Below the pieces are notes generated by a model. That model saw only the letters and a list, made by a program, of their open reading frames with translations, had not been told where the DNA came from and did not search any database. Of a DNA stretch of 64,000 nucleotides, positions 1 to 64,000 are shown piece after piece (position 1 is the first letter of the stretch; the number at the start of each line of letters is the position of its first letter). The position numbers and the translations under genes were made by a program. Source of the stretch: a virus; the IMG/VR virus record IMGVR_UViG_3300030365_000081, positions 87,625 through 151,624 of that record; one strand, given 5' to 3'.

Positions 1-8573: not shown

Positions 8574-10439
8574 GTGGGATATTTGAATAACGCGGGGTTG
8601 AGCTACTTTTTTGGCAAGCTGAAAACCATTTTTGCGCCCATTAGCCACGGGCACGGGGGAGCTACACAGAGCGAGGCTGGCTTTATGAGCGCAGCCGATA
8701 AGAAAAAATTGGATGGGATTGCCGAGGGGGCGAACAAATACAGCCTGCCCACGGCGACCAGCAGTGTGTTGGGCGGCGTGAAAATCGGAGCAAACATTAT
8801 GAACAGTTCCGGTATACTTAGTGTGACAAAAGCAAACGTAACAGATGCGCTGGGATTTGTTCCGCCGACAGAGAACACCTGGCGTGATGTTGTGGACGAA
8901 TTAACCAGTACGGCAACGGATAAGAGCTTGAGTGCAAACCAGGGCAAGATCCTAAACGAAAGAAAAGTAACCATTCGGAGTTGGGACGCAAAGGTCCAGT
9001 GTGCAACATGGTGCAGACTCTGCTATGTAACACGAGCTATGGACATAACGGGAAGTTCTTTTATTTTGAATGTTGCAGGAACACGCGACAATGTTGTTTA
9101 CGATGACACGTTTGTTATAAAAGCGCACTATTTCAGTAAAGCAAAGATTACAAAAATTTCTGGATGCAATCACTCTTCGGTTAAGCTCCGTGTGGTTTCT
9201 AATTCAGGCGGAAATTGTTATGTTGAATTATACGATGATGCGGCAAGCGCTACAAATGCTACGGCCCAAACTGTACATTGCCGTTTAATTTCTATTTATA
9301 CGGGATCGGTTACTTGGTATACCGCTATTACGGACGGAACTACACTGCCCAGTGATTTTTCGGTAAGCGATTCAATGACCACAGATCAAAACGGTCTACA
9401 GGGAAGTTTATCTTGGTTAAATATTACGGACAGGCCTTGGACATTTACGCCGAGTCCCCATAACCACAAAGTTGCGGACATTACAGATTTTCCGGCACTG
9501 GGAACGGCATCTGGTAAGAATATTCGGACTTTGGTCAATGTAGGAACCAGCGGTTGGCAAAGTACAGCAGTTGACCAGCAGTATGTACCGGATATGAGCC
9601 TTATTTCAAACTGGAACGGTGCTTACAGCGGGACAAAATCTAACCTGGCGTACTGCAATAAAGGTGCATTTGGCACGATTATAACCAAAAATGTTAGCGA
9701 CTATGCTTTAGCTGGACACACCCATACCTGGGACAGTGTAACAGATAAGCCGAGTACTTTTACACCAAGCAGCCATACGCATGGAGTAATTAAATCCCTA
9801 AGCGTGAGTGGCACGACTATTACATGCACAAAAGATGACGGTACGACCAGCACAATTACAACTCAAGACACGAACACAACCTATAACGTATTTAAGGGAG
9901 CTACTACCAGCGAGGCGGGAAGTACCGGCCTGGTGACTGCACCGGCTGCAGGCAATGCGAACCGATATTTGCGCAGCGATGGAACCTGGGCGGTACCGCC
10001 GGATACGAATACAACTTATGGCGTATTTAGTGCTGCCACAGCGGATGCTGCAGGCGGCACAGGACTGGTCCCGGCACCGGGCATGGGGCAGCAGACGTAT
10101 TATTTGCGTGCAGATGGTACTTGGGCCGTACCGACAAATACCTGGCGCGGCATCCAGGACAATTTAACTTCGACCTCCGCTACAGATTCCCTAAGTGCAA
10201 ACCAAGGTAAGGTACTGAAAGGATTGATTGACGGCAAGGCAGCCAGTAACCACACCCACAACTATGCCGGGTCTAGTAGCGCGGGCGGAGCTGCAACCAT
10301 TGCCAACAAATTAACTCACAGCCTACTGATTAGCATGAACGGGACAAACCAGTTTGACTGGAATGCCAGCGAAGACAAATTTATTGATATTACAGCGGCC
10401 AGTGTTGGTGCAACCAGCGTGACAATTAGAAGGTGGTGA
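8574..10439 (+). CDS. tail fibre protein (large, repeat-containing)
   Basis: 621 aa. N-terminal GGATQSEAGFMSAADKKKLDGI and later TTSEAGSTGLVTAP / AAGGTGLVPAPG repeats typical of fibre shafts. Confidence 0.5.
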   Translation: MGYLNNAGLSYFFGKLKTIFAPISHGHGGATQSEAGFMSAADKKKLDGIAEGANKYSLPTATSSVLGGVKIGANIMNSSGILSVTKANVTDALGFVPPTENTWRDVVDELTSTATDKSLSANQGKILNERKVTIRSWDAKVQCATWCRLCYVTRAMDITGSSFILNVAGTRDNVVYDDTFVIKAHYFSKAKITKISGCNHSSVKLRVVSNSGGNCYVELYDDAASATNATAQTVHCRLISIYTGSVTWYTAITDGTTLPSDFSVSDSMTTDQNGLQGSLSWLNITDRPWTFTPSPHNHKVADITDFPALGTASGKNIRTLVNVGTSGWQSTAVDQQYVPDMSLISNWNGAYSGTKSNLAYCNKGAFGTIITKNVSDYALAGHTHTWDSVTDKPSTFTPSSHTHGVIKSLSVSGTTITCTKDDGTTSTITTQDTNTTYNVFKGATTSEAGSTGLVTAPAAGNANRYLRSDGTWAVPPDTNTTYGVFSAATADAAGGTGLVPAPGMGQQTYYLRADGTWAVPTNTWRGIQDNLTSTSATDSLSANQGKVLKGLIDGKAASNHTHNYAGSSSAGGAATIANKLTHSLLISMNGTNQFDWNASEDKFIDITAASVGATSVTIRRW

Positions 10440-10444
10440 TTTTT

Positions 10445-11665
10445 ATGGGAGTTTATTTAGGAAGTACCGCAGTAGATATGCAGAGCGGTATTAGCAACAG
10501 TGCAGTTTCGACACAGAGTTCTGTATACGCCAAGCTTAAAGCAGCGGCAGTTAAAGGACCTGCTGCGGTAAGTTTTATTGATGACGACTGCCGGAAAGAG
10601 ACTTATACAGTTTTGTGGCCGGTAATCCAAGCGAAGAAGATCCCGTATGGATTAGCGTGCCCGCCCAGCCATATTGGGAAAAGCAATTACATGACAAAAG
10701 ACCAGCTGATGACTATGATAAATGGCGGGTGCGATATTTTGAGCCACCACTTGAAAGAATATGCCATGACACAGTTTGATACGGCAGAAGCATATGAAGA
10801 AGATGTTCAGAAAGCTACAGATGCTTTTACTGCGCTGGGTATTTATGATGTAAAAGGTGTGGCTTACCCCAATGGATACCGGGTGGACGAGTATATGCCA
10901 GTAGTGCGAAAGCATTTTGATATGGGGTTTACGGTGGACCGTGGCATCAATACCTTGCCGATGGAAAGCTGTTACATGAAGCGGTGCGAAGTGTTCCCTA
11001 CGAGTGGGACCTACACTTTGGATGATGCAAAGAAATTGGTGGACAGTGTTGCCGCAGATGGCGGATGGCTGATTTTTATGACCCACGCATGGTATACGAC
11101 GTTCAACGCTGACGATTTAGAGAGCTTGATTGATTACGTTAATGCCAAGGGTGTTGACATTGTTGGTCCTAACGAAGGAATGGAAAGTTTTGGCAACATC
11201 ATTGACATCGGATATGCCAAGAAACCACTCAAAGCAATGAGCACGCCGTACTACATTGTGGATTGCATGGGCAGAGTATACGCCAATACCTGGAATTATA
11301 CCCAGATGAGCACATCGACACGAACCGAGCTGAACTTGCCGTACCACACCGGATACACGCTGACCACGAGCGGAACAACCAAGAGCAACAGTGATGTGAA
11401 ACGTATTATTACGGACAAGATTACTGCGGCTGCTGGGGAAAAATATGTTTTCTGTAGCTTGAGTGCAAAGTATGGCAACTGTTTCTATGTTATTTACAAT
11501 TCCAGTAACACTGCGTTGGCCTACAAGGCAACAAGTGCATCCAGCACGGGTGAAACGCTGGACGAGTTTGAGATAACGATGCCGGCGAATACGGCGTATT
11601 TCCGTTTGGCATGTGACCTTGGTGTGAATGACGATATGTTTAAGGCATATAAGGTTACGGAATAA
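10445..11665 (+). CDS. polysaccharide deacetylase (CE4/NodB-like) domain protein, tail-associated
   Basis: FIDDDCRKE (TFDDG-like) and ILSHHLKEY (His pair) motifs. RBS aggtgg 8 nt before ATG at about 10445 (track start 10433). Sits in the fibre module, so likely a receptor-modifying enzyme. Confidence 0.4.
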   Translation: MGVYLGSTAVDMQSGISNSAVSTQSSVYAKLKAAAVKGPAAVSFIDDDCRKETYTVLWPVIQAKKIPYGLACPPSHIGKSNYMTKDQLMTMINGGCDILSHHLKEYAMTQFDTAEAYEEDVQKATDAFTALGIYDVKGVAYPNGYRVDEYMPVVRKHFDMGFTVDRGINTLPMESCYMKRCEVFPTSGTYTLDDAKKLVDSVAADGGWLIFMTHAWYTTFNADDLESLIDYVNAKGVDIVGPNEGMESFGNIIDIGYAKKPLKAMSTPYYIVDCMGRVYANTWNYTQMSTSTRTELNLPYHTGYTLTTSGTTKSNSDVKRIITDKITAAAGEKYVFCSLSAKYGNCFYVIYNSSNTALAYKATSASSTGETLDEFEITMPANTAYFRLACDLGVNDDMFKAYKVTE

Positions 11666-11683
11666 AGATACGAGCAATATGGC

Positions 11684-11726
11684 CGCTGTGATTTGTAGTC
11701 ATGGCGGCTATTTTTTGCTTTTTTAT
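11684..11726 (+). terminator. putative terminator hairpin + T-run
   Basis: atggccgc tgtgatttgtagtc atggcggc followed by tattttttgctttttt. Confidence 0.4.
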
Positions 11727-11754
11727 ACAGATAGGAGTATTTTTATGGCAACTG

Positions 11755-12902
11755 ATACAAAACTGGACAGTTTGGTGATTAACTACCTGACGCAAAGCCA
11801 GTATGACAATGCGAAAAGTTCTGGAACATTGAACGCAAACCAGATTTATATGACACCGGCAACGACATATACACTGCCTACGGCTACAAGTTCTACCTTG
11901 GGCGGGGTAAAGATTGGCAGTAACATTAGCATTAGTAACGGGAGTGTTAGCGTACCAGAAGCCGATGTTTCGGTAAAAGGTGTTGTAACAATTTGGAGGT
12001 CTGTTGAGGCTGGATATACTGACGATCGGGTTCCGACTATGAATGCTGTATATAAGTGTATAGCTGCAAACAAGGTGAGCGATGCGTATAACAATACAAG
12101 AACTACAAATGCAGAAGGAATTGACGTTACCCATGGGGAAACCGCCAATAAACTTGGAGTTGTGGGTATAGACCATTGTGTGATCGCCGGAGAGCACCAC
12201 CCCTTAGGAGCGATTAAAGGTTCTGTTGGTTCAATAAACCTAGGATATACTGCCCCACATACAGCAGATGGAGCTATTATTGGTGGATATTATAGTTCTG
12301 ATTCATATGCCAATAATGAAAATAAAATTTTTACATTAGGAAATGGATCTTCTTCCGCTTCTAGTAATTGCTTTTATGTTACCACCACAGGGAATGTGCA
12401 TACAGCGGGGACTGTAGCATCTTCTGGTGCTGACTACGCAGAATATTTTGAATGGTTAGATGCTAATGCCAATAAGGAAGATCGCAGAGGACTATTTGTA
12501 ACTTTAGATGGAGATAAAATCAGATTAGCTTCCAAAGAGGATCATTATGTTCTTGGTATAATTTCTGGCAATCCTACAGTTATCGGTGATGGTGCAGATA
12601 TTCAATGGCATAATCAATATAAGCGTGATATATTCGGATCTTACATTCATTCAGATGACACATACAATCATCTTGTATTGAATCCTGACTATAACCCTAA
12701 TAAAAAATATATTTCTAGGTCTGATAGACCCGAATGGGACCCCGTTGGCCTTATGGGTAAACTTATTTGTGTTGATGACGGCACTTGTGAAGTAAATGGT
12801 TATTGTTACCCTTCCTCTAATGGCATTGGAACAAAAGCGAAAACCGGATACCGCGTGATGGAACGATTGGATGAAAACCACATCAGGGTACTTGTGAAAT
12901 GA
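11755..12902 (+). CDS. tail fibre protein with AT-rich distal (receptor-binding) module
   Basis: Track ORF 11628..12902. Start taken at ATG about 11755 (MATDTKLDSL...) after taggag RBS. N-terminus shares the ...PTATSSTLGGVKIG... motif with the 8574 gene. C-terminal half is markedly AT-rich. Confidence 0.5.
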
Positions 12903-12987
12903 GGTGAGATTATTAACTAAGCTAAAATAACCGTGAAGCAAAATTACTTTACAATACGATGGAATGTTAAAAGGAGGCTGATGGAAG

Positions 12988-13740
12988 ATGCGGCTGAAAA
13001 ATGGAGAGGTGTGTTTTGGGTGGCCATTGGCACAGCATGTGATTACGGCTGGCTGGAAATATAACAGTGGGGCGCTGCACAGGGCAATCGACTTCCGCGC
13101 TTTGGTGGGAACACCGGTGTTTGCGGCGGAAGATGGAACGGTGCGCGTGGTTTACCATTGGAATGGGCGAGTGACCCAGGGCGACACCAACAGTTATGGC
13201 AATATGGTGAAGATTGAGCATACGGCGTATAAAGGCGGCAAGCTGGAAACGTTGTATGCTCATTTGAATTCTATCACGGTGAAGGTTGGACAGAAGGTGA
13301 AAACCGGCGAAGTGATTGGCTACAGTGGCCAGACCGGCAACTGTTTTGGTGCCCATTTGCACTTTGAGGTGCGCTGGAAAGGTGTGCGCGAGAACCCGCT
13401 ATGTTGGCTGGATGATGACTTTAAGCCGGCCAGCAGCGGTGTGATTTTGTGGGCCAATGCAAACCAGCACAGTGTACAGGTGGACAAGCAGGAAGCGGTT
13501 GAGGAGTCGAAGGTTGAACCGGCAGTGAAAAAGACTGTGACAAAAGCCATTACCCTGAACAACGGCAAATGGAATGTGCGCAAGGGTGCCGGAATGCAGT
13601 ACCAGTCCGTTGGAGTGATCAGCAGCCCGGATGCCAAGACCGGCAAGCCTGTTTGCATTGGATATGATACGGTCGTGAACGGCTGGTTCAAAACGGTTTA
13701 TGGTTATATCAGCCAAAAAGCGGTGAAGAGCCATACCTGA
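12988..13740 (+). CDS. endolysin: M23 (LytM) peptidase domain + SH3b cell-wall-binding domain
   Basis: HRAIDFRA...HLHFEV M23 signature (HxxxD ... HxH). C-terminal SH3-like region. aaggagg RBS. Confidence 0.7.
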   Translation: MRLKNGEVCFGWPLAQHVITAGWKYNSGALHRAIDFRALVGTPVFAAEDGTVRVVYHWNGRVTQGDTNSYGNMVKIEHTAYKGGKLETLYAHLNSITVKVGQKVKTGEVIGYSGQTGNCFGAHLHFEVRWKGVRENPLCWLDDDFKPASSGVILWANANQHSVQVDKQEAVEESKVEPAVKKTVTKAITLNNGKWNVRKGAGMQYQSVGVISSPDAKTGKPVCIGYDTVVNGWFKTVYGYISQKAVKSHT

Positions 13741-13764
13741 GTGCCGCCAAAGCAGGTGATTTTT

Positions 13765-14067
13765 ATGAAGGAAAACTGGAGCCTGATGAGGTTCAGCAAA
13801 AAGATTATTGTTTTTACAATGGGCGCAACGATTGTTTACGCGATTGTATACATGATCCTGTGTTTTAGGACCGGACAGTTACCGGAATCATCTTTTAATA
13901 TTGGTCTGTTTGCGGCAATGAGTGCAGAGAATTTGTGTAACGCCTGGATTAAGGTGAGGGAAAAAGTAGCGGAAGAAGAAAAAACAGAGGGTGACAATGC
14001 GCCCCCTGGTGATGAAATTTTTACGCCGATTGATGAGACAAGTGAAACGGAAGAGATTGGAGGTTAG
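13765..14067 (+). CDS. holin-like small membrane protein
   Basis: MKENWSLMRFSKKIIVFTMGATIVYAIVYMILCF...: two hydrophobic helices plus acidic C-terminus. Directly downstream of endolysin (track ORF from 13741). Confidence 0.4.
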   Translation: MKENWSLMRFSKKIIVFTMGATIVYAIVYMILCFRTGQLPESSFNIGLFAAMSAENLCNAWIKVREKVAEEEKTEGDNAPPGDEIFTPIDETSETEEIGG

Positions 14068-14069
14068 GT

Positions 14070-14426
14070 ATGGAACAGGGAATTGTATATATTGTGATGG
14101 GCCTGGTTTGCGTGATTGCTTTTATGGTTGGTAAATATGTGCTGCCGAACGCCCAGGAGACAGTAAACAAAGCGCTGAACCTGTTGAGCGGCTACCCGCT
14201 GTTGATGCAGTGGGGGTTAAGCGCCTGTAAATATATCAAGCAATATTTTAACGATATTTCCGGCGAGGAAAAGAACAGACGCGCCGCAGAACTGATTATG
14301 GAAGTGGCCAAGCAGGCCGGCGTTACCATTACAGAGGAGCAGGCGCGTGCGATTGCCCAGGCGGCTTACGAGCAGATGAAGGCGGGTGAGGCTGCTGCCG
14401 GAGAGAAGGTGAACGCAGATGCCTAA
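14070..14426 (+). CDS. holin (LL-H/phi-LC3-like class)
   Basis: 118 aa. N-terminal TM (GIVYIVMGLVCVIAFMV) followed by hydrophilic domain. Confidence 0.45.
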   Translation: MEQGIVYIVMGLVCVIAFMVGKYVLPNAQETVNKALNLLSGYPLLMQWGLSACKYIKQYFNDISGEEKNRRAAELIMEVAKQAGVTITEEQARAIAQAAYEQMKAGEAAAGEKVNADA

Positions 14427-14793
14427 CCCGGTATTTACATTTACGGCGCAGGACATACTGATGCTGGTGCTTTCAGCTTGTGCGGCGGTGGTTAGTATTT
14501 CGAATGCGATTGCCCAGGGGGTTAAGTTCAACAACTTTTTGAAAAAGCCAAACAGAGATCAGGATGCCCGGATGGACAAGATTGAAGAGCGGCTGAAAAC
14601 GGTGGAAGGGCGCTGCGACACGTTTGACAAACAGTTGGATGGTGTGAAGAAGCACCTGAATAGCCTGGATGAAAGCATTAACATGCTGCTGCGGGCAGAA
14701 TTTGCACAGCTGGGGCACAACCTGAACGGCGACAATGTGGAGCAGATGCAGCGAGCATTTGATGATATACAGGAGTTTTTGTTTAAGCGTTAA
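14419..14793 (+). CDS. lysis-associated membrane/coiled-coil protein (holin or spanin-like)
   Basis: 124 aa. N-terminal TM (ILMLVLSACAAVVSISNAIA) then coiled-coil. Overlaps previous gene end. Confidence 0.4.
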   Translation: MPNPVFTFTAQDILMLVLSACAAVVSISNAIAQGVKFNNFLKKPNRDQDARMDKIEERLKTVEGRCDTFDKQLDGVKKHLNSLDESINMLLRAEFAQLGHNLNGDNVEQMQRAFDDIQEFLFKR

Positions 14794-14795
14794 GG

Positions 14796-14824
14796 TTGAC
14801 AGCGAACAACATGTGGTATATAAT
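14796..14824 (+). promoter_or_regulatory. strong sigma70-type promoter (TTGACA-17-TATAAT)
   Basis: ttgaca gcgaacaacatgtggta tataat immediately after the lysis cassette. Confidence 0.55.
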
Positions 14825-14830
14825 ACAAAT

Positions 14831-14957
14831 AGAGGATTGAAGCTCTTAATAAGCGAACACCTCAGTTAGCTACAAATGAACCAAATACATCTGCTACAAT
14901 GTACCCAGTTCAGATGAGGCCGCCTAAGTGCTAGTTAGGTAGCCTCATTTCTTTTTA
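14831..14957 (+). ncRNA. candidate small non-coding RNA (~125 nt)
   Basis: Perfect-consensus promoter followed within ~125 nt by a Rho-independent terminator (gatgaggc..gcctcat + tttcttttt). No RBS-preceded ORF in the interval. Confidence 0.35.
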
Positions 14958-15032
14958 CGGCCAAAATAAATGGCCACAAAAACGCCAGTCCATGTACGAT
15001 ATGGCAAAACATTACGCTGTTATACAAACAGG

Positions 15033-15081
15033 AATAGGGAGTCCCTTTGGTTTGAAACCTTAGGTGCTCCCTATTTTTTAG
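15033..15081 (+). terminator. second Rho-independent terminator
   Basis: aatagggag tccctttggtttgaaaccttaggtg ctccctatt + tttttag. Confidence 0.5.
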
Positions 15082-15609
15082 CAGGGTGGAAGTATCAATA
15101 CAGTTCAGAGACAGAAAGAACTTTGGCGGGAAGATCCTCGCGCTTGCCGGATGGGGTTGGTGTGGAGATCTTGATGATTTTATTGGGTTCCCTATATTTC
15201 GCTAAATTAAGCTTTAGCGAAGTTGACGGTTATTTCTTGTTCTTTTTGTATTCGGCCATTGCGTCTGCCAGGCGCTGTTCCCAACCGGCGTTGTCGTCTA
15301 AAAATTTATTGTAAAGAATTTCTTCGGCTTCTTTTCTGGCAGCGGCTGCGTCTTTTAGATTGGTGAAGAAGCCAAGGTGTGGGTACGAATACAATAGGCA
15401 GGTTGCACAAAGTTATGCCCAAGAATGTGTACGCGGTTGCTATTTGGTTGACGGGATTGATTTTTGTTGAATTGCCGGCATGTGGGGTGTATACTTTTTG
15501 GTATATGGGTTTATGGGGTGTGAAACCGAGAAAACGGCCAATATGAACGGTTTATGAATTGATAGATGATACATGCGACAAGATTGAATCCGGCCGGTGC
15601 TGGCTGCTG

Positions 15610-16310
15610 CAGCTATTACGAGTTTGTTTTACGCCGAAAACTGCAAAAAAATCAAACCCTCTCCCCTGCTGCCGATTGATGGATAGAGCATTTAGAGCTG
15701 AACTACGAGTTTCTTTTACGGTGAAAAAGCGCAAAAAATACCGATTGTAATAAAGCCAGGATGGTATGGATAGGCGGCGCATGGCAGGACTTGAAGTTGA
15801 TTTATGACCATCCATAGCCAGAATTACGAGTTTGTTTGACCAAAAGATTGAAAAAATATGGTTCAGACGGCTAGATATAGATGGTTGATGCAGCGCAATG
15901 AACTACGATTTTGTTTGATTTGAAAAGGCGTAAAAAAATAAGGAGCGGGACCACTCCCCTACCCTATCCGTTTGGCTTAAAACTACGAGTTTGTTTGACG
16001 AAAAGCGCAGGAAATAAAAAAATTAACGTGGATTACGAGATTGTTTGATGCGAACTACGAGATTTTTTGACGGCAATTACGAGATTGTTTGACAGCAAAA
16101 AGCAGGATTTTGCGTAAAAGAAACTCGTAGCAGGAATAAAAGAAACTCGTATCCAGTATAAAAGAAACTCGTATGTAGAATAAAAGAACCTCGCAGCTTG
16201 TGTAAAAGAAACTCGCAATATACCTTATATAATATAAATATAAAATATAAATAATAAATAATAATAAGCGCAAAAAATTTTACTACGAGTTTTGTTTTGA
16301 AGAAAAGCGC
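15610..16310. repeat. replication origin: ~9 direct + ~5 inverted iterons (TACGAGTTTGTTTGAC-like), A-tract motifs and AT-rich DUE
   Basis: Direct copies at about 15617, 15704, 15824, 15904, 15983, 16033, 16056, 16078 and 16282. Inverted copies (aaaagaaactcgta) at about 16115-16215. Recurrent gaaaagcgcaaaaaa spacers. Run tatataatataaatataaaatataaataataaataataata at about 16225-16265. Sits upstream of the Rep initiator gene. Confidence 0.65.
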
Positions 16311-16440
16311 AAAAAAATCAGGCTTGACGAGCGGATAAAAATAGGGTAAGATAAAGATATAATGCGTTAGGTATACCCACCTGTGCGATGCGATACATAC
16401 ACTGTGATTTGGAGGTTGAGCTTGACATGGCGGACAGGCT

Positions 16441-17994
16441 ATGCGGGCGAACAGAATAATGAAAGACCAAAAAGTAAACCGTGCAGGCACAGGAACGGCG
16501 ATTACCGGAGAGGTTATGACGGACGAAGAGGTTAAGGCGAAAAAGGAGCAGGAAAATAAGAGCGGCTCCCCTTTTGCCGTTGGATCTTACATCACCAAGA
16601 GCAATGACCTGATCCAGAAGACCAAATATTCTCTGCCGCGCAACGAACAGAAAATTTTGTTCATGCTGCTTTCCAAGATTGACCAGAAAAATGACACGGA
16701 TGCTTCGAAGTATTACACGATTACGTTCAGCGACTTTTCAAAGCTGACAGGTGTGAATGCGGAAAAGCCGGCCTATGTGGCATATTTGCAGCACACGATT
16801 GAAAATTTGGAGAACCGGACATTTTGGGTGCCGATTGCCCCGACCAAGTACAAGAGCATGAGCTGGGTACGCAAAGGTTCGATTATTGATACTGATGGGA
16901 AAACCATCAGTATGCGGTTCAATGAGGACATTTGGAAAGACATTGCCCAGCTGACAAGCAACTACACATCTTACAGCATTGAATACCTGCTGATGATGCA
17001 GAGCACCTATTCCATGCGGGTGTATGAAATTATCTTATCTTATGATAACGGCAACCGGGACTACGAATATGCCAATGGGCTGGTGTTTGAGCCGGTGACG
17101 GACGAGGTGCTGGGGATGTTCCCCGCCAAGCGGAGCCAGCTGCGCGGATACAAGTATAAAAAGTTTGGCATTGATGATTTCAAAAACCTGCTGTCTGTAC
17201 CGACCAAAGAAGAGCGCGGTATGAACCGCAAAAAATCCGATGTGGATAACAAGTATGACCGCGAAAAACCGTTGACAGAAAAGTACCCGAATTTTTCAGA
17301 CTTTGAACGCAATGTTTTGAAGCTGGTGAAAAATGAAATCAACGAGATGACAGACCTGTGGTTTGATTATGAGCCGGTACGAACCAAAGGCGTGCGGAAA
17401 TACACCCATCTGTATATCTTTATCAAGTACAAATCACGCAAAGAGATGGAGAAGGTACGGGCGTTTTTGAGCGCAAACCAGCGCAGCGACCAGGAGGTGG
17501 CACGCCAACAAAAGGCGAAGAAACAAGCTGTGTTGGCGGCTGAAACCGGAGAGGTCTCTCCCCTGCCCCCGGCTGTGATGAGAATGACGTTCCGCAAGGC
17601 GCGGGGCGAGATAGAAGACCGGGCTGGCTATGCGGGCTACAAAAAGGAGCTGACCGTAGAAGAGCGGAATGTTTTGGCAAATGTGTTTACTTATGCGGCC
17701 AAGATATTGACCAACCAGAACAAACAAGACCAGGCTGAAGAGACACTGGAAGCGCTGAACGGAATCATCCAAAATAACCATGGGCTGAAAAGCTGGGCGT
17801 TGGGTGAACTGGAGAAGTTTAACGTGATGCTGAGGCAGGATGTGGAAAAGAAATCCGCCCAGTATTACCGCACGGTGGTGTACAGTGACATTGTAGAAAA
17901 TTCCGCCACGATCATTGAAAGCGGAAAACGACGGATGGGACAGGACGGCAAAGAGCCGATGTTCCGACTGGATGAAACAACATTTGAAGAATAA
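16441..17994 (+). CDS. replication initiator protein (RepA_N-like, iteron-binding)
   Basis: 517-aa ORF immediately downstream of the iteron array. N-terminal region (...SYITKSNDLIQKTKYSLPRNEQKILFMLLSKIDQ...TITFSDFSKLTG...) resembles Gram-positive RepA_N plasmid initiators. C-terminal Lys/Glu-rich region. Confidence 0.55.
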   Translation: MRANRIMKDQKVNRAGTGTAITGEVMTDEEVKAKKEQENKSGSPFAVGSYITKSNDLIQKTKYSLPRNEQKILFMLLSKIDQKNDTDASKYYTITFSDFSKLTGVNAEKPAYVAYLQHTIENLENRTFWVPIAPTKYKSMSWVRKGSIIDTDGKTISMRFNEDIWKDIAQLTSNYTSYSIEYLLMMQSTYSMRVYEIILSYDNGNRDYEYANGLVFEPVTDEVLGMFPAKRSQLRGYKYKKFGIDDFKNLLSVPTKEERGMNRKKSDVDNKYDREKPLTEKYPNFSDFERNVLKLVKNEINEMTDLWFDYEPVRTKGVRKYTHLYIFIKYKSRKEMEKVRAFLSANQRSDQEVARQQKAKKQAVLAAETGEVSPLPPAVMRMTFRKARGEIEDRAGYAGYKKELTVEERNVLANVFTYAAKILTNQNKQDQAEETLEALNGIIQNNHGLKSWALGELEKFNVMLRQDVEKKSAQYYRTVVYSDIVENSATIIESGKRRMGQDGKEPMFRLDETTFEE

Positions 17995-18000
17995 CCAGGG

Positions 18001-18032
18001 GGAGCTGCTGACGAGGTGGCTCCCCTATTTTT
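18001..18032 (+). terminator. Rho-independent terminator after rep gene
   Basis: ggagctgctgacgaggtggctcccc + tattttt. Confidence 0.5.
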
Positions 18033-18042
18033 AACTATATTA

Positions 18043-18066
18043 CAGCAACAGGAACTTTTGAGTTTG
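18043..18066. repeat. parS-like 24-bp repeat copy 1 (CAGCAACAGGAACTTTTGAGTTTG)
   Basis: Identical 24-mer also at 18121..18144 and 19738..19761 (inside parB). Confidence 0.5.
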
Positions 18067-18083
18067 TCAGATGCTCTACCCCG

Positions 18084-18111
18084 TTGACATTGCCATGAAG
18101 TGTGATATAAT
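18084..18111 (+). promoter_or_regulatory. promoter for parAB flanked by parS-like repeats
   Basis: ttgaca ttgccatgaagtgtga tataat (16-nt spacer) between the two upstream 24-bp repeats. Confidence 0.45.
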
Positions 18112-18120
18112 CAAATTAAA

Positions 18121-18144
18121 CAGCAACAGGAACTTTTGAGTTTG
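18121..18144. repeat. parS-like 24-bp repeat copy 2
   Basis: Identical to 18043..18066. Confidence 0.5.
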
Positions 18145-18161
18145 ACAAGTGAGGGTTAGCT

Positions 18162-19016
18162 ATGGCAGCAAAAATTATTACGATTGCGATTGAAAAAGGC
18201 GGCTCTGGTAAGACGGTTACGGCTTCTAACCTTGCCTACTTAATGGGAGATGAAGGGAAAAAGGTTTTGTGCGTAGACACCGACCCGCAGGGCAACCTGA
18301 CCTTTGCATTGAGCGGCGGCAATACGATTACAAGCAATGCTTATTCCCGCAAAGCGCTGTACGATATGTTTGACGGATTCAAGTATACCTCCACGAAAGA
18401 GTATATTGTGGGGACAGAGTATGAGAATGTTGATATGATCCCGGCAAGCAGCCAGACACCGCGGATTAACAAGCGACTGTCGGACCTGTTGGCTGATGCG
18501 CAGCAGTACGATGTTGGCGACCCAAGACGGTTGGAATCTACGGCCGACTTTTTGCTATACTTTTTGGACCAGGTGCGGGAAAACTATGATTACATCATTA
18601 TTGATACCCAGCCGACTCGTGACAGTATGATCCTTTCAAACGCATTGGTAGCAGCGGATTATGTATTGATCCCGATGATGTGCGATTCGTTTTCTGAGGA
18701 TTCGGCATTTAGAACTTATTCCATTTGCAATGAGCTGCGCAAGAACCCAAAGACGAACCTGAAAGGAATCGGCGTGATTTTGACCATGGTGGACAAGGGC
18801 GCGGCCACGAGAGAGACGCGGGAAGAATGCCAGAGAGTGCTTGGCCCTACCCTATTCAAGACTGAGATACCCAGCGCTTTGGCCGTGAAGACATCGGTGA
18901 GAAGATGTGTGCCGGTATGTTATTCTGCCAAAACGCAACCGATTGGTAAGAGTTATGTGTCGGCTTATAAAGAGCTGAAACAGCGGCTCGAAAAACTGGA
19001 CAAGGAGGAAAAGTGA
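18162..19016 (+). CDS. parA: ParA/Soj-family partition ATPase
   Basis: Deviant Walker A KGGSGKT. 284 aa. Followed by ParB with a 2-nt gap. Confidence 0.8.
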   Translation: MAAKIITIAIEKGGSGKTVTASNLAYLMGDEGKKVLCVDTDPQGNLTFALSGGNTITSNAYSRKALYDMFDGFKYTSTKEYIVGTEYENVDMIPASSQTPRINKRLSDLLADAQQYDVGDPRRLESTADFLLYFLDQVRENYDYIIIDTQPTRDSMILSNALVAADYVLIPMMCDSFSEDSAFRTYSICNELRKNPKTNLKGIGVILTMVDKGAATRETREECQRVLGPTLFKTEIPSALAVKTSVRRCVPVCYSAKTQPIGKSYVSAYKELKQRLEKLDKEEK

Positions 19017-19017
19017 G

Positions 19018-20208
19018 ATGGGTTTGAAATCAAAGCCGAAGAAAGGCAATGAAAAGAAACTGAATATCCCCACCAGCAGTGCAGCAAAAGAAGTGAACGA
19101 TAACGATGCCGGCCGTGCCCTGGTTGGAAAGATTGTTGGCAATAAGACCATTGAGTTTGAAAATAAGGATATCAGCCTGGCAGACATCCGGCTGAACCCG
19201 GACAACGAGATTTTCCGCCAGAATGACAATGGAGAAGATATTGAAATATTAGCCGAAGACATTAAGCGCAATGGCCTGCTGCACAACCTAGTTGTGTTCC
19301 CGGAACAGGAAGATGGTAAGACGGTGTATGTTTTGCTTTCTGGCGAGCGGAGATACCGAGCATTGATGCTGTTGCAGGAACAGGACGCGACATGGAATGC
19401 GGCCAAGAACTGTAATGTAATTACCACTCCTCTATCCCCCAATGAAAAGAAAGTTATTTTGTACAGCGCTAACCTGCAGGTGCGCGGTGGTTTTGGTGAT
19501 GAAATGATCCGGCGTAAGGCATCAGCCGAATTTATTAAGTGTTTACAAGAAGAACCATATAACATGAACCAGGCCGAGGCCAAGAAAGCCTTGAAAGAAA
19601 TCAGTTCCGCAAGTGGAAAAATGATTGATAGAGATTTGCGCCTGGAAAACGATTTGAATAAAGGACTGCTGAAACTGCTGGATGACAAAAAGCTGAAACG
19701 CTCAGAATGCGACAGATTGATTAAATTTGAAGAGAAACAGCAACAGGAACTTTTGAGTTTGTACAATAGATTGTTTGCGATTAACTGTGTGAACGAAGAA
19801 GACCGAGACAGAATCCGCAATGATACCCAACAGGGATTGGACGATGCCTGGAACGGAGACTCGACAGAAGAACGCGAGGAAAGGCTGGAACAGGTATTAC
19901 AAAGTTTTGAAACAAGCGTGACCGCACTTGAAACAAAGATGGCGGCCGAAAAGCCTGCTGAAACCGAAAAACAGGCTGCACTTGAACGCGAGATTGAAAC
20001 TGCTGAGAAGAAAGGCGAAACCAAAACATTTGTTCAGAAAACTTTACAGCCGCTGGCCGGTAAGATTGGCAAGAAGATTGCAACACCGGCATATAAAAGA
20101 GGACTGAAAAAGATGAGCCGGGAGCAGCGGGAAGAAGACATTAAGACGCTGACAGAGCTGATTGAAAAAGCTGCGAAGCTGAAAGAGCTGCTGGAGACGG
20201 TTAAGTGA
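19018..20208 (+). CDS. parB: ParB-family partition protein
   Basis: N-terminal ParB/Spo0J motif (...VLLSGERRYRAL...). 396 aa with Glu/Lys-rich C-terminal region. Third parS-like repeat lies inside the coding sequence. Confidence 0.7.
   Translation: MGLKSKPKKGNEKKLNIPTSSAAKEVNDNDAGRALVGKIVGNKTIEFENKDISLADIRLNPDNEIFRQNDNGEDIEILAEDIKRNGLLHNLVVFPEQEDGKTVYVLLSGERRYRALMLLQEQDATWNAAKNCNVITTPLSPNEKKVILYSANLQVRGGFGDEMIRRKASAEFIKCLQEEPYNMNQAEAKKALKEISSASGKMIDRDLRLENDLNKGLLKLLDDKKLKRSECDRLIKFEEKQQQELLSLYNRLFAINCVNEEDRDRIRNDTQQGLDDAWNGDSTEEREERLEQVLQSFETSVTALETKMAAEKPAETEKQAALEREIETAEKKGETKTFVQKTLQPLAGKIGKKIATPAYKRGLKKMSREQREEDIKTLTELIEKAAKLKELLETVK
19738..19761. repeat. parS-like 24-bp repeat copy 3 (intragenic in parB)
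   Basis: cagcaacaggaacttttgagtttg identical to the two copies upstream of parA. Confidence 0.45.
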
Positions 20209-20660
20209 TGGCAAAGGAAGTAAAAATCAACCTGCGGCTGAGTATGCGTGTACGCGAGGTGCTGAACGACGAGGCCGAGGTTGAAGATACCCGCATTGGA
20301 ACCGTGGCAAACCGGCTGTTGCAGGAAGAGCTTGGCAGGATGATGGCAGTGGGTGCCGACCGCTGCGTGATGAAAGATACCAAAGAATACCGGGCTTTGA
20401 TGCCGCACCTGGAAGGAAGTTATGTGCTACCGACAGAACTGGAAATCAACCGGCACATTACAACGCGGCTAGATGACAAGAACTACCCGCAGGTTTCTTT
20501 GTACTTTACGAAAGAGCAGGCAGAGTTCATGGCCGGACTGGTGAAAAAGCAGAGGATACGAGGAACCCTTTACTATGACGGTAGTGTGAAATCTTACCGG
20601 TATGTGATTGTGGGGATGCTGTTGAAGAACCCGTTGTTTGCTGATTTTGGCCTGAACTAA
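20205..20660 (+). CDS. hypothetical protein
   Basis: 151-aa ORF overlapping parB stop (ATGA). Last plus-strand gene before the convergent terminator. Confidence 0.4.
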   Translation: MMAKEVKINLRLSMRVREVLNDEAEVEDTRIGTVANRLLQEELGRMMAVGADRCVMKDTKEYRALMPHLEGSYVLPTELEINRHITTRLDDKNYPQVSLYFTKEQAEFMAGLVKKQRIRGTLYYDGSVKSYRYVIVGMLLKNPLFADFGLN

Positions 20661-20668
20661 AAAGATAG

Positions 20669-20705
20669 CCCCCGTCCGCTGGGTGACAGTGGATAGGGGC
20701 TTTGT
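20669..20705. terminator. bidirectional terminator at strand-switch
   Basis: agccccc gtccgctgggtgacagtggata ggggct flanked by T/A runs. Genes converge here. Confidence 0.45.
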
Positions 20706-20709
20706 TGTT

Positions 20710-20976
20710 TTAGTCGCTGACTTTTACTGCAAAGTTTTTAAGCTTTTGATAACAATCAATGTAGAGTTCCTGCTTATCGCCGTTATAGGTAACTTCGTAA
20801 TACAGGCCGTCTTTGACAGGGGTGGTGAAAAGACCTTTATTGTTTTGAAGAGTTTTGCACGACCAGACGGTGTAGATATCATCTGGTGACAGATAGACAC
20901 CAGTTACATCAGCGTTATCATTGAAGTAGCGGGAGATGGCGGTGCAGGCAGCCAGTTCAAATTCTTTAGGATTCAT
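20710..20976 (-). CDS. hypothetical small protein
   Basis: 88-aa ORF. Start overlaps upstream stop (cATGaatcctAAa). Confidence 0.4.
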   Translation of the reverse strand: MNPKEFELAACTAISRYFNDNADVTGVYLSPDDIYTVWSCKTLQNNKGLFTTPVKDGLYYEVTYNGDKQELYIDCYQKLKNFAVKVSD

Positions 20977-21215
20977 GGACGGTACCTCCGGTAGAATTAC
21001 AGGTTATATCAGGCGGTGCTTTCCAGATTATATCAAGCGGCGCTTTCCGAGGGGTTGGAGTGGGGATAAACGGCATGTTATCAATCGGCTTGGTGTTTGG
21101 CGTTACCGGCAGAACTGTTTCGCCCTGTTCGGTTGTGATGGTACGCTTGATGAGATGGCCGGCATCATCAAATTCTTCCGTAAAGGTAAAGATTGTTTTA
21201 CTCAACTTTCCAGCC
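20966..21215 (-). CDS. hypothetical small protein (possible TTG start)
   Basis: C-terminal 79-80 aa of track ORF 20966..21487 (LSKTIFTFTEEFDDAGHLIKRTITTEQGETVLPV...). GGAGG 8 nt upstream of TTG at about 21215. The upstream part of the track ORF overlaps the phosphoesterase in another frame and is rejected. Confidence 0.3.
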
Positions 21216-21770
21216 TCCTTCCTTATCCCAGGCAATGAGCTGGTTAAGAGTTTTGGGGGTATAATCATGCAGCATACAGCCAACGTTGATGATGTTGCCC
21301 TTGTTGCTGGCGATACCGACCGCATTATCACGCAGTTCTGCTTTCCACTTGGCGAGATAGGTGTTCTCACGGGTGTTATGAACATGGCCGCAGAGCATGT
21401 AGCAATCTGGCGAATAGGAGTGGTTGTAGAACATGATAGGGTAGTGGCAGAGAATAAGTTTATATTTGCTGGCTGTGAGTTCATCATAGCCCTTGATGGA
21501 AGAAAAGTAGCGCATCATTTCCGGTGAGATTTTATCGTGGTTGCCCTTAATGAGATGGATATGGCCATTGAGCTGTTCAAGGATCATAGGAGCTTCGGAC
21601 GGGTCCCAGAACATATCGCCAAGGACGTAAACGTTATCGCCCGGAGAGACAACGCTGTTCCAGCGCTTGATAAGCTCCGCGTGCATAGAGGGCAGGTCAA
21701 GAAACGGACGGTCATCGAAGCGGATAATGTTACGGTGAGAAAAATGAAGGTCAGCAGTAAAGAAATTCAT
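21198..21770 (-). CDS. calcineurin-like metallophosphoesterase
   Basis: MNFFTADLHFSHRNIIRFDDRPF...GDMFWD...GNHD motifs (D-x-H, GD, GNHD). Start at Met77 of the track ORF, preceded by gaggtga RBS. Confidence 0.6.
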   Translation of the reverse strand: MNFFTADLHFSHRNIIRFDDRPFLDLPSMHAELIKRWNSVVSPGDNVYVLGDMFWDPSEAPMILEQLNGHIHLIKGNHDKISPEMMRYFSSIKGYDELTASKYKLILCHYPIMFYNHSYSPDCYMLCGHVHNTRENTYLAKWKAELRDNAVGIASNKGNIINVGCMLHDYTPKTLNQLIAWDKEGGWKVE

Positions 21771-21826
21771 AGAGAAATCACCTCTGATATGGTAAGATAA
21801 AAGAAAAAGGCAAGGAGTGGTTATGA

Positions 21827-22123
21827 ATGGCAGGACCGACAAGCGTAAGATTTTGCAATGAGATGCTGGAGCTGTGCGGCTACCAGGAGGATGCCCTGAA
21901 CAAATGGAAACAGCGGATACAGGAAGGGGACAGCTGCACAAGAGAACAATACATCCAGATTGAAAAGGAACAGCAGGCGCTGCGGGAGATCCAGGCAAAA
22001 ATCACGGATTATTTTAAGGTGCGGGCCAAATTTGACGAGGAGTTTGAAACAGCGTTTGAAGTGCCGAAGCGGAGTTTGTTTGGACATGCACAGCCGCGAG
22101 TGGTGGTAAGACGAAGAAAGTAA
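21827..22123 (+). CDS. hypothetical protein (plus-strand gene inside minus-strand block)
   Basis: 98-aa ORF with aaggag RBS. Opposite-strand ORF 21821..22087 is judged spurious. Confidence 0.35.
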   Translation: MAGPTSVRFCNEMLELCGYQEDALNKWKQRIQEGDSCTREQYIQIEKEQQALREIQAKITDYFKVRAKFDEEFETAFEVPKRSLFGHAQPRVVVRRRK

Positions 22124-22576
22124 TCAATCCGCCAGGTCGGCTGAAACGGTAACGAGTTCTGTGATTGCGTCTTGAACGGAGGCTGATTCCTTGTCTTTGA
22201 AGAAAGAGTCATAATCGAACCAGCGGTTGTTGATGATATTGCCGATGATTTTAACGGTGCTGCCCCAGCCCTTGGTAGCGACACGAATGTATTTACCTTT
22301 CATGTCTTCCAGACGGGAAACACCGACGACATCCATGATGCGCATGATAGCCTCCATACCGATGGCAGAACCCTCGTAAGAATCTTTTTCATAGCTGTCG
22401 GGGTAGACTTTGCCAAGGCAGTAACCGCCGTAAACAACACTCCAGTCGGCAGCTTTGAGAGTAAGATCAAGAGAGAGGCAGCAATGATCTGTGGATGAAA
22501 GAGATACGTTTGTAATCTGAGCGTTCTCAATGGTGTAGCCTTCATCAGTGAGCGTTTGTGCGGTATATTTTTTCAT
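22124..22576 (-). CDS. hypothetical protein
   Basis: 150-aa ORF. Confidence 0.4.
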   Translation of the reverse strand: MKKYTAQTLTDEGYTIENAQITNVSLSSTDHCCLSLDLTLKAADWSVVYGGYCLGKVYPDSYEKDSYEGSAIGMEAIMRIMDVVGVSRLEDMKGKYIRVATKGWGSTVKIIGNIINNRWFDYDSFFKDKESASVQDAITELVTVSADLAD

Positions 22577-22588
22577 GGCGTGTACTCC

Positions 22589-22852
22589 TTAATGTTTACT
22601 GCTGCTGATATGAGGCCAGAAGAAGATGCCGCCGATCAGGCAGGCCCAGGCATATGTAGAGGGCAGCATTTGCGGGGTGAAGGATGCGGTGTTGAATAAT
22701 TGGTTCAATGTGGAGCAGATGGCGGTGCCAAACATAGGAACCAAAATAAACTTGGCGAGAGCCAGGTGAAACCAAAAGGCCAAAAAATAAACCAGAACGG
22801 TAATAAGAATGCCGGTAAGAATTGAAAGAAGTTTATCTGTATTAGTTGTCAT
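22589..22852 (-). CDS. small membrane protein
   Basis: 87 aa. Two predicted TM helices (LSILTGILITVLVYFLAFWF..). Confidence 0.4.
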   Translation of the reverse strand: MTTNTDKLLSILTGILITVLVYFLAFWFHLALAKFILVPMFGTAICSTLNQLFNTASFTPQMLPSTYAWACLIGGIFFWPHISSSKH

Positions 22853-22855
22853 TGT

Positions 22856-24241
22856 TTACATCTCCTGTGCAAGTGCGGCGATACGGGAACGGTAGATTTT
22901 TTGGAGTTTGACCTCGCCATAAAAATCCTGACCGCGGAAGACCTGGGAGAGGCGGCGCATACCGTTGTTATCGCCAGAGTAGATATCGAGATCGACCTGG
23001 GCGTCATAATCACCATCAATGATACAGATGGAATCTTCGCCGATACGCTGAAGGACAAGCCGCATCATTTCAATATCAAGGTTCTGTGCCTCGGTAATAT
23101 AGACGGCGCAGTTCATGCCGGTGGTATCGAAGCCACGCAGGTCCGATAAGGGGAGAAGTTGGATTTTGTTGGCGTCAATATAGCGCTGGAGTTCCATGGT
23201 ATCGCCGAGTTTAGCGCCGAGCATGTTGCCGATTTGGCTATCGAGCAGCTTTTCATCGCGGGTGCCGGGGTAAAAGCCAAGGCGGGCAGCGCCGGATGTG
23301 GCGCAGGGGTTGGTGAACACGATGATTTTATCAATCTTGTGGGTTTCCAGCAGCTTGAGCATGTGAGCCAGAGCCAGATAGCTTTTGCCAGTACCGGCGG
23401 GACCGCACAGCATGGTGATTTGGTTATGTAAGAGACTGTCAAAGGCGAGCATCTGATAGATATCTTTCTCTTTGGCCCTGACAGCGCCAAATGCCTGCGT
23501 TTTGAAGGGCTTATAATCCACCGCGACATGTTTACCGTCTGCCCACTTAAACGCCTGTACGGAGCTGTCTGCGGGGCTGTGAGCGATAAGATATTGATTG
23601 GGGATAAGGCCGAAGGTATTTCGTTCCGGCTGTTCATAGAGAGCAGCGTATTGCTCATCGGTTGGAGTGACCTCCAGAAAGCCGGTATAGCTTTGGCGGG
23701 GGAGAAGATCCTTGGAGGAACAGACGGGCAGGTGGGCGAGGGAAGAGGCCAGGTGTTTACAGCAGAGATCGTCCGTGCAGAAGGTCATGTCCTGGTTTTG
23801 GCTGTATGTTTTCCAGGCCGCATAAATGATGATGGAATCCGGGGTGTTGGGCAGTGTGCTGCGAAACGGGCATGTATCATCGTTCAGATAATCGGTAGCA
23901 TTGGATACATGATAAAAGCCGGAATCGTGGGTGCTATCGAGATAGTGAGCCATTTGGCGGGCACGATAACGAACGGACTCATCTTTGGTGCGGCTGGTTT
24001 TGATGGATTCCAGCTCCAGCAGGGTTTGGACCGAGATAATAAATGGACGATCGACAACATGTGCGCCCATATTGAGCAGGGCGCAGGTATCATAAAAAAT
24101 AAGCAGAGAGAATTCCCCCTTTGAACGTCTATTGCAGTTTGAAAACCGCTGTGATATACTGAGCGCATAAAATATTTTGTAGGAGGTTAGCACGATGCCG
24201 AGAACCAAAGGAAGCAAGAACAAAGTGAAAGCTGATGCCAA
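22856..24241 (-). CDS. phoH: PhoH-like ATPase with N-terminal PIN domain (YlaK-like)
   Basis: Walker A GPAGTGKSYLA, PhoH core. N-terminal ~150 aa PIN-like. Confidence 0.7.
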   Translation of the reverse strand: MASAFTLFLLPLVLGIVLTSYKIFYALSISQRFSNCNRRSKGEFSLLIFYDTCALLNMGAHVVDRPFIISVQTLLELESIKTSRTKDESVRYRARQMAHYLDSTHDSGFYHVSNATDYLNDDTCPFRSTLPNTPDSIIIYAAWKTYSQNQDMTFCTDDLCCKHLASSLAHLPVCSSKDLLPRQSYTGFLEVTPTDEQYAALYEQPERNTFGLIPNQYLIAHSPADSSVQAFKWADGKHVAVDYKPFKTQAFGAVRAKEKDIYQMLAFDSLLHNQITMLCGPAGTGKSYLALAHMLKLLETHKIDKIIVFTNPCATSGAARLGFYPGTRDEKLLDSQIGNMLGAKLGDTMELQRYIDANKIQLLPLSDLRGFDTTGMNCAVYITEAQNLDIEMMRLVLQRIGEDSICIIDGDYDAQVDLDIYSGDNNGMRRLSQVFRGQDFYGEVKLQKIYRSRIAALAQEM

Positions 24242-24545
24242 TAACTATGAGGCTTTGATTTCCCAGGCTCAGAAAGAAAAGGAAGAGGCAGAGGCTGAAG
24301 TTGCCAAGACCAATGCCAGCATTGAGGAGCTGAAAACCGACCTGCAATCCATGAAAGAAACCTTGAAAATGCAGAAGGCGGATGTGAAGGCCGCGGAGAA
24401 AAAGCTGACCAAGCTGGAAGAGAAAAAGGCCAAGGCGGACATTGCTGCTGAGGCGGAGGCGAAGAAAATTCAGGCGCAGGAAATGATCAACCAGCTGCTG
24501 GCGAACGGCATGAGTGCTGATGAGATTTTGGAAAAATTAAAGTAA
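24195..24545 (+). CDS. Lys/Glu-rich coiled-coil protein (plus-strand, own promoter)
   Basis: 116 aa. taggaggt RBS. Upstream ttgcag-17-tatact promoter-like. Followed by weak terminator hairpin. Confidence 0.4.
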   Translation: MPRTKGSKNKVKADANNYEALISQAQKEKEEAEAEVAKTNASIEELKTDLQSMKETLKMQKADVKAAEKKLTKLEEKKAKADIAAEAEAKKIQAQEMINQLLANGMSADEILEKLK

Positions 24546-24685
24546 TGGGATGGACCGTGTGTGTGGTTGTGCCTGCACGGCTTTTTTGTTTGTGAACTGA
24601 GGTGCCAGGTTTGAAAAACTACCAAATGCGCTTTGAGACCATTCCTTTACGGAGCTGAACCAGAGTTTGTTCCACATGGATCACC

Positions 24686-24922
24686 TTACAGCTCCCAGTA
24701 AGATTTGACATCTTTACTGATTTCAACTGATAACTTACGAGCAATCAGGCGGGCGTGGTTGTACTGGGCTTTAATACCGTAAAAATAAGAAGCGTCCATA
24801 AAGGATAGGCTATCTTTGGCAACAGCATCAGCTGTTTCAATGTTCTTACGGTTTTTACGCAAAAGATCGTCCTGATAGAGCTGCAACAGGCGCAGCAGTT
24901 CTGATTTTTCTGATAATGTCAT
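24686..24922 (-). CDS. hypothetical small protein
   Basis: 78-aa ORF. Confidence 0.35.
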   Translation of the reverse strand: MTLSEKSELLRLLQLYQDDLLRKNRKNIETADAVAKDSLSFMDASYFYGIKAQYNHARLIARKLSVEISKDVKSYWEL

Positions 24923-24978
24923 AAATAATAAACCCCATACCCACCCGCGCGTTAAGAGCGCAACCTTGAATTGTTTTG

Positions 24979-25362
24979 TTACTTATTTAGAGCGTTAATT
25001 TGATCCATCAGCTCACGAATTTCAGCGGTTTCCTGAACGGGTTCTGCGGATTCCAGAAAGAAAATGCTATGTTCGGTTGTGATGGCAAGCTTGGCATAAC
25101 CTATATCCAGGATAATTTCAAGCTCTTTAACAAGGCTGGTATGTAAGAAGCCAGACTTGGAAGCGCCGAGGTTATCTTTGGAGTATTCAAACCAGGCAGG
25201 ATAGCCGGGGCCAAGGAAAGAAATACCATTAAAGGAGCTGCCGATGCGGCGAAGGTAATCGTCCTCGGTGCGGGTTATGCTACAATCGGGGTATGTAATG
25301 TCTGACATAACCCAGGTGGGGGAGATTTTTTCAAGGGCGTTTGGAACAAAAGTAAGATTCAT
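24979..25362 (-). CDS. hypothetical protein
   Basis: 127-aa ORF. Stop overlaps dUTPase start. Confidence 0.4.
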   Translation of the reverse strand: MNLTFVPNALEKISPTWVMSDITYPDCSITRTEDDYLRRIGSSFNGISFLGPGYPAWFEYSKDNLGASKSGFLHTSLVKELEIILDIGYAKLAITTEHSIFFLESAEPVQETAEIRELMDQINALNK

Positions 25363-25946
25363 TAAGTGTTACCTCCTGTAGATCCAAATCCTGCAACGCC
25401 GCGGTCTGTATCAGGGAGTTCTGTGACCTGGGTGACGGTGCAGTGGACGACAGGCTGAACGACCAGCTGGGCGATACGATCCCCGATAGCGAACGCCTGA
25501 GGTTCATTGCTGTAGTTATGTAAGGCCACGATGATTTCGCCAGTATAGTTTTCATCAATGACACCAACCATATTGGCGGGGGCGAGGCCGGTTTTTGTGG
25601 CAAGGCCGCTGCGGGGATAGACAGCGCCGAATGTGCCGTGGGGCAGCTTGATAGCGATGCCGGTATGTACTTTGGCGGTCATGCCAGGCTGGATAATACA
25701 GGTGGCAACGATGACGGTACCGGGAGCTTCCACACGGATGGCGTGCAGATCAAGGCCGGCGTCCGTGGGGTGAGCATAGGAGGGGAGAGGGATGTTAGGG
25801 GCAAGAGGTTTGACGGAAAGTTCATCCTTAAAAACGACATCACCTTCATCCAAAACTGTACCAGTGGACACGGTTTCACCGGGATGATCGCCTTTTGTAT
25901 CATAGACGGGGTAGGTATATTTTACATACGGAGTTTCATAGTGCAT
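25362..25946 (-). CDS. dut: dUTP diphosphatase (trimeric dUTPase)
   Basis: dUTPase motifs (AGLDLHA, GxIDxxYxGE-like GVIDENYTGEI). Confidence 0.7.
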   Translation of the reverse strand: MHYETPYVKYTYPVYDTKGDHPGETVSTGTVLDEGDVVFKDELSVKPLAPNIPLPSYAHPTDAGLDLHAIRVEAPGTVIVATCIIQPGMTAKVHTGIAIKLPHGTFGAVYPRSGLATKTGLAPANMVGVIDENYTGEIIVALHNYSNEPQAFAIGDRIAQLVVQPVVHCTVTQVTELPDTDRGVAGFGSTGGNT

Positions 25947-25958
25947 AAAGTATCTCCT

Positions 25959-26567
25959 TTATTTATACAGACCAATCATCTGGCGGCGAAGATAGCTGAA
26001 CCAGGCGCGGAACATGACGCGGTAATTGGGCTTGGCCGAGAAAACGGGTGCCGGAGTGGTTACAGGTTTTGGAGTTGCGGTCGGTGCCGGAGTAGCTGTG
26101 GGCGTAACAGTCGGTTCCGGGGTAGGTTCCGGCGTGGCAGTAGGTTCAGCTGTGGGCGCAGGAACGGGGCCGCGCCACTGAGCGTAGAGATCCATATTGC
26201 CGGTACAGACATATTCCTGATGAGGGGAATACCAGGTGCCGGAGCCGTCGGATTCTGTGTTCCAGCCGTTGAAGGTGTTGGCACCATAGGTGGGCTTGGA
26301 ATCAATGATTTGATAGGTTTTGCCTTCCTCCTGCTTGAACTCTTTGTTGGCGAAAGAATAAGCCGGGCGGGACCAGTTGCTCCACCAGTAGCCGCCATTG
26401 GCGTGATAGGTAACGATGTAAGTAGTGGCGGCGGTTTCGGGCGTGGAAGATTCAGCATAGGCGGTGGCGCTGAGCCGGGGGCAGAAAACAATCAGAACAA
26501 GCGCCGTAAAGAACGCTGAGAAGAGCACGCCAAATCGAAAAAGTTTGTTGCATTTATTGAGATTCAT
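25959..26567 (-). CDS. secreted protein with Listeria-Bacteroides (Flg_new-like) repeat and Pro/Thr-rich linker
   Basis: Start taken at MNLNKCNKLFRFGVLFSAFFTALVLIVFC (signal peptide) after aaggagga RBS. YHANGGYWW...FNGWNTESDGSGTWY repeat. PAPTAEPTATPEPTPEPTVTPTATPAPTATPKP linker. Confidence 0.45.
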   Translation of the reverse strand: MNLNKCNKLFRFGVLFSAFFTALVLIVFCPRLSATAYAESSTPETAATTYIVTYHANGGYWWSNWSRPAYSFANKEFKQEEGKTYQIIDSKPTYGANTFNGWNTESDGSGTWYSPHQEYVCTGNMDLYAQWRGPVPAPTAEPTATPEPTPEPTVTPTATPAPTATPKPVTTPAPVFSAKPNYRVMFRAWFSYLRRQMIGLYK

Positions 26568-26569
26568 AG

Positions 26570-26758
26570 TTAATCCTCCTTGAGGTAGAGGCCGCAATGG
26601 CACTGACCGGAAACCTGAGAACGAAACTCCTGACACATACATTTGTTGGCCGGGATATGCTCAATGCGACAGGGGCAATAGCCGTTGTTGGACTTGATGG
26701 AGGCGCGAAACTCTTCGACCTCCTCTTTTGTCCAGCTGGGGTTTGTAATAATTTTCAT
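26570..26758 (-). CDS. small Cys-rich protein
   Basis: 62 aa with CPC...CMC...CHC pattern. Overlaps nrdG stop (ATGA). Confidence 0.4.
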   Translation of the reverse strand: MKIITNPSWTKEEVEEFRASIKSNNGYCPCRIEHIPANKCMCQEFRSQVSGQCHCGLYLKED

Positions 26759-27261
26759 TTGTACTCCTTTTGAAACAGGATTGTTTTATCAATCGGTACA
26801 TTTCCTCTGAGTTCATAAAAACGCTGGTTCGTTTTTGGATTGTCAAGGCCGCCAAGTTCAGAGACATACGGGCCAACCTTGATAAAATTGAAGTATGTGC
26901 TGTAATTGCGCGGTCCACCGTCATACATCAGATGAACAAAACTTGGGTAGTCAAGACCTGTATAGAGGCATGTTTTCAAGTTGTACCGATGTGCGATTTC
27001 GCATGCTTTCAGTAGTTCAATTTTGTTCTGATCGCCGCCCATAAAACACACGCAGGTAATCATGGACCGGTATTTATTGATGACCGATGGAAGATTCTCC
27101 AGCAATGGGTTGCCGCTATATTCCCATAAGAATTTGGAGTGGCAGTCAGGGCAGTGATGCGGACAACCTGTGATATCAAACACAAGGCTTATCTCACCGG
27201 GGACTTCTTGGAATGTTACATCATAGTGGCTATACAGAAGCGGTTTGCAATCAGTCTGCAT
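26755..27261 (-). CDS. nrdG: anaerobic ribonucleotide reductase activating protein (radical SAM)
   Basis: CPHHCPDC cluster motif. Start taken at MQTDCKPLLY (overlaps nrdD stop, ttATGcagacTGA) rather than track start 27432, which would overlap nrdD by 180 nt. Confidence 0.7.
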   Translation of the reverse strand: MQTDCKPLLYSHYDVTFQEVPGEISLVFDITGCPHHCPDCHSKFLWEYSGNPLLENLPSVINKYRSMITCVCFMGGDQNKIELLKACEIAHRYNLKTCLYTGLDYPSFVHLMYDGGPRNYSTYFNFIKVGPYVSELGGLDNPKTNQRFYELRGNVPIDKTILFQKEYK

Positions 27262-29086
27262 AATAACGCTTCGCTGCCTCCTTTTGGCGGGCTTCGGAGA
27301 AGCTGGATACGCGCTTGAGATAACCAATGACACGGGTTGCATAGTCCAGGTTCTCACTGCCGCACTTAGGGCATTTATGCAGGTGGTGTTTAGAAATGTG
27401 TCCGCAGTCATTGCAGATGGTATTTGGCACATTCACCGTCCAGTAGGGGCATCCAGTCTTGATAGCCACATCCATCAGTTTGCGGTACTGATCCTTATCC
27501 AGATGTTCCTCCAGATTCAGATGCAGAGCGCTGCCGCCGTCCAGATACTGCGTCATTTTGGAGCCGTGAAGCATGAATTTATCAAGCGGCTTGGTAGGAT
27601 CTTCGACAACATAGAAGTAACTGTTGTAGCAGTCACGCGGAACTACAAAGCCATCCTGTTTATCCCACTTTGCGTTCTTGACACCAAGGTTTTCAGCAGG
27701 GACATATTCTGTGTTAAACATAATGCCGTCAGAGCGATCTGCCTTGTTCTCGTCATAGATGACCTTGAGCACTTTGTTCGTAAAATCAACATAGTTTTGG
27801 TCGTCCGGGGAGATGGTGTAGCCAAGGAATTCACAACCCTCAACAAAGCCGTTAATGCCAATGGTCAGGAACTGCTTATCCAAAGAGATATATCCGGCAT
27901 CGTAGATAGGGAGCAGCTTTGCATTGAACTCGTCCTTCAAAATTGCGTTCCATGCCTTGAGGTAAACATGGATATCTTTGACTTGTTCACGAACGGCCTC
28001 GCAAATATCACGGCCATCGGCAACAGCAGTCTGGATTAGGCGATTCATATTGATGGTGATAACACCCTTAGACCCAGTAGCCACGCCGCCAGCACCAAGA
28101 GTATAACTGAAGGTATTGTCGCTCATTTCATTGCGCAAACGGCAGCAGGATGCCAGAGAGTCCACACTATTGGAACGATAGATAAAGAAGCTATGGCCTT
28201 TAGAAAGCATTTCGGCGGCATTGTCAGCCCATTCCTTATCTACATAATTAGTGCCATCATCCAGCAGGTTCAGAGTCTCGACAGGGAAGGTGAGAATCTT
28301 CTTCAGACGCTCCTGATTCAGCCATTCCATAAAGCGTTTTTGCAGCCAAGATACGGACTCCCACTGCATTTCTGTGCCATCGGGGAATACGAAATCAGAG
28401 AACATGCCATCAAAATACGGATTGTCGAAGTATGCGCAGTTCCAGAAGATGGACTGGAAATTACGAGCAGCGGCAGGCTGATTCAGAGAATAGACGACCT
28501 GCTCAAAATGGTCAGTAATAACCTTGTCGATGGTGCGATGACGGCTGGAAAGATCGACTACCTTATCAGCGTGCAGGTAATAATCGTCGCCATAGTCCTT
28601 GCGGATAAAGTAATCAAGATAAGAGATAAACTCAGGGGTGGCAACTGCGCCGGCAAACTGAGATGCAATGGCAAAGCACAGGTTGATAAATTCACCGCAA
28701 AAAGAATCAAGGTTGTGAGGAGCAGATGAGCCGCCGCCGATGCTTTCCAGACCATTGAACAGGAACGGGTACATGGTAATGGAGACGCAGTATACTAGGC
28801 ACGGAGTTGTTTCGTCATGGCGGTAAATAAAATGGTGGTCAAGCTGGTAAATGTACTTGTCGGCATACTCCTGACCGTACAGCTCTTTGATTTTTTGCCA
28901 CATACGCAGACGGTTGATGCCGATACCATCTTTTTTATAAAGTTCACCAGTCAAAGTGGTGACATTCTTGCATTCCACATTCGCGTTCGCATCAACCTTA
29001 CTGCCAGTGGCTGCGTTGCTGGATGCAGCATACTCCTTGATAAAGTCAAGATACGGCTGATATTTTTCATATTGTTCGATAGCCAT
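27251..29086 (-). CDS. nrdD: anaerobic ribonucleoside-triphosphate reductase, class III
   Basis: 611 aa. C-terminal glycyl-radical motif (RVIGYL) and Cys4 Zn ribbon (CNDCGH...CPKCG). Confidence 0.85.
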   Translation of the reverse strand: MAIEQYEKYQPYLDFIKEYAASSNAATGSKVDANANVECKNVTTLTGELYKKDGIGINRLRMWQKIKELYGQEYADKYIYQLDHHFIYRHDETTPCLVYCVSITMYPFLFNGLESIGGGSSAPHNLDSFCGEFINLCFAIASQFAGAVATPEFISYLDYFIRKDYGDDYYLHADKVVDLSSRHRTIDKVITDHFEQVVYSLNQPAAARNFQSIFWNCAYFDNPYFDGMFSDFVFPDGTEMQWESVSWLQKRFMEWLNQERLKKILTFPVETLNLLDDGTNYVDKEWADNAAEMLSKGHSFFIYRSNSVDSLASCCRLRNEMSDNTFSYTLGAGGVATGSKGVITINMNRLIQTAVADGRDICEAVREQVKDIHVYLKAWNAILKDEFNAKLLPIYDAGYISLDKQFLTIGINGFVEGCEFLGYTISPDDQNYVDFTNKVLKVIYDENKADRSDGIMFNTEYVPAENLGVKNAKWDKQDGFVVPRDCYNSYFYVVEDPTKPLDKFMLHGSKMTQYLDGGSALHLNLEEHLDKDQYRKLMDVAIKTGCPYWTVNVPNTICNDCGHISKHHLHKCPKCGSENLDYATRVIGYLKRVSSFSEARQKEAAKRYYAD

Positions 29087-29289
29087 TACATACCTCCTAC
29101 AATTTTAATTGCTTCTTTGAATCCATACTGCTGTTCGCCCACCTGCAGAACAGGCATCATATCCATGCCCATTTCAAGCATTTTCTGTACATCGGTAAAC
29201 TCCGTATAGTGGATGCCCTTTTCCTGCAGTTTGTTTGCCAGAATCAGACAGCGCGGACAATGCGTGGTGTAGAGAATTACATTTTCCAT
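29086..29289 (-). CDS. glutaredoxin-like protein (NrdH-like)
   Basis: 67 aa with CPRC redox motif. Directly upstream of nrdD. Confidence 0.6.
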   Translation of the reverse strand: MENVILYTTHCPRCLILANKLQEKGIHYTEFTDVQKMLEMGMDMMPVLQVGEQQYGFKEAIKIVGGM

Positions 29290-29393
29290 AAACCCTCCTT
29301 GTAAATAAACAATTTTTCTGTTGCTGCTTGGCGGCTGTTCTTATCGAGTGTGACTGTGACAGCGCGGACAATGGGTTGTATACATAATGATAT

Positions 29394-29834
29394 TCATTCG
29401 GTATCTCCCTTCAATGTGGCGGTGGAAGCATCACGAGAGGTGAGGATGGTGTCGTCAGAGATATACTTGCTGTAATCAAACTGCGGAGTTGTACGATATG
29501 TAACGGCGGAAGCGGAATCGTTAGTGTTGGATGCAGAGGTAAGGCCGGTTTTGCGCTCCTCGGCCTTATCCAGCTCCATGACAGTGAGGATGCAGTAGTT
29601 GGCGAGATCCAATAGAGTATCGCGCAGAGATTCATTGACTTTGGCGAGGGTACCCTTGATAAGATTCATGAAGCGGTGGTACTTATGGGAGATCTGGACA
29701 GCGGCGGTGATGATGCCGTTATCGCCAAACTCCTGATAGAGCTGGGAGAAGGAATTGCCGTAATCTGCGTTTTTGGATTTGAAGGTATCGCGCATTTCAA
29801 CCTGGATGTGATCAAAGCGCTGAACATCATTCAT
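29394..29834 (-). CDS. hypothetical protein (possibly nucleotide-metabolism associated, DUF1599-like; uncertain)
   Basis: 146 aa. Conserved-looking KNADYGNSF...ISHKYHRFMNLIKG segment. Adjacent to thyX and nrd genes. Confidence 0.35.
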   Translation of the reverse strand: MNDVQRFDHIQVEMRDTFKSKNADYGNSFSQLYQEFGDNGIITAAVQISHKYHRFMNLIKGTLAKVNESLRDTLLDLANYCILTVMELDKAEERKTGLTSASNTNDSASAVTYRTTPQFDYSKYISDDTILTSRDASTATLKGDTE

Positions 29835-29846
29835 AAAGTAACCTCC

Positions 29847-30338
29847 TTATAGATACATAAAAATTTTAATTAGCCAGCCGGCAAAGAGGGCGATCAACGC
29901 GGGCGAGCAGAGACCGGCAAGAGTGCCGAGGAAAACACATAAACCATCCGGCAGAGACCAGGAATCAAAGCAGCTGGACTTGCCGTCAATGACGTTTTTA
30001 ACATCATTCTGCAGAGGGATTTTGTGGGGGATGCCGGTGGTATCGACGATGAATTCAAGAGCCAGGCCGATGCCGGCTGCATGAAAGACGCCGATGGTGG
30101 GGATGGGTCCAATGGCTAAAAACCAGTTCCAAAGTTTGGATGCGGCGAACCCCCAGACGGGAATGTGCAAAGCCCAGGCGGCAACGGCGCAGGCGTTAAG
30201 CTTTACAGCGCGGGTGGAATCAGTGAGGACTTTATGGACAACTTCGGACAAGTCCCGAAGAGCAGTTTCATCGTCTTCCACCTGGTTGATATGTAACTCG
30301 TAGGTTTTGAGGAGCTTGCGGATTTCTTCTTGGGTCAT
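29847..30338 (-). CDS. membrane protein, hypothetical
   Basis: 163 aa with several hydrophobic helices. N-terminus MTQEEIRKLL is paralogous to a small ORF at about 31160..31330. Confidence 0.4.
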   Translation of the reverse strand: MTQEEIRKLLKTYELHINQVEDDETALRDLSEVVHKVLTDSTRAVKLNACAVAAWALHIPVWGFAASKLWNWFLAIGPIPTIGVFHAAGIGLALEFIVDTTGIPHKIPLQNDVKNVIDGKSSCFDSWSLPDGLCVFLGTLAGLCSPALIALFAGWLIKIFMYL

Positions 30339-31039
30339 TCGGACGCCTCGATATCATTGAAAATTTCAGGGTAGACAGCCTGCAGCTCCTTGAGGACAGG
30401 AATCATGAGGGCGCGGATAGCGGGGTGGGCATCCTTGGCAGTGCGAAGGCGAAGGACTTCATGCCATTCGCGCAGGTTCCATGTGCAAACGATCTCGGTT
30501 TTAAGGCAAAGAGGCAGGACATCGCGGGCTTCTTCCGGGGTGGCACCAGCATTCAACATGTCACGATAGCCTGTTTCAGCAAAGCCACAATAGTTTTTCC
30601 AGGAAATGCGTTTCCTGCCGGTATAGCCATGGTCAATAACTGTGATTTCATTGCCGAACTTATCTTTGTTGTAATTGCAGTAGCGGGTGGATTCCTGGGC
30701 ATAGGAGCCGATACGGTGACGGACGATCTCGTTGGCAACGCCGCGGTCGGTGATGAATTTAATGGTCAGGCTGATATGCTCGATCATGGCGTAATGATGA
30801 TTTTTGCAGAGCATGGCGACCATTTTGGAATCACTGCCGGGCTTGATGGCATCTTCGCTTTTATAGCAGGTGCGGGCGATGCGCTCGATACGCTGCATGG
30901 TGACATCACGGTTGAGCGGGGTGATCCATTCGTGGGATTGAGGGATAATTTTCATGGGTGTGACTCCTTGTTGGTTAAATGGCGACATGATACAATAGGC
31001 AAATGAAGGAGGTGAAAAGAATGGCTGTGGTTGAAACAT
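30335..31039 (-). CDS. thyX: FAD-dependent thymidylate synthase
   Basis: ThyX signature RHRIGSYAQESTRY (RHRxxSxxxxSxR). Confidence 0.8.
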   Translation of the reverse strand: MFQPQPFFSPPSFAYCIMSPFNQQGVTPMKIIPQSHEWITPLNRDVTMQRIERIARTCYKSEDAIKPGSDSKMVAMLCKNHHYAMIEHISLTIKFITDRGVANEIVRHRIGSYAQESTRYCNYNKDKFGNEITVIDHGYTGRKRISWKNYCGFAETGYRDMLNAGATPEEARDVLPLCLKTEIVCTWNLREWHEVLRLRTAKDAHPAIRALMIPVLKELQAVYPEIFNDIEASE

Positions 31040-31224
31040 CTGGATTATTTCCGAAAAGCAAGTATGAAGCTATCGCTTACCTTTACATTCAAAACCAAGA
31101 TTTAAGTGATAAAACTCCTACTGAAATCTATGACATGTATCAAGCCGCTTTAAGTGAACTAGAGAAAAACCGTAAAGACACGGTAAAGCAAAATACTAGT
31201 CAAATGAAGCTAAGCATGACGTAA
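31021..31224 (+). CDS. hypothetical small protein (plus strand)
   Basis: ggaggtgaaaagaATG RBS. 67 aa. Convergent with the minus-strand operon. Confidence 0.3.
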   Translation: MAVVETSGLFPKSKYEAIAYLYIQNQDLSDKTPTEIYDMYQAALSELEKNRKDTVKQNTSQMKLSMT

Positions 31225-31332
31225 GATTTATCATTGCTTCTGTGGCGTTACACACATCCGTTACGTCATGGTACTCAACCTCGGATAACAATTGCAGCTG
31301 TTGTTCGAGGATCTTTTTTATTTCTTCTTTGG

Positions 31333-31569
31333 TCATTCAGGGTCGACCTCCTGTAAGATAATGCAGTTGGATGGGTAGAGAAGAATATAATCTTTTTCCC
31401 AGGCATAACCGCGGTAGGTAGGGTTGGAAACTTTGACGCGGCAAGGGGTGAAACCGATCACAACATAAGTGTTCCAGTTGATGCCGCTGTTTTTATCCGT
31501 CTGCGCATAGGCAACGGTATCGCCGACATGGATTTCGCGGCCAATGGCATCGGTAATTGGTTCAGTCAT
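31333..31569 (-). CDS. hypothetical small protein
   Basis: 78-aa ORF. Confidence 0.4.
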   Translation of the reverse strand: MTEPITDAIGREIHVGDTVAYAQTDKNSGINWNTYVVIGFTPCRVKVSNPTYRGYAWEKDYILLYPSNCIILQEVDPE

Positions 31570-31966
31570 GGGCAGCCTCCTGTTCGGGTTCGCGCTGCTT
31601 GATAAGATGGCCGATCCAGAACAAACGCTTAGGGGTGACGGGATCTTCTTTCAGGCAGGCAAGAGTGTGGTTTTTGCGGAAACGAGGTTCAAACTCCAGA
31701 GTAAAAATGGTATCTGCATTGGAGAGAATGAAATCTTTATAGTCCTGGCGAAGGATAGGCCAATCGGGATCGTTTTGGATAGCGGCGAGATCGAACTTGA
31801 CTTTATCGCCATCTTTGTAATCCAGGATATTGCCGGTGTTCTGATAGAGCCAGGCGATAGCTTTGCCGTTGCGCTTGATGTTGACGGCGTTTGCGATTGC
31901 TTTGTTTTTGATAAGATCACCTGCTTTGGTAAGAGTGAAAAGGTTGGCGGGCATTGAACGCTGCAC
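31562..31966 (-). CDS. hypothetical protein
   Basis: 134-aa ORF. Confidence 0.4.
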   Translation of the reverse strand: MQRSMPANLFTLTKAGDLIKNKAIANAVNIKRNGKAIAWLYQNTGNILDYKDGDKVKFDLAAIQNDPDWPILRQDYKDFILSNADTIFTLEFEPRFRKNHTLACLKEDPVTPKRLFWIGHLIKQREPEQEAAHD

Positions 31967-32286
31967 GCTGGGCGGGTGTTAGATCGTTGATGTTATAGGT
32001 AATGATGAGAGCGGAACATTTGGAAGCATAACTGCGGCAGATAGATTCAAGCTCTGCCTTGGCACGCTCTTTGCGGTGAAGTTCACGGGTTGTATTCATG
32101 GGGGCGGTGGATCAACTCCTTTAACGAGAAGATAGGTTTTGCCCTGGAGGACGGCCGGGAGAAAGACCAGGCGGCCGGCAGCGAGGACGAAGCAGCCGAT
32201 TTGAAGGCGGGTTACGACCTGGTAGCTGCGGTGGGCACGGAGCAGGGGAGAGGCGGATGGATAATTGACAAATAGAACGGCTTGCA

Positions 32287-32832
32287 TCATGGCTGCACCC
32301 CCTCCAGGTGCTGTTTCATTTCGCGGTAGAGGATATCATGGATGAGCTTGCCGGAGGTTTGAGGTTCACAGAAAATGAGCTTGCAGTCATAGCGGGCAAG
32401 CCAGGTTGTGAGGTTGGCCACCATGGCGACAGGGGACATTTTGCTGCGGTATGTACCGGCGTAAAGCATTTCCCAGGTGGTGCGCTCAACAAGCAGATAG
32501 GTGCGGGCACCGGCTGCTTTGGCGCGTTCAAATTCACGGGTAAAGCGAGCACGCTGGGAGGTAAAGCAATTTGCGATTTCGTCACTGGACATCTTCCGTT
32601 CGATCACGACGATATTTTCCAGGCTGTAGGGAACGCCGGTGGGCAAGATGACCTTGGCAGAATAATCGCCAAAATTGAGCTTTTGCCGTTCGACTGGGCA
32701 GCCCATTTGCTGAATGCGCTGAGTGAGCGCCGAGGTTTCGTGCTCACGGGTATCGATCAGGATAGTAAAAGTTTCAAGGGCGGATTTAACAAAGACTGGT
32801 TCGATAATATCACCCCCTAGGATCTGAACCAC
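32287..32832 (-). CDS. ERCC4/Mus81-type nuclease domain protein
   Basis: GDY....VIERKMSSDEIANCF matches the ERCC4 GDxn-ERKxxxD catalytic motif. Confidence 0.5.
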   Translation of the reverse strand: MVQILGGDIIEPVFVKSALETFTILIDTREHETSALTQRIQQMGCPVERQKLNFGDYSAKVILPTGVPYSLENIVVIERKMSSDEIANCFTSQRARFTREFERAKAAGARTYLLVERTTWEMLYAGTYRSKMSPVAMVANLTTWLARYDCKLIFCEPQTSGKLIHDILYREMKQHLEGVQP

Positions 32833-33102
32833 CAGAACCAGCTGAAAACGATGGCTGTGAGAAAGAGTTTGAACCAGGCATCATGAGATAAAAACCGGTT
32901 GTCATTGGTCGAGGGCTTTGAACTGCTCCACCGGCCAGGCGAGAATGAGGTTGAAGGGATAGATGAGTTCAAACTGGGAGGGGAATAAGCCGTGGAAATC
33001 AAAATGGGCGTATCACCAGGCATCGAACTCTTGGTGACGTTACCGAAAATAGTGGCAATAACACTGATGGCAGTATTGAGAACCGCCATAACCAGAAAAA
33101 AA

Positions 33103-35109
33103 TTAACGTACATGGCTGTATTTATAAAGGAAGGTGTTGAAATCCGTTGTGGACTGGACCCAACCGGCATCGGTGTGGGACCACTTGCCCTCCTGCTTGG
33201 TGCCAAGAACCTTGATGATATCGCCTTGAGCGACCGGGTTTTGATCCATGGTGGAGGGACGGATTTTGAAATTAACGGTTTGACCGGTTGCAAGCTGGTA
33301 CAGTGCGATGGTCTTGTTTTTATATTTGCCGTCAATAGAGAGAATGTAGTGGTAGGTGGAAGCGAGAGAAGGGTTTTGGTATTGGAGGTAGCCAAGGTAC
33401 TCGCTCTGGGCATCTAAGACCTGCTTAACATGCAGCGGTTCATCCGGCAGATCATTCCAGATGGCTTGAAGAGCAGAATCATACTGGAAATCTTTATAGG
33501 TTTTAAGCTGGTCAGATGTGGTGGAGTAAGCTTCAATGTAAGGTTTGTACGATGACTTAGTGTCCTTTGGAAATTGAGAACGGCCATAGAGGTCATTACA
33601 CGCACTGATAAACTTGAGAATCTTATTGCCGCCAGCGAATGGCTTAAAATAATCCAGCAGGACAAGCGTTTCGATCTTGGCGGAGTTTAAGCTGCGGGTA
33701 TGGGACATTTCTTTCCAGAGAGAGTAAAAATCGGTGAATTTACCGGACTGATACATTTTCCAGAGGTCATTGGCACAACCTTGGCTTAAACCTTTGATGG
33801 AGAGAAGCGAAGGGTCAATGGCGTGGTTTTCTTTATCAGCGGTAAACTTGCGGTTATCATGCCCCCACTGGATAGGGCCTTCATGAATACCAAAACCGCG
33901 GAACATTTCAGCTTTGAGAGCAGCTACTTTTTCCTTTTTGCCTTTATTGGAGAAGTGCTGCAGGCAGACCTCGTAAAACTCATAGGGATATGTGGCTTTC
34001 TGCCAGGCATTATAGAGGGAATCATAGGCCATACAGGCTGAATGTGATGAGTTGAAACTGTACGTTGTGGCGTCGCTAATAATCTGCCAAATCTGATTTG
34101 CGATTTCAACCGGCTCTTTGCCCGGTGGACATTGGCCTTGAAGCTTATCACAGAGGCCGGAGATAAACTGTGCCTTTAACGGTTTAACCTTTTCAGGATG
34201 CTTTTTGGCAATATCCTTGATGATGCCGTAGCACTGGTCCATGGGGAAGCCAGCAAAGTTCAGAATCGTCATCAAATTTTCCTGATACAGAATAAAGGAG
34301 TATGGGAACTCTTTTGTTTGAATCAGGTTGTCAATGACAGGAACGCCGTAATCAAACGGAACGCGGCGCTCAAATGTGGGATACATGGACTTGAAACCGG
34401 GGCGGATGGCAGCAACAAAAGCGGACAGCTCAGAAACGTTTTGCGGTTTATAACGCATGAGTTTTTGAGTGGTGGAAGCTTTTTCGCACTGGTTGACACC
34501 GCAGGTGAGACCGCTGGCATAGATATTCCAGACGGCTGGATTATCCTTGACTTTTTCTGATAGTTCATCAACGGTCAGAGGCTCCATGCCGATACGCTTG
34601 AATACTGCTGCGGTAAGAGCTACGGTATCAACAATCAGCCAGTCATTTTTAAGGAACTTATATTTTTCAGCCACAGCGCCATCAATGACAGTGGTAATAT
34701 ATTCCTTTTTGGTTGTTTCACTTTTACATTTGATAAGACCAATCTGGCGGCGGATGCTGCCCTGATAAAGAAGATAGGCACAGGGAGCTTTTGATTTGGA
34801 TACAATTAAGCCCCAGTAAACCTCGCTGCGTTTGACAAGATCCTGATATTCTGGGTCAACGTAATCATAGATACTGATATCGGCTTTATCATCATCATCG
34901 GCATATTTGAGAGCAACTTCGTACTTTTCAAGCTGGTCGCTGATTTTATTGGCAGTTTCAAAGTCCAGCCTTTGAGCGCGGGCGTACATCTTAAATGCAG
35001 CTTTCTTTTTCATGGTGCCAAAGGCAATCATGGGGTAAGCATGGTCTGCACCGAGGATTTCGCGCTGGGCACGCTCGAATGGTTCCTGCGCACTGATATT
35101 CTGGTCGAT
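33103..35109 (-). CDS. dnaE: DNA polymerase III alpha (DnaE-type) exon 2
   Basis: Frame open upstream of the track ORF (33103..35031) to nt 35160. IDQNISAQEPFERAQREILGADHAYPMIAFGTMKKKAAF aligns with DnaE FDVDFC...VSQIITFGTMAAKAV. Exon starts right after an intronic G at 35110. Confidence 0.7.
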   Translation of the reverse strand: MDQNISAQEPFERAQREILGADHAYPMIAFGTMKKKAAFKMYARAQRLDFETANKISDQLEKYEVALKYADDDDKADISIYDYVDPEYQDLVKRSEVYWGLIVSKSKAPCAYLLYQGSIRRQIGLIKCKSETTKKEYITTVIDGAVAEKYKFLKNDWLIVDTVALTAAVFKRIGMEPLTVDELSEKVKDNPAVWNIYASGLTCGVNQCEKASTTQKLMRYKPQNVSELSAFVAAIRPGFKSMYPTFERRVPFDYGVPVIDNLIQTKEFPYSFILYQENLMTILNFAGFPMDQCYGIIKDIAKKHPEKVKPLKAQFISGLCDKLQGQCPPGKEPVEIANQIWQIISDATTYSFNSSHSACMAYDSLYNAWQKATYPYEFYEVCLQHFSNKGKKEKVAALKAEMFRGFGIHEGPIQWGHDNRKFTADKENHAIDPSLLSIKGLSQGCANDLWKMYQSGKFTDFYSLWKEMSHTRSLNSAKIETLVLLDYFKPFAGGNKILKFISACNDLYGRSQFPKDTKSSYKPYIEAYSTTSDQLKTYKDFQYDSALQAIWNDLPDEPLHVKQVLDAQSEYLGYLQYQNPSLASTYHYILSIDGKYKNKTIALYQLATGQTVNFKIRPSTMDQNPVAQGDIIKVLGTKQEGKWSHTDAGWVQSTTDFNTFLYKYSHVR

Positions 35110-36331
35110 CTTGACACACCCTGTCTTTCGACATATTTGAAAAGGGAATAGACTATACCATTATCCTTGCGGATACCCATTGGTAGTCGTTGCGACCTTG
35201 ACCATAAAGGCCCTGTGTCACAGGATTGTCCAATCTTTGAATCTTGTTACGATACCGTTTTGATTAGAAACGCCACATTTCGATTGCTCTAATGCTTCGT
35301 AATTCAAAGCTCTAAGGATTTTCCCTGTTATTCTGGGTTTTCCGATAGTGTTTCCACTAAGGGCGACTTAACATAATCACGAACATACATATAATGAAGA
35401 GAACCAACGCTCAATGTTCCAAGCTTTAATTCTTTGGGTGCTTTTCTGGAAGATATTCCTACCTGTTTCTCAAAAAGTTTTCTTGTTTGATAAATTTGTT
35501 TAGTTTCCAAACAAATTACAGAAGAGCACCTCGTTCCTTTGACGATTGCATTCAAAAGAAGAGTAAAGCATTCATCCTTTGATAGTGGCTGATGGGATTT
35601 AACCCAATGATATCCACCTGCTGTACGATTACTTTCACGCAAACATACAGTAATGCTTGTAGGTGATTTGATATTTAAGTCATTACAAGCATCTATGATG
35701 CAAGGATAAAACGTGTTAGTTTCTAAACAAACTACAGAATGAGCGTTTGGGTTTGTTGCGCCATGATATAAAGAATTACTTTTTTGAATTTGGCGAAACC
35801 GCTCTTTTTGTTCCTTAGTCCAGAAATTACCATAATTAGGATTTTTAGAGCCTTGAACCAAGTAAGATATTTTTTCTCGAAAAAGAGCATTTTTATATGG
35901 CCCGTTAGGATCATGACGCAACTGTAGTTGTTTTTGCCTAAAGAATGTATCTTTCCATTTCTCTTTAGATTTTTCGCTATGAAGGAGCTTACATTCTTCG
36001 GTCAATTTTGTCCCGCGTGAACCAGCGCCACCTTCTGCAATGTTGGCAAGAGGAATTCCTCGTGACAAATAGGAACGAATTAAGTTACGTTCAATGCAAT
36101 AGGCATCTTCTTCTTCTAAGCCGGAGTAAATGATTTTTGATTCACATGGAGCAGAATTGTAAATAGCCAAAAATTTTTCGCTTCGACCTTTTACTTGCAA
36201 ATATCTTTTTCCGCTTCCTTTTCCGACATAAAAAACTTCATGAGTGTCAGTTCTATACCATTCATAGACATAGTAATTATTCATTTTTTCACCTCCTTCT
36301 ATTGATTTAATGAGCGTGATTATGTATGTTA
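35110..36331 (-). other. group I intron (IA2-like) in dnaE carrying a GIY-YIG homing endonuclease ORF
   Basis: Begins with in-frame TAA right after exon-1 ...SLPD (5' splice site after U). Ends with G before exon 2 ATCGAC. R-like (caACGACTAcca, about 35181-35193) and S-like (ggtATAGTCta, about 35149-35160) elements can form P7. ORF lies upstream of the core 3' half. Confidence 0.7.
35328..36284 (-). CDS. GIY-YIG homing endonuclease (intron-encoded)
   Basis: N-terminal YVYEWYRTDTHEVFYVGKGSGKRY...ERNLI (GIY-YIG). 318 aa. gaaggaggtgaaaaaATG RBS. Confidence 0.75.
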   Translation of the reverse strand: MNNYYVYEWYRTDTHEVFYVGKGSGKRYLQVKGRSEKFLAIYNSAPCESKIIYSGLEEEDAYCIERNLIRSYLSRGIPLANIAEGGAGSRGTKLTEECKLLHSEKSKEKWKDTFFRQKQLQLRHDPNGPYKNALFREKISYLVQGSKNPNYGNFWTKEQKERFRQIQKSNSLYHGATNPNAHSVVCLETNTFYPCIIDACNDLNIKSPTSITVCLRESNRTAGGYHWVKSHQPLSKDECFTLLLNAIVKGTRCSSVICLETKQIYQTRKLFEKQVGISSRKAPKELKLGTLSVGSLHYMYVRDYVKSPLVETLSENPE

Positions 36332-37543
36332 ATCGGGCAGACTGTTCGTCTGAATAATACGAGTAGTAGAGAGGAATCGTTCTGGGTACAGACGAATGGG
36401 AGATTTGAAACGGTCAATTTTACTGAAACCACAGAGGGTATTGGTAAAGTAGCTGACAGCAGAACCACGGCCAGTGTTTGTGATGATGCCACCATATTCA
36501 ATGCCGCGTTTGACGATTTGATAGTCAATTAGTGGATAATCCACCATGCCGGTATCGCGGTAAGTATGAGCTTCCATCTTGACGCCATCAAAGTAACGCT
36601 GATAATCCTCTGGCGGAACGTGTTTCATGTACTCGCGAAACTTAGAACTGATTAAGCGATTGTAGATTTGATATTTTTCCTCTGGGGTTTTATCTGGGTA
36701 CAAGGTGGGAAGTTTACGGTTGGTTTGAAAAACCTCGCTATCATAATCTTCAAAATCACAAATCAGGTCTGTGTTGCGAACAGCCTGGTCAACTGCTGCT
36801 GGTGGGACAATGCCTTGTTCGGCAAAACGCTGGCGAACGGTAGCTTCATTAGGATAGTCCATATACCAGCCATCCTCGTCGTCATAGTGGGTATCACTGG
36901 CGGCAAGAAAAGCATCACGTTCAACGGATTGTTCCGGGTAGATATAGTGGCTGTCAAGGCCAACAATCATCTGGATACCGTACTTTTTGGAAAGCTCCAG
37001 GATTCTTGCGTTTAACTGCTTTTGCTTATCGGTATTATGAGCCTGAATTTCAAGCATGAAGTTATCCTTGAAATGGTTATGTAGGCGAAGGACTAGATTT
37101 TCAACATAATCAGGTTCATAATGCCAGAATGCAACGCAGGCAGAAGTAACAAAAACATCGTTGGGAGGCAGTTGGAACAGGAGTTCTTCATCCAGACGTG
37201 GGCGGTAGTAATAACCGTCCTCATTGGCGGTAGATAGAACTTCATTGATCCACTGGCGACCGTTTTCGTTTTTGGCGAGAAGAACAATATGACAGTTGGT
37301 ACGGTCTTTTTCGTGCCGGTCTTTGACCCAGTAAGCTTCAGTGCCAAAGATAAACTTGAGGCCATACTTGATAGCGATTTCGCGACATTCGTGGTATTTG
37401 CCTTGCCAGCCGTGCTCCAGAGAGCAGAGAATGTTTTGACCGAGTTCAACAGCGCGTTTAGCATATTGTTCATAGGTGGCAGGAGAATCGGGGGTATAGA
37501 TGTTGGAGCAGCAGGTGTGCTTATGGTAGTTCTGCATTAGCAT
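36332..37543 (-). CDS. dnaE: DNA polymerase III alpha (DnaE-type) exon 1: PHP domain to catalytic PD
   Basis: PHP-domain start MLMQNYHKHTCCSNIYTPDSPA... GRGSAVSYF...ERFLSTTRIIQTNSLPD matches DnaE GRGSAAGS...ERFLNPERVSMPD. The track ORF stop (TAA at 36329..36331) is the first intron codon. Confidence 0.7.
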
Positions 37544-38151
37544 GGCCTCCGTGTACCATTGAACATATCCTCCGATGCTCGTGAGAACTCAGCAAAAGAT
37601 TGTTCTCGTTCTGTAGCCACTGCTTTTGCAGCTTCTTCTGGAGTATCAAAATGGCCAAGGTAATGCCGAATGCCATTACAGGTAATTTGTGCTGTCCACG
37701 GTTTGCCCCAGCCTTTATTTTTCCAGACGTCGGCATAACCGCTTTTATTGTCCGCACGCATTGCCTGGTTTTTCATATTATCGGCATGTGTAACTAACCG
37801 CAAATTTGAACGTCGGTTATCGTATGGCTTGCCGTTAATATGATCAATTTCCATTTTGGCCGGAATATTTTCCTCTCCAAATAAAAGCCGATGCATCAAG
37901 ACGTAGTGATTATGCCGAATATTATTTTCGTCAAGATAATAAGTATAAAGAGTTCGTAAATAACCATCTTGATGTTTATGCCAACAGTACGAAGAGATAA
38001 GGGAATAATCTTCTTTGGAAAAATAAAATTCATAACCAGCACGGGTTGTACCGATATAATATGTTCCATCGTCAGATAAGACATATGAATTTCTTTTTGT
38101 ATTAAAATGAGTTATATCTCTTGAATGATCATAAATTGATGGCGTTTTTAT
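37537..38151 (-). CDS. HNH-AP2 homing endonuclease, start codon unresolved (possible pseudogene or non-canonical start)
   Basis: HNH (EIDHINGKPYDNRRSNLR) + AP2 (SGYADVWKNKGWGKPWTAQITCNGIRHYLGHFDTPEEAA). Frame is open 84 codons upstream of the track start (TTG at 37899), encoding conserved N-terminal HNH_3-like residues (...DDGTYYIGTTRAGYEFYFSKEDY...), back to ATA directly after an AGGAGGTGA RBS. No ATG/GTG/TTG in that stretch. Confidence 0.5.
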   Translation of the reverse strand: MKTPSIYDHSRDITHFNTKRNSYVLSDDGTYYIGTTRAGYEFYFSKEDYSLISSYCWHKHQDGYLRTLYTYYLDENNIRHNHYVLMHRLLFGEENIPAKMEIDHINGKPYDNRRSNLRLVTHADNMKNQAMRADNKSGYADVWKNKGWGKPWTAQITCNGIRHYLGHFDTPEEAAKAVATEREQSFAEFSRASEDMFNGTRRPC

Positions 38152-38220
38152 TCACCTCCTGTAATTTATTCCAAAAGCCCTGCGGGGGCGGGGAACGGGT
38201 GGTCATGGGTGGCTCCTTGG

Positions 38221-39324
38221 TTAAAACAAATCAGCTTCGGTTTTGGGCGGGTCTGCGATAAGGGCCTGGGCGTTATAATCCCGAATGGCGGGGCAGATTT
38301 TGCGGTAATTGCAAAGGTTATTGCAGAAGAAAGCGCTGTCCTTATCAACCTTGCGGGCAGGCCAGGGAGTGGTTTCATCCTGGGGCAGGGACTCGTAGAT
38401 ATCGGCAACCTTGTTGATGTAATCAATAGCTTCCTGCTTGAGTTCCGGGGTATAAGGGTAAGGTTCTACAAAAGGTTTGATGATGAACTGCTGGGCGACC
38501 GACATGGGGAACTTGGGACCGAGAAGATTCGTTTCTTTGAAATCCAGCATGGCAAATTCAATCTCGGCTTCATCCATACCGGCATCGCGGCAGGCGGATT
38601 CGACCGCGGGGGCGATGGTATCGTAAATTTTGGAGCGGTTGACGATGCGGATACACTGGGTTTTGTTGCGCGAACGGGATGTGGCGTACCAGGTGTAACG
38701 GATCTCGACATACTTGAGCATGATCCAGGCGAGATTTTTGACTGTATAACCGGCCTGTTCCAATGCCATAGCGTAGATCACGAGCTGGCGGCCATGCTCC
38801 AATAGGGTAGATGGGGCGAATCGTGTGCTCGTTTTCCAGTCGTAAACAGATACAGAGCCATCGGGTTCCAATTTCATCAGGTCAATGTAACCTTGAATGG
38901 CGCGGGTAGGACTGACGCGGTAAATAAGCAGCTGTTCTGTTTTGAACTCGCCCCTAGGCGGGTAAAAGTTCTGGCAGAAGTGGGTTATGTCCTTAATCCA
39001 TTTTTCTTTGATGGAATTATTACCGCGAAAGTCCTTGGGAAAGGTAAGGCCGAGGGTTTCACATTCATCCATGGCACTATGTAGAGCGGGAAGGAGGTCA
39101 TCACAGGTTGCTTGCTGGTGAATCAACTGTTCTAGAACATCGTGCATAGAGCCACCTAACCGTGAATAAATACTGTCGATTCCTTCTTCATGTTTGATGT
39201 AGGAGTACCACGCCTGGAGTTGGCACTGCTCAATGGTGCCTAATTTGGAAAAACTGTATACATTTACGCCGGCATCGAAAAGTTCTTGCAGGCGGGGGTC
39301 TTTGGCGCGTTCGATTATAACCAC
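38221..39324 (-). CDS. PD-(D/E)XK nuclease, Cas4/RecB-like exonuclease
   Basis: GYIDLMKLEPDGSVSVYDWKTS (D..D/E.K core). C-terminal Cys cluster CNNLCNYRKICP. Confidence 0.55.
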   Translation of the reverse strand: MVIIERAKDPRLQELFDAGVNVYSFSKLGTIEQCQLQAWYSYIKHEEGIDSIYSRLGGSMHDVLEQLIHQQATCDDLLPALHSAMDECETLGLTFPKDFRGNNSIKEKWIKDITHFCQNFYPPRGEFKTEQLLIYRVSPTRAIQGYIDLMKLEPDGSVSVYDWKTSTRFAPSTLLEHGRQLVIYAMALEQAGYTVKNLAWIMLKYVEIRYTWYATSRSRNKTQCIRIVNRSKIYDTIAPAVESACRDAGMDEAEIEFAMLDFKETNLLGPKFPMSVAQQFIIKPFVEPYPYTPELKQEAIDYINKVADIYESLPQDETTPWPARKVDKDSAFFCNNLCNYRKICPAIRDYNAQALIADPPKTEADLF

Positions 39325-40334
39325 CTCACTTTCGTTTGCAGGCAGGCGACATAGGCATCGCGGCCAAGGTCGGCGGGATTTTGTTTGCTGCCTGCGGGGA
39401 TAATATCGTGGTCAGGGTCCCAGACATAGCCGACCCTGGTAGTTAGGATTAAATTGTTCTGGACAAGCTTTGCGGCTTCTTCCCGGATAGCGTCTTCTTC
39501 TAATCCTTCATCGAGAGCGAGAACAATAGTTTTGGGGCGAAGAGAAAAGATCATGCTGCGCTGGGCCTTGGAGACATGGCAGCCGCAGAGACCGAGCGAG
39601 ATATGGGCACCGAAAGATGCGCACTGCATGGGGGCTTTTTCCGATTCAAAAAGGACCACGTTCTGGGTTTCGATGATGCGCTGGTAGTTTTGCTGTAGGG
39701 CAAACAAGGTTTTGCTGCGCGGACAGCTGATGATGGGATACCAGCGGTCCTGATGGGGGCAGTTGGGGTCATTGGAGCGACCCATGATGCCGCAGAGCTG
39801 GCCATCAAAATTACGCTCCGGGATGGTGATACGGTTGGAAAGAAAATCATAACCAACCTGAAATTTTTGCTGGGTTACATAATCAATGCCATCGCGGAAG
39901 AACATCTGGTTGTACTTGCCCAAGTATGGCTGCAAAGTTTCCTCTGGGATGGGGGGCACGGAGTAATCCTCCGGCTGATCAGGGAGGAGCTTGCGGTAGA
40001 AGCCGCCGAAGGGGTAGTGAACTTTGGCCGAGAAATCATTCTGGTCGAGATCCAGAACGGTGGTGACAAAGGTTAAGCTGTCCGGGAAAGTGCAATTCAG
40101 GCGCGACATGATGAGGGTGAAAAGATTGCCTTTGCCGTTAGTGGAAAAGCAATAAAACCGTAAAGAATCAACATCCAGAACAATGCTTGTAGGGTTGGTG
40201 CCGTCCGCCCGTGAAAAGCGGAACTGGGCTTTGGCTGAATTAAACGTAATGTTTTCATAGCCGAGGGTTTCGAGGATGGTGTAGATATCATCCGAGCGGC
40301 CGATCAGGCGCTGGGAGAGGAGTGCCGCGTTCAT
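39315..40334 (-). CDS. DnaG-type primase (TOPRIM domain)
   Basis: TOPRIM signatures VVLFESEKA ... VLALDEGLEED. Immediately downstream of helicase gene. Confidence 0.5.
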   Translation of the reverse strand: MNAALLSQRLIGRSDDIYTILETLGYENITFNSAKAQFRFSRADGTNPTSIVLDVDSLRFYCFSTNGKGNLFTLIMSRLNCTFPDSLTFVTTVLDLDQNDFSAKVHYPFGGFYRKLLPDQPEDYSVPPIPEETLQPYLGKYNQMFFRDGIDYVTQQKFQVGYDFLSNRITIPERNFDGQLCGIMGRSNDPNCPHQDRWYPIISCPRSKTLFALQQNYQRIIETQNVVLFESEKAPMQCASFGAHISLGLCGCHVSKAQRSMIFSLRPKTIVLALDEGLEEDAIREEAAKLVQNNLILTTRVGYVWDPDHDIIPAGSKQNPADLGRDAYVACLQTKVRWL

Positions 40335-40348
40335 GGGCGCACCCCCCT

Positions 40349-41740
40349 TTAACGGCCGATGGCTACATGGTCATTGCGGATGGTACAATAGCCGACCTCT
40401 TTCCAGTTGTTCCAGCTGAGGTTTGCTTCATACAAAAATTGCTGACCGTCTTCATCGTTACGGGTTTTATCGAGAAAGGCGACGATGTACTTTTTGGTTT
40501 TATCCAGCGTGATGGGGGTAGTGAATTTTTCCCAGGTGCCATCCGGTTTGCGGGTGCGGGTGTATGCGTGACAATCACATTTCTCGCCGGTATATTCATC
40601 CTGCCAGAGTTCCCGAATATAAATCATTTCGGAAAAGACCTCTTTGATTTGCTTGCCGTTGGAAAGGGTGGAGGCATCGAGAAAGCGCTGGTTTTTCATG
40701 TAGAGAGCCAGCTGATAGGTACAGACGATGGAGACGTTTTCCCGACTGGCACACTGGAAAATTTTGCGCGATGACTGCAAGAGCTGGCGATACATTTCCA
40801 TATTGCCGCCGTCATCGTCCGACTTCATGGTGTCCCACAGGAACATCTGGTAGCCGAGTTTGGAATATTTGCGAACCGACTTGATGACGCGAGAGGTATC
40901 GTTATCGAACATTTTGATGAAGCGGATGGAAGAGTATTTCTTTTGGCTGATGGCTGCCGCTTTAAGCAGCATTTCTTTTTGTTCATCCGTGAACTTGCCG
41001 ACCTTGAGATGCTTGCGAGTCATTTTCCAGTAGCCGAGATCATTGGTAAGGATATGGATGGTGAGCAGCTGTTTGTAAGCACGGACCTGCATTTCGTTTG
41101 AAATGATGCAGCACTTGACACCGGATTCGGTTAAAGGCAGGATCATATTTTCAAACACGAAAGAGGTTTTGCCGGTGCCGGAGAAGCCGCCCAGCATGTA
41201 AAGATCACCAAGGGGGAGGCCGAGAGTGGCCCAGTTGAGGCGAGGGCAGTTTTTACCGTAATTCAGACCGACCGTTTCGCCTTTATCTAGCTCTGTGATA
41301 TACGATTCATCAAAGGCGACAGCTTCGACTTTCATATCGCGGGTGGAGTTCATGCTGATGGTGTTGAGCTGATAGTCGAAAAAATCGTAGACTTGGGAGT
41401 TGGACATGGAATCAAAGCGGGAAGTATCCTGGAAAGTTTTGAAAAACTGCTCGCAGAGATCGGAGAGAGTGTTGAGCTTGGAGATGCGGTCAAAGTAGGC
41501 TTCGACGTTATCAACATCCACGAGGGTTTTGAGCTTTTCGACTTCCGGGTAGCCGCCGTAGGCCGAGAAGACTTTGCGGGTATCGGCTTTATCCGAAAGG
41601 TAAGTATCGACCGAAATACTATCGAAATTGCGGAAGCCGGAATCATACATGCCGCGGCCAAGCTGGTAGTAGAAGAGGGCATCTTTGGTTTTGATGGTTA
41701 AATCATTGCCGAAGTTGACCTGATCGTACTCACCAAACAA
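40349..41740 (-). CDS. dnaB: replicative DNA helicase (DnaB family)
   Basis: Walker A GGFSGTGKTSFV, DnaB C-terminal RecA-like fold. 463 aa. Confidence 0.75.
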   Translation of the reverse strand: MFGEYDQVNFGNDLTIKTKDALFYYQLGRGMYDSGFRNFDSISVDTYLSDKADTRKVFSAYGGYPEVEKLKTLVDVDNVEAYFDRISKLNTLSDLCEQFFKTFQDTSRFDSMSNSQVYDFFDYQLNTISMNSTRDMKVEAVAFDESYITELDKGETVGLNYGKNCPRLNWATLGLPLGDLYMLGGFSGTGKTSFVFENMILPLTESGVKCCIISNEMQVRAYKQLLTIHILTNDLGYWKMTRKHLKVGKFTDEQKEMLLKAAAISQKKYSSIRFIKMFDNDTSRVIKSVRKYSKLGYQMFLWDTMKSDDDGGNMEMYRQLLQSSRKIFQCASRENVSIVCTYQLALYMKNQRFLDASTLSNGKQIKEVFSEMIYIRELWQDEYTGEKCDCHAYTRTRKPDGTWEKFTTPITLDKTKKYIVAFLDKTRNDEDGQQFLYEANLSWNNWKEVGYCTIRNDHVAIGR

Positions 41741-41832
41741 AACCGGTTCTTTCCAGAGGCAGAAGACAAAAGAGGCTTCGTCTTGAGCGCGGGAAGTATT
41801 GATTTTATCAAGACAGGTTTGGAGTTCGATAT

Positions 41833-42366
41833 TTAGTCACCGCCTTCCAGAAAATCTGTGATATCTTTTGGCTGAGCAGCGGAAGTGAAATCTTGCGGGG
41901 GCGGAGCCGGTTGGGGTGCAGCCTGACGGGATTCAAATTCCTGCTGAGATTTGAGGCGGCGGGCAACATCGTTGATATTGTTGGTAAGGATGGCCATGAG
42001 GTAGGATGCTTTTTGATAGTCCGAACCGAAAGAGCGGGAAGCCAGAGCGTATTCAATTTTGGACTGGCATTCCTCCATGGTGGCAAGGACAGCGGCATAG
42101 CCATAATGCTTGAATTGCATGAGGCCGCGGGTGATGACCGTTGGGAAAACATCGCCCGGCTCATAGCCCATATAGGAGGCCATGCGGGTAACGACCTGAC
42201 GGTAATAATCAGATTCCTGCTTTTTTTGCTCATACAGCTCTTTGGTTTGGTAATAAAAACCATCCGGGGCCTTGAAATAATCCAGCGAATTGCCATAGAT
42301 GCCGGTGGCGTGACAGATGACGCGGCGGCCTTTACGGACTTTGGGTGCTGCCATATTTGACACCAC
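41833..42366 (-). CDS. hypothetical protein (position suggests helicase loader/accessory)
   Basis: 177-aa ORF between ATPase and dnaB. Confidence 0.35.
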   Translation of the reverse strand: MVSNMAAPKVRKGRRVICHATGIYGNSLDYFKAPDGFYYQTKELYEQKKQESDYYRQVVTRMASYMGYEPGDVFPTVITRGLMQFKHYGYAAVLATMEECQSKIEYALASRSFGSDYQKASYLMAILTNNINDVARRLKSQQEFESRQAAPQPAPPPQDFTSAAQPKDITDFLEGGD

Positions 42367-42368
42367 CT

Positions 42369-43472
42369 TTACGCTGCGAAGAGGTCAGCGATCTGGCGCA
42401 GGGTTGCAGCCGGGATGTTGGGGGAGGAGAACTTGGGTTCACCGGTGGCGGCCAACAGCTCCTTGGCTTTGGCCTTGATTTCATCCGGGGCGTTGGAGAA
42501 GCCATTGACGATGGTGTTGTAATATTCATCACGGTGAGATTCGTCCTGTTCGGCCTGCTTTTCGGCTTCCTCTTTTTTGCGGGCTACGGCTGCCTGTTTG
42601 GCGGCGGCTTTCTGCTCGGCCTTGGCGGCAGCGTCGATCTGCTTATCCGTAACCGGAGCAACCGTGTGAGCACCGGCGACACCCTGTTTGAAGGCGGCGA
42701 GGAAATCCTGCGGATCAAGGGTGATCGTTTCAGGCAGGTCATTGAAGCGGGAACCGGCATCAATGGTGGAGGTGCCGCGCAGATGGATGACACGCTTTTC
42801 GTTTTCGATTTTGCCGGATGCGATATCGCGCTCGATGGTGCCAACCATGACCATCTGGGCGTTATCAGCAATGGCACTGTATGTACGGTCCTGCATGAGG
42901 TTTGTGAGCTGCTCATACTTTTCGCCGGTGAGGGGGTCTGTGCGCTCCTTAAACTTGGTATGGGACAGGATGAAGACGGCGATGCCGGCGTTGCGGATGC
43001 GGGAGAGCTGATCGTTGATGATTTTAATCAGGCGGTCAGAGCCGCGGTTGTAGCCGCCGAAGGCATCATTGATGGATTTGCAGGATTTGCCGGTTTCACG
43101 ACGGGATTCCCGCATGACTTCATCGGTGGCGATATCAAAGAGGGTATCAAAAGTATCAAAGCAGACACCCTTGATGCCGTAGTCGGCATTGTTTTCGATC
43201 AGATCATCAACGATCTGAACAAGGCCGCGATGGCCGGTTTCTTCATCGTAATCATCGTCCCAGGTGAGGGCTTCTTCGACCTGGAGGTTATCGAGGTGGT
43301 GGAAGCCGGACTCGGTGCCGCAGGAGATGAGCAGCCCCTTGGAGGCGTCGCCCCAGGCGGCAGGAACAAGGTCGCGCCACCAGGTTGTTTTGCCGAATTT
43401 ACGCGGGGACAGCAGCATGTAATAGGGGTAGCTGGCAAGATCGCAGCTGATCTGATTCATTTTGAACGCCAT
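42369..43472 (-). CDS. AAA_24/Sak4-like recombination ATPase
   Basis: Walker A LLSPRKFGKTT. 367 aa with C-terminal coiled-coil. Confidence 0.45.
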   Translation of the reverse strand: MAFKMNQISCDLASYPYYMLLSPRKFGKTTWWRDLVPAAWGDASKGLLISCGTESGFHHLDNLQVEEALTWDDDYDEETGHRGLVQIVDDLIENNADYGIKGVCFDTFDTLFDIATDEVMRESRRETGKSCKSINDAFGGYNRGSDRLIKIINDQLSRIRNAGIAVFILSHTKFKERTDPLTGEKYEQLTNLMQDRTYSAIADNAQMVMVGTIERDIASGKIENEKRVIHLRGTSTIDAGSRFNDLPETITLDPQDFLAAFKQGVAGAHTVAPVTDKQIDAAAKAEQKAAAKQAAVARKKEEAEKQAEQDESHRDEYYNTIVNGFSNAPDEIKAKAKELLAATGEPKFSSPNIPAATLRQIADLFAA

Positions 43473-43503
43473 AGGTTCACGCTCCTTTTGTGTTGGTGGT
43501 TAA

Positions 43504-44628
43504 TTAAAACAGCTCGTCTTCATCCCGCGAGGTGGGGGCGGTGAAGGGCGGAGTTTCCGGTTCCTTTTTGGCGGACTTTTCCATATCGGCAACCGATTCA
43601 TCCTTGGTGGGGGTGTAGATCAGGTCAACAAACTCGGAATTCTTGAGGCCGAGGTCGATCGGACCATCCTTGAAATCATTGCGGGGCATGGGGCGCATGA
43701 GGCGGAGTTCCTGAACACGGTTGCCGTAGATAGAGCCGCGGGGACGGAAATCTTCAAGAGTGGCATTGCCGGCCTTGATGGAACGCAGCTGGAAGGGAGT
43801 GAGGCAGGATTCATCGAACGGCTTTTCTTCAGCACCGTTGACAACACGGCCTTCCCACATCATGCAGAACATCGTTTTGGCTTTGGTATCCAGCTCGCCC
43901 ATGCGGTACTCATAGGTGGACTTTTCACCGGGGTCATCCATGTTGTAGACGGCAGTATTGAAGATCATCTGCAACGGCAGATACTTATCGCCTTCGTCCT
44001 TGTTGATGTAGGATTCAACATAGCCGTTGACGTAGATCTTGCCGGTTTCCTTGAGGTCGGCTTTGTCGATACAATCCTTGTTGAAGATGAAGGGAACCAT
44101 GATGGCCAGCTTGGGCTTTTCGACCGGTTCGCCGTCTTTATCGAGCAGGGGTTTCCAAACGGAATCAATGTTGAAGTTGCGGCGCAGGATGCCTTTGGAA
44201 TCGTAACGGAGGACCATGCGGCCATTGACGGTGATGCGGCCGGTGTAGTTCTTGAGAGCTTCGGCCAGGTACTCGGCCAGATCATAGCCGGTGATGAAGG
44301 TTTTGGTTTCATCCGAGCCGATGTTGGTGCGGTAGGTGCGGTAGGGGGCAACCTTGGAAACAACATCGGAATCAAGGCGGTCAGACCAGCGGATATCAAT
44401 GGGGTTATTATCCCGGTCGTAAGTTTTGATGACATCGCCGGAGCGAGAAGTATCCAGCAGGGAGACGAACTGAACGCTGCTGCCGACCTTGACACCGAAG
44501 CTGAGATTGAGGCGGGTATCAGACATGCCGCCGTAAGTAACCGGGGTGGAGGTGAGCAGATCATTTTTGGTGGAAGGAGTAAAATCACCAACAAAGTTGA
44601 AGGTGATGATGTTGTTTTTTTTAGGCAT
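43504..44628 (-). CDS. hypothetical protein with SSB-like acidic C-terminal tip (...SRDEDELF)
   Basis: 374 aa. C-terminus ends in an acidic run + Phe, as in SSB and T7 gp2.5 tails. Located in the replication module. Confidence 0.35.
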   Translation of the reverse strand: MPKKNNIITFNFVGDFTPSTKNDLLTSTPVTYGGMSDTRLNLSFGVKVGSSVQFVSLLDTSRSGDVIKTYDRDNNPIDIRWSDRLDSDVVSKVAPYRTYRTNIGSDETKTFITGYDLAEYLAEALKNYTGRITVNGRMVLRYDSKGILRRNFNIDSVWKPLLDKDGEPVEKPKLAIMVPFIFNKDCIDKADLKETGKIYVNGYVESYINKDEGDKYLPLQMIFNTAVYNMDDPGEKSTYEYRMGELDTKAKTMFCMMWEGRVVNGAEEKPFDESCLTPFQLRSIKAGNATLEDFRPRGSIYGNRVQELRLMRPMPRNDFKDGPIDLGLKNSEFVDLIYTPTKDESVADMEKSAKKEPETPPFTAPTSRDEDELF

Positions 44629-44700
44629 AAAGGACTCCTTAATATGGCATATTTACGAAAACTTGTAATTAGAAAAGAAAAAATAAAAAGGCGGGGTTAA

Positions 44701-45054
44701 TCAGCCGTCAAAATCAAGGTCAGAATCGTCATCGTCGTCGTCTTCATCGGTTTCGTCATCCTCGAAGTCATAGGATTCATCGTCCTGGGAGGCGGCACAA
44801 TCACCGGAGCAGTTAGAGCAATCGCCGGAACATGCTTCATCGCAGGGGAAGAAGGCATCATCGACGGTGAGATGGGGGTTGATGGCACAGACGGATTCAA
44901 TGGCGTTGGCAACAGTATCGGCACAGGAATCGCAGACGGTGAGGTCAAAGATATCGCCGTCATTTTCGGAACCATAGCCGAAGCGGTAGTTCATGCGCAT
45001 ACCGTAACTTTTGAAATCAGGAAAAATCTTTTTGCAGACATTGCAGATAAACAT
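44701..45054 (-). CDS. Cys-rich, extremely acidic small protein (possible DNA-mimic/Zn-ribbon)
   Basis: 117 aa. CNVC...CDSC...CDEACSGDCSNCSGDC then DDESYDFEDDETDEDDDDDDSDLDFDG. Confidence 0.45.
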   Translation of the reverse strand: MFICNVCKKIFPDFKSYGMRMNYRFGYGSENDGDIFDLTVCDSCADTVANAIESVCAINPHLTVDDAFFPCDEACSGDCSNCSGDCAASQDDESYDFEDDETDEDDDDDDSDLDFDG

Positions 45055-45162
45055 GTAAGAACACCCCCGTTAAGATAAGTGAAAAAATGATTGCGGTGGT
45101 TTGACGAAAAAACGGGGGCGGGGAGCGCGGTAGGATGAACGTGGCGGACACCTCCTGACAAA

Positions 45163-45402
45163 TCATTTCAAGGCGAGAAGGGCGGTATGCAGGGCGAAGA
45201 GTTCTTCCGCTGTGGAGGCCACAATGCGAACCGATGCGGAATAATCCAGACTCATAAGGGAGAGCAGGCTTTTGGCATTGGCTTGGTTGCCGTTGCGGTC
45301 GATGACAACGACCTGGCCGCATTCTTTGGCGACCTGGTTAAGACGCTGGCACTCGGCAAAGCTGCGAATGCGGGCAGTAAATTCATGTGTTGTGCCCATC
45401 AC
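45163..45402 (-). CDS. HPr-like phosphocarrier-family protein
   Basis: 79 aa. ...IDRNGNQANAKSLLSLMSLDYSASVRIVASTAEEL... aligns with HPr ...[33 protein letters not shown]... An N-terminal His is present near the HPr His15 position, and a Ser at the Ser46 position. Confidence 0.45.
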   Translation of the reverse strand: MMGTTHEFTARIRSFAECQRLNQVAKECGQVVVIDRNGNQANAKSLLSLMSLDYSASVRIVASTAEELFALHTALLALK

Positions 45403-46154
45403 GCAGCATCCTGTTTGGTGTTTTTGTGGGCGATGAAGCTGGGGATGGGTTCACCCATAGCTTTGCAGGCGGCGACACACTTGCCAATCCATTCATTGAA
45501 GGGGTCGTGATCGAAGGGCTTGGCGAAACCTTTGGAAGCGGGTTTATTGTCAAAGCTGGAGGTGTAAATAATACACTTCACGGTATTGCCGGAACGCTGG
45601 AAGATCATATCGCCGCCATGTTCCGTGACGCGGGAGGACAGTTCAACAACCTTTTTGCGGGCTGCTGCGATTTCATCATCAGTCCAGGTGATGGAAGCGG
45701 GATCATTGATGGCCTTGGTGATAGCGGCATAGGACTTGAAAGCCAGCTCGACAGCTTTGTGAGCGATGCGGTGAGCTTCGGCCTTGTCGTCCAGGGAGAC
45801 TTCGATCTCGATGGTGACGGTATCCGGCTCTTCATCATCATCTTCCGGGGCGGGCTGGGTAGCTTCGACCAGCTTGATTTCATCTTCCCACAAGATAAAA
45901 TCGGAACGCTTGCCGCTTTTGCCCTGGTAAGAATAAGCATAAACAGTTTTGCCGTCGGTACGGGTGCGAGGTTTGGATTCGACTTCAATGATGGTATAGG
46001 TATCACCAGGCTTGACACCACGGATATCTTTATCCAAGCCAAAAGCCTTGTACATATCGTTAAAAATTTCGTTGTCCTTGGCAATATCGGGGATGGGGGC
46101 AACATAAGGTTTGATGACGGTGACGCGATCGCCAGGATGGAACTTAGGTTTCAT
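45399..46154 (-). CDS. hypothetical protein with acidic linker
   Basis: 251-aa ORF. Confidence 0.4.
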   Translation of the reverse strand: MKPKFHPGDRVTVIKPYVAPIPDIAKDNEIFNDMYKAFGLDKDIRGVKPGDTYTIIEVESKPRTRTDGKTVYAYSYQGKSGKRSDFILWEDEIKLVEATQPAPEDDDEEPDTVTIEIEVSLDDKAEAHRIAHKAVELAFKSYAAITKAINDPASITWTDDEIAAARKKVVELSSRVTEHGGDMIFQRSGNTVKCIIYTSSFDNKPASKGFAKPFDHDPFNEWIGKCVAACKAMGEPIPSFIAHKNTKQDAA

Positions 46155-46156
46155 AA

Positions 46157-46525
46157 TTATTCTCCTTTGAAAATAGTGAAATTATTAAGATCAACAGCGC
46201 CGGAGCCAAATGGTGGTTCCGAAAACACTTTTGAACCGATAGGAGGGGTAAGGCGGTTCTGCCCGGACAAGGGAGCTATCTGCATACCACCGATTCGACC
46301 ACAAACCGTACAGTAACGGAGCGGATAATAAAGCAATGTTGTTTTGCCGGTAATTTGATTGGTATAGCAATGAACATACCAGGCTTCTGTGTAAATGTGC
46401 TTGTGCCGAGAGCGGGGACGACCGGTGGATTTGCCGGGTTTGCGGTGAGGCGTGGGTTCGTCAAAATCAGATTCCATGACGGTGGTGGAGGTGACAGTGT
46501 GCGGATTAGGTTTAGAAGTGTTCAT
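46157..46525 (-). CDS. hypothetical protein
   Basis: 122-aa ORF. Confidence 0.35.
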   Translation of the reverse strand: MNTSKPNPHTVTSTTVMESDFDEPTPHRKPGKSTGRPRSRHKHIYTEAWYVHCYTNQITGKTTLLYYPLRYCTVCGRIGGMQIAPLSGQNRLTPPIGSKVFSEPPFGSGAVDLNNFTIFKGE

Positions 46526-46528
46526 AAT

Positions 46529-46645
46529 TCAATCCTCCTTATCGTGGAGATGGGTGCGGACACCGATGGCAGCATCAACAAGGAAGCCAGCAGCAAAAGC
46601 AAGCAGGACAAGAAGCAGCAAGGTACCGGAATTAAGAATGACCAT
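46529..46645 (-). CDS. small membrane peptide (38 aa), NfeD-like partner of SPFH protein (speculative)
   Basis: MVILNSGTLLLLVLLAFAAGFLVDAAIGVRTHLHDKED. GGAGGTG RBS 5 nt upstream. Immediately downstream of the band-7 gene. Confidence 0.3.
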   Translation of the reverse strand: MVILNSGTLLLLVLLAFAAGFLVDAAIGVRTHLHDKED

Positions 46646-46673
46646 AAGAGCACCTCCAAATGTGGAACATGAT

Positions 46674-47570
46674 TTAGTTGGTGGTATCGACAATAATGGG
46701 GGTATCGGAGCCGGACTGGACAGTGGGAAGCTGACCATTCCATTTTTCATACATCTGCTGCTGGATCAGTTCCGGGGTGAGGGACTGGGAGATCAGACGG
46801 TTGGCATCGGCCTGAGCCTGGGCTTCGATCAGTTTGGCTTCGGCGTTGATCTGAGCGGTTTCTTTTTCCTGGTTGGCTTTCGTGATAGCAACTTCTTTTT
46901 CTTTTTCGGCATTGACATTGGCTGTCTGCTGCTCGATCTTTGCCAGCTCCAGATCCTGCTGAGCGTTGACCTTTTTCTGGACAGCTGCGCGGGTTTCGTC
47001 ATCGGGGTCGATATTGATCAGAGAAACGGATTCAATGATGATGCCATAAGGCTCGAACTTATCCTTGAGGTAGGCGGTGAGTTCCGAGTTGAGGGAAGCA
47101 CGCTGGTCGCCAAGCAGATCAATGACGGAATACTTGGCCGTGACCTCTTTGGTCCAGGACATAATGTTGGGCTTGATAAAAACCTCTTTGACGTCTTTAC
47201 CGGACTGACCCTTGAAACGGGTGAAGGTATCCGCGACATGATCGGGATCAAAACGGTAGGTAAAAGTTAAATCGACCGTGAGACCTTTACCATCATTGGA
47301 CGGGACTTCGAAGGATTCATCGCCTTTGGAATCACCGTCATTACCGGAGGTGAGGTAAGACTGTTCGATACCGATGGTGTAGGTAGTAACTTTTTGTGTG
47401 GGTTTGACAAGATGGAAGCCCTGAGTGAGGGTGGTTTCCGCCACGCCGCCGTTCATGTTGTAAATGACGCCGACATAGCCAGCAGGAATACGGACAGTAC
47501 AAAACAGAGCAATAACGATACAGAAGATGATAACAAGAGCAGAGATAACTGCGCCAACGGTTTTGTTCAT
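46674..47570 (-). CDS. SPFH/band-7 (stomatin/prohibitin-like) membrane protein
   Basis: N-terminal TM then band-7 core (...GVIYNMNGGVAETTLTQGFHLVKP...). Coiled-coil C-terminus. Confidence 0.6.
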   Translation of the reverse strand: MNKTVGAVISALVIIFCIVIALFCTVRIPAGYVGVIYNMNGGVAETTLTQGFHLVKPTQKVTTYTIGIEQSYLTSGNDGDSKGDESFEVPSNDGKGLTVDLTFTYRFDPDHVADTFTRFKGQSGKDVKEVFIKPNIMSWTKEVTAKYSVIDLLGDQRASLNSELTAYLKDKFEPYGIIIESVSLINIDPDDETRAAVQKKVNAQQDLELAKIEQQTANVNAEKEKEVAITKANQEKETAQINAEAKLIEAQAQADANRLISQSLTPELIQQQMYEKWNGQLPTVQSGSDTPIIVDTTN

Positions 47571-47582
47571 TGAAAAAACTCC

Positions 47583-47864
47583 TTATTTTTTGTTTGTGAA
47601 CTGACGGAAGAAATTGAGAATTTTGGAACCAAATTCATCATAATGCGGGGAAAGCCAAGCCCAAAAAAGGATGGCTGCGAGGATTATGAGAAGGACAAAT
47701 GCGACTGGAATGGAAACACCCCCCTTTGAAAAAGAGTAAAAAATAGAAAGCCCCGCAGAAAATGTACTGCGATGCTTTATGGCTTTTTTGCTGAATAAGA
47801 ATTCAGTGAATGAGGATTCAGGGAATTTTAATTTTGTGATAGTGGCCGGAAAACGTTTCGGCAT
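47583..47864 (-). CDS. small membrane protein
   Basis: 93-aa ORF. TM segment VAFVLLIILAAILFWAWL. Confidence 0.3.
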   Translation of the reverse strand: MPKRFPATITKLKFPESSFTEFLFSKKAIKHRSTFSAGLSIFYSFSKGGVSIPVAFVLLIILAAILFWAWLSPHYDEFGSKILNFFRQFTNKK

Positions 47865-48357
47865 CGGGGATTAAAACTTCATGGCGATAATCTGTAGGAT
47901 AGTTGGCTTTGAGCCAGGTGCGTTTTTCTTCGATCTGCGACCAGATGGAAGTGCAATCATACAAAGAATACTGCTCTGCAAAGCGGAGGAAATGTGGGAT
48001 GATACCGCCGAAAATAACTTCATCATAAAGTTTGGAATCAGGGGAAGAGAGGTAAGTATCTAATAAAGGACAAGATGAAATGGGGTGCTGATAAGAGATG
48101 TAAAGGAAATCGTCCTTAAACATGTGATTGGTGTGATAACAGGGCTGATACCAAAGACCTTTGATGGAATCAGTGCGGAGATAGCCCCTGGTACCATAGT
48201 AAGTGCCGGAAAGAAAACAGCCGGGAAGATCCTGATAGGTTAGTTTGGTAGGATATTTGCCCTGAGAGAAAAGGGTTTTTGATTCAGGGTCTAGCCAGTG
48301 TTGCAGGCCGATGCGGCGGGTGGTATAAAGGTTAGCAGGAGTGGGACGGGATTTCAT
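47818..48357 (-). CDS. hypothetical protein (first gene of minus-strand operon)
   Basis: 179 aa. aaggagag RBS. Confidence 0.45.
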   Translation of the reverse strand: MKSRPTPANLYTTRRIGLQHWLDPESKTLFSQGKYPTKLTYQDLPGCFLSGTYYGTRGYLRTDSIKGLWYQPCYHTNHMFKDDFLYISYQHPISSCPLLDTYLSSPDSKLYDEVIFGGIIPHFLRFAEQYSLYDCTSIWSQIEEKRTWLKANYPTDYRHEVLIPDAETFSGHYHKIKIP

Positions 48358-48933
48358 GTGACAGCTCTCCTTCGATCGAGTTCAACGTGAAGCTGGAACC
48401 ATTCTTCAGCACCAGCATCCATAGGGCAGTTATTAAGCTGGGGACAGACCTGACAACCAAGATCAGTAGAAAAAGAGGCAAGCTGATGCTGAGTATAGAG
48501 CAAGAAAGAGCACCTCCTGAATAAAATCAAAAAATAAAATCCCGGCAAACGACAAGTTCGAGCCGTACAGCGAGAACTTGAAGGTTGACATCACGTTGGG
48601 AAATTCAATCTTCCGGGTATGACCGGGAAGCGGTATGCGGGGCGGCCGTGAAGGCGGTGCCTGTAGGTACCAGGGACTTTGCCGGAAATATGAAACGCCG
48701 TGAGGGGCGAAACACCAAAGAAAAAATCACCCCACCGCAGTTGAATTGATTGATTAGAATCAATGAACCAAGCCGACTTGGATAAGCGCTCGGATATGAC
48801 CAGAGTGCGGTGCTGGAGCACGGTTTTACCAGCGGGGTGATTGGGTGGCAGGTCTGGTTCTTGATCGGTGCTGCCATACCGAACGGTGATTTTTTTTGAC
48901 CGATAAATCACCAAAAAAGGTTTCCAATCCCTT

Positions 48934-49026
48934 ACGGCAAGTCCGTAAGGCTGGTACTCCCACCCTGACTTGAACAGGGATTGCGCACTAATCTGGTGCT
49001 AGGCGGGCTATAAGGCCGCTTCTCTA
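48934..49026 (-). tRNA. atypical tRNA-like element (93 nt)
   Basis: rc = GCTCCCATA TCTC AATGGTA GAGA A GCGGC CTTATAG CCCGC [23-nt arm with GCAC/GTGC stem] CCCTG TTCAAGT CAGGG TGGGAGT A CCA. Good acceptor, D and T arms (TTCAAGT loop) and encoded CCA. Anticodon loop reads UAU with a C-C mismatch in the stem. Coordinates +/-1. Confidence 0.35.
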
Positions 49027-49138
49027 CCATTGAGATATGGGAGCATGTTACACCGTCCATAGTCACCTGCGACTTGGGCGGTAAGGAATGCGCTGGCCAA
49101 GAGTATATTTGAGGTATACTTGGTAAGTACAAACGTTT

Positions 49139-50548
49139 TTAAGATACTTTAGTCCACGCAGAGTGCATGGAGTTTGACGTTTTAACAATTTTTAGTTTTT
49201 TGAGACTGGCAGACTTTTTGCCGCTTTTTGATGGAGTTTTGAATTCTACGCCTACATAACCATTCTTTCCGGCATGAGTGCTATGGACAACAAGAATTTC
49301 TCCGTTAAGAGAAACCAAATCACCGGGATTGAGGGCTACCTTTTTGCGGCGTAGAGCACGGTAGCCTTTACGAGTCCTTTTCCCACGATACTTGTGCAGG
49401 TTCTCGGAATCCTTTTTATGGCTACGGTTGATTCTACCGTTAAAGAGGCTTCTGCCGTTAGCCACTTTGCCGGTGCGGATGTCAATGTACTGCGAGTCAT
49501 GAAATTTTTCGAGAATGCGGTTATTGCGTTTCACCTTTTTATAATGTTCAAACGCGCAGCGGTCAACTGGATGAAAGTTCCCCATTGCATACGCATCGTT
49601 GTTATGACACTTTTCAAGATGAAGAGCAATCCGCTTTTCCTTGGTCATTGCGCCATAAGTGAATGTGACGAACAGTTTTCCAAAAGTAGCGTAAAGCTCA
49701 TTAACGATTTGCCAGCGCACAGTGTTCATAAATGCTGCACCGGAAAGGTTGGCGAACTTTATATTTTCACCGAACCCATAGAGCTTGCTGCCTTTTTGGT
49801 GGTTAGCTGGTGTATGGCATTTTTCGCACACCGTCAATAGTTCATTAAGACTATTACCGTGACGACCTTTCCAGTAAAACATATGGTGCACATGTAAAAT
49901 GGCGCTATCATTTTTGGCTTTGCGCCCACAAACTTTGCAAGTATATTTATCACGATAGAATACCGCTTCTCTCAAGGTAGCCAAATTGTAGCGAGGGCCT
50001 TTTTGATAATCTGCGCCTTCCGGTATAGCTTTACCCTCCTGGATGGCTTTTACAAGCATTGTGTCGAAAGAACCAACTTCAACAGTTACATGCGTAATAG
50101 GAACTACCTCGCAATACATCTTGATGACATTGACGTTGAGTTCTTTCTTATGTTCAAGAGATGGTGCAAGCCAATCTTTATTCCGCTTACGATTATCGAA
50201 ACGCGGCTTGCGGTAACGTAACCTGTTTCTACGGATGCGGCGCATCTTACGACAACTATCGTGGCAGTCTTTCTCATCCTGCAATGTATCATATTGTACA
50301 GACACATATTCATGGGATTCACTTTTCACGCTGATGCCAATGTAGTTGTAACCCACATCCTCGCAGATTTCGATGGGTTGAATATTCGTTTCGCTGTCAT
50401 ACAGCAACTGGATGGTAAACGGATGATGCTTAATAATTTTTGCCTTTCCGTCTTTCAGGAGATGGCGCACCTTGCCAAGACGGATGGTCGGCATTAAGCG
50501 TTCGCCGCTCTTACTGAGAACACAAGCGCAAGTGCTCATGCAAGGCAC
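49139..50548 (-). CDS. iscB: IscB RNA-guided nuclease (OMEGA), copy A
   Basis: 469 aa. PLMP-type N-terminus (GERLMPT), RuvC-I (EDVGYNYIG), Arg-rich bridge helix (RKMRRIRRNRLRYRKPRFDNRKRNK), RuvC-II (VTVEVGSFD), HNH (CKVCG...HVHHMFYWKGRHGNSLNELLTVCEKCH), RuvC-III (HNNDAYAMG). Confidence 0.8.
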   Translation of the reverse strand: MPCMSTCACVLSKSGERLMPTIRLGKVRHLLKDGKAKIIKHHPFTIQLLYDSETNIQPIEICEDVGYNYIGISVKSESHEYVSVQYDTLQDEKDCHDSCRKMRRIRRNRLRYRKPRFDNRKRNKDWLAPSLEHKKELNVNVIKMYCEVVPITHVTVEVGSFDTMLVKAIQEGKAIPEGADYQKGPRYNLATLREAVFYRDKYTCKVCGRKAKNDSAILHVHHMFYWKGRHGNSLNELLTVCEKCHTPANHQKGSKLYGFGENIKFANLSGAAFMNTVRWQIVNELYATFGKLFVTFTYGAMTKEKRIALHLEKCHNNDAYAMGNFHPVDRCAFEHYKKVKRNNRILEKFHDSQYIDIRTGKVANGRSLFNGRINRSHKKDSENLHKYRGKRTRKGYRALRRKKVALNPGDLVSLNGEILVVHSTHAGKNGYVGVEFKTPSKSGKKSASLKKLKIVKTSNSMHSAWTKVS

Positions 50549-50850
50549 TCCTTTCGCAAATAATAAATCGATAAGTCAGGGCTTGCGCCCTGTGGTCCAC
50601 ATCGCCAATGTTGTTGTACTGTTTTACCTTTCGGTATGATGTTCGCACTTCTTCTACCCTCAGAGATTTTTAACAAACATCCGCAGAGCTTACCACTTGT
50701 GGAGTATGGATAAGGTGCCTATATTATTGGTACACAACGTAGTTTCCCCCGCTGCAGAAGCAACGGGCTTAGGCTAATCAACCGGACTTACGAATTTCCC
50801 CGCAAGTCCCGTCTATAACCGGCGGAACGGTTTAGGCGAGGTTGTTGACT
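50549..50850 (-). ncRNA. candidate omega-RNA scaffold of IscB-A (IS left end)
   Basis: About 300 nt directly 5' of iscB-A, with no ORF, about 80% identical to the region 5' of iscB-D (62513..62889). Contains conserved GNRA hairpin (cagggcGCAAgccctg) next to the RBS. Similarity stops abruptly after ...gttgttgact. Confidence 0.5.
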
Positions 50851-51333
50851 ACGTCCTTAGCAGGGACGCCTCTTAAACCAGCTTGAGTATTGCTCCGTGT
50901 GAAAGGGCATCCCACCCTTGAGGTACCAGCGACGTGCTTAGCCGTCTCGCCATATGTCGATAGGTACTTACCGCTGCTTACCACTCGCCGCAGCCCGGAG
51001 GACTTTCCCATCTTGCCACCAGTTGGAAAGGTGTTTGGAAGCCAACTGGAAGTTCCGCCGATCGGTTTCATGCCGGGTACTGCGTGTTAAGACTGCCGTA
51101 AAGACGGCTTTGAACCCGGCAAGGTGGACTGTTACCTGCCCGAAGGTGCAAACGGATTAGTTTTGAGGCAGTGTGCCGCTGCTCTGCCATTGCTTTAGCA
51201 TCTGGGGGTTAGACCAGAATAAAGCGTCCAGCGAGTTTATTTCACCCACTGATTTGACGGAGAGATTGCCCTCCGCGTACCCCAGACTTGACCGGCGCTG
51301 GGAGCCATGACGCCCCGGTGTGAACCGGAACGG

Positions 51334-51409
51334 TGGAGCCAGGTGGGGGAGTTGGACCCACAACCTGCCGCTTACAAAACGGCTGCTCTGCCAATTGAGC
51401 TAACCTGGC
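51334..51409 (-). tRNA. degenerate tRNA-Thr(UGU)-like gene/pseudo-tRNA
   Basis: rc = GCCAGGT TA GCTC AATTGGCA GAGC A GCCGT TTTGTAA GCGGC AGGTT GTGGG TCCAACT CCCCC ACCTGGC T CCA. Acceptor, D and anticodon arms are canonical and CCA is encoded. The T arm has a mismatch and a non-TPsiC loop. Confidence 0.4.
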
Positions 51410-51807
51410 ATAGTAACAGAATAACTTCATGATGGAGACGACATCCCGCGATATGGTACATATATTTGTACTGGTGACGGGTACATAGATTCAAATTCAA
51501 ACACCTGGATATACGCAGTTACAGGAAAAAATTGTAACAACGCCATTTACGACTAGTGGCTTGCGTTTGATAACAAAGAGGGCATAAGCTTTTCGCAGTT
51601 CATTTGGAAAATACGAACAGGGCATTTTCAGCCGCAGACAGCTCGACAAACTGTTTGAACTGAATGGAAGCAAGAACCCCGAAAAAGCCGCTGACCACTG
51701 GATATGACCGAGGTGTGGAGCCGTTTGCTACCCGGTGTGGCCGCAGGTTGGCCGCGCCGGTGTGACGGGACTTTACGGTGTGAAACCAAAATGAAATTAT
51801 TCTGTTG

Positions 51808-51882
51808 TGGAGGGGTGTACCGGAGTTTAACCGGCGCTGCCTGCTTGGAAGGCAGGAGTACGAACCGTTATACGAACACCCC
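51808..51882 (-). tRNA. tRNA-Gly(UCC)
   Basis: rc = GGGGTGT TC GTAT AACGGTTC GTAC T CCTGC CTTCCAA GCAGG CAGC GCCGG TTAAACT CCGGT ACACCCC T CCA. All stems pair. Anticodon UCC. T-loop has A at position 56 (non-canonical). Confidence 0.55.
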
Positions 51883-51887
51883 AGATT

Positions 51888-51961
51888 GGCGCCCGGTTGG
51901 GATTGAACCAACAATCTCCCGATTACAAGTCGGGCGCTTGACCGCTTTAAGCTGCGGACGC
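51888..51961 (-). tRNA. tRNA-Thr(UGU)
   Basis: rc = GCGTCCG CA GCTT AAAGCGGTC AAGC G CCCGA CTTGTAA TCGGG AGATT GTTGG TTCAATC CCAAC CGGGCGC C. Canonical cloverleaf (one G-U in acceptor). CCA not encoded. 5 nt from the tRNA-Gly. Confidence 0.6.
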
Positions 51962-52124
51962 TGAGAAACGAATTGACAAAAGAAAAAAGTCATGATAAGA
52001 TATAATTGCACTACCTTCAGAATTTTTAGCACAATCATTTTTTAGCAATTTCCTCTTTCACAAAGTTTCGTCTTACGTTTTATTGAGAAGGCGAAGCTAA
52101 AAATGAAAGAAGGGTGGTGGTTCC

Positions 52125-52220
52125 GTGAGGAAACGCCTAAGTGCAGTTATTGCCGAAGTGGCGGATGTTATCACAATCGCAGGAGCGATCCTGTGGGTGT
52201 GGCAGATTGTCACAAGGTAA
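52125..52220 (+). CDS. possible 31-aa hydrophobic peptide (GTG start)
   Basis: gaagggtggtgg RBS, GTG, then VRKRLSAVIAEVADVITIAGAILWVWQIVTR*. Followed by hairpin + T-run (aaaagcc ttatgccgtttggtatgg ggctttttta). Confidence 0.25.
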   Translation: MRKRLSAVIAEVADVITIAGAILWVWQIVTR

Positions 52221-52730
52221 ATAGCAAAAGCCTTATGCCGTTTGGTATGGGGCTTTTTTATTTTGCCAATTCATTGATTCCTGCCGGGATTGGACCGGTA
52301 AAGCAGCCGACCTGCCGGGAATCATACCAGGGCGGATTGTTTTAACGTGCTACCGCCTTCGCACGTTACCCATGTACCAGCCTTGAGGACAGCGAGGTGC
52401 CGACACAGCCATGCACATGACCTTGCGTCAAGGATTTAATAGAGCCTTGAGCCTTGGGGGTTGAGGAATAAACCTTGATGAAAAATAAAGTTTGAAATTT
52501 GAGCGTTGAGGTTTAAGCGTTAAGCATTAAACTTTCCGGGCAAATACATTCATCCTGGCGGGCTAGGCACACAAAAACGCAGCCGCGAGGAATGAACCAA
52601 TATTTTTTATCATAATTATTGATAGCGTGGAACAGGTGTTTATAGTTTTAACTTTGTCATTATTCCACAGCGGACAAAGCGGCTTGTGGTTTGACGCTTT
52701 CGGTACACAGGCAAATGGTATCAAAACAGC

Positions 52731-53381
52731 TTAGTAGCTGAATGTGATCTGGGTGACGGCGTTGGAAACAGAGAGGGCGGAATCAATTTCGTTGTTGAAG
52801 GAATTGATCTGGGACTGCAGATCTTCAATGATTTGAGTACAGCCTTTGGTGAGGCCATCGACCAGCTCCATGGAGTTCTGTTCAAGATAGGTGTTGCGGA
52901 TCTTGGCGACAGTTTCAGGATCGGCATCCTTGGTTTTGGAATCGCCGCCGCAGATCGATTTGACCATATCATCGGCCTTGGCTTCCACACGGAGATTGGC
53001 GGAAGTGATCTGAGAGGTTTCGTTTGAATACTGAGCCTGAATATGGCTGCGCAGGTAGTCCAGGTATTCCATGCCGTGCTGTTTGAGAGAGATAGCTTCG
53101 GCCACGGTATATGTTTTATTGTTGACTGAAATTTCTGTGACCGCGTTGGACTTGGAGACAGCGGCCTTGATGGCGTTGCGGCGATTGATGAGATCCATAG
53201 CGGAATCATAACTGGCCTGAGCGGATGTTTTGAATTCATCCACCGTGACTGCACCGAGCTTGGTAGCTTTGGCTTTGGCGGCGACACAGAACTTGGCGGA
53301 ATCGATCTTTTTGATGATCCGGGAATCAATAGTTTTGAGTTCCACCAGAGCGCGGTGAATGGACATGGATTCGGTAGTCAT
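52731..53381 (-). CDS. hypothetical protein
   Basis: 216-aa ORF, Ala/Ser/Thr-rich alpha-type sequence. Confidence 0.4.
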   Translation of the reverse strand: MTTESMSIHRALVELKTIDSRIIKKIDSAKFCVAAKAKATKLGAVTVDEFKTSAQASYDSAMDLINRRNAIKAAVSKSNAVTEISVNNKTYTVAEAISLKQHGMEYLDYLRSHIQAQYSNETSQITSANLRVEAKADDMVKSICGGDSKTKDADPETVAKIRNTYLEQNSMELVDGLTKGCTQIIEDLQSQINSFNNEIDSALSVSNAVTQITFSY

Positions 53382-53471
53382 GGGAAAAACCTCCTGAAAA
53401 TAGTGTTTGCGAAAACTTGTATTATAGCGCCCGTAAAAATGTGGGACGACGATGCCCCACGATGAGAAAAA

Positions 53472-54581
53472 TTATTTTAAGTTGAGCTGCTTGTAAGACA
53501 GCCACTTTTTGTAAGAGTAAACGAAATCATTGCTATAAACGCCCCAGAGTTTTTCTGACAGCTGTTGTGTTTTGAAGAGCCGCAGGAACCGGCCGGATTT
53601 ATAACAAGAGCTGACGAGAACTTTTTTGTTTTTGAAGGGATTGTTCACCGGAAGCTGTTCTTGGCGCTGAGAATAGACGCGGTTGATGTTATTGACGATA
53701 TAAAAACCGCTGGCGTCCGGGTCCGGCGTTTCGGCCTTGTTGGCGCCTTTTACACCGCGGATCACATAATCATCGCGGCCAAAAAACAATACTTCACGCA
53801 TACCGGTACGATTGGGCACCAGGATACTTTGCGCAAGCATGGCTTTTTCAAGGTTGATACAGCAGAAAGAGGAAGAAATTACAATATCCTGCGGGAGGTG
53901 ATTTTGTTCTGTGGCGTAAATTACCATACGGGTAAGATCGACATCCGCTTTTTTGATAAGAGCAATGTTTTTGACCTCCACACCGCACCAGGCAAGGGTA
54001 TAGATTGCACGGGGCATACAGTCCAGATCGCTGTTATTAAAGATAGCTTCCAGCAGAGATTCGAATTCTTCATCAGAAAAGAGCATCTGCTGAGAATAGG
54101 AATCAAGGGACTGCTGCAGAGTGGGTTTGCTGGGATTGGAAACGGTAGTAAGGGATGGCTTGGACAGAATTTGAGAATCGTCCTCATTATCAGCCAGTGA
54201 CATCTGAAGAAACTGACGGAACGGATGACCTGTTGACTGATCCAGCGTGATAACGTTTTGAAGAACCAGGTAATCCAGGTAACAGGAGAGAAGGACCAGC
54301 TTGTTGCGGTTGATAACTGCACTTGCCGAGTTGCCGATGATTGCCTGCTTATAAAACGATGCGTACTGCTGATAGGAAAAGGATTCAAACCGGGTGCCGT
54401 ACTGATGCTCATACGTTTCGAGCGTGTAGGAAAGCCGGGGAATGATTTTTTGGATATACTGCGGAACGGTTTTGCCGTGATTGACCGTAATATAAGCATT
54501 GGTAATATCAGAGATAAGTTGTTGATAACGATCAATACGAACAGAATCATTGTTATACCGATCGATAATAGTTTTGCCCAT
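53472..54581 (-). CDS. hypothetical protein
   Basis: 369-aa ORF. No confident motif. Tyrosine-recombinase signature (LRH...Y) not found. Confidence 0.4.
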   Translation of the reverse strand: MGKTIIDRYNNDSVRIDRYQQLISDITNAYITVNHGKTVPQYIQKIIPRLSYTLETYEHQYGTRFESFSYQQYASFYKQAIIGNSASAVINRNKLVLLSCYLDYLVLQNVITLDQSTGHPFRQFLQMSLADNEDDSQILSKPSLTTVSNPSKPTLQQSLDSYSQQMLFSDEEFESLLEAIFNNSDLDCMPRAIYTLAWCGVEVKNIALIKKADVDLTRMVIYATEQNHLPQDIVISSSFCCINLEKAMLAQSILVPNRTGMREVLFFGRDDYVIRGVKGANKAETPDPDASGFYIVNNINRVYSQRQEQLPVNNPFKNKKVLVSSCYKSGRFLRLFKTQQLSEKLWGVYSNDFVYSYKKWLSYKQLNLK

Positions 54582-54644
54582 ACAGATCCTGCCTTTCTAG
54601 TTATTTATAGTATAACGTATGTAGACAGGAAATGCAAAGAAAAA

Positions 54645-55064
54645 CTATGCAACCGGTGTTGGGCGGGGTTCCGGGATGACCCAGCGGGTAAGGAATGGAT
54701 TTTGAGTGAGGAAAGCTTTTTTGGCCCGCTGCCAGTTTTCATCTGAGAAGCGGGCAATCGGTTCACCCAGCTGAGTGTTCAAAAGAGTATCACGAGCTTC
54801 GACCACGAGGGTGGAATCCCGCGTAAGGCCGCGGATGGAACCGGCCGGGTAATCAACATGCGTTGGACTGGCACTTGCAAAGCGCTTGGTGGTGAAGGGG
54901 ATGACATCACATTGGCCGCTGAATTTGTTATAAACATCATTGCTGACGACCAGATAGGGATGAATACCAACGTACTTGTGCGTACCGAGCAGGGCATGGT
55001 CTTGCGGAGCGCAGCCCAGCCGGATTTCGCCAAATTTGGGAACCGAGGTACTGGGTTTGAACAT
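54645..55064 (-). CDS. MazF/PemK/Kid-like toxin-fold protein (orphan)
   Basis: 139 aa. ...KFGEIRLGCAPQDHALLGTHKYVGIHPYLVVSNDVYNKFSGQCDVIPFTT... matches the G-x-i..f.p.G.E..k.RPalVvs pattern of MazF/PemK endoribonucleases. No antitoxin-sized ORF upstream, where the IscB-B right end sits. Confidence 0.4.
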   Translation of the reverse strand: MFKPSTSVPKFGEIRLGCAPQDHALLGTHKYVGIHPYLVVSNDVYNKFSGQCDVIPFTTKRFASASPTHVDYPAGSIRGLTRDSTLVVEARDTLLNTQLGEPIARFSDENWQRAKKAFLTQNPFLTRWVIPEPRPTPVA

Positions 55065-55113
55065 AGCGGGGAAACCTCCTTTACTTATTTAGGGTATTTA
55101 TTATTTTTGGTGG

Positions 55114-55144
55114 GATTCCTTACGAAAATAGGTGGTCTACTAAT
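55114..55144. repeat. conserved IS right-end segment shared by IscB-B and IscB-E
   Basis: gaaaataggtggtctactaatttatgc immediately 3' of both stop codons (55123..55147 and about 63143..63168). Sequences diverge beyond it. Confidence 0.5.

Positions 55145-64000: not shown

Follow-up and report, generated by a model that had tools for sequence, protein, structure and literature searches.

The 64,000-nt window (the whole stretch of viral DNA that was analysed, positions 87,625 to 151,624 of IMG/VR record IMGVR_UViG_3300030365_000081) carries at 14.8-21.2 kb a maintenance cassette made up of an iteron origin, a Rep_3 initiator, ParA, ParB, three parS sites and a fourth gene, orf151. This cassette is probably a self-contained plasmid maintenance unit, such that lysogens would harbour the phage as a circular plasmid of low copy number, i.e. 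as a phage-plasmid. The phage genome is about 145 kb long (range 140-147 kb), has a circular map and is common in the human gut; a temperate, tailed phage of human-gut Clostridia is the best explanation of its nature. The cassette has the lysis genes on one side and the early genes on the other, which is the position of the lysogeny module, and the features of the segment are the following (positions in the window):

14794-15616, no strand: left part of the swapped-in segment, non-coding
15617-16021, plus strand: five dispersed direct 'long' iterons, cores starting at 15617, 15704, 15825, 15904 and 15984
16034-16093, plus strand: three direct iterons in exact 22-bp register, starting at 16034, 16056 and 16078
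16114-16217, minus strand: five inverted iterons in exact 22-bp register, adjoining the AT-rich block
16218-16282, no strand: putative AT-rich DNA-unwinding element (DUE), from stability, composition and conservation
16284-16318, plus strand: rep-proximal iteron (1-nt insertion) and a perfect A-tract motif, just 5′ of the rep promoter-like site
16324-16352, plus strand: promoter-like site for rep, TTGACG-17-TAAGAT, a 9/12 match to the consensus and a consensus match only
16441-17994, plus strand: rep, 517-aa long-form Rep_3 initiator
17998-18026, plus strand: intrinsic terminator after rep, 12-bp stem with 7 GC pairs and a T-run
18042-18144, plus strand: parA regulatory region, with parS-1 (18042-18066), promoter (18084-18111) and parS-2 (18120-18144)
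18162-19016, plus strand: parA, encoding a partition ATPase of 284 aa whose Walker A motif is deviant (KGGSGKT)
19018-20208, plus strand: parB, 396 aa, ParB N-terminal domain with GERRYRA (CTP-binding motif)
19737-19761, plus strand: parS-3, within parB at +720 nt, in the variable ParB segment
20205-20660, plus strand: orf151, conserved fourth cassette gene with a faint ribbon-helix-helix hint
20710-21222, minus strand: right end of the swapped-in segment, including an 88-aa DUF6275 ORF (20710-20976)

The origin comprises 14 iterons, 9 direct and 5 inverted, all inside 15617-16300 and upstream of rep, as the first-pass annotation of this DNA had described. Twelve matches to TACGAGTTTGTTTGAC with at most three mismatches were found in the 64 kb versus 0.55 expected (none of 100 shuffles reached 12), and all of them fall in 15617-16217; two further degenerate copies are recognizable, at 16180-16195 on the minus strand and 16284-16300 on the plus strand. 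The A-tract spacers and the AT-rich unwinding element of the same annotation were likewise borne out. That is, the motif GAAAAGCGCAAAAAAAT has 5 matches versus 0.58 expected and accompanies the dispersed iterons, most of the long copies being followed by a GAAAAGCGCAAAAAAAT-like A-tract, and no 60-mer of the window is richer in AT (92%) or less stable than the one at 16226-16285 (dG of -55.7 versus a 60-mer mean of -82.1, sd 5.4). The dispersed long iterons are candidate copy-control ('handcuffing') sites. Among 29 distinct phage variants, variable columns amount to 12% in the iterons versus 37% in the spacers (Fisher p=1e-12) and the AT-rich block is nearly invariant; in these variants purifying selection acts on both elements. 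No DnaA boxes were found near the origin. GC skew shows no switch there and keeps a positive sign on one strand for ~106 kb, so that a bidirectional-replication signature has not been left by this origin; both observations count against maintenance as a plasmid. To the left of the iterons, a promoter scan identified a perfect sigma-70 promoter (12/12 match) at 14796-14824, and the ~260 nt that follow it are strongly structured, with two terminator-like hairpins (fold z = -6.05) and no match in Rfam. The ENA gene caller leaves the stretch from the lysis genes to rep without a gene.

The initiator had been taken for a RepA_N-like protein, an identity ruled out by its Pfam matches to Rep3_N and Rep3_C and by its Rep_3 WH1-WH2 fold, which is that of RepE, pi and RepA. 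Its domains are WH1 (~55-200) and WH2 (~205-345), followed at the C-terminus by a helical domain (~375-500) that is also conserved among relatives. When Rep was compared with 50,697 phage records, the sole named phages matched were Clostridioides difficile phiSemix9P1 and HGP05, along with two unannotated human-fecal phage fragments. Both named phages are Firmicutes phages with a Rep_3/RepB-family initiator; they differ, though, in that identity is 23% over half of Rep and their genomes are unrelated and 57-64 kb in size.

A ParAB operon follows the initiator, as first annotated. ParA lacks an N-terminal HTH and matches Pfam AAA_31 (3.5e-37) and CbiA (1.6e-19), the PHROG ParA-like family (1e-50) and NCBIfam ParA_partition, while ParB matches Pfam ParB_N (1.4e-6; 28.7 bits versus a cut-off of 26.3) and the PHROG ParB-like family (2e-13). 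The parA promoter matches the consensus (TTGACA-16-TATAAT) and is indeed bracketed by identical repeats; these had been given as two copies of 24 bp, and the repeat ACAGCAACAGGAACTTTTGAGTTTG is instead 25 nt long and present in three identical copies, at 18042, 18120 and 19737 (0.00 expected), the third one lying in parB. This third copy had been overlooked, as had orf151. The three sites are the only ones, and all are in the cassette. Alignment and sliding identity show that the centre of ParB is hypervariable (~aa 200-330) and its C-terminus conserved. Among phages with Rep and ParA 96-99% identical there are three parS/ParB types, in which all three repeat copies change jointly with ParB residues ~200-330; the 5′ half of the repeat is conserved and the 3′ half is type-specific. 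The position of parS-3 is constant in types A, A2 and B, and its sequence co-varies with parS-1 and parS-2. This co-variation of repeat and ParB would define three specificity types. The orf151 product has no match in Pfam, NCBIfam or PDB.

Homology to the sister phage L312 ends at 14793 and restarts at 21223, and the ORF at 20710-20976 near the right border is identical to an ENA gene recorded as DUF6275. The sister phages (PhoH 64-67% identical) do not have the cassette; instead, the same locus holds a 384-404-aa Tn916-type integrase (PF02920 and PF00589, 2e-35) accompanied by attP-like TTACACCA repeats. In 10 of the 12 sister integrase loci the contig ends 33-351 nt beyond the integrase. 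As a plasmid replicon thus stands where the sisters have an integrase, persistence as a plasmid rather than by chromosomal insertion is the most likely mode of lysogeny. Rep and the iterons could alternatively form a vegetative (lytic) origin like lambda O/ori, with no role in plasmid maintenance: many phages use iteron-binding initiators, Rep-like families occur in PHROGs (phrog_4402), and the phage encodes its own DnaE (split over two ORFs) and a DnaB-like helicase, both of which had been reported initially (together with a primase, ORF 39315-40334, whose DnaG match is non-significant at E=0.3). The sisters, however, share the replisome genes, i.e. DnaE (74-78% identity, from the single sister locus that extends to it), NrdD and PhoH, yet are entirely without Rep and iterons, and therefore lytic replication in this family does not need them. 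Moreover, the gene replaced by the cassette is an integrase and not a replication gene, and the cassette moves as a unit with parA, parB and parS and has relatives on plasmid-like contigs. We consider the lytic-origin explanation improbable.

The absence of an integrase noted in the first-pass annotation holds for the window but not for the genome, since a conserved 322-aa tyrosine recombinase (PF00589, 9e-15; phrog_216 'integrase', 2e-43) is encoded ~15-25 kb past the right end of the window. In principle this enzyme could integrate the genome, in which case lysogeny would be by integration and rep/par would merely serve a transient episomal or carrier state. The recombinase is 97-99% conserved in all close contigs, it falls in a PHROG family labelled integrase, and profile searches do not distinguish an integrase from a resolvase. 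Against this, the sisters carry a homolog (46-49% identical) besides a full-length integrase of the arm-binding type that occupies their lysogeny locus, and the homolog is therefore not their integrase; by the same argument the 322-aa protein is probably not the lysogeny integrase here. Its Pfam match is limited to the catalytic domain, with no match to an arm-binding domain; its relatives number 2094 records on Firmicutes plasmids against 196 in phages, a ~10-fold excess, and are found mid-genome in Streptococcus prophages. In every contig extending past the recombinase there is phage DNA on both sides. A closed composite of the genome, tiled from several strains, was surveyed for ORFs above ~90-160 aa, apart from one 2049-aa protein, and yielded neither a sister-type integrase nor another recombinase. 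Integration by this recombinase is thus unlikely, if somewhat less so than a purely lytic origin.

Constant integration, with att sites, had been named initially as what would speak against a phage-plasmid; a recombinase does exist elsewhere in the genome, and no junction with host DNA was found on any Rep-clade contig or next to the small recombinase. Rep-clade contigs begin at differing map positions, i.e. they are circular permutations, and one of them (144331) has identical 99-nt ends whose junction is read across by another contig. The exact Rep protein never occurs on a contig >200 kb in ENA assemblies. Further points against plasmid maintenance are that circularly permuted contigs are also expected from free or replicating virion DNA and that the IMG/VR contig 152590, at 233 kb, is longer than one genome. 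This over-long contig, and the fact that metagenomic contigs may be chimeric, could suggest that the cassette is a plasmid/phage assembly chimera, or else an inactive relic. Such an origin is highly implausible, as the same junctions recur in >30 independent contigs from many samples, plus ENA assemblies with identical Rep, the ORFs are all intact, and the iterons, DUE and parS sites either show conservation or vary in step with their proteins. A last point against plasmid maintenance is that, apart from a small RstR/DicA-like HTH protein, the genome yielded no clear repressor/anti-repressor switch.

Homologs of the cassette are present on plasmid-like gut contigs of 220-390 kb, with the same four genes in identical order (rep-parA-parB-orf151), and these four genes alone are common to the phage and contigs of up to 389 kb. 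Identity to the phage proteins is 57-63% for Rep, 61-68% for ParA and 43-45% for ParB, and in all plasmid-clade loci parB is followed by an orf151 homolog (27-31% identity). In the one contig whose flanks were checked (L041, 389 kb), these encode RecG, RecD2, SSB, bactofilin and a Cna_B protein, and 2.2 kb upstream of rep are non-coding; a long non-coding stretch 5′ of rep is shared with the phage. The order of the origin is also kept, namely two to three direct iterons, about five inverted iterons at 22 bp, the AT-rich block and rep, the five-copy inverted array beside the AT-rich block being present in three loci (L036, L043 and L044) and a fourth (L039) having four copies by the pattern used. 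The iteron sequences, in contrast, have diverged along with Rep (aAACrGAGrTTnTTT in the plasmid clade versus TACGAGtTTnTTT in the phage), as have the parS sequences. The nearest relatives of the phage cassette are replicons of 220-390 kb gut megaplasmids. From its size, habitat and context, this ~60% Rep clade probably corresponds to the 'Hodor' elements, human-gut conjugative megaplasmids described by Yuan et al. (bioRxiv 2026, PMC12934698), which that work treats as separate from phage-plasmids and without an iteron or parS analysis. Hodors differ from the phage in being >200 kb conjugative plasmids and not 140-147 kb tailed phages, and Pfam/PHROG scans of the phage ORFs found no T4SS or sortase family.

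From these features we infer DNA binding, autonomous replication, segregation, copy control and an extrachromosomal state in cells, which might operate as follows. Rep monomers would bind the 22-bp-phased iterons flanking the AT-rich block, melt this block and recruit the replicative helicase (the host's or the phage DnaB-like protein) for theta replication, while the five dispersed long iterons would titrate and pair Rep and so limit copy number. ParB, presumably of the CTPase type, would load at the three parS sites, of which parS-1 and parS-2, flanking the parA promoter, may also autoregulate; ParA-ATP would then segregate the plasmid copies, and the small tyrosine recombinase probably resolves dimers.

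Like F (RepE/ori2), R6K (pi), pPS10 and pSC101 (RepA), the phage has ~22-bp phased iterons and an AT-rich DUE directly 5′ of rep. It differs from them in a Rep about twice as long, with the extra conserved helical C-terminal domain and just ~15-21% identity, in the arrangement of the iterons as two opposed tandem arrays (3 direct, 5 inverted) with another copy past the DUE, and in the lack of DnaA boxes at the origin. The short ParA without N-terminal HTH and the large ParB with GERRxRA are shared with RK2 KorB/IncC and chromosomal ParB/Soj, whereas the parS sequence is unrelated to theirs. KorB operators lie at promoters and B. subtilis spo0J (parB) has a ParB site inside the gene; the phage has sites of both kinds, at a promoter and inside parB.

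The first-pass annotation had seen in this locus a P1/N15-style phage-plasmid. Its phage-plasmid part is supported by the module swap, the plasmid homologs, selection, co-variation and circular permutation, but the element is unrelated to P1 or N15. The logic is the same, in that a temperate tailed phage combines a plasmid replicon with ParAB-type partition and, as in P1, a small tyrosine recombinase, which in P1 serves dimer resolution. There is no sequence relationship, however: P1 RepA and N15 RepA belong to other families than the phage Rep, and the comparison with known phages returned no P1/N15-type phage among the Rep matches in the 50,697 records. N15 is moreover linear with a protelomerase, whereas the present genome assembles as a circle, and the host here is a Gram-positive gut anaerobe. 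Phage-plasmids as such are already known, and cases in which phage-plasmids, integrative prophages and plasmids turned into one another have been documented (PMC10879196). Judged from its sequence, the phage appears to represent a new and abundant gut phage-plasmid lineage, which arose by a swap of the lysogeny module and would be maintained as a plasmid.

The window belongs to a tailed phage in which tail and appendage proteins, an M23 endolysin and a holin lie to the left of a plasmid-type cassette, and PhoH, dUTPase, NrdD, ThyX, a split DnaE, a DnaB-like helicase, nucleases and four tRNAs lie to its right on the other strand. The first-pass annotation had credited the phage with its own DnaE, DnaB and primase; the first two were recovered (DnaE in split form), while the primase call could not be confirmed. 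The cassette is made up of the following components:

upstream of rep: iteron origin
16441-17994: rep, initiator of 517 aa
18162-19016: parA, 284 aa
19018-20208: parB, 396 aa
20205-20660: orf151, 151 aa

Tail, lysin, holin, terminase and tape-measure genes occur on the same contigs as the Rep_3 initiator, ParA and ParB in more than 30 assemblies. That is, phage functions and plasmid replication and partition functions reside on one replicon, as in a phage-plasmid. The whole genome was mapped by protein-anchored scans, running from the window through the homologous loci L061/L194, L191/L322, L381, L368/L216 and L098 back to the window, and this closed tiling is a composite of several strains. 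Family scans covered its larger ORFs except one of 2049 aa and revealed a large terminase, tape-measure and tail proteins, a YonO-like RNA polymerase, a retron-type reverse transcriptase and TnpB. Contig 144331 (146,786 bp) has identical 99-nt ends; contig 162747 is continuous across that junction and is interrupted in the variable tail-fibre region instead, so the map is circular or circularly permuted. An apparent terminal repeat of about 4 kb in contig 162747 was rejected as an arithmetic artefact of the same variable region. Stand-alone contigs of 143.5-147.4 kb, and none longer, were found in 13 bulk-metagenome assemblies (the cassette-bearing Rep clade and its sister clade not being told apart in this count). 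The circular assembly, the circularly permuted contigs and the lack of host junctions agree with an extrachromosomal prophage, but virion DNA would look alike and a small tyrosine recombinase is present.

The most informative comparison was obtained with a group of sister phages, which share the backbone (PhoH 64-67% identical) on contigs of similar size, up to 139-150 kb, and in which no Rep, ParA or ParB was found. Between the same anchors, a metallophosphatase gene and the lysis genes, they encode a 384-404-aa integrase with Tn916-type arm-binding, SAM-like and catalytic (PF00589, 2e-35) domains, adjoined by repeated TTACACCA motifs. Ten of the 12 sister loci break off at a contig end 33-351 nt beyond the integrase, and one contig continues to the lysis genes. 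Homology between the Rep clade and the sister phages ends at window position 14793 and restarts at 21223. Since the sister phages replicate without the cassette, its role would be one of maintenance and not that of a lytic origin. Directly after the lysis genes, at 14796-15085 (+), a perfect sigma-70 promoter (12/12) is followed by about 260 nt with a fold z-score of -6.05 relative to shuffled sequences and two terminator-like hairpins, with no Rfam match and no called gene; a small RNA may be encoded here, on the border of the swapped-in segment.

No integrase had been noticed in the window at first pass, and none of the sister type was found on the Rep-clade tiling; outside the window, however, the family scans of the larger ORFs of the whole tiling did find one recombinase, and no other. 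This is a 322-aa tyrosine recombinase located about 15-25 kb past the right end of the window, conserved in all close contigs and with phage DNA on both sides. Its NCBIfam scores as a Xer protein, integrase or invertase are all far under the cut-offs. The sister clade holds a homolog as well (46-49% identity), which argues that this protein is probably not the lysogeny integrase. Its relatives are about 10 times commoner on Firmicutes plasmids than in phages, a bias that would fit a function in dimer resolution. The gene (L194:1364-2332, minus strand; about 77.8-78.8 kb of contig 162747) lies on the strand opposite to its neighbours at a switch in gene orientation, and an adjoining segment of about 400 nt varies between strains.

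The initiator matches Pfam Rep3_N (3.2e-25; 89.6 bits, cut-off 22.4) and Rep3_C (2.4e-11), and a profile built from 46 homologs matches PDB entries 1hkq, 2z9o, 1rep and 2nra, the structures being those of RepA (pPS10), RepE (F) and pi (R6K). Both winged-helix domains, WH1 and WH2, are thus recognized by profile (PF01051/PF21205), and the WH1-WH2 fold is recovered in three dimensions. The RepA_N label originally attached to this protein has to be replaced, as Pfam gives only Rep3_N and Rep3_C, and NCBIfam gives RepM and RepE. The protein is about twice the usual length for the family, and in its C-terminal part a confident and conserved helical domain (aa ~375-500) gave no PDB match by sequence or by fold. 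This long-form family is abundant in gut metagenomes (the Rep cluster has 985 member sequences), with one member named from Gemmiger sp.

Relatives of Rep were found at 41 IMG/VR loci and at five loci in GTDB metagenome-assembled genomes labelled Lachnospiraceae, Oscillospiraceae, Acutalibacteraceae, Clostridia and Clostridiales. Members of a close clade (Rep 97-99% identical) are this same phage; their contigs reach 147 kb, and their iterons are laid out in the same way. A second, plasmid-like clade (Rep 57-63%) resides on contigs up to 224-389 kb and has only four genes in common with the window, namely rep, parA (61-68%), parB (43-45%) and a homolog of orf151 (27-31%). The exact Rep protein of the phage occurs on no contig above 200 kb. 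Genes flanking the cassette on the 389-kb contig code for RecG, RecD2, SSB, bactofilin and a Cna_B surface protein, and a 2.2-kb non-coding region precedes rep. In size, habitat, gene set and the non-coding region upstream of rep, this clade is like Hodor, the conjugative gut megaplasmids described in a 2026 preprint in which iterons and parS were not analysed (PMC12934698), and by this resemblance, rather than by direct comparison, we take the clade to be probably Hodor. The window element itself is of another kind: Hodor plasmids exceed 200 kb and are conjugative, with a type IV secretion system (T4SS) and a sortase/surface module, whereas the element is a phage of 140-147 kb, and general Pfam and PHROG scans of the larger ORFs of the composite tiling, as opposed to a dedicated search, showed no T4SS or sortase family. 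The phage cassette is a diverged member of the replicon family of gut megaplasmids.

One further contig, 3300045988_152590 (loci L031, L086, L113, L222, L280 and L334), carries the Rep-clade cassette, measures 233 kb or about 1.6 genome lengths, and has a Bro-N-like gene that shares just 40% identity with the usual allele; a concatemer-like assembly, a chimera formed from two related phages or a co-integrate could each account for it.

Upstream of rep, scanning for the iteron motif TACGAGTTTGTTTGAC with at most three mismatches gave 12 matches in the 64-kb window versus 0.55 expected, all inside 15617-16217. Two more were recognized by reading the sequence, one inverted and degenerate (16180), the other direct but with 1 nt inserted (16284), which bears out the iteron counts and coordinates of the first-pass annotation. 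The order is five dispersed direct iterons, three direct, five inverted, an AT-rich block and one further direct iteron (16284), which shortly precedes a promoter-like site and rep. The three direct and the five inverted tandem iterons are each kept in exact 22-bp register, and most dispersed iterons are followed by a second motif, GAAAAGCGCAAAAAAAT (five matches versus 0.58 expected). The AT-rich block (16226-16285; 92% A+T) is the least stable 60-mer of the window, with a dG of -55.7 versus a mean of -82.1 +/- 5.4. An array of directly repeated iterons of about 17-22 bp beside an AT-rich DNA unwinding element (DUE) and adjoining rep, which defines a Rep_3-class origin, is thus present, and initiator and origin together belong to the same Rep_3/iteron class as those of F, R6K and pPS10. 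No further iterons were found elsewhere in the window or in the examined pieces of the closest full-length contig. DnaA boxes were considered as part of the origin and rejected, as the window holds 19 versus 15.6 expected and the origin none. Rfam searches of the window at gathering thresholds, and of 14.7-16.5 kb at permissive ones, returned tRNAs and noise only, with no known copy-control RNA.

Conservation follows the same layout. Among 29 distinct phage variants, 12% of columns vary in the iterons versus 37% in the spacers (Fisher p=1e-12), and the AT-rich block shows almost no variation. The plasmid clade has the same architecture (two to three direct and about five inverted iterons at 22 bp, AT-rich block, rep), with the iteron consensus aAACrGAGrTTnTTT versus TACGAGtTTnTTT in the phages. 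The architecture is thus kept while the iteron sequence shifts with Rep, as would be predicted for a cognate initiator-origin pair, and this co-variation between the two clades is indirect evidence that Rep may bind these iterons and support autonomous replication. Several contigs end about 90-300 nt upstream of rep (the phage locus L021, and L032-L034 and GenBank MT837350.1 with Rep at 62-63% identity), and these assemblies probably break in the iteron repeats.

ParA carries a deviant Walker A motif (KGGSGKT, residues 12-18; AAA_31, 3.5e-37). It has no N-terminal HTH, the ATPase domain beginning at residue 4, and in this it differs from type Ia (P1/F-like) proteins, which are long and begin with an HTH autorepressor domain. 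In ParB, GERRYRA is invariant across clades, and the ParB_N match (28.7 bits) is just over the Pfam cut-off of 26.3. Identical repeats had been reported on both sides of the parA promoter; they are real, except that the repeat is a 25-mer, ACAGCAACAGGAACTTTTGAGTTTG, present in three copies, two flanking the consensus TTGACA/TATAAT promoter and the third inside parB at 19737. Together, the Walker A ParA, the CTP-binding-domain ParB and the putative cognate parS repeats make up what appears to be a type I ParABS system. Phages with Rep and ParA 96-99% identical fall into three repeat/ParB types: A (that of the window), A2 (...ACAAAGACTTTTGAGTTTG) and B (...ACAAAGAAyTGrTTCTTTT), the last being the commonest. 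In each type two repeats flank the parA promoter and the third lies at parB +720 nt, and all three change together. Between types A and B both ends of ParB are 100% identical, while residues ~200-330, the segment that includes the intragenic repeat, are only 25-56% identical. This co-variation with the central segment of ParB suggests that the 25-mers serve as ParB sites. A variant particular to the plasmid clade retains the AGCAACA core, and no further parS copies were found elsewhere in the window or in the examined pieces of the closest full-length contig. The fourth gene, orf151, gave nothing significant in Pfam, NCBIfam or PDB profile searches, and its single-sequence model was unusable (pLDDT 36).

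A number of observations concern the rest of the genome. GC skew is positive on the window plus strand over about 106 kb whatever the gene orientation (window, L216, L098, L061, L194 and L191) and reaches 0.25-0.31 where genes are on the minus strand. It dips only at the small recombinase gene and does not switch at the iteron origin, a pattern that suggests predominantly unidirectional replication. The missing switch and the absence of DnaA boxes from the origin count against the plasmid reading. NrdD (27251-29086; L307, L313 and L316) is 97-98% identical in sister phages, where neighbouring genes are only 27-80% identical, and the copy on the close-clade contig L316 is only 25% identical, which points to recent allele exchange. 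The two parts of DnaE (N-terminal ORF 36329-37543, C-terminal ORF 33103-35031, minus strand) are separated by a 318-aa ORF (35328-36284) with a GIY-YIG-like start, and in sister locus L306 they lie only about 80 nt apart; the split looks like a homing-endonuclease or intron-type insertion. The tail-fibre region (7816-12730; L028, L004 and L116) is hypervariable among strains otherwise 96-98% identical, and several assemblies break there. The 1343-aa ORF at 65-4096, with no exact protein record, is the C-terminal part of a 2292-aa tail protein (L098, 7154-14032), which is 74-77% identical in a further clade of gut phages of about 130-150 kb (L129-L170), whose loci do not reach the rep locus within 10 kb and are therefore uninformative on it.

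Five paralogs on the minus strand (49139-50548, 55145-56692, 57993-59255, 61136-62512 and 63166-63963) share a 'V.VLNK.G.PLMPT' N-terminus, IscB-like in look, and an HNH domain; they are recorded as RRXRR (and HNH) in Pfam and as 'HNH endonuclease' in PHROG, vary in copy number between strains, and in two cases follow non-coding gaps of about 330 nt. Rfam detected no HEARO/omega RNA beside them. A PemK/MazF-type toxin (4.6e-10; 54645-55064, minus strand) has no obvious antitoxin partner called, and a 92-aa RstR/DicA-like HTH protein (57470-57748, plus strand, opposite to its neighbours) is a candidate repressor or antitoxin. Elsewhere on the tiling are a retron-St85-like reverse transcriptase next to a ThiF-family protein (L194:14599-15906 and L194:13631-14314), a 578-aa TnpB-like RNA-guided nuclease inserted after the tape-measure gene (L216:5675-7411), and an 850-aa protein of the eukaryotic-RdRP/YonO two-barrel RNA polymerase family (PF05183, 1e-13; L322:5995-8547).

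Combined with what is established for Rep_3 plasmids and ParABS systems, this anatomy allows a mode of maintenance to be proposed. Rep monomers would bind at the phased iterons that surround the DUE, melt this element and recruit a helicase, and the dispersed long iterons may cap copy number through titration or handcuffing. ParB would load at parS, the pair flanking the parA promoter also repressing the operon, and ParA would segregate the copies. The working logic, a plasmid replicon, ParABS and a small recombinase in a phage element, is that of P1. The likeness to P1 and N15 drawn at first pass does not extend to sequence homology: no match was obtained when 13-23 kb was compared by megablast with GenBank phages and PLSDB plasmids, and tblastn with Rep gave four phage records only, none P1- or N15-like.

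Interconversions between phage-plasmids, integrative prophages and plasmids have already been documented (PMC10879196), which makes this phage a new and abundant lineage of a known kind of element. What stands out is the clean exchange of an integrase for a replicon, the sharing of that replicon with conjugative megaplasmids, the conserved origin with opposed arrays and the three ParB/parS specificity types. The lineage is common, with dozens of contigs of about 145 kb from independent samples, and prophage pipelines keyed on integrases or host junctions would call the phage virulent.

Well-known phage-plasmids come from Enterobacteria and a few Firmicutes; to our knowledge such elements have hardly been described for the anaerobic Clostridia that dominate the human gut. 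The sister phages provide a natural comparison of integrase and plasmid cassette at one locus of the same backbone, and the shared replicon family ties the phage to gut megaplasmids, a link that matters for assigning hosts, for incompatibility and for the exchange of genes between phages and plasmids. The iterons and rep, about 2.5 kb, are a candidate origin for vectors in gut Clostridia that are hard to engineer. As a tentative scenario, which we hold to be somewhat less probable than not, an abundant lineage of human-gut phages could have captured the replicon of conjugative megaplasmids resident in its host and so exchanged integrative for plasmid lysogeny. The divergence of the iterons, and the occurrence of three ParB/parS types among otherwise near-identical phages, would then reflect continuing selection to avoid incompatibility in replication and partition, either with those megaplasmids or among the phages themselves. 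If true, this would be a natural experiment in incompatibility-driven diversification of phage and plasmid within one host.
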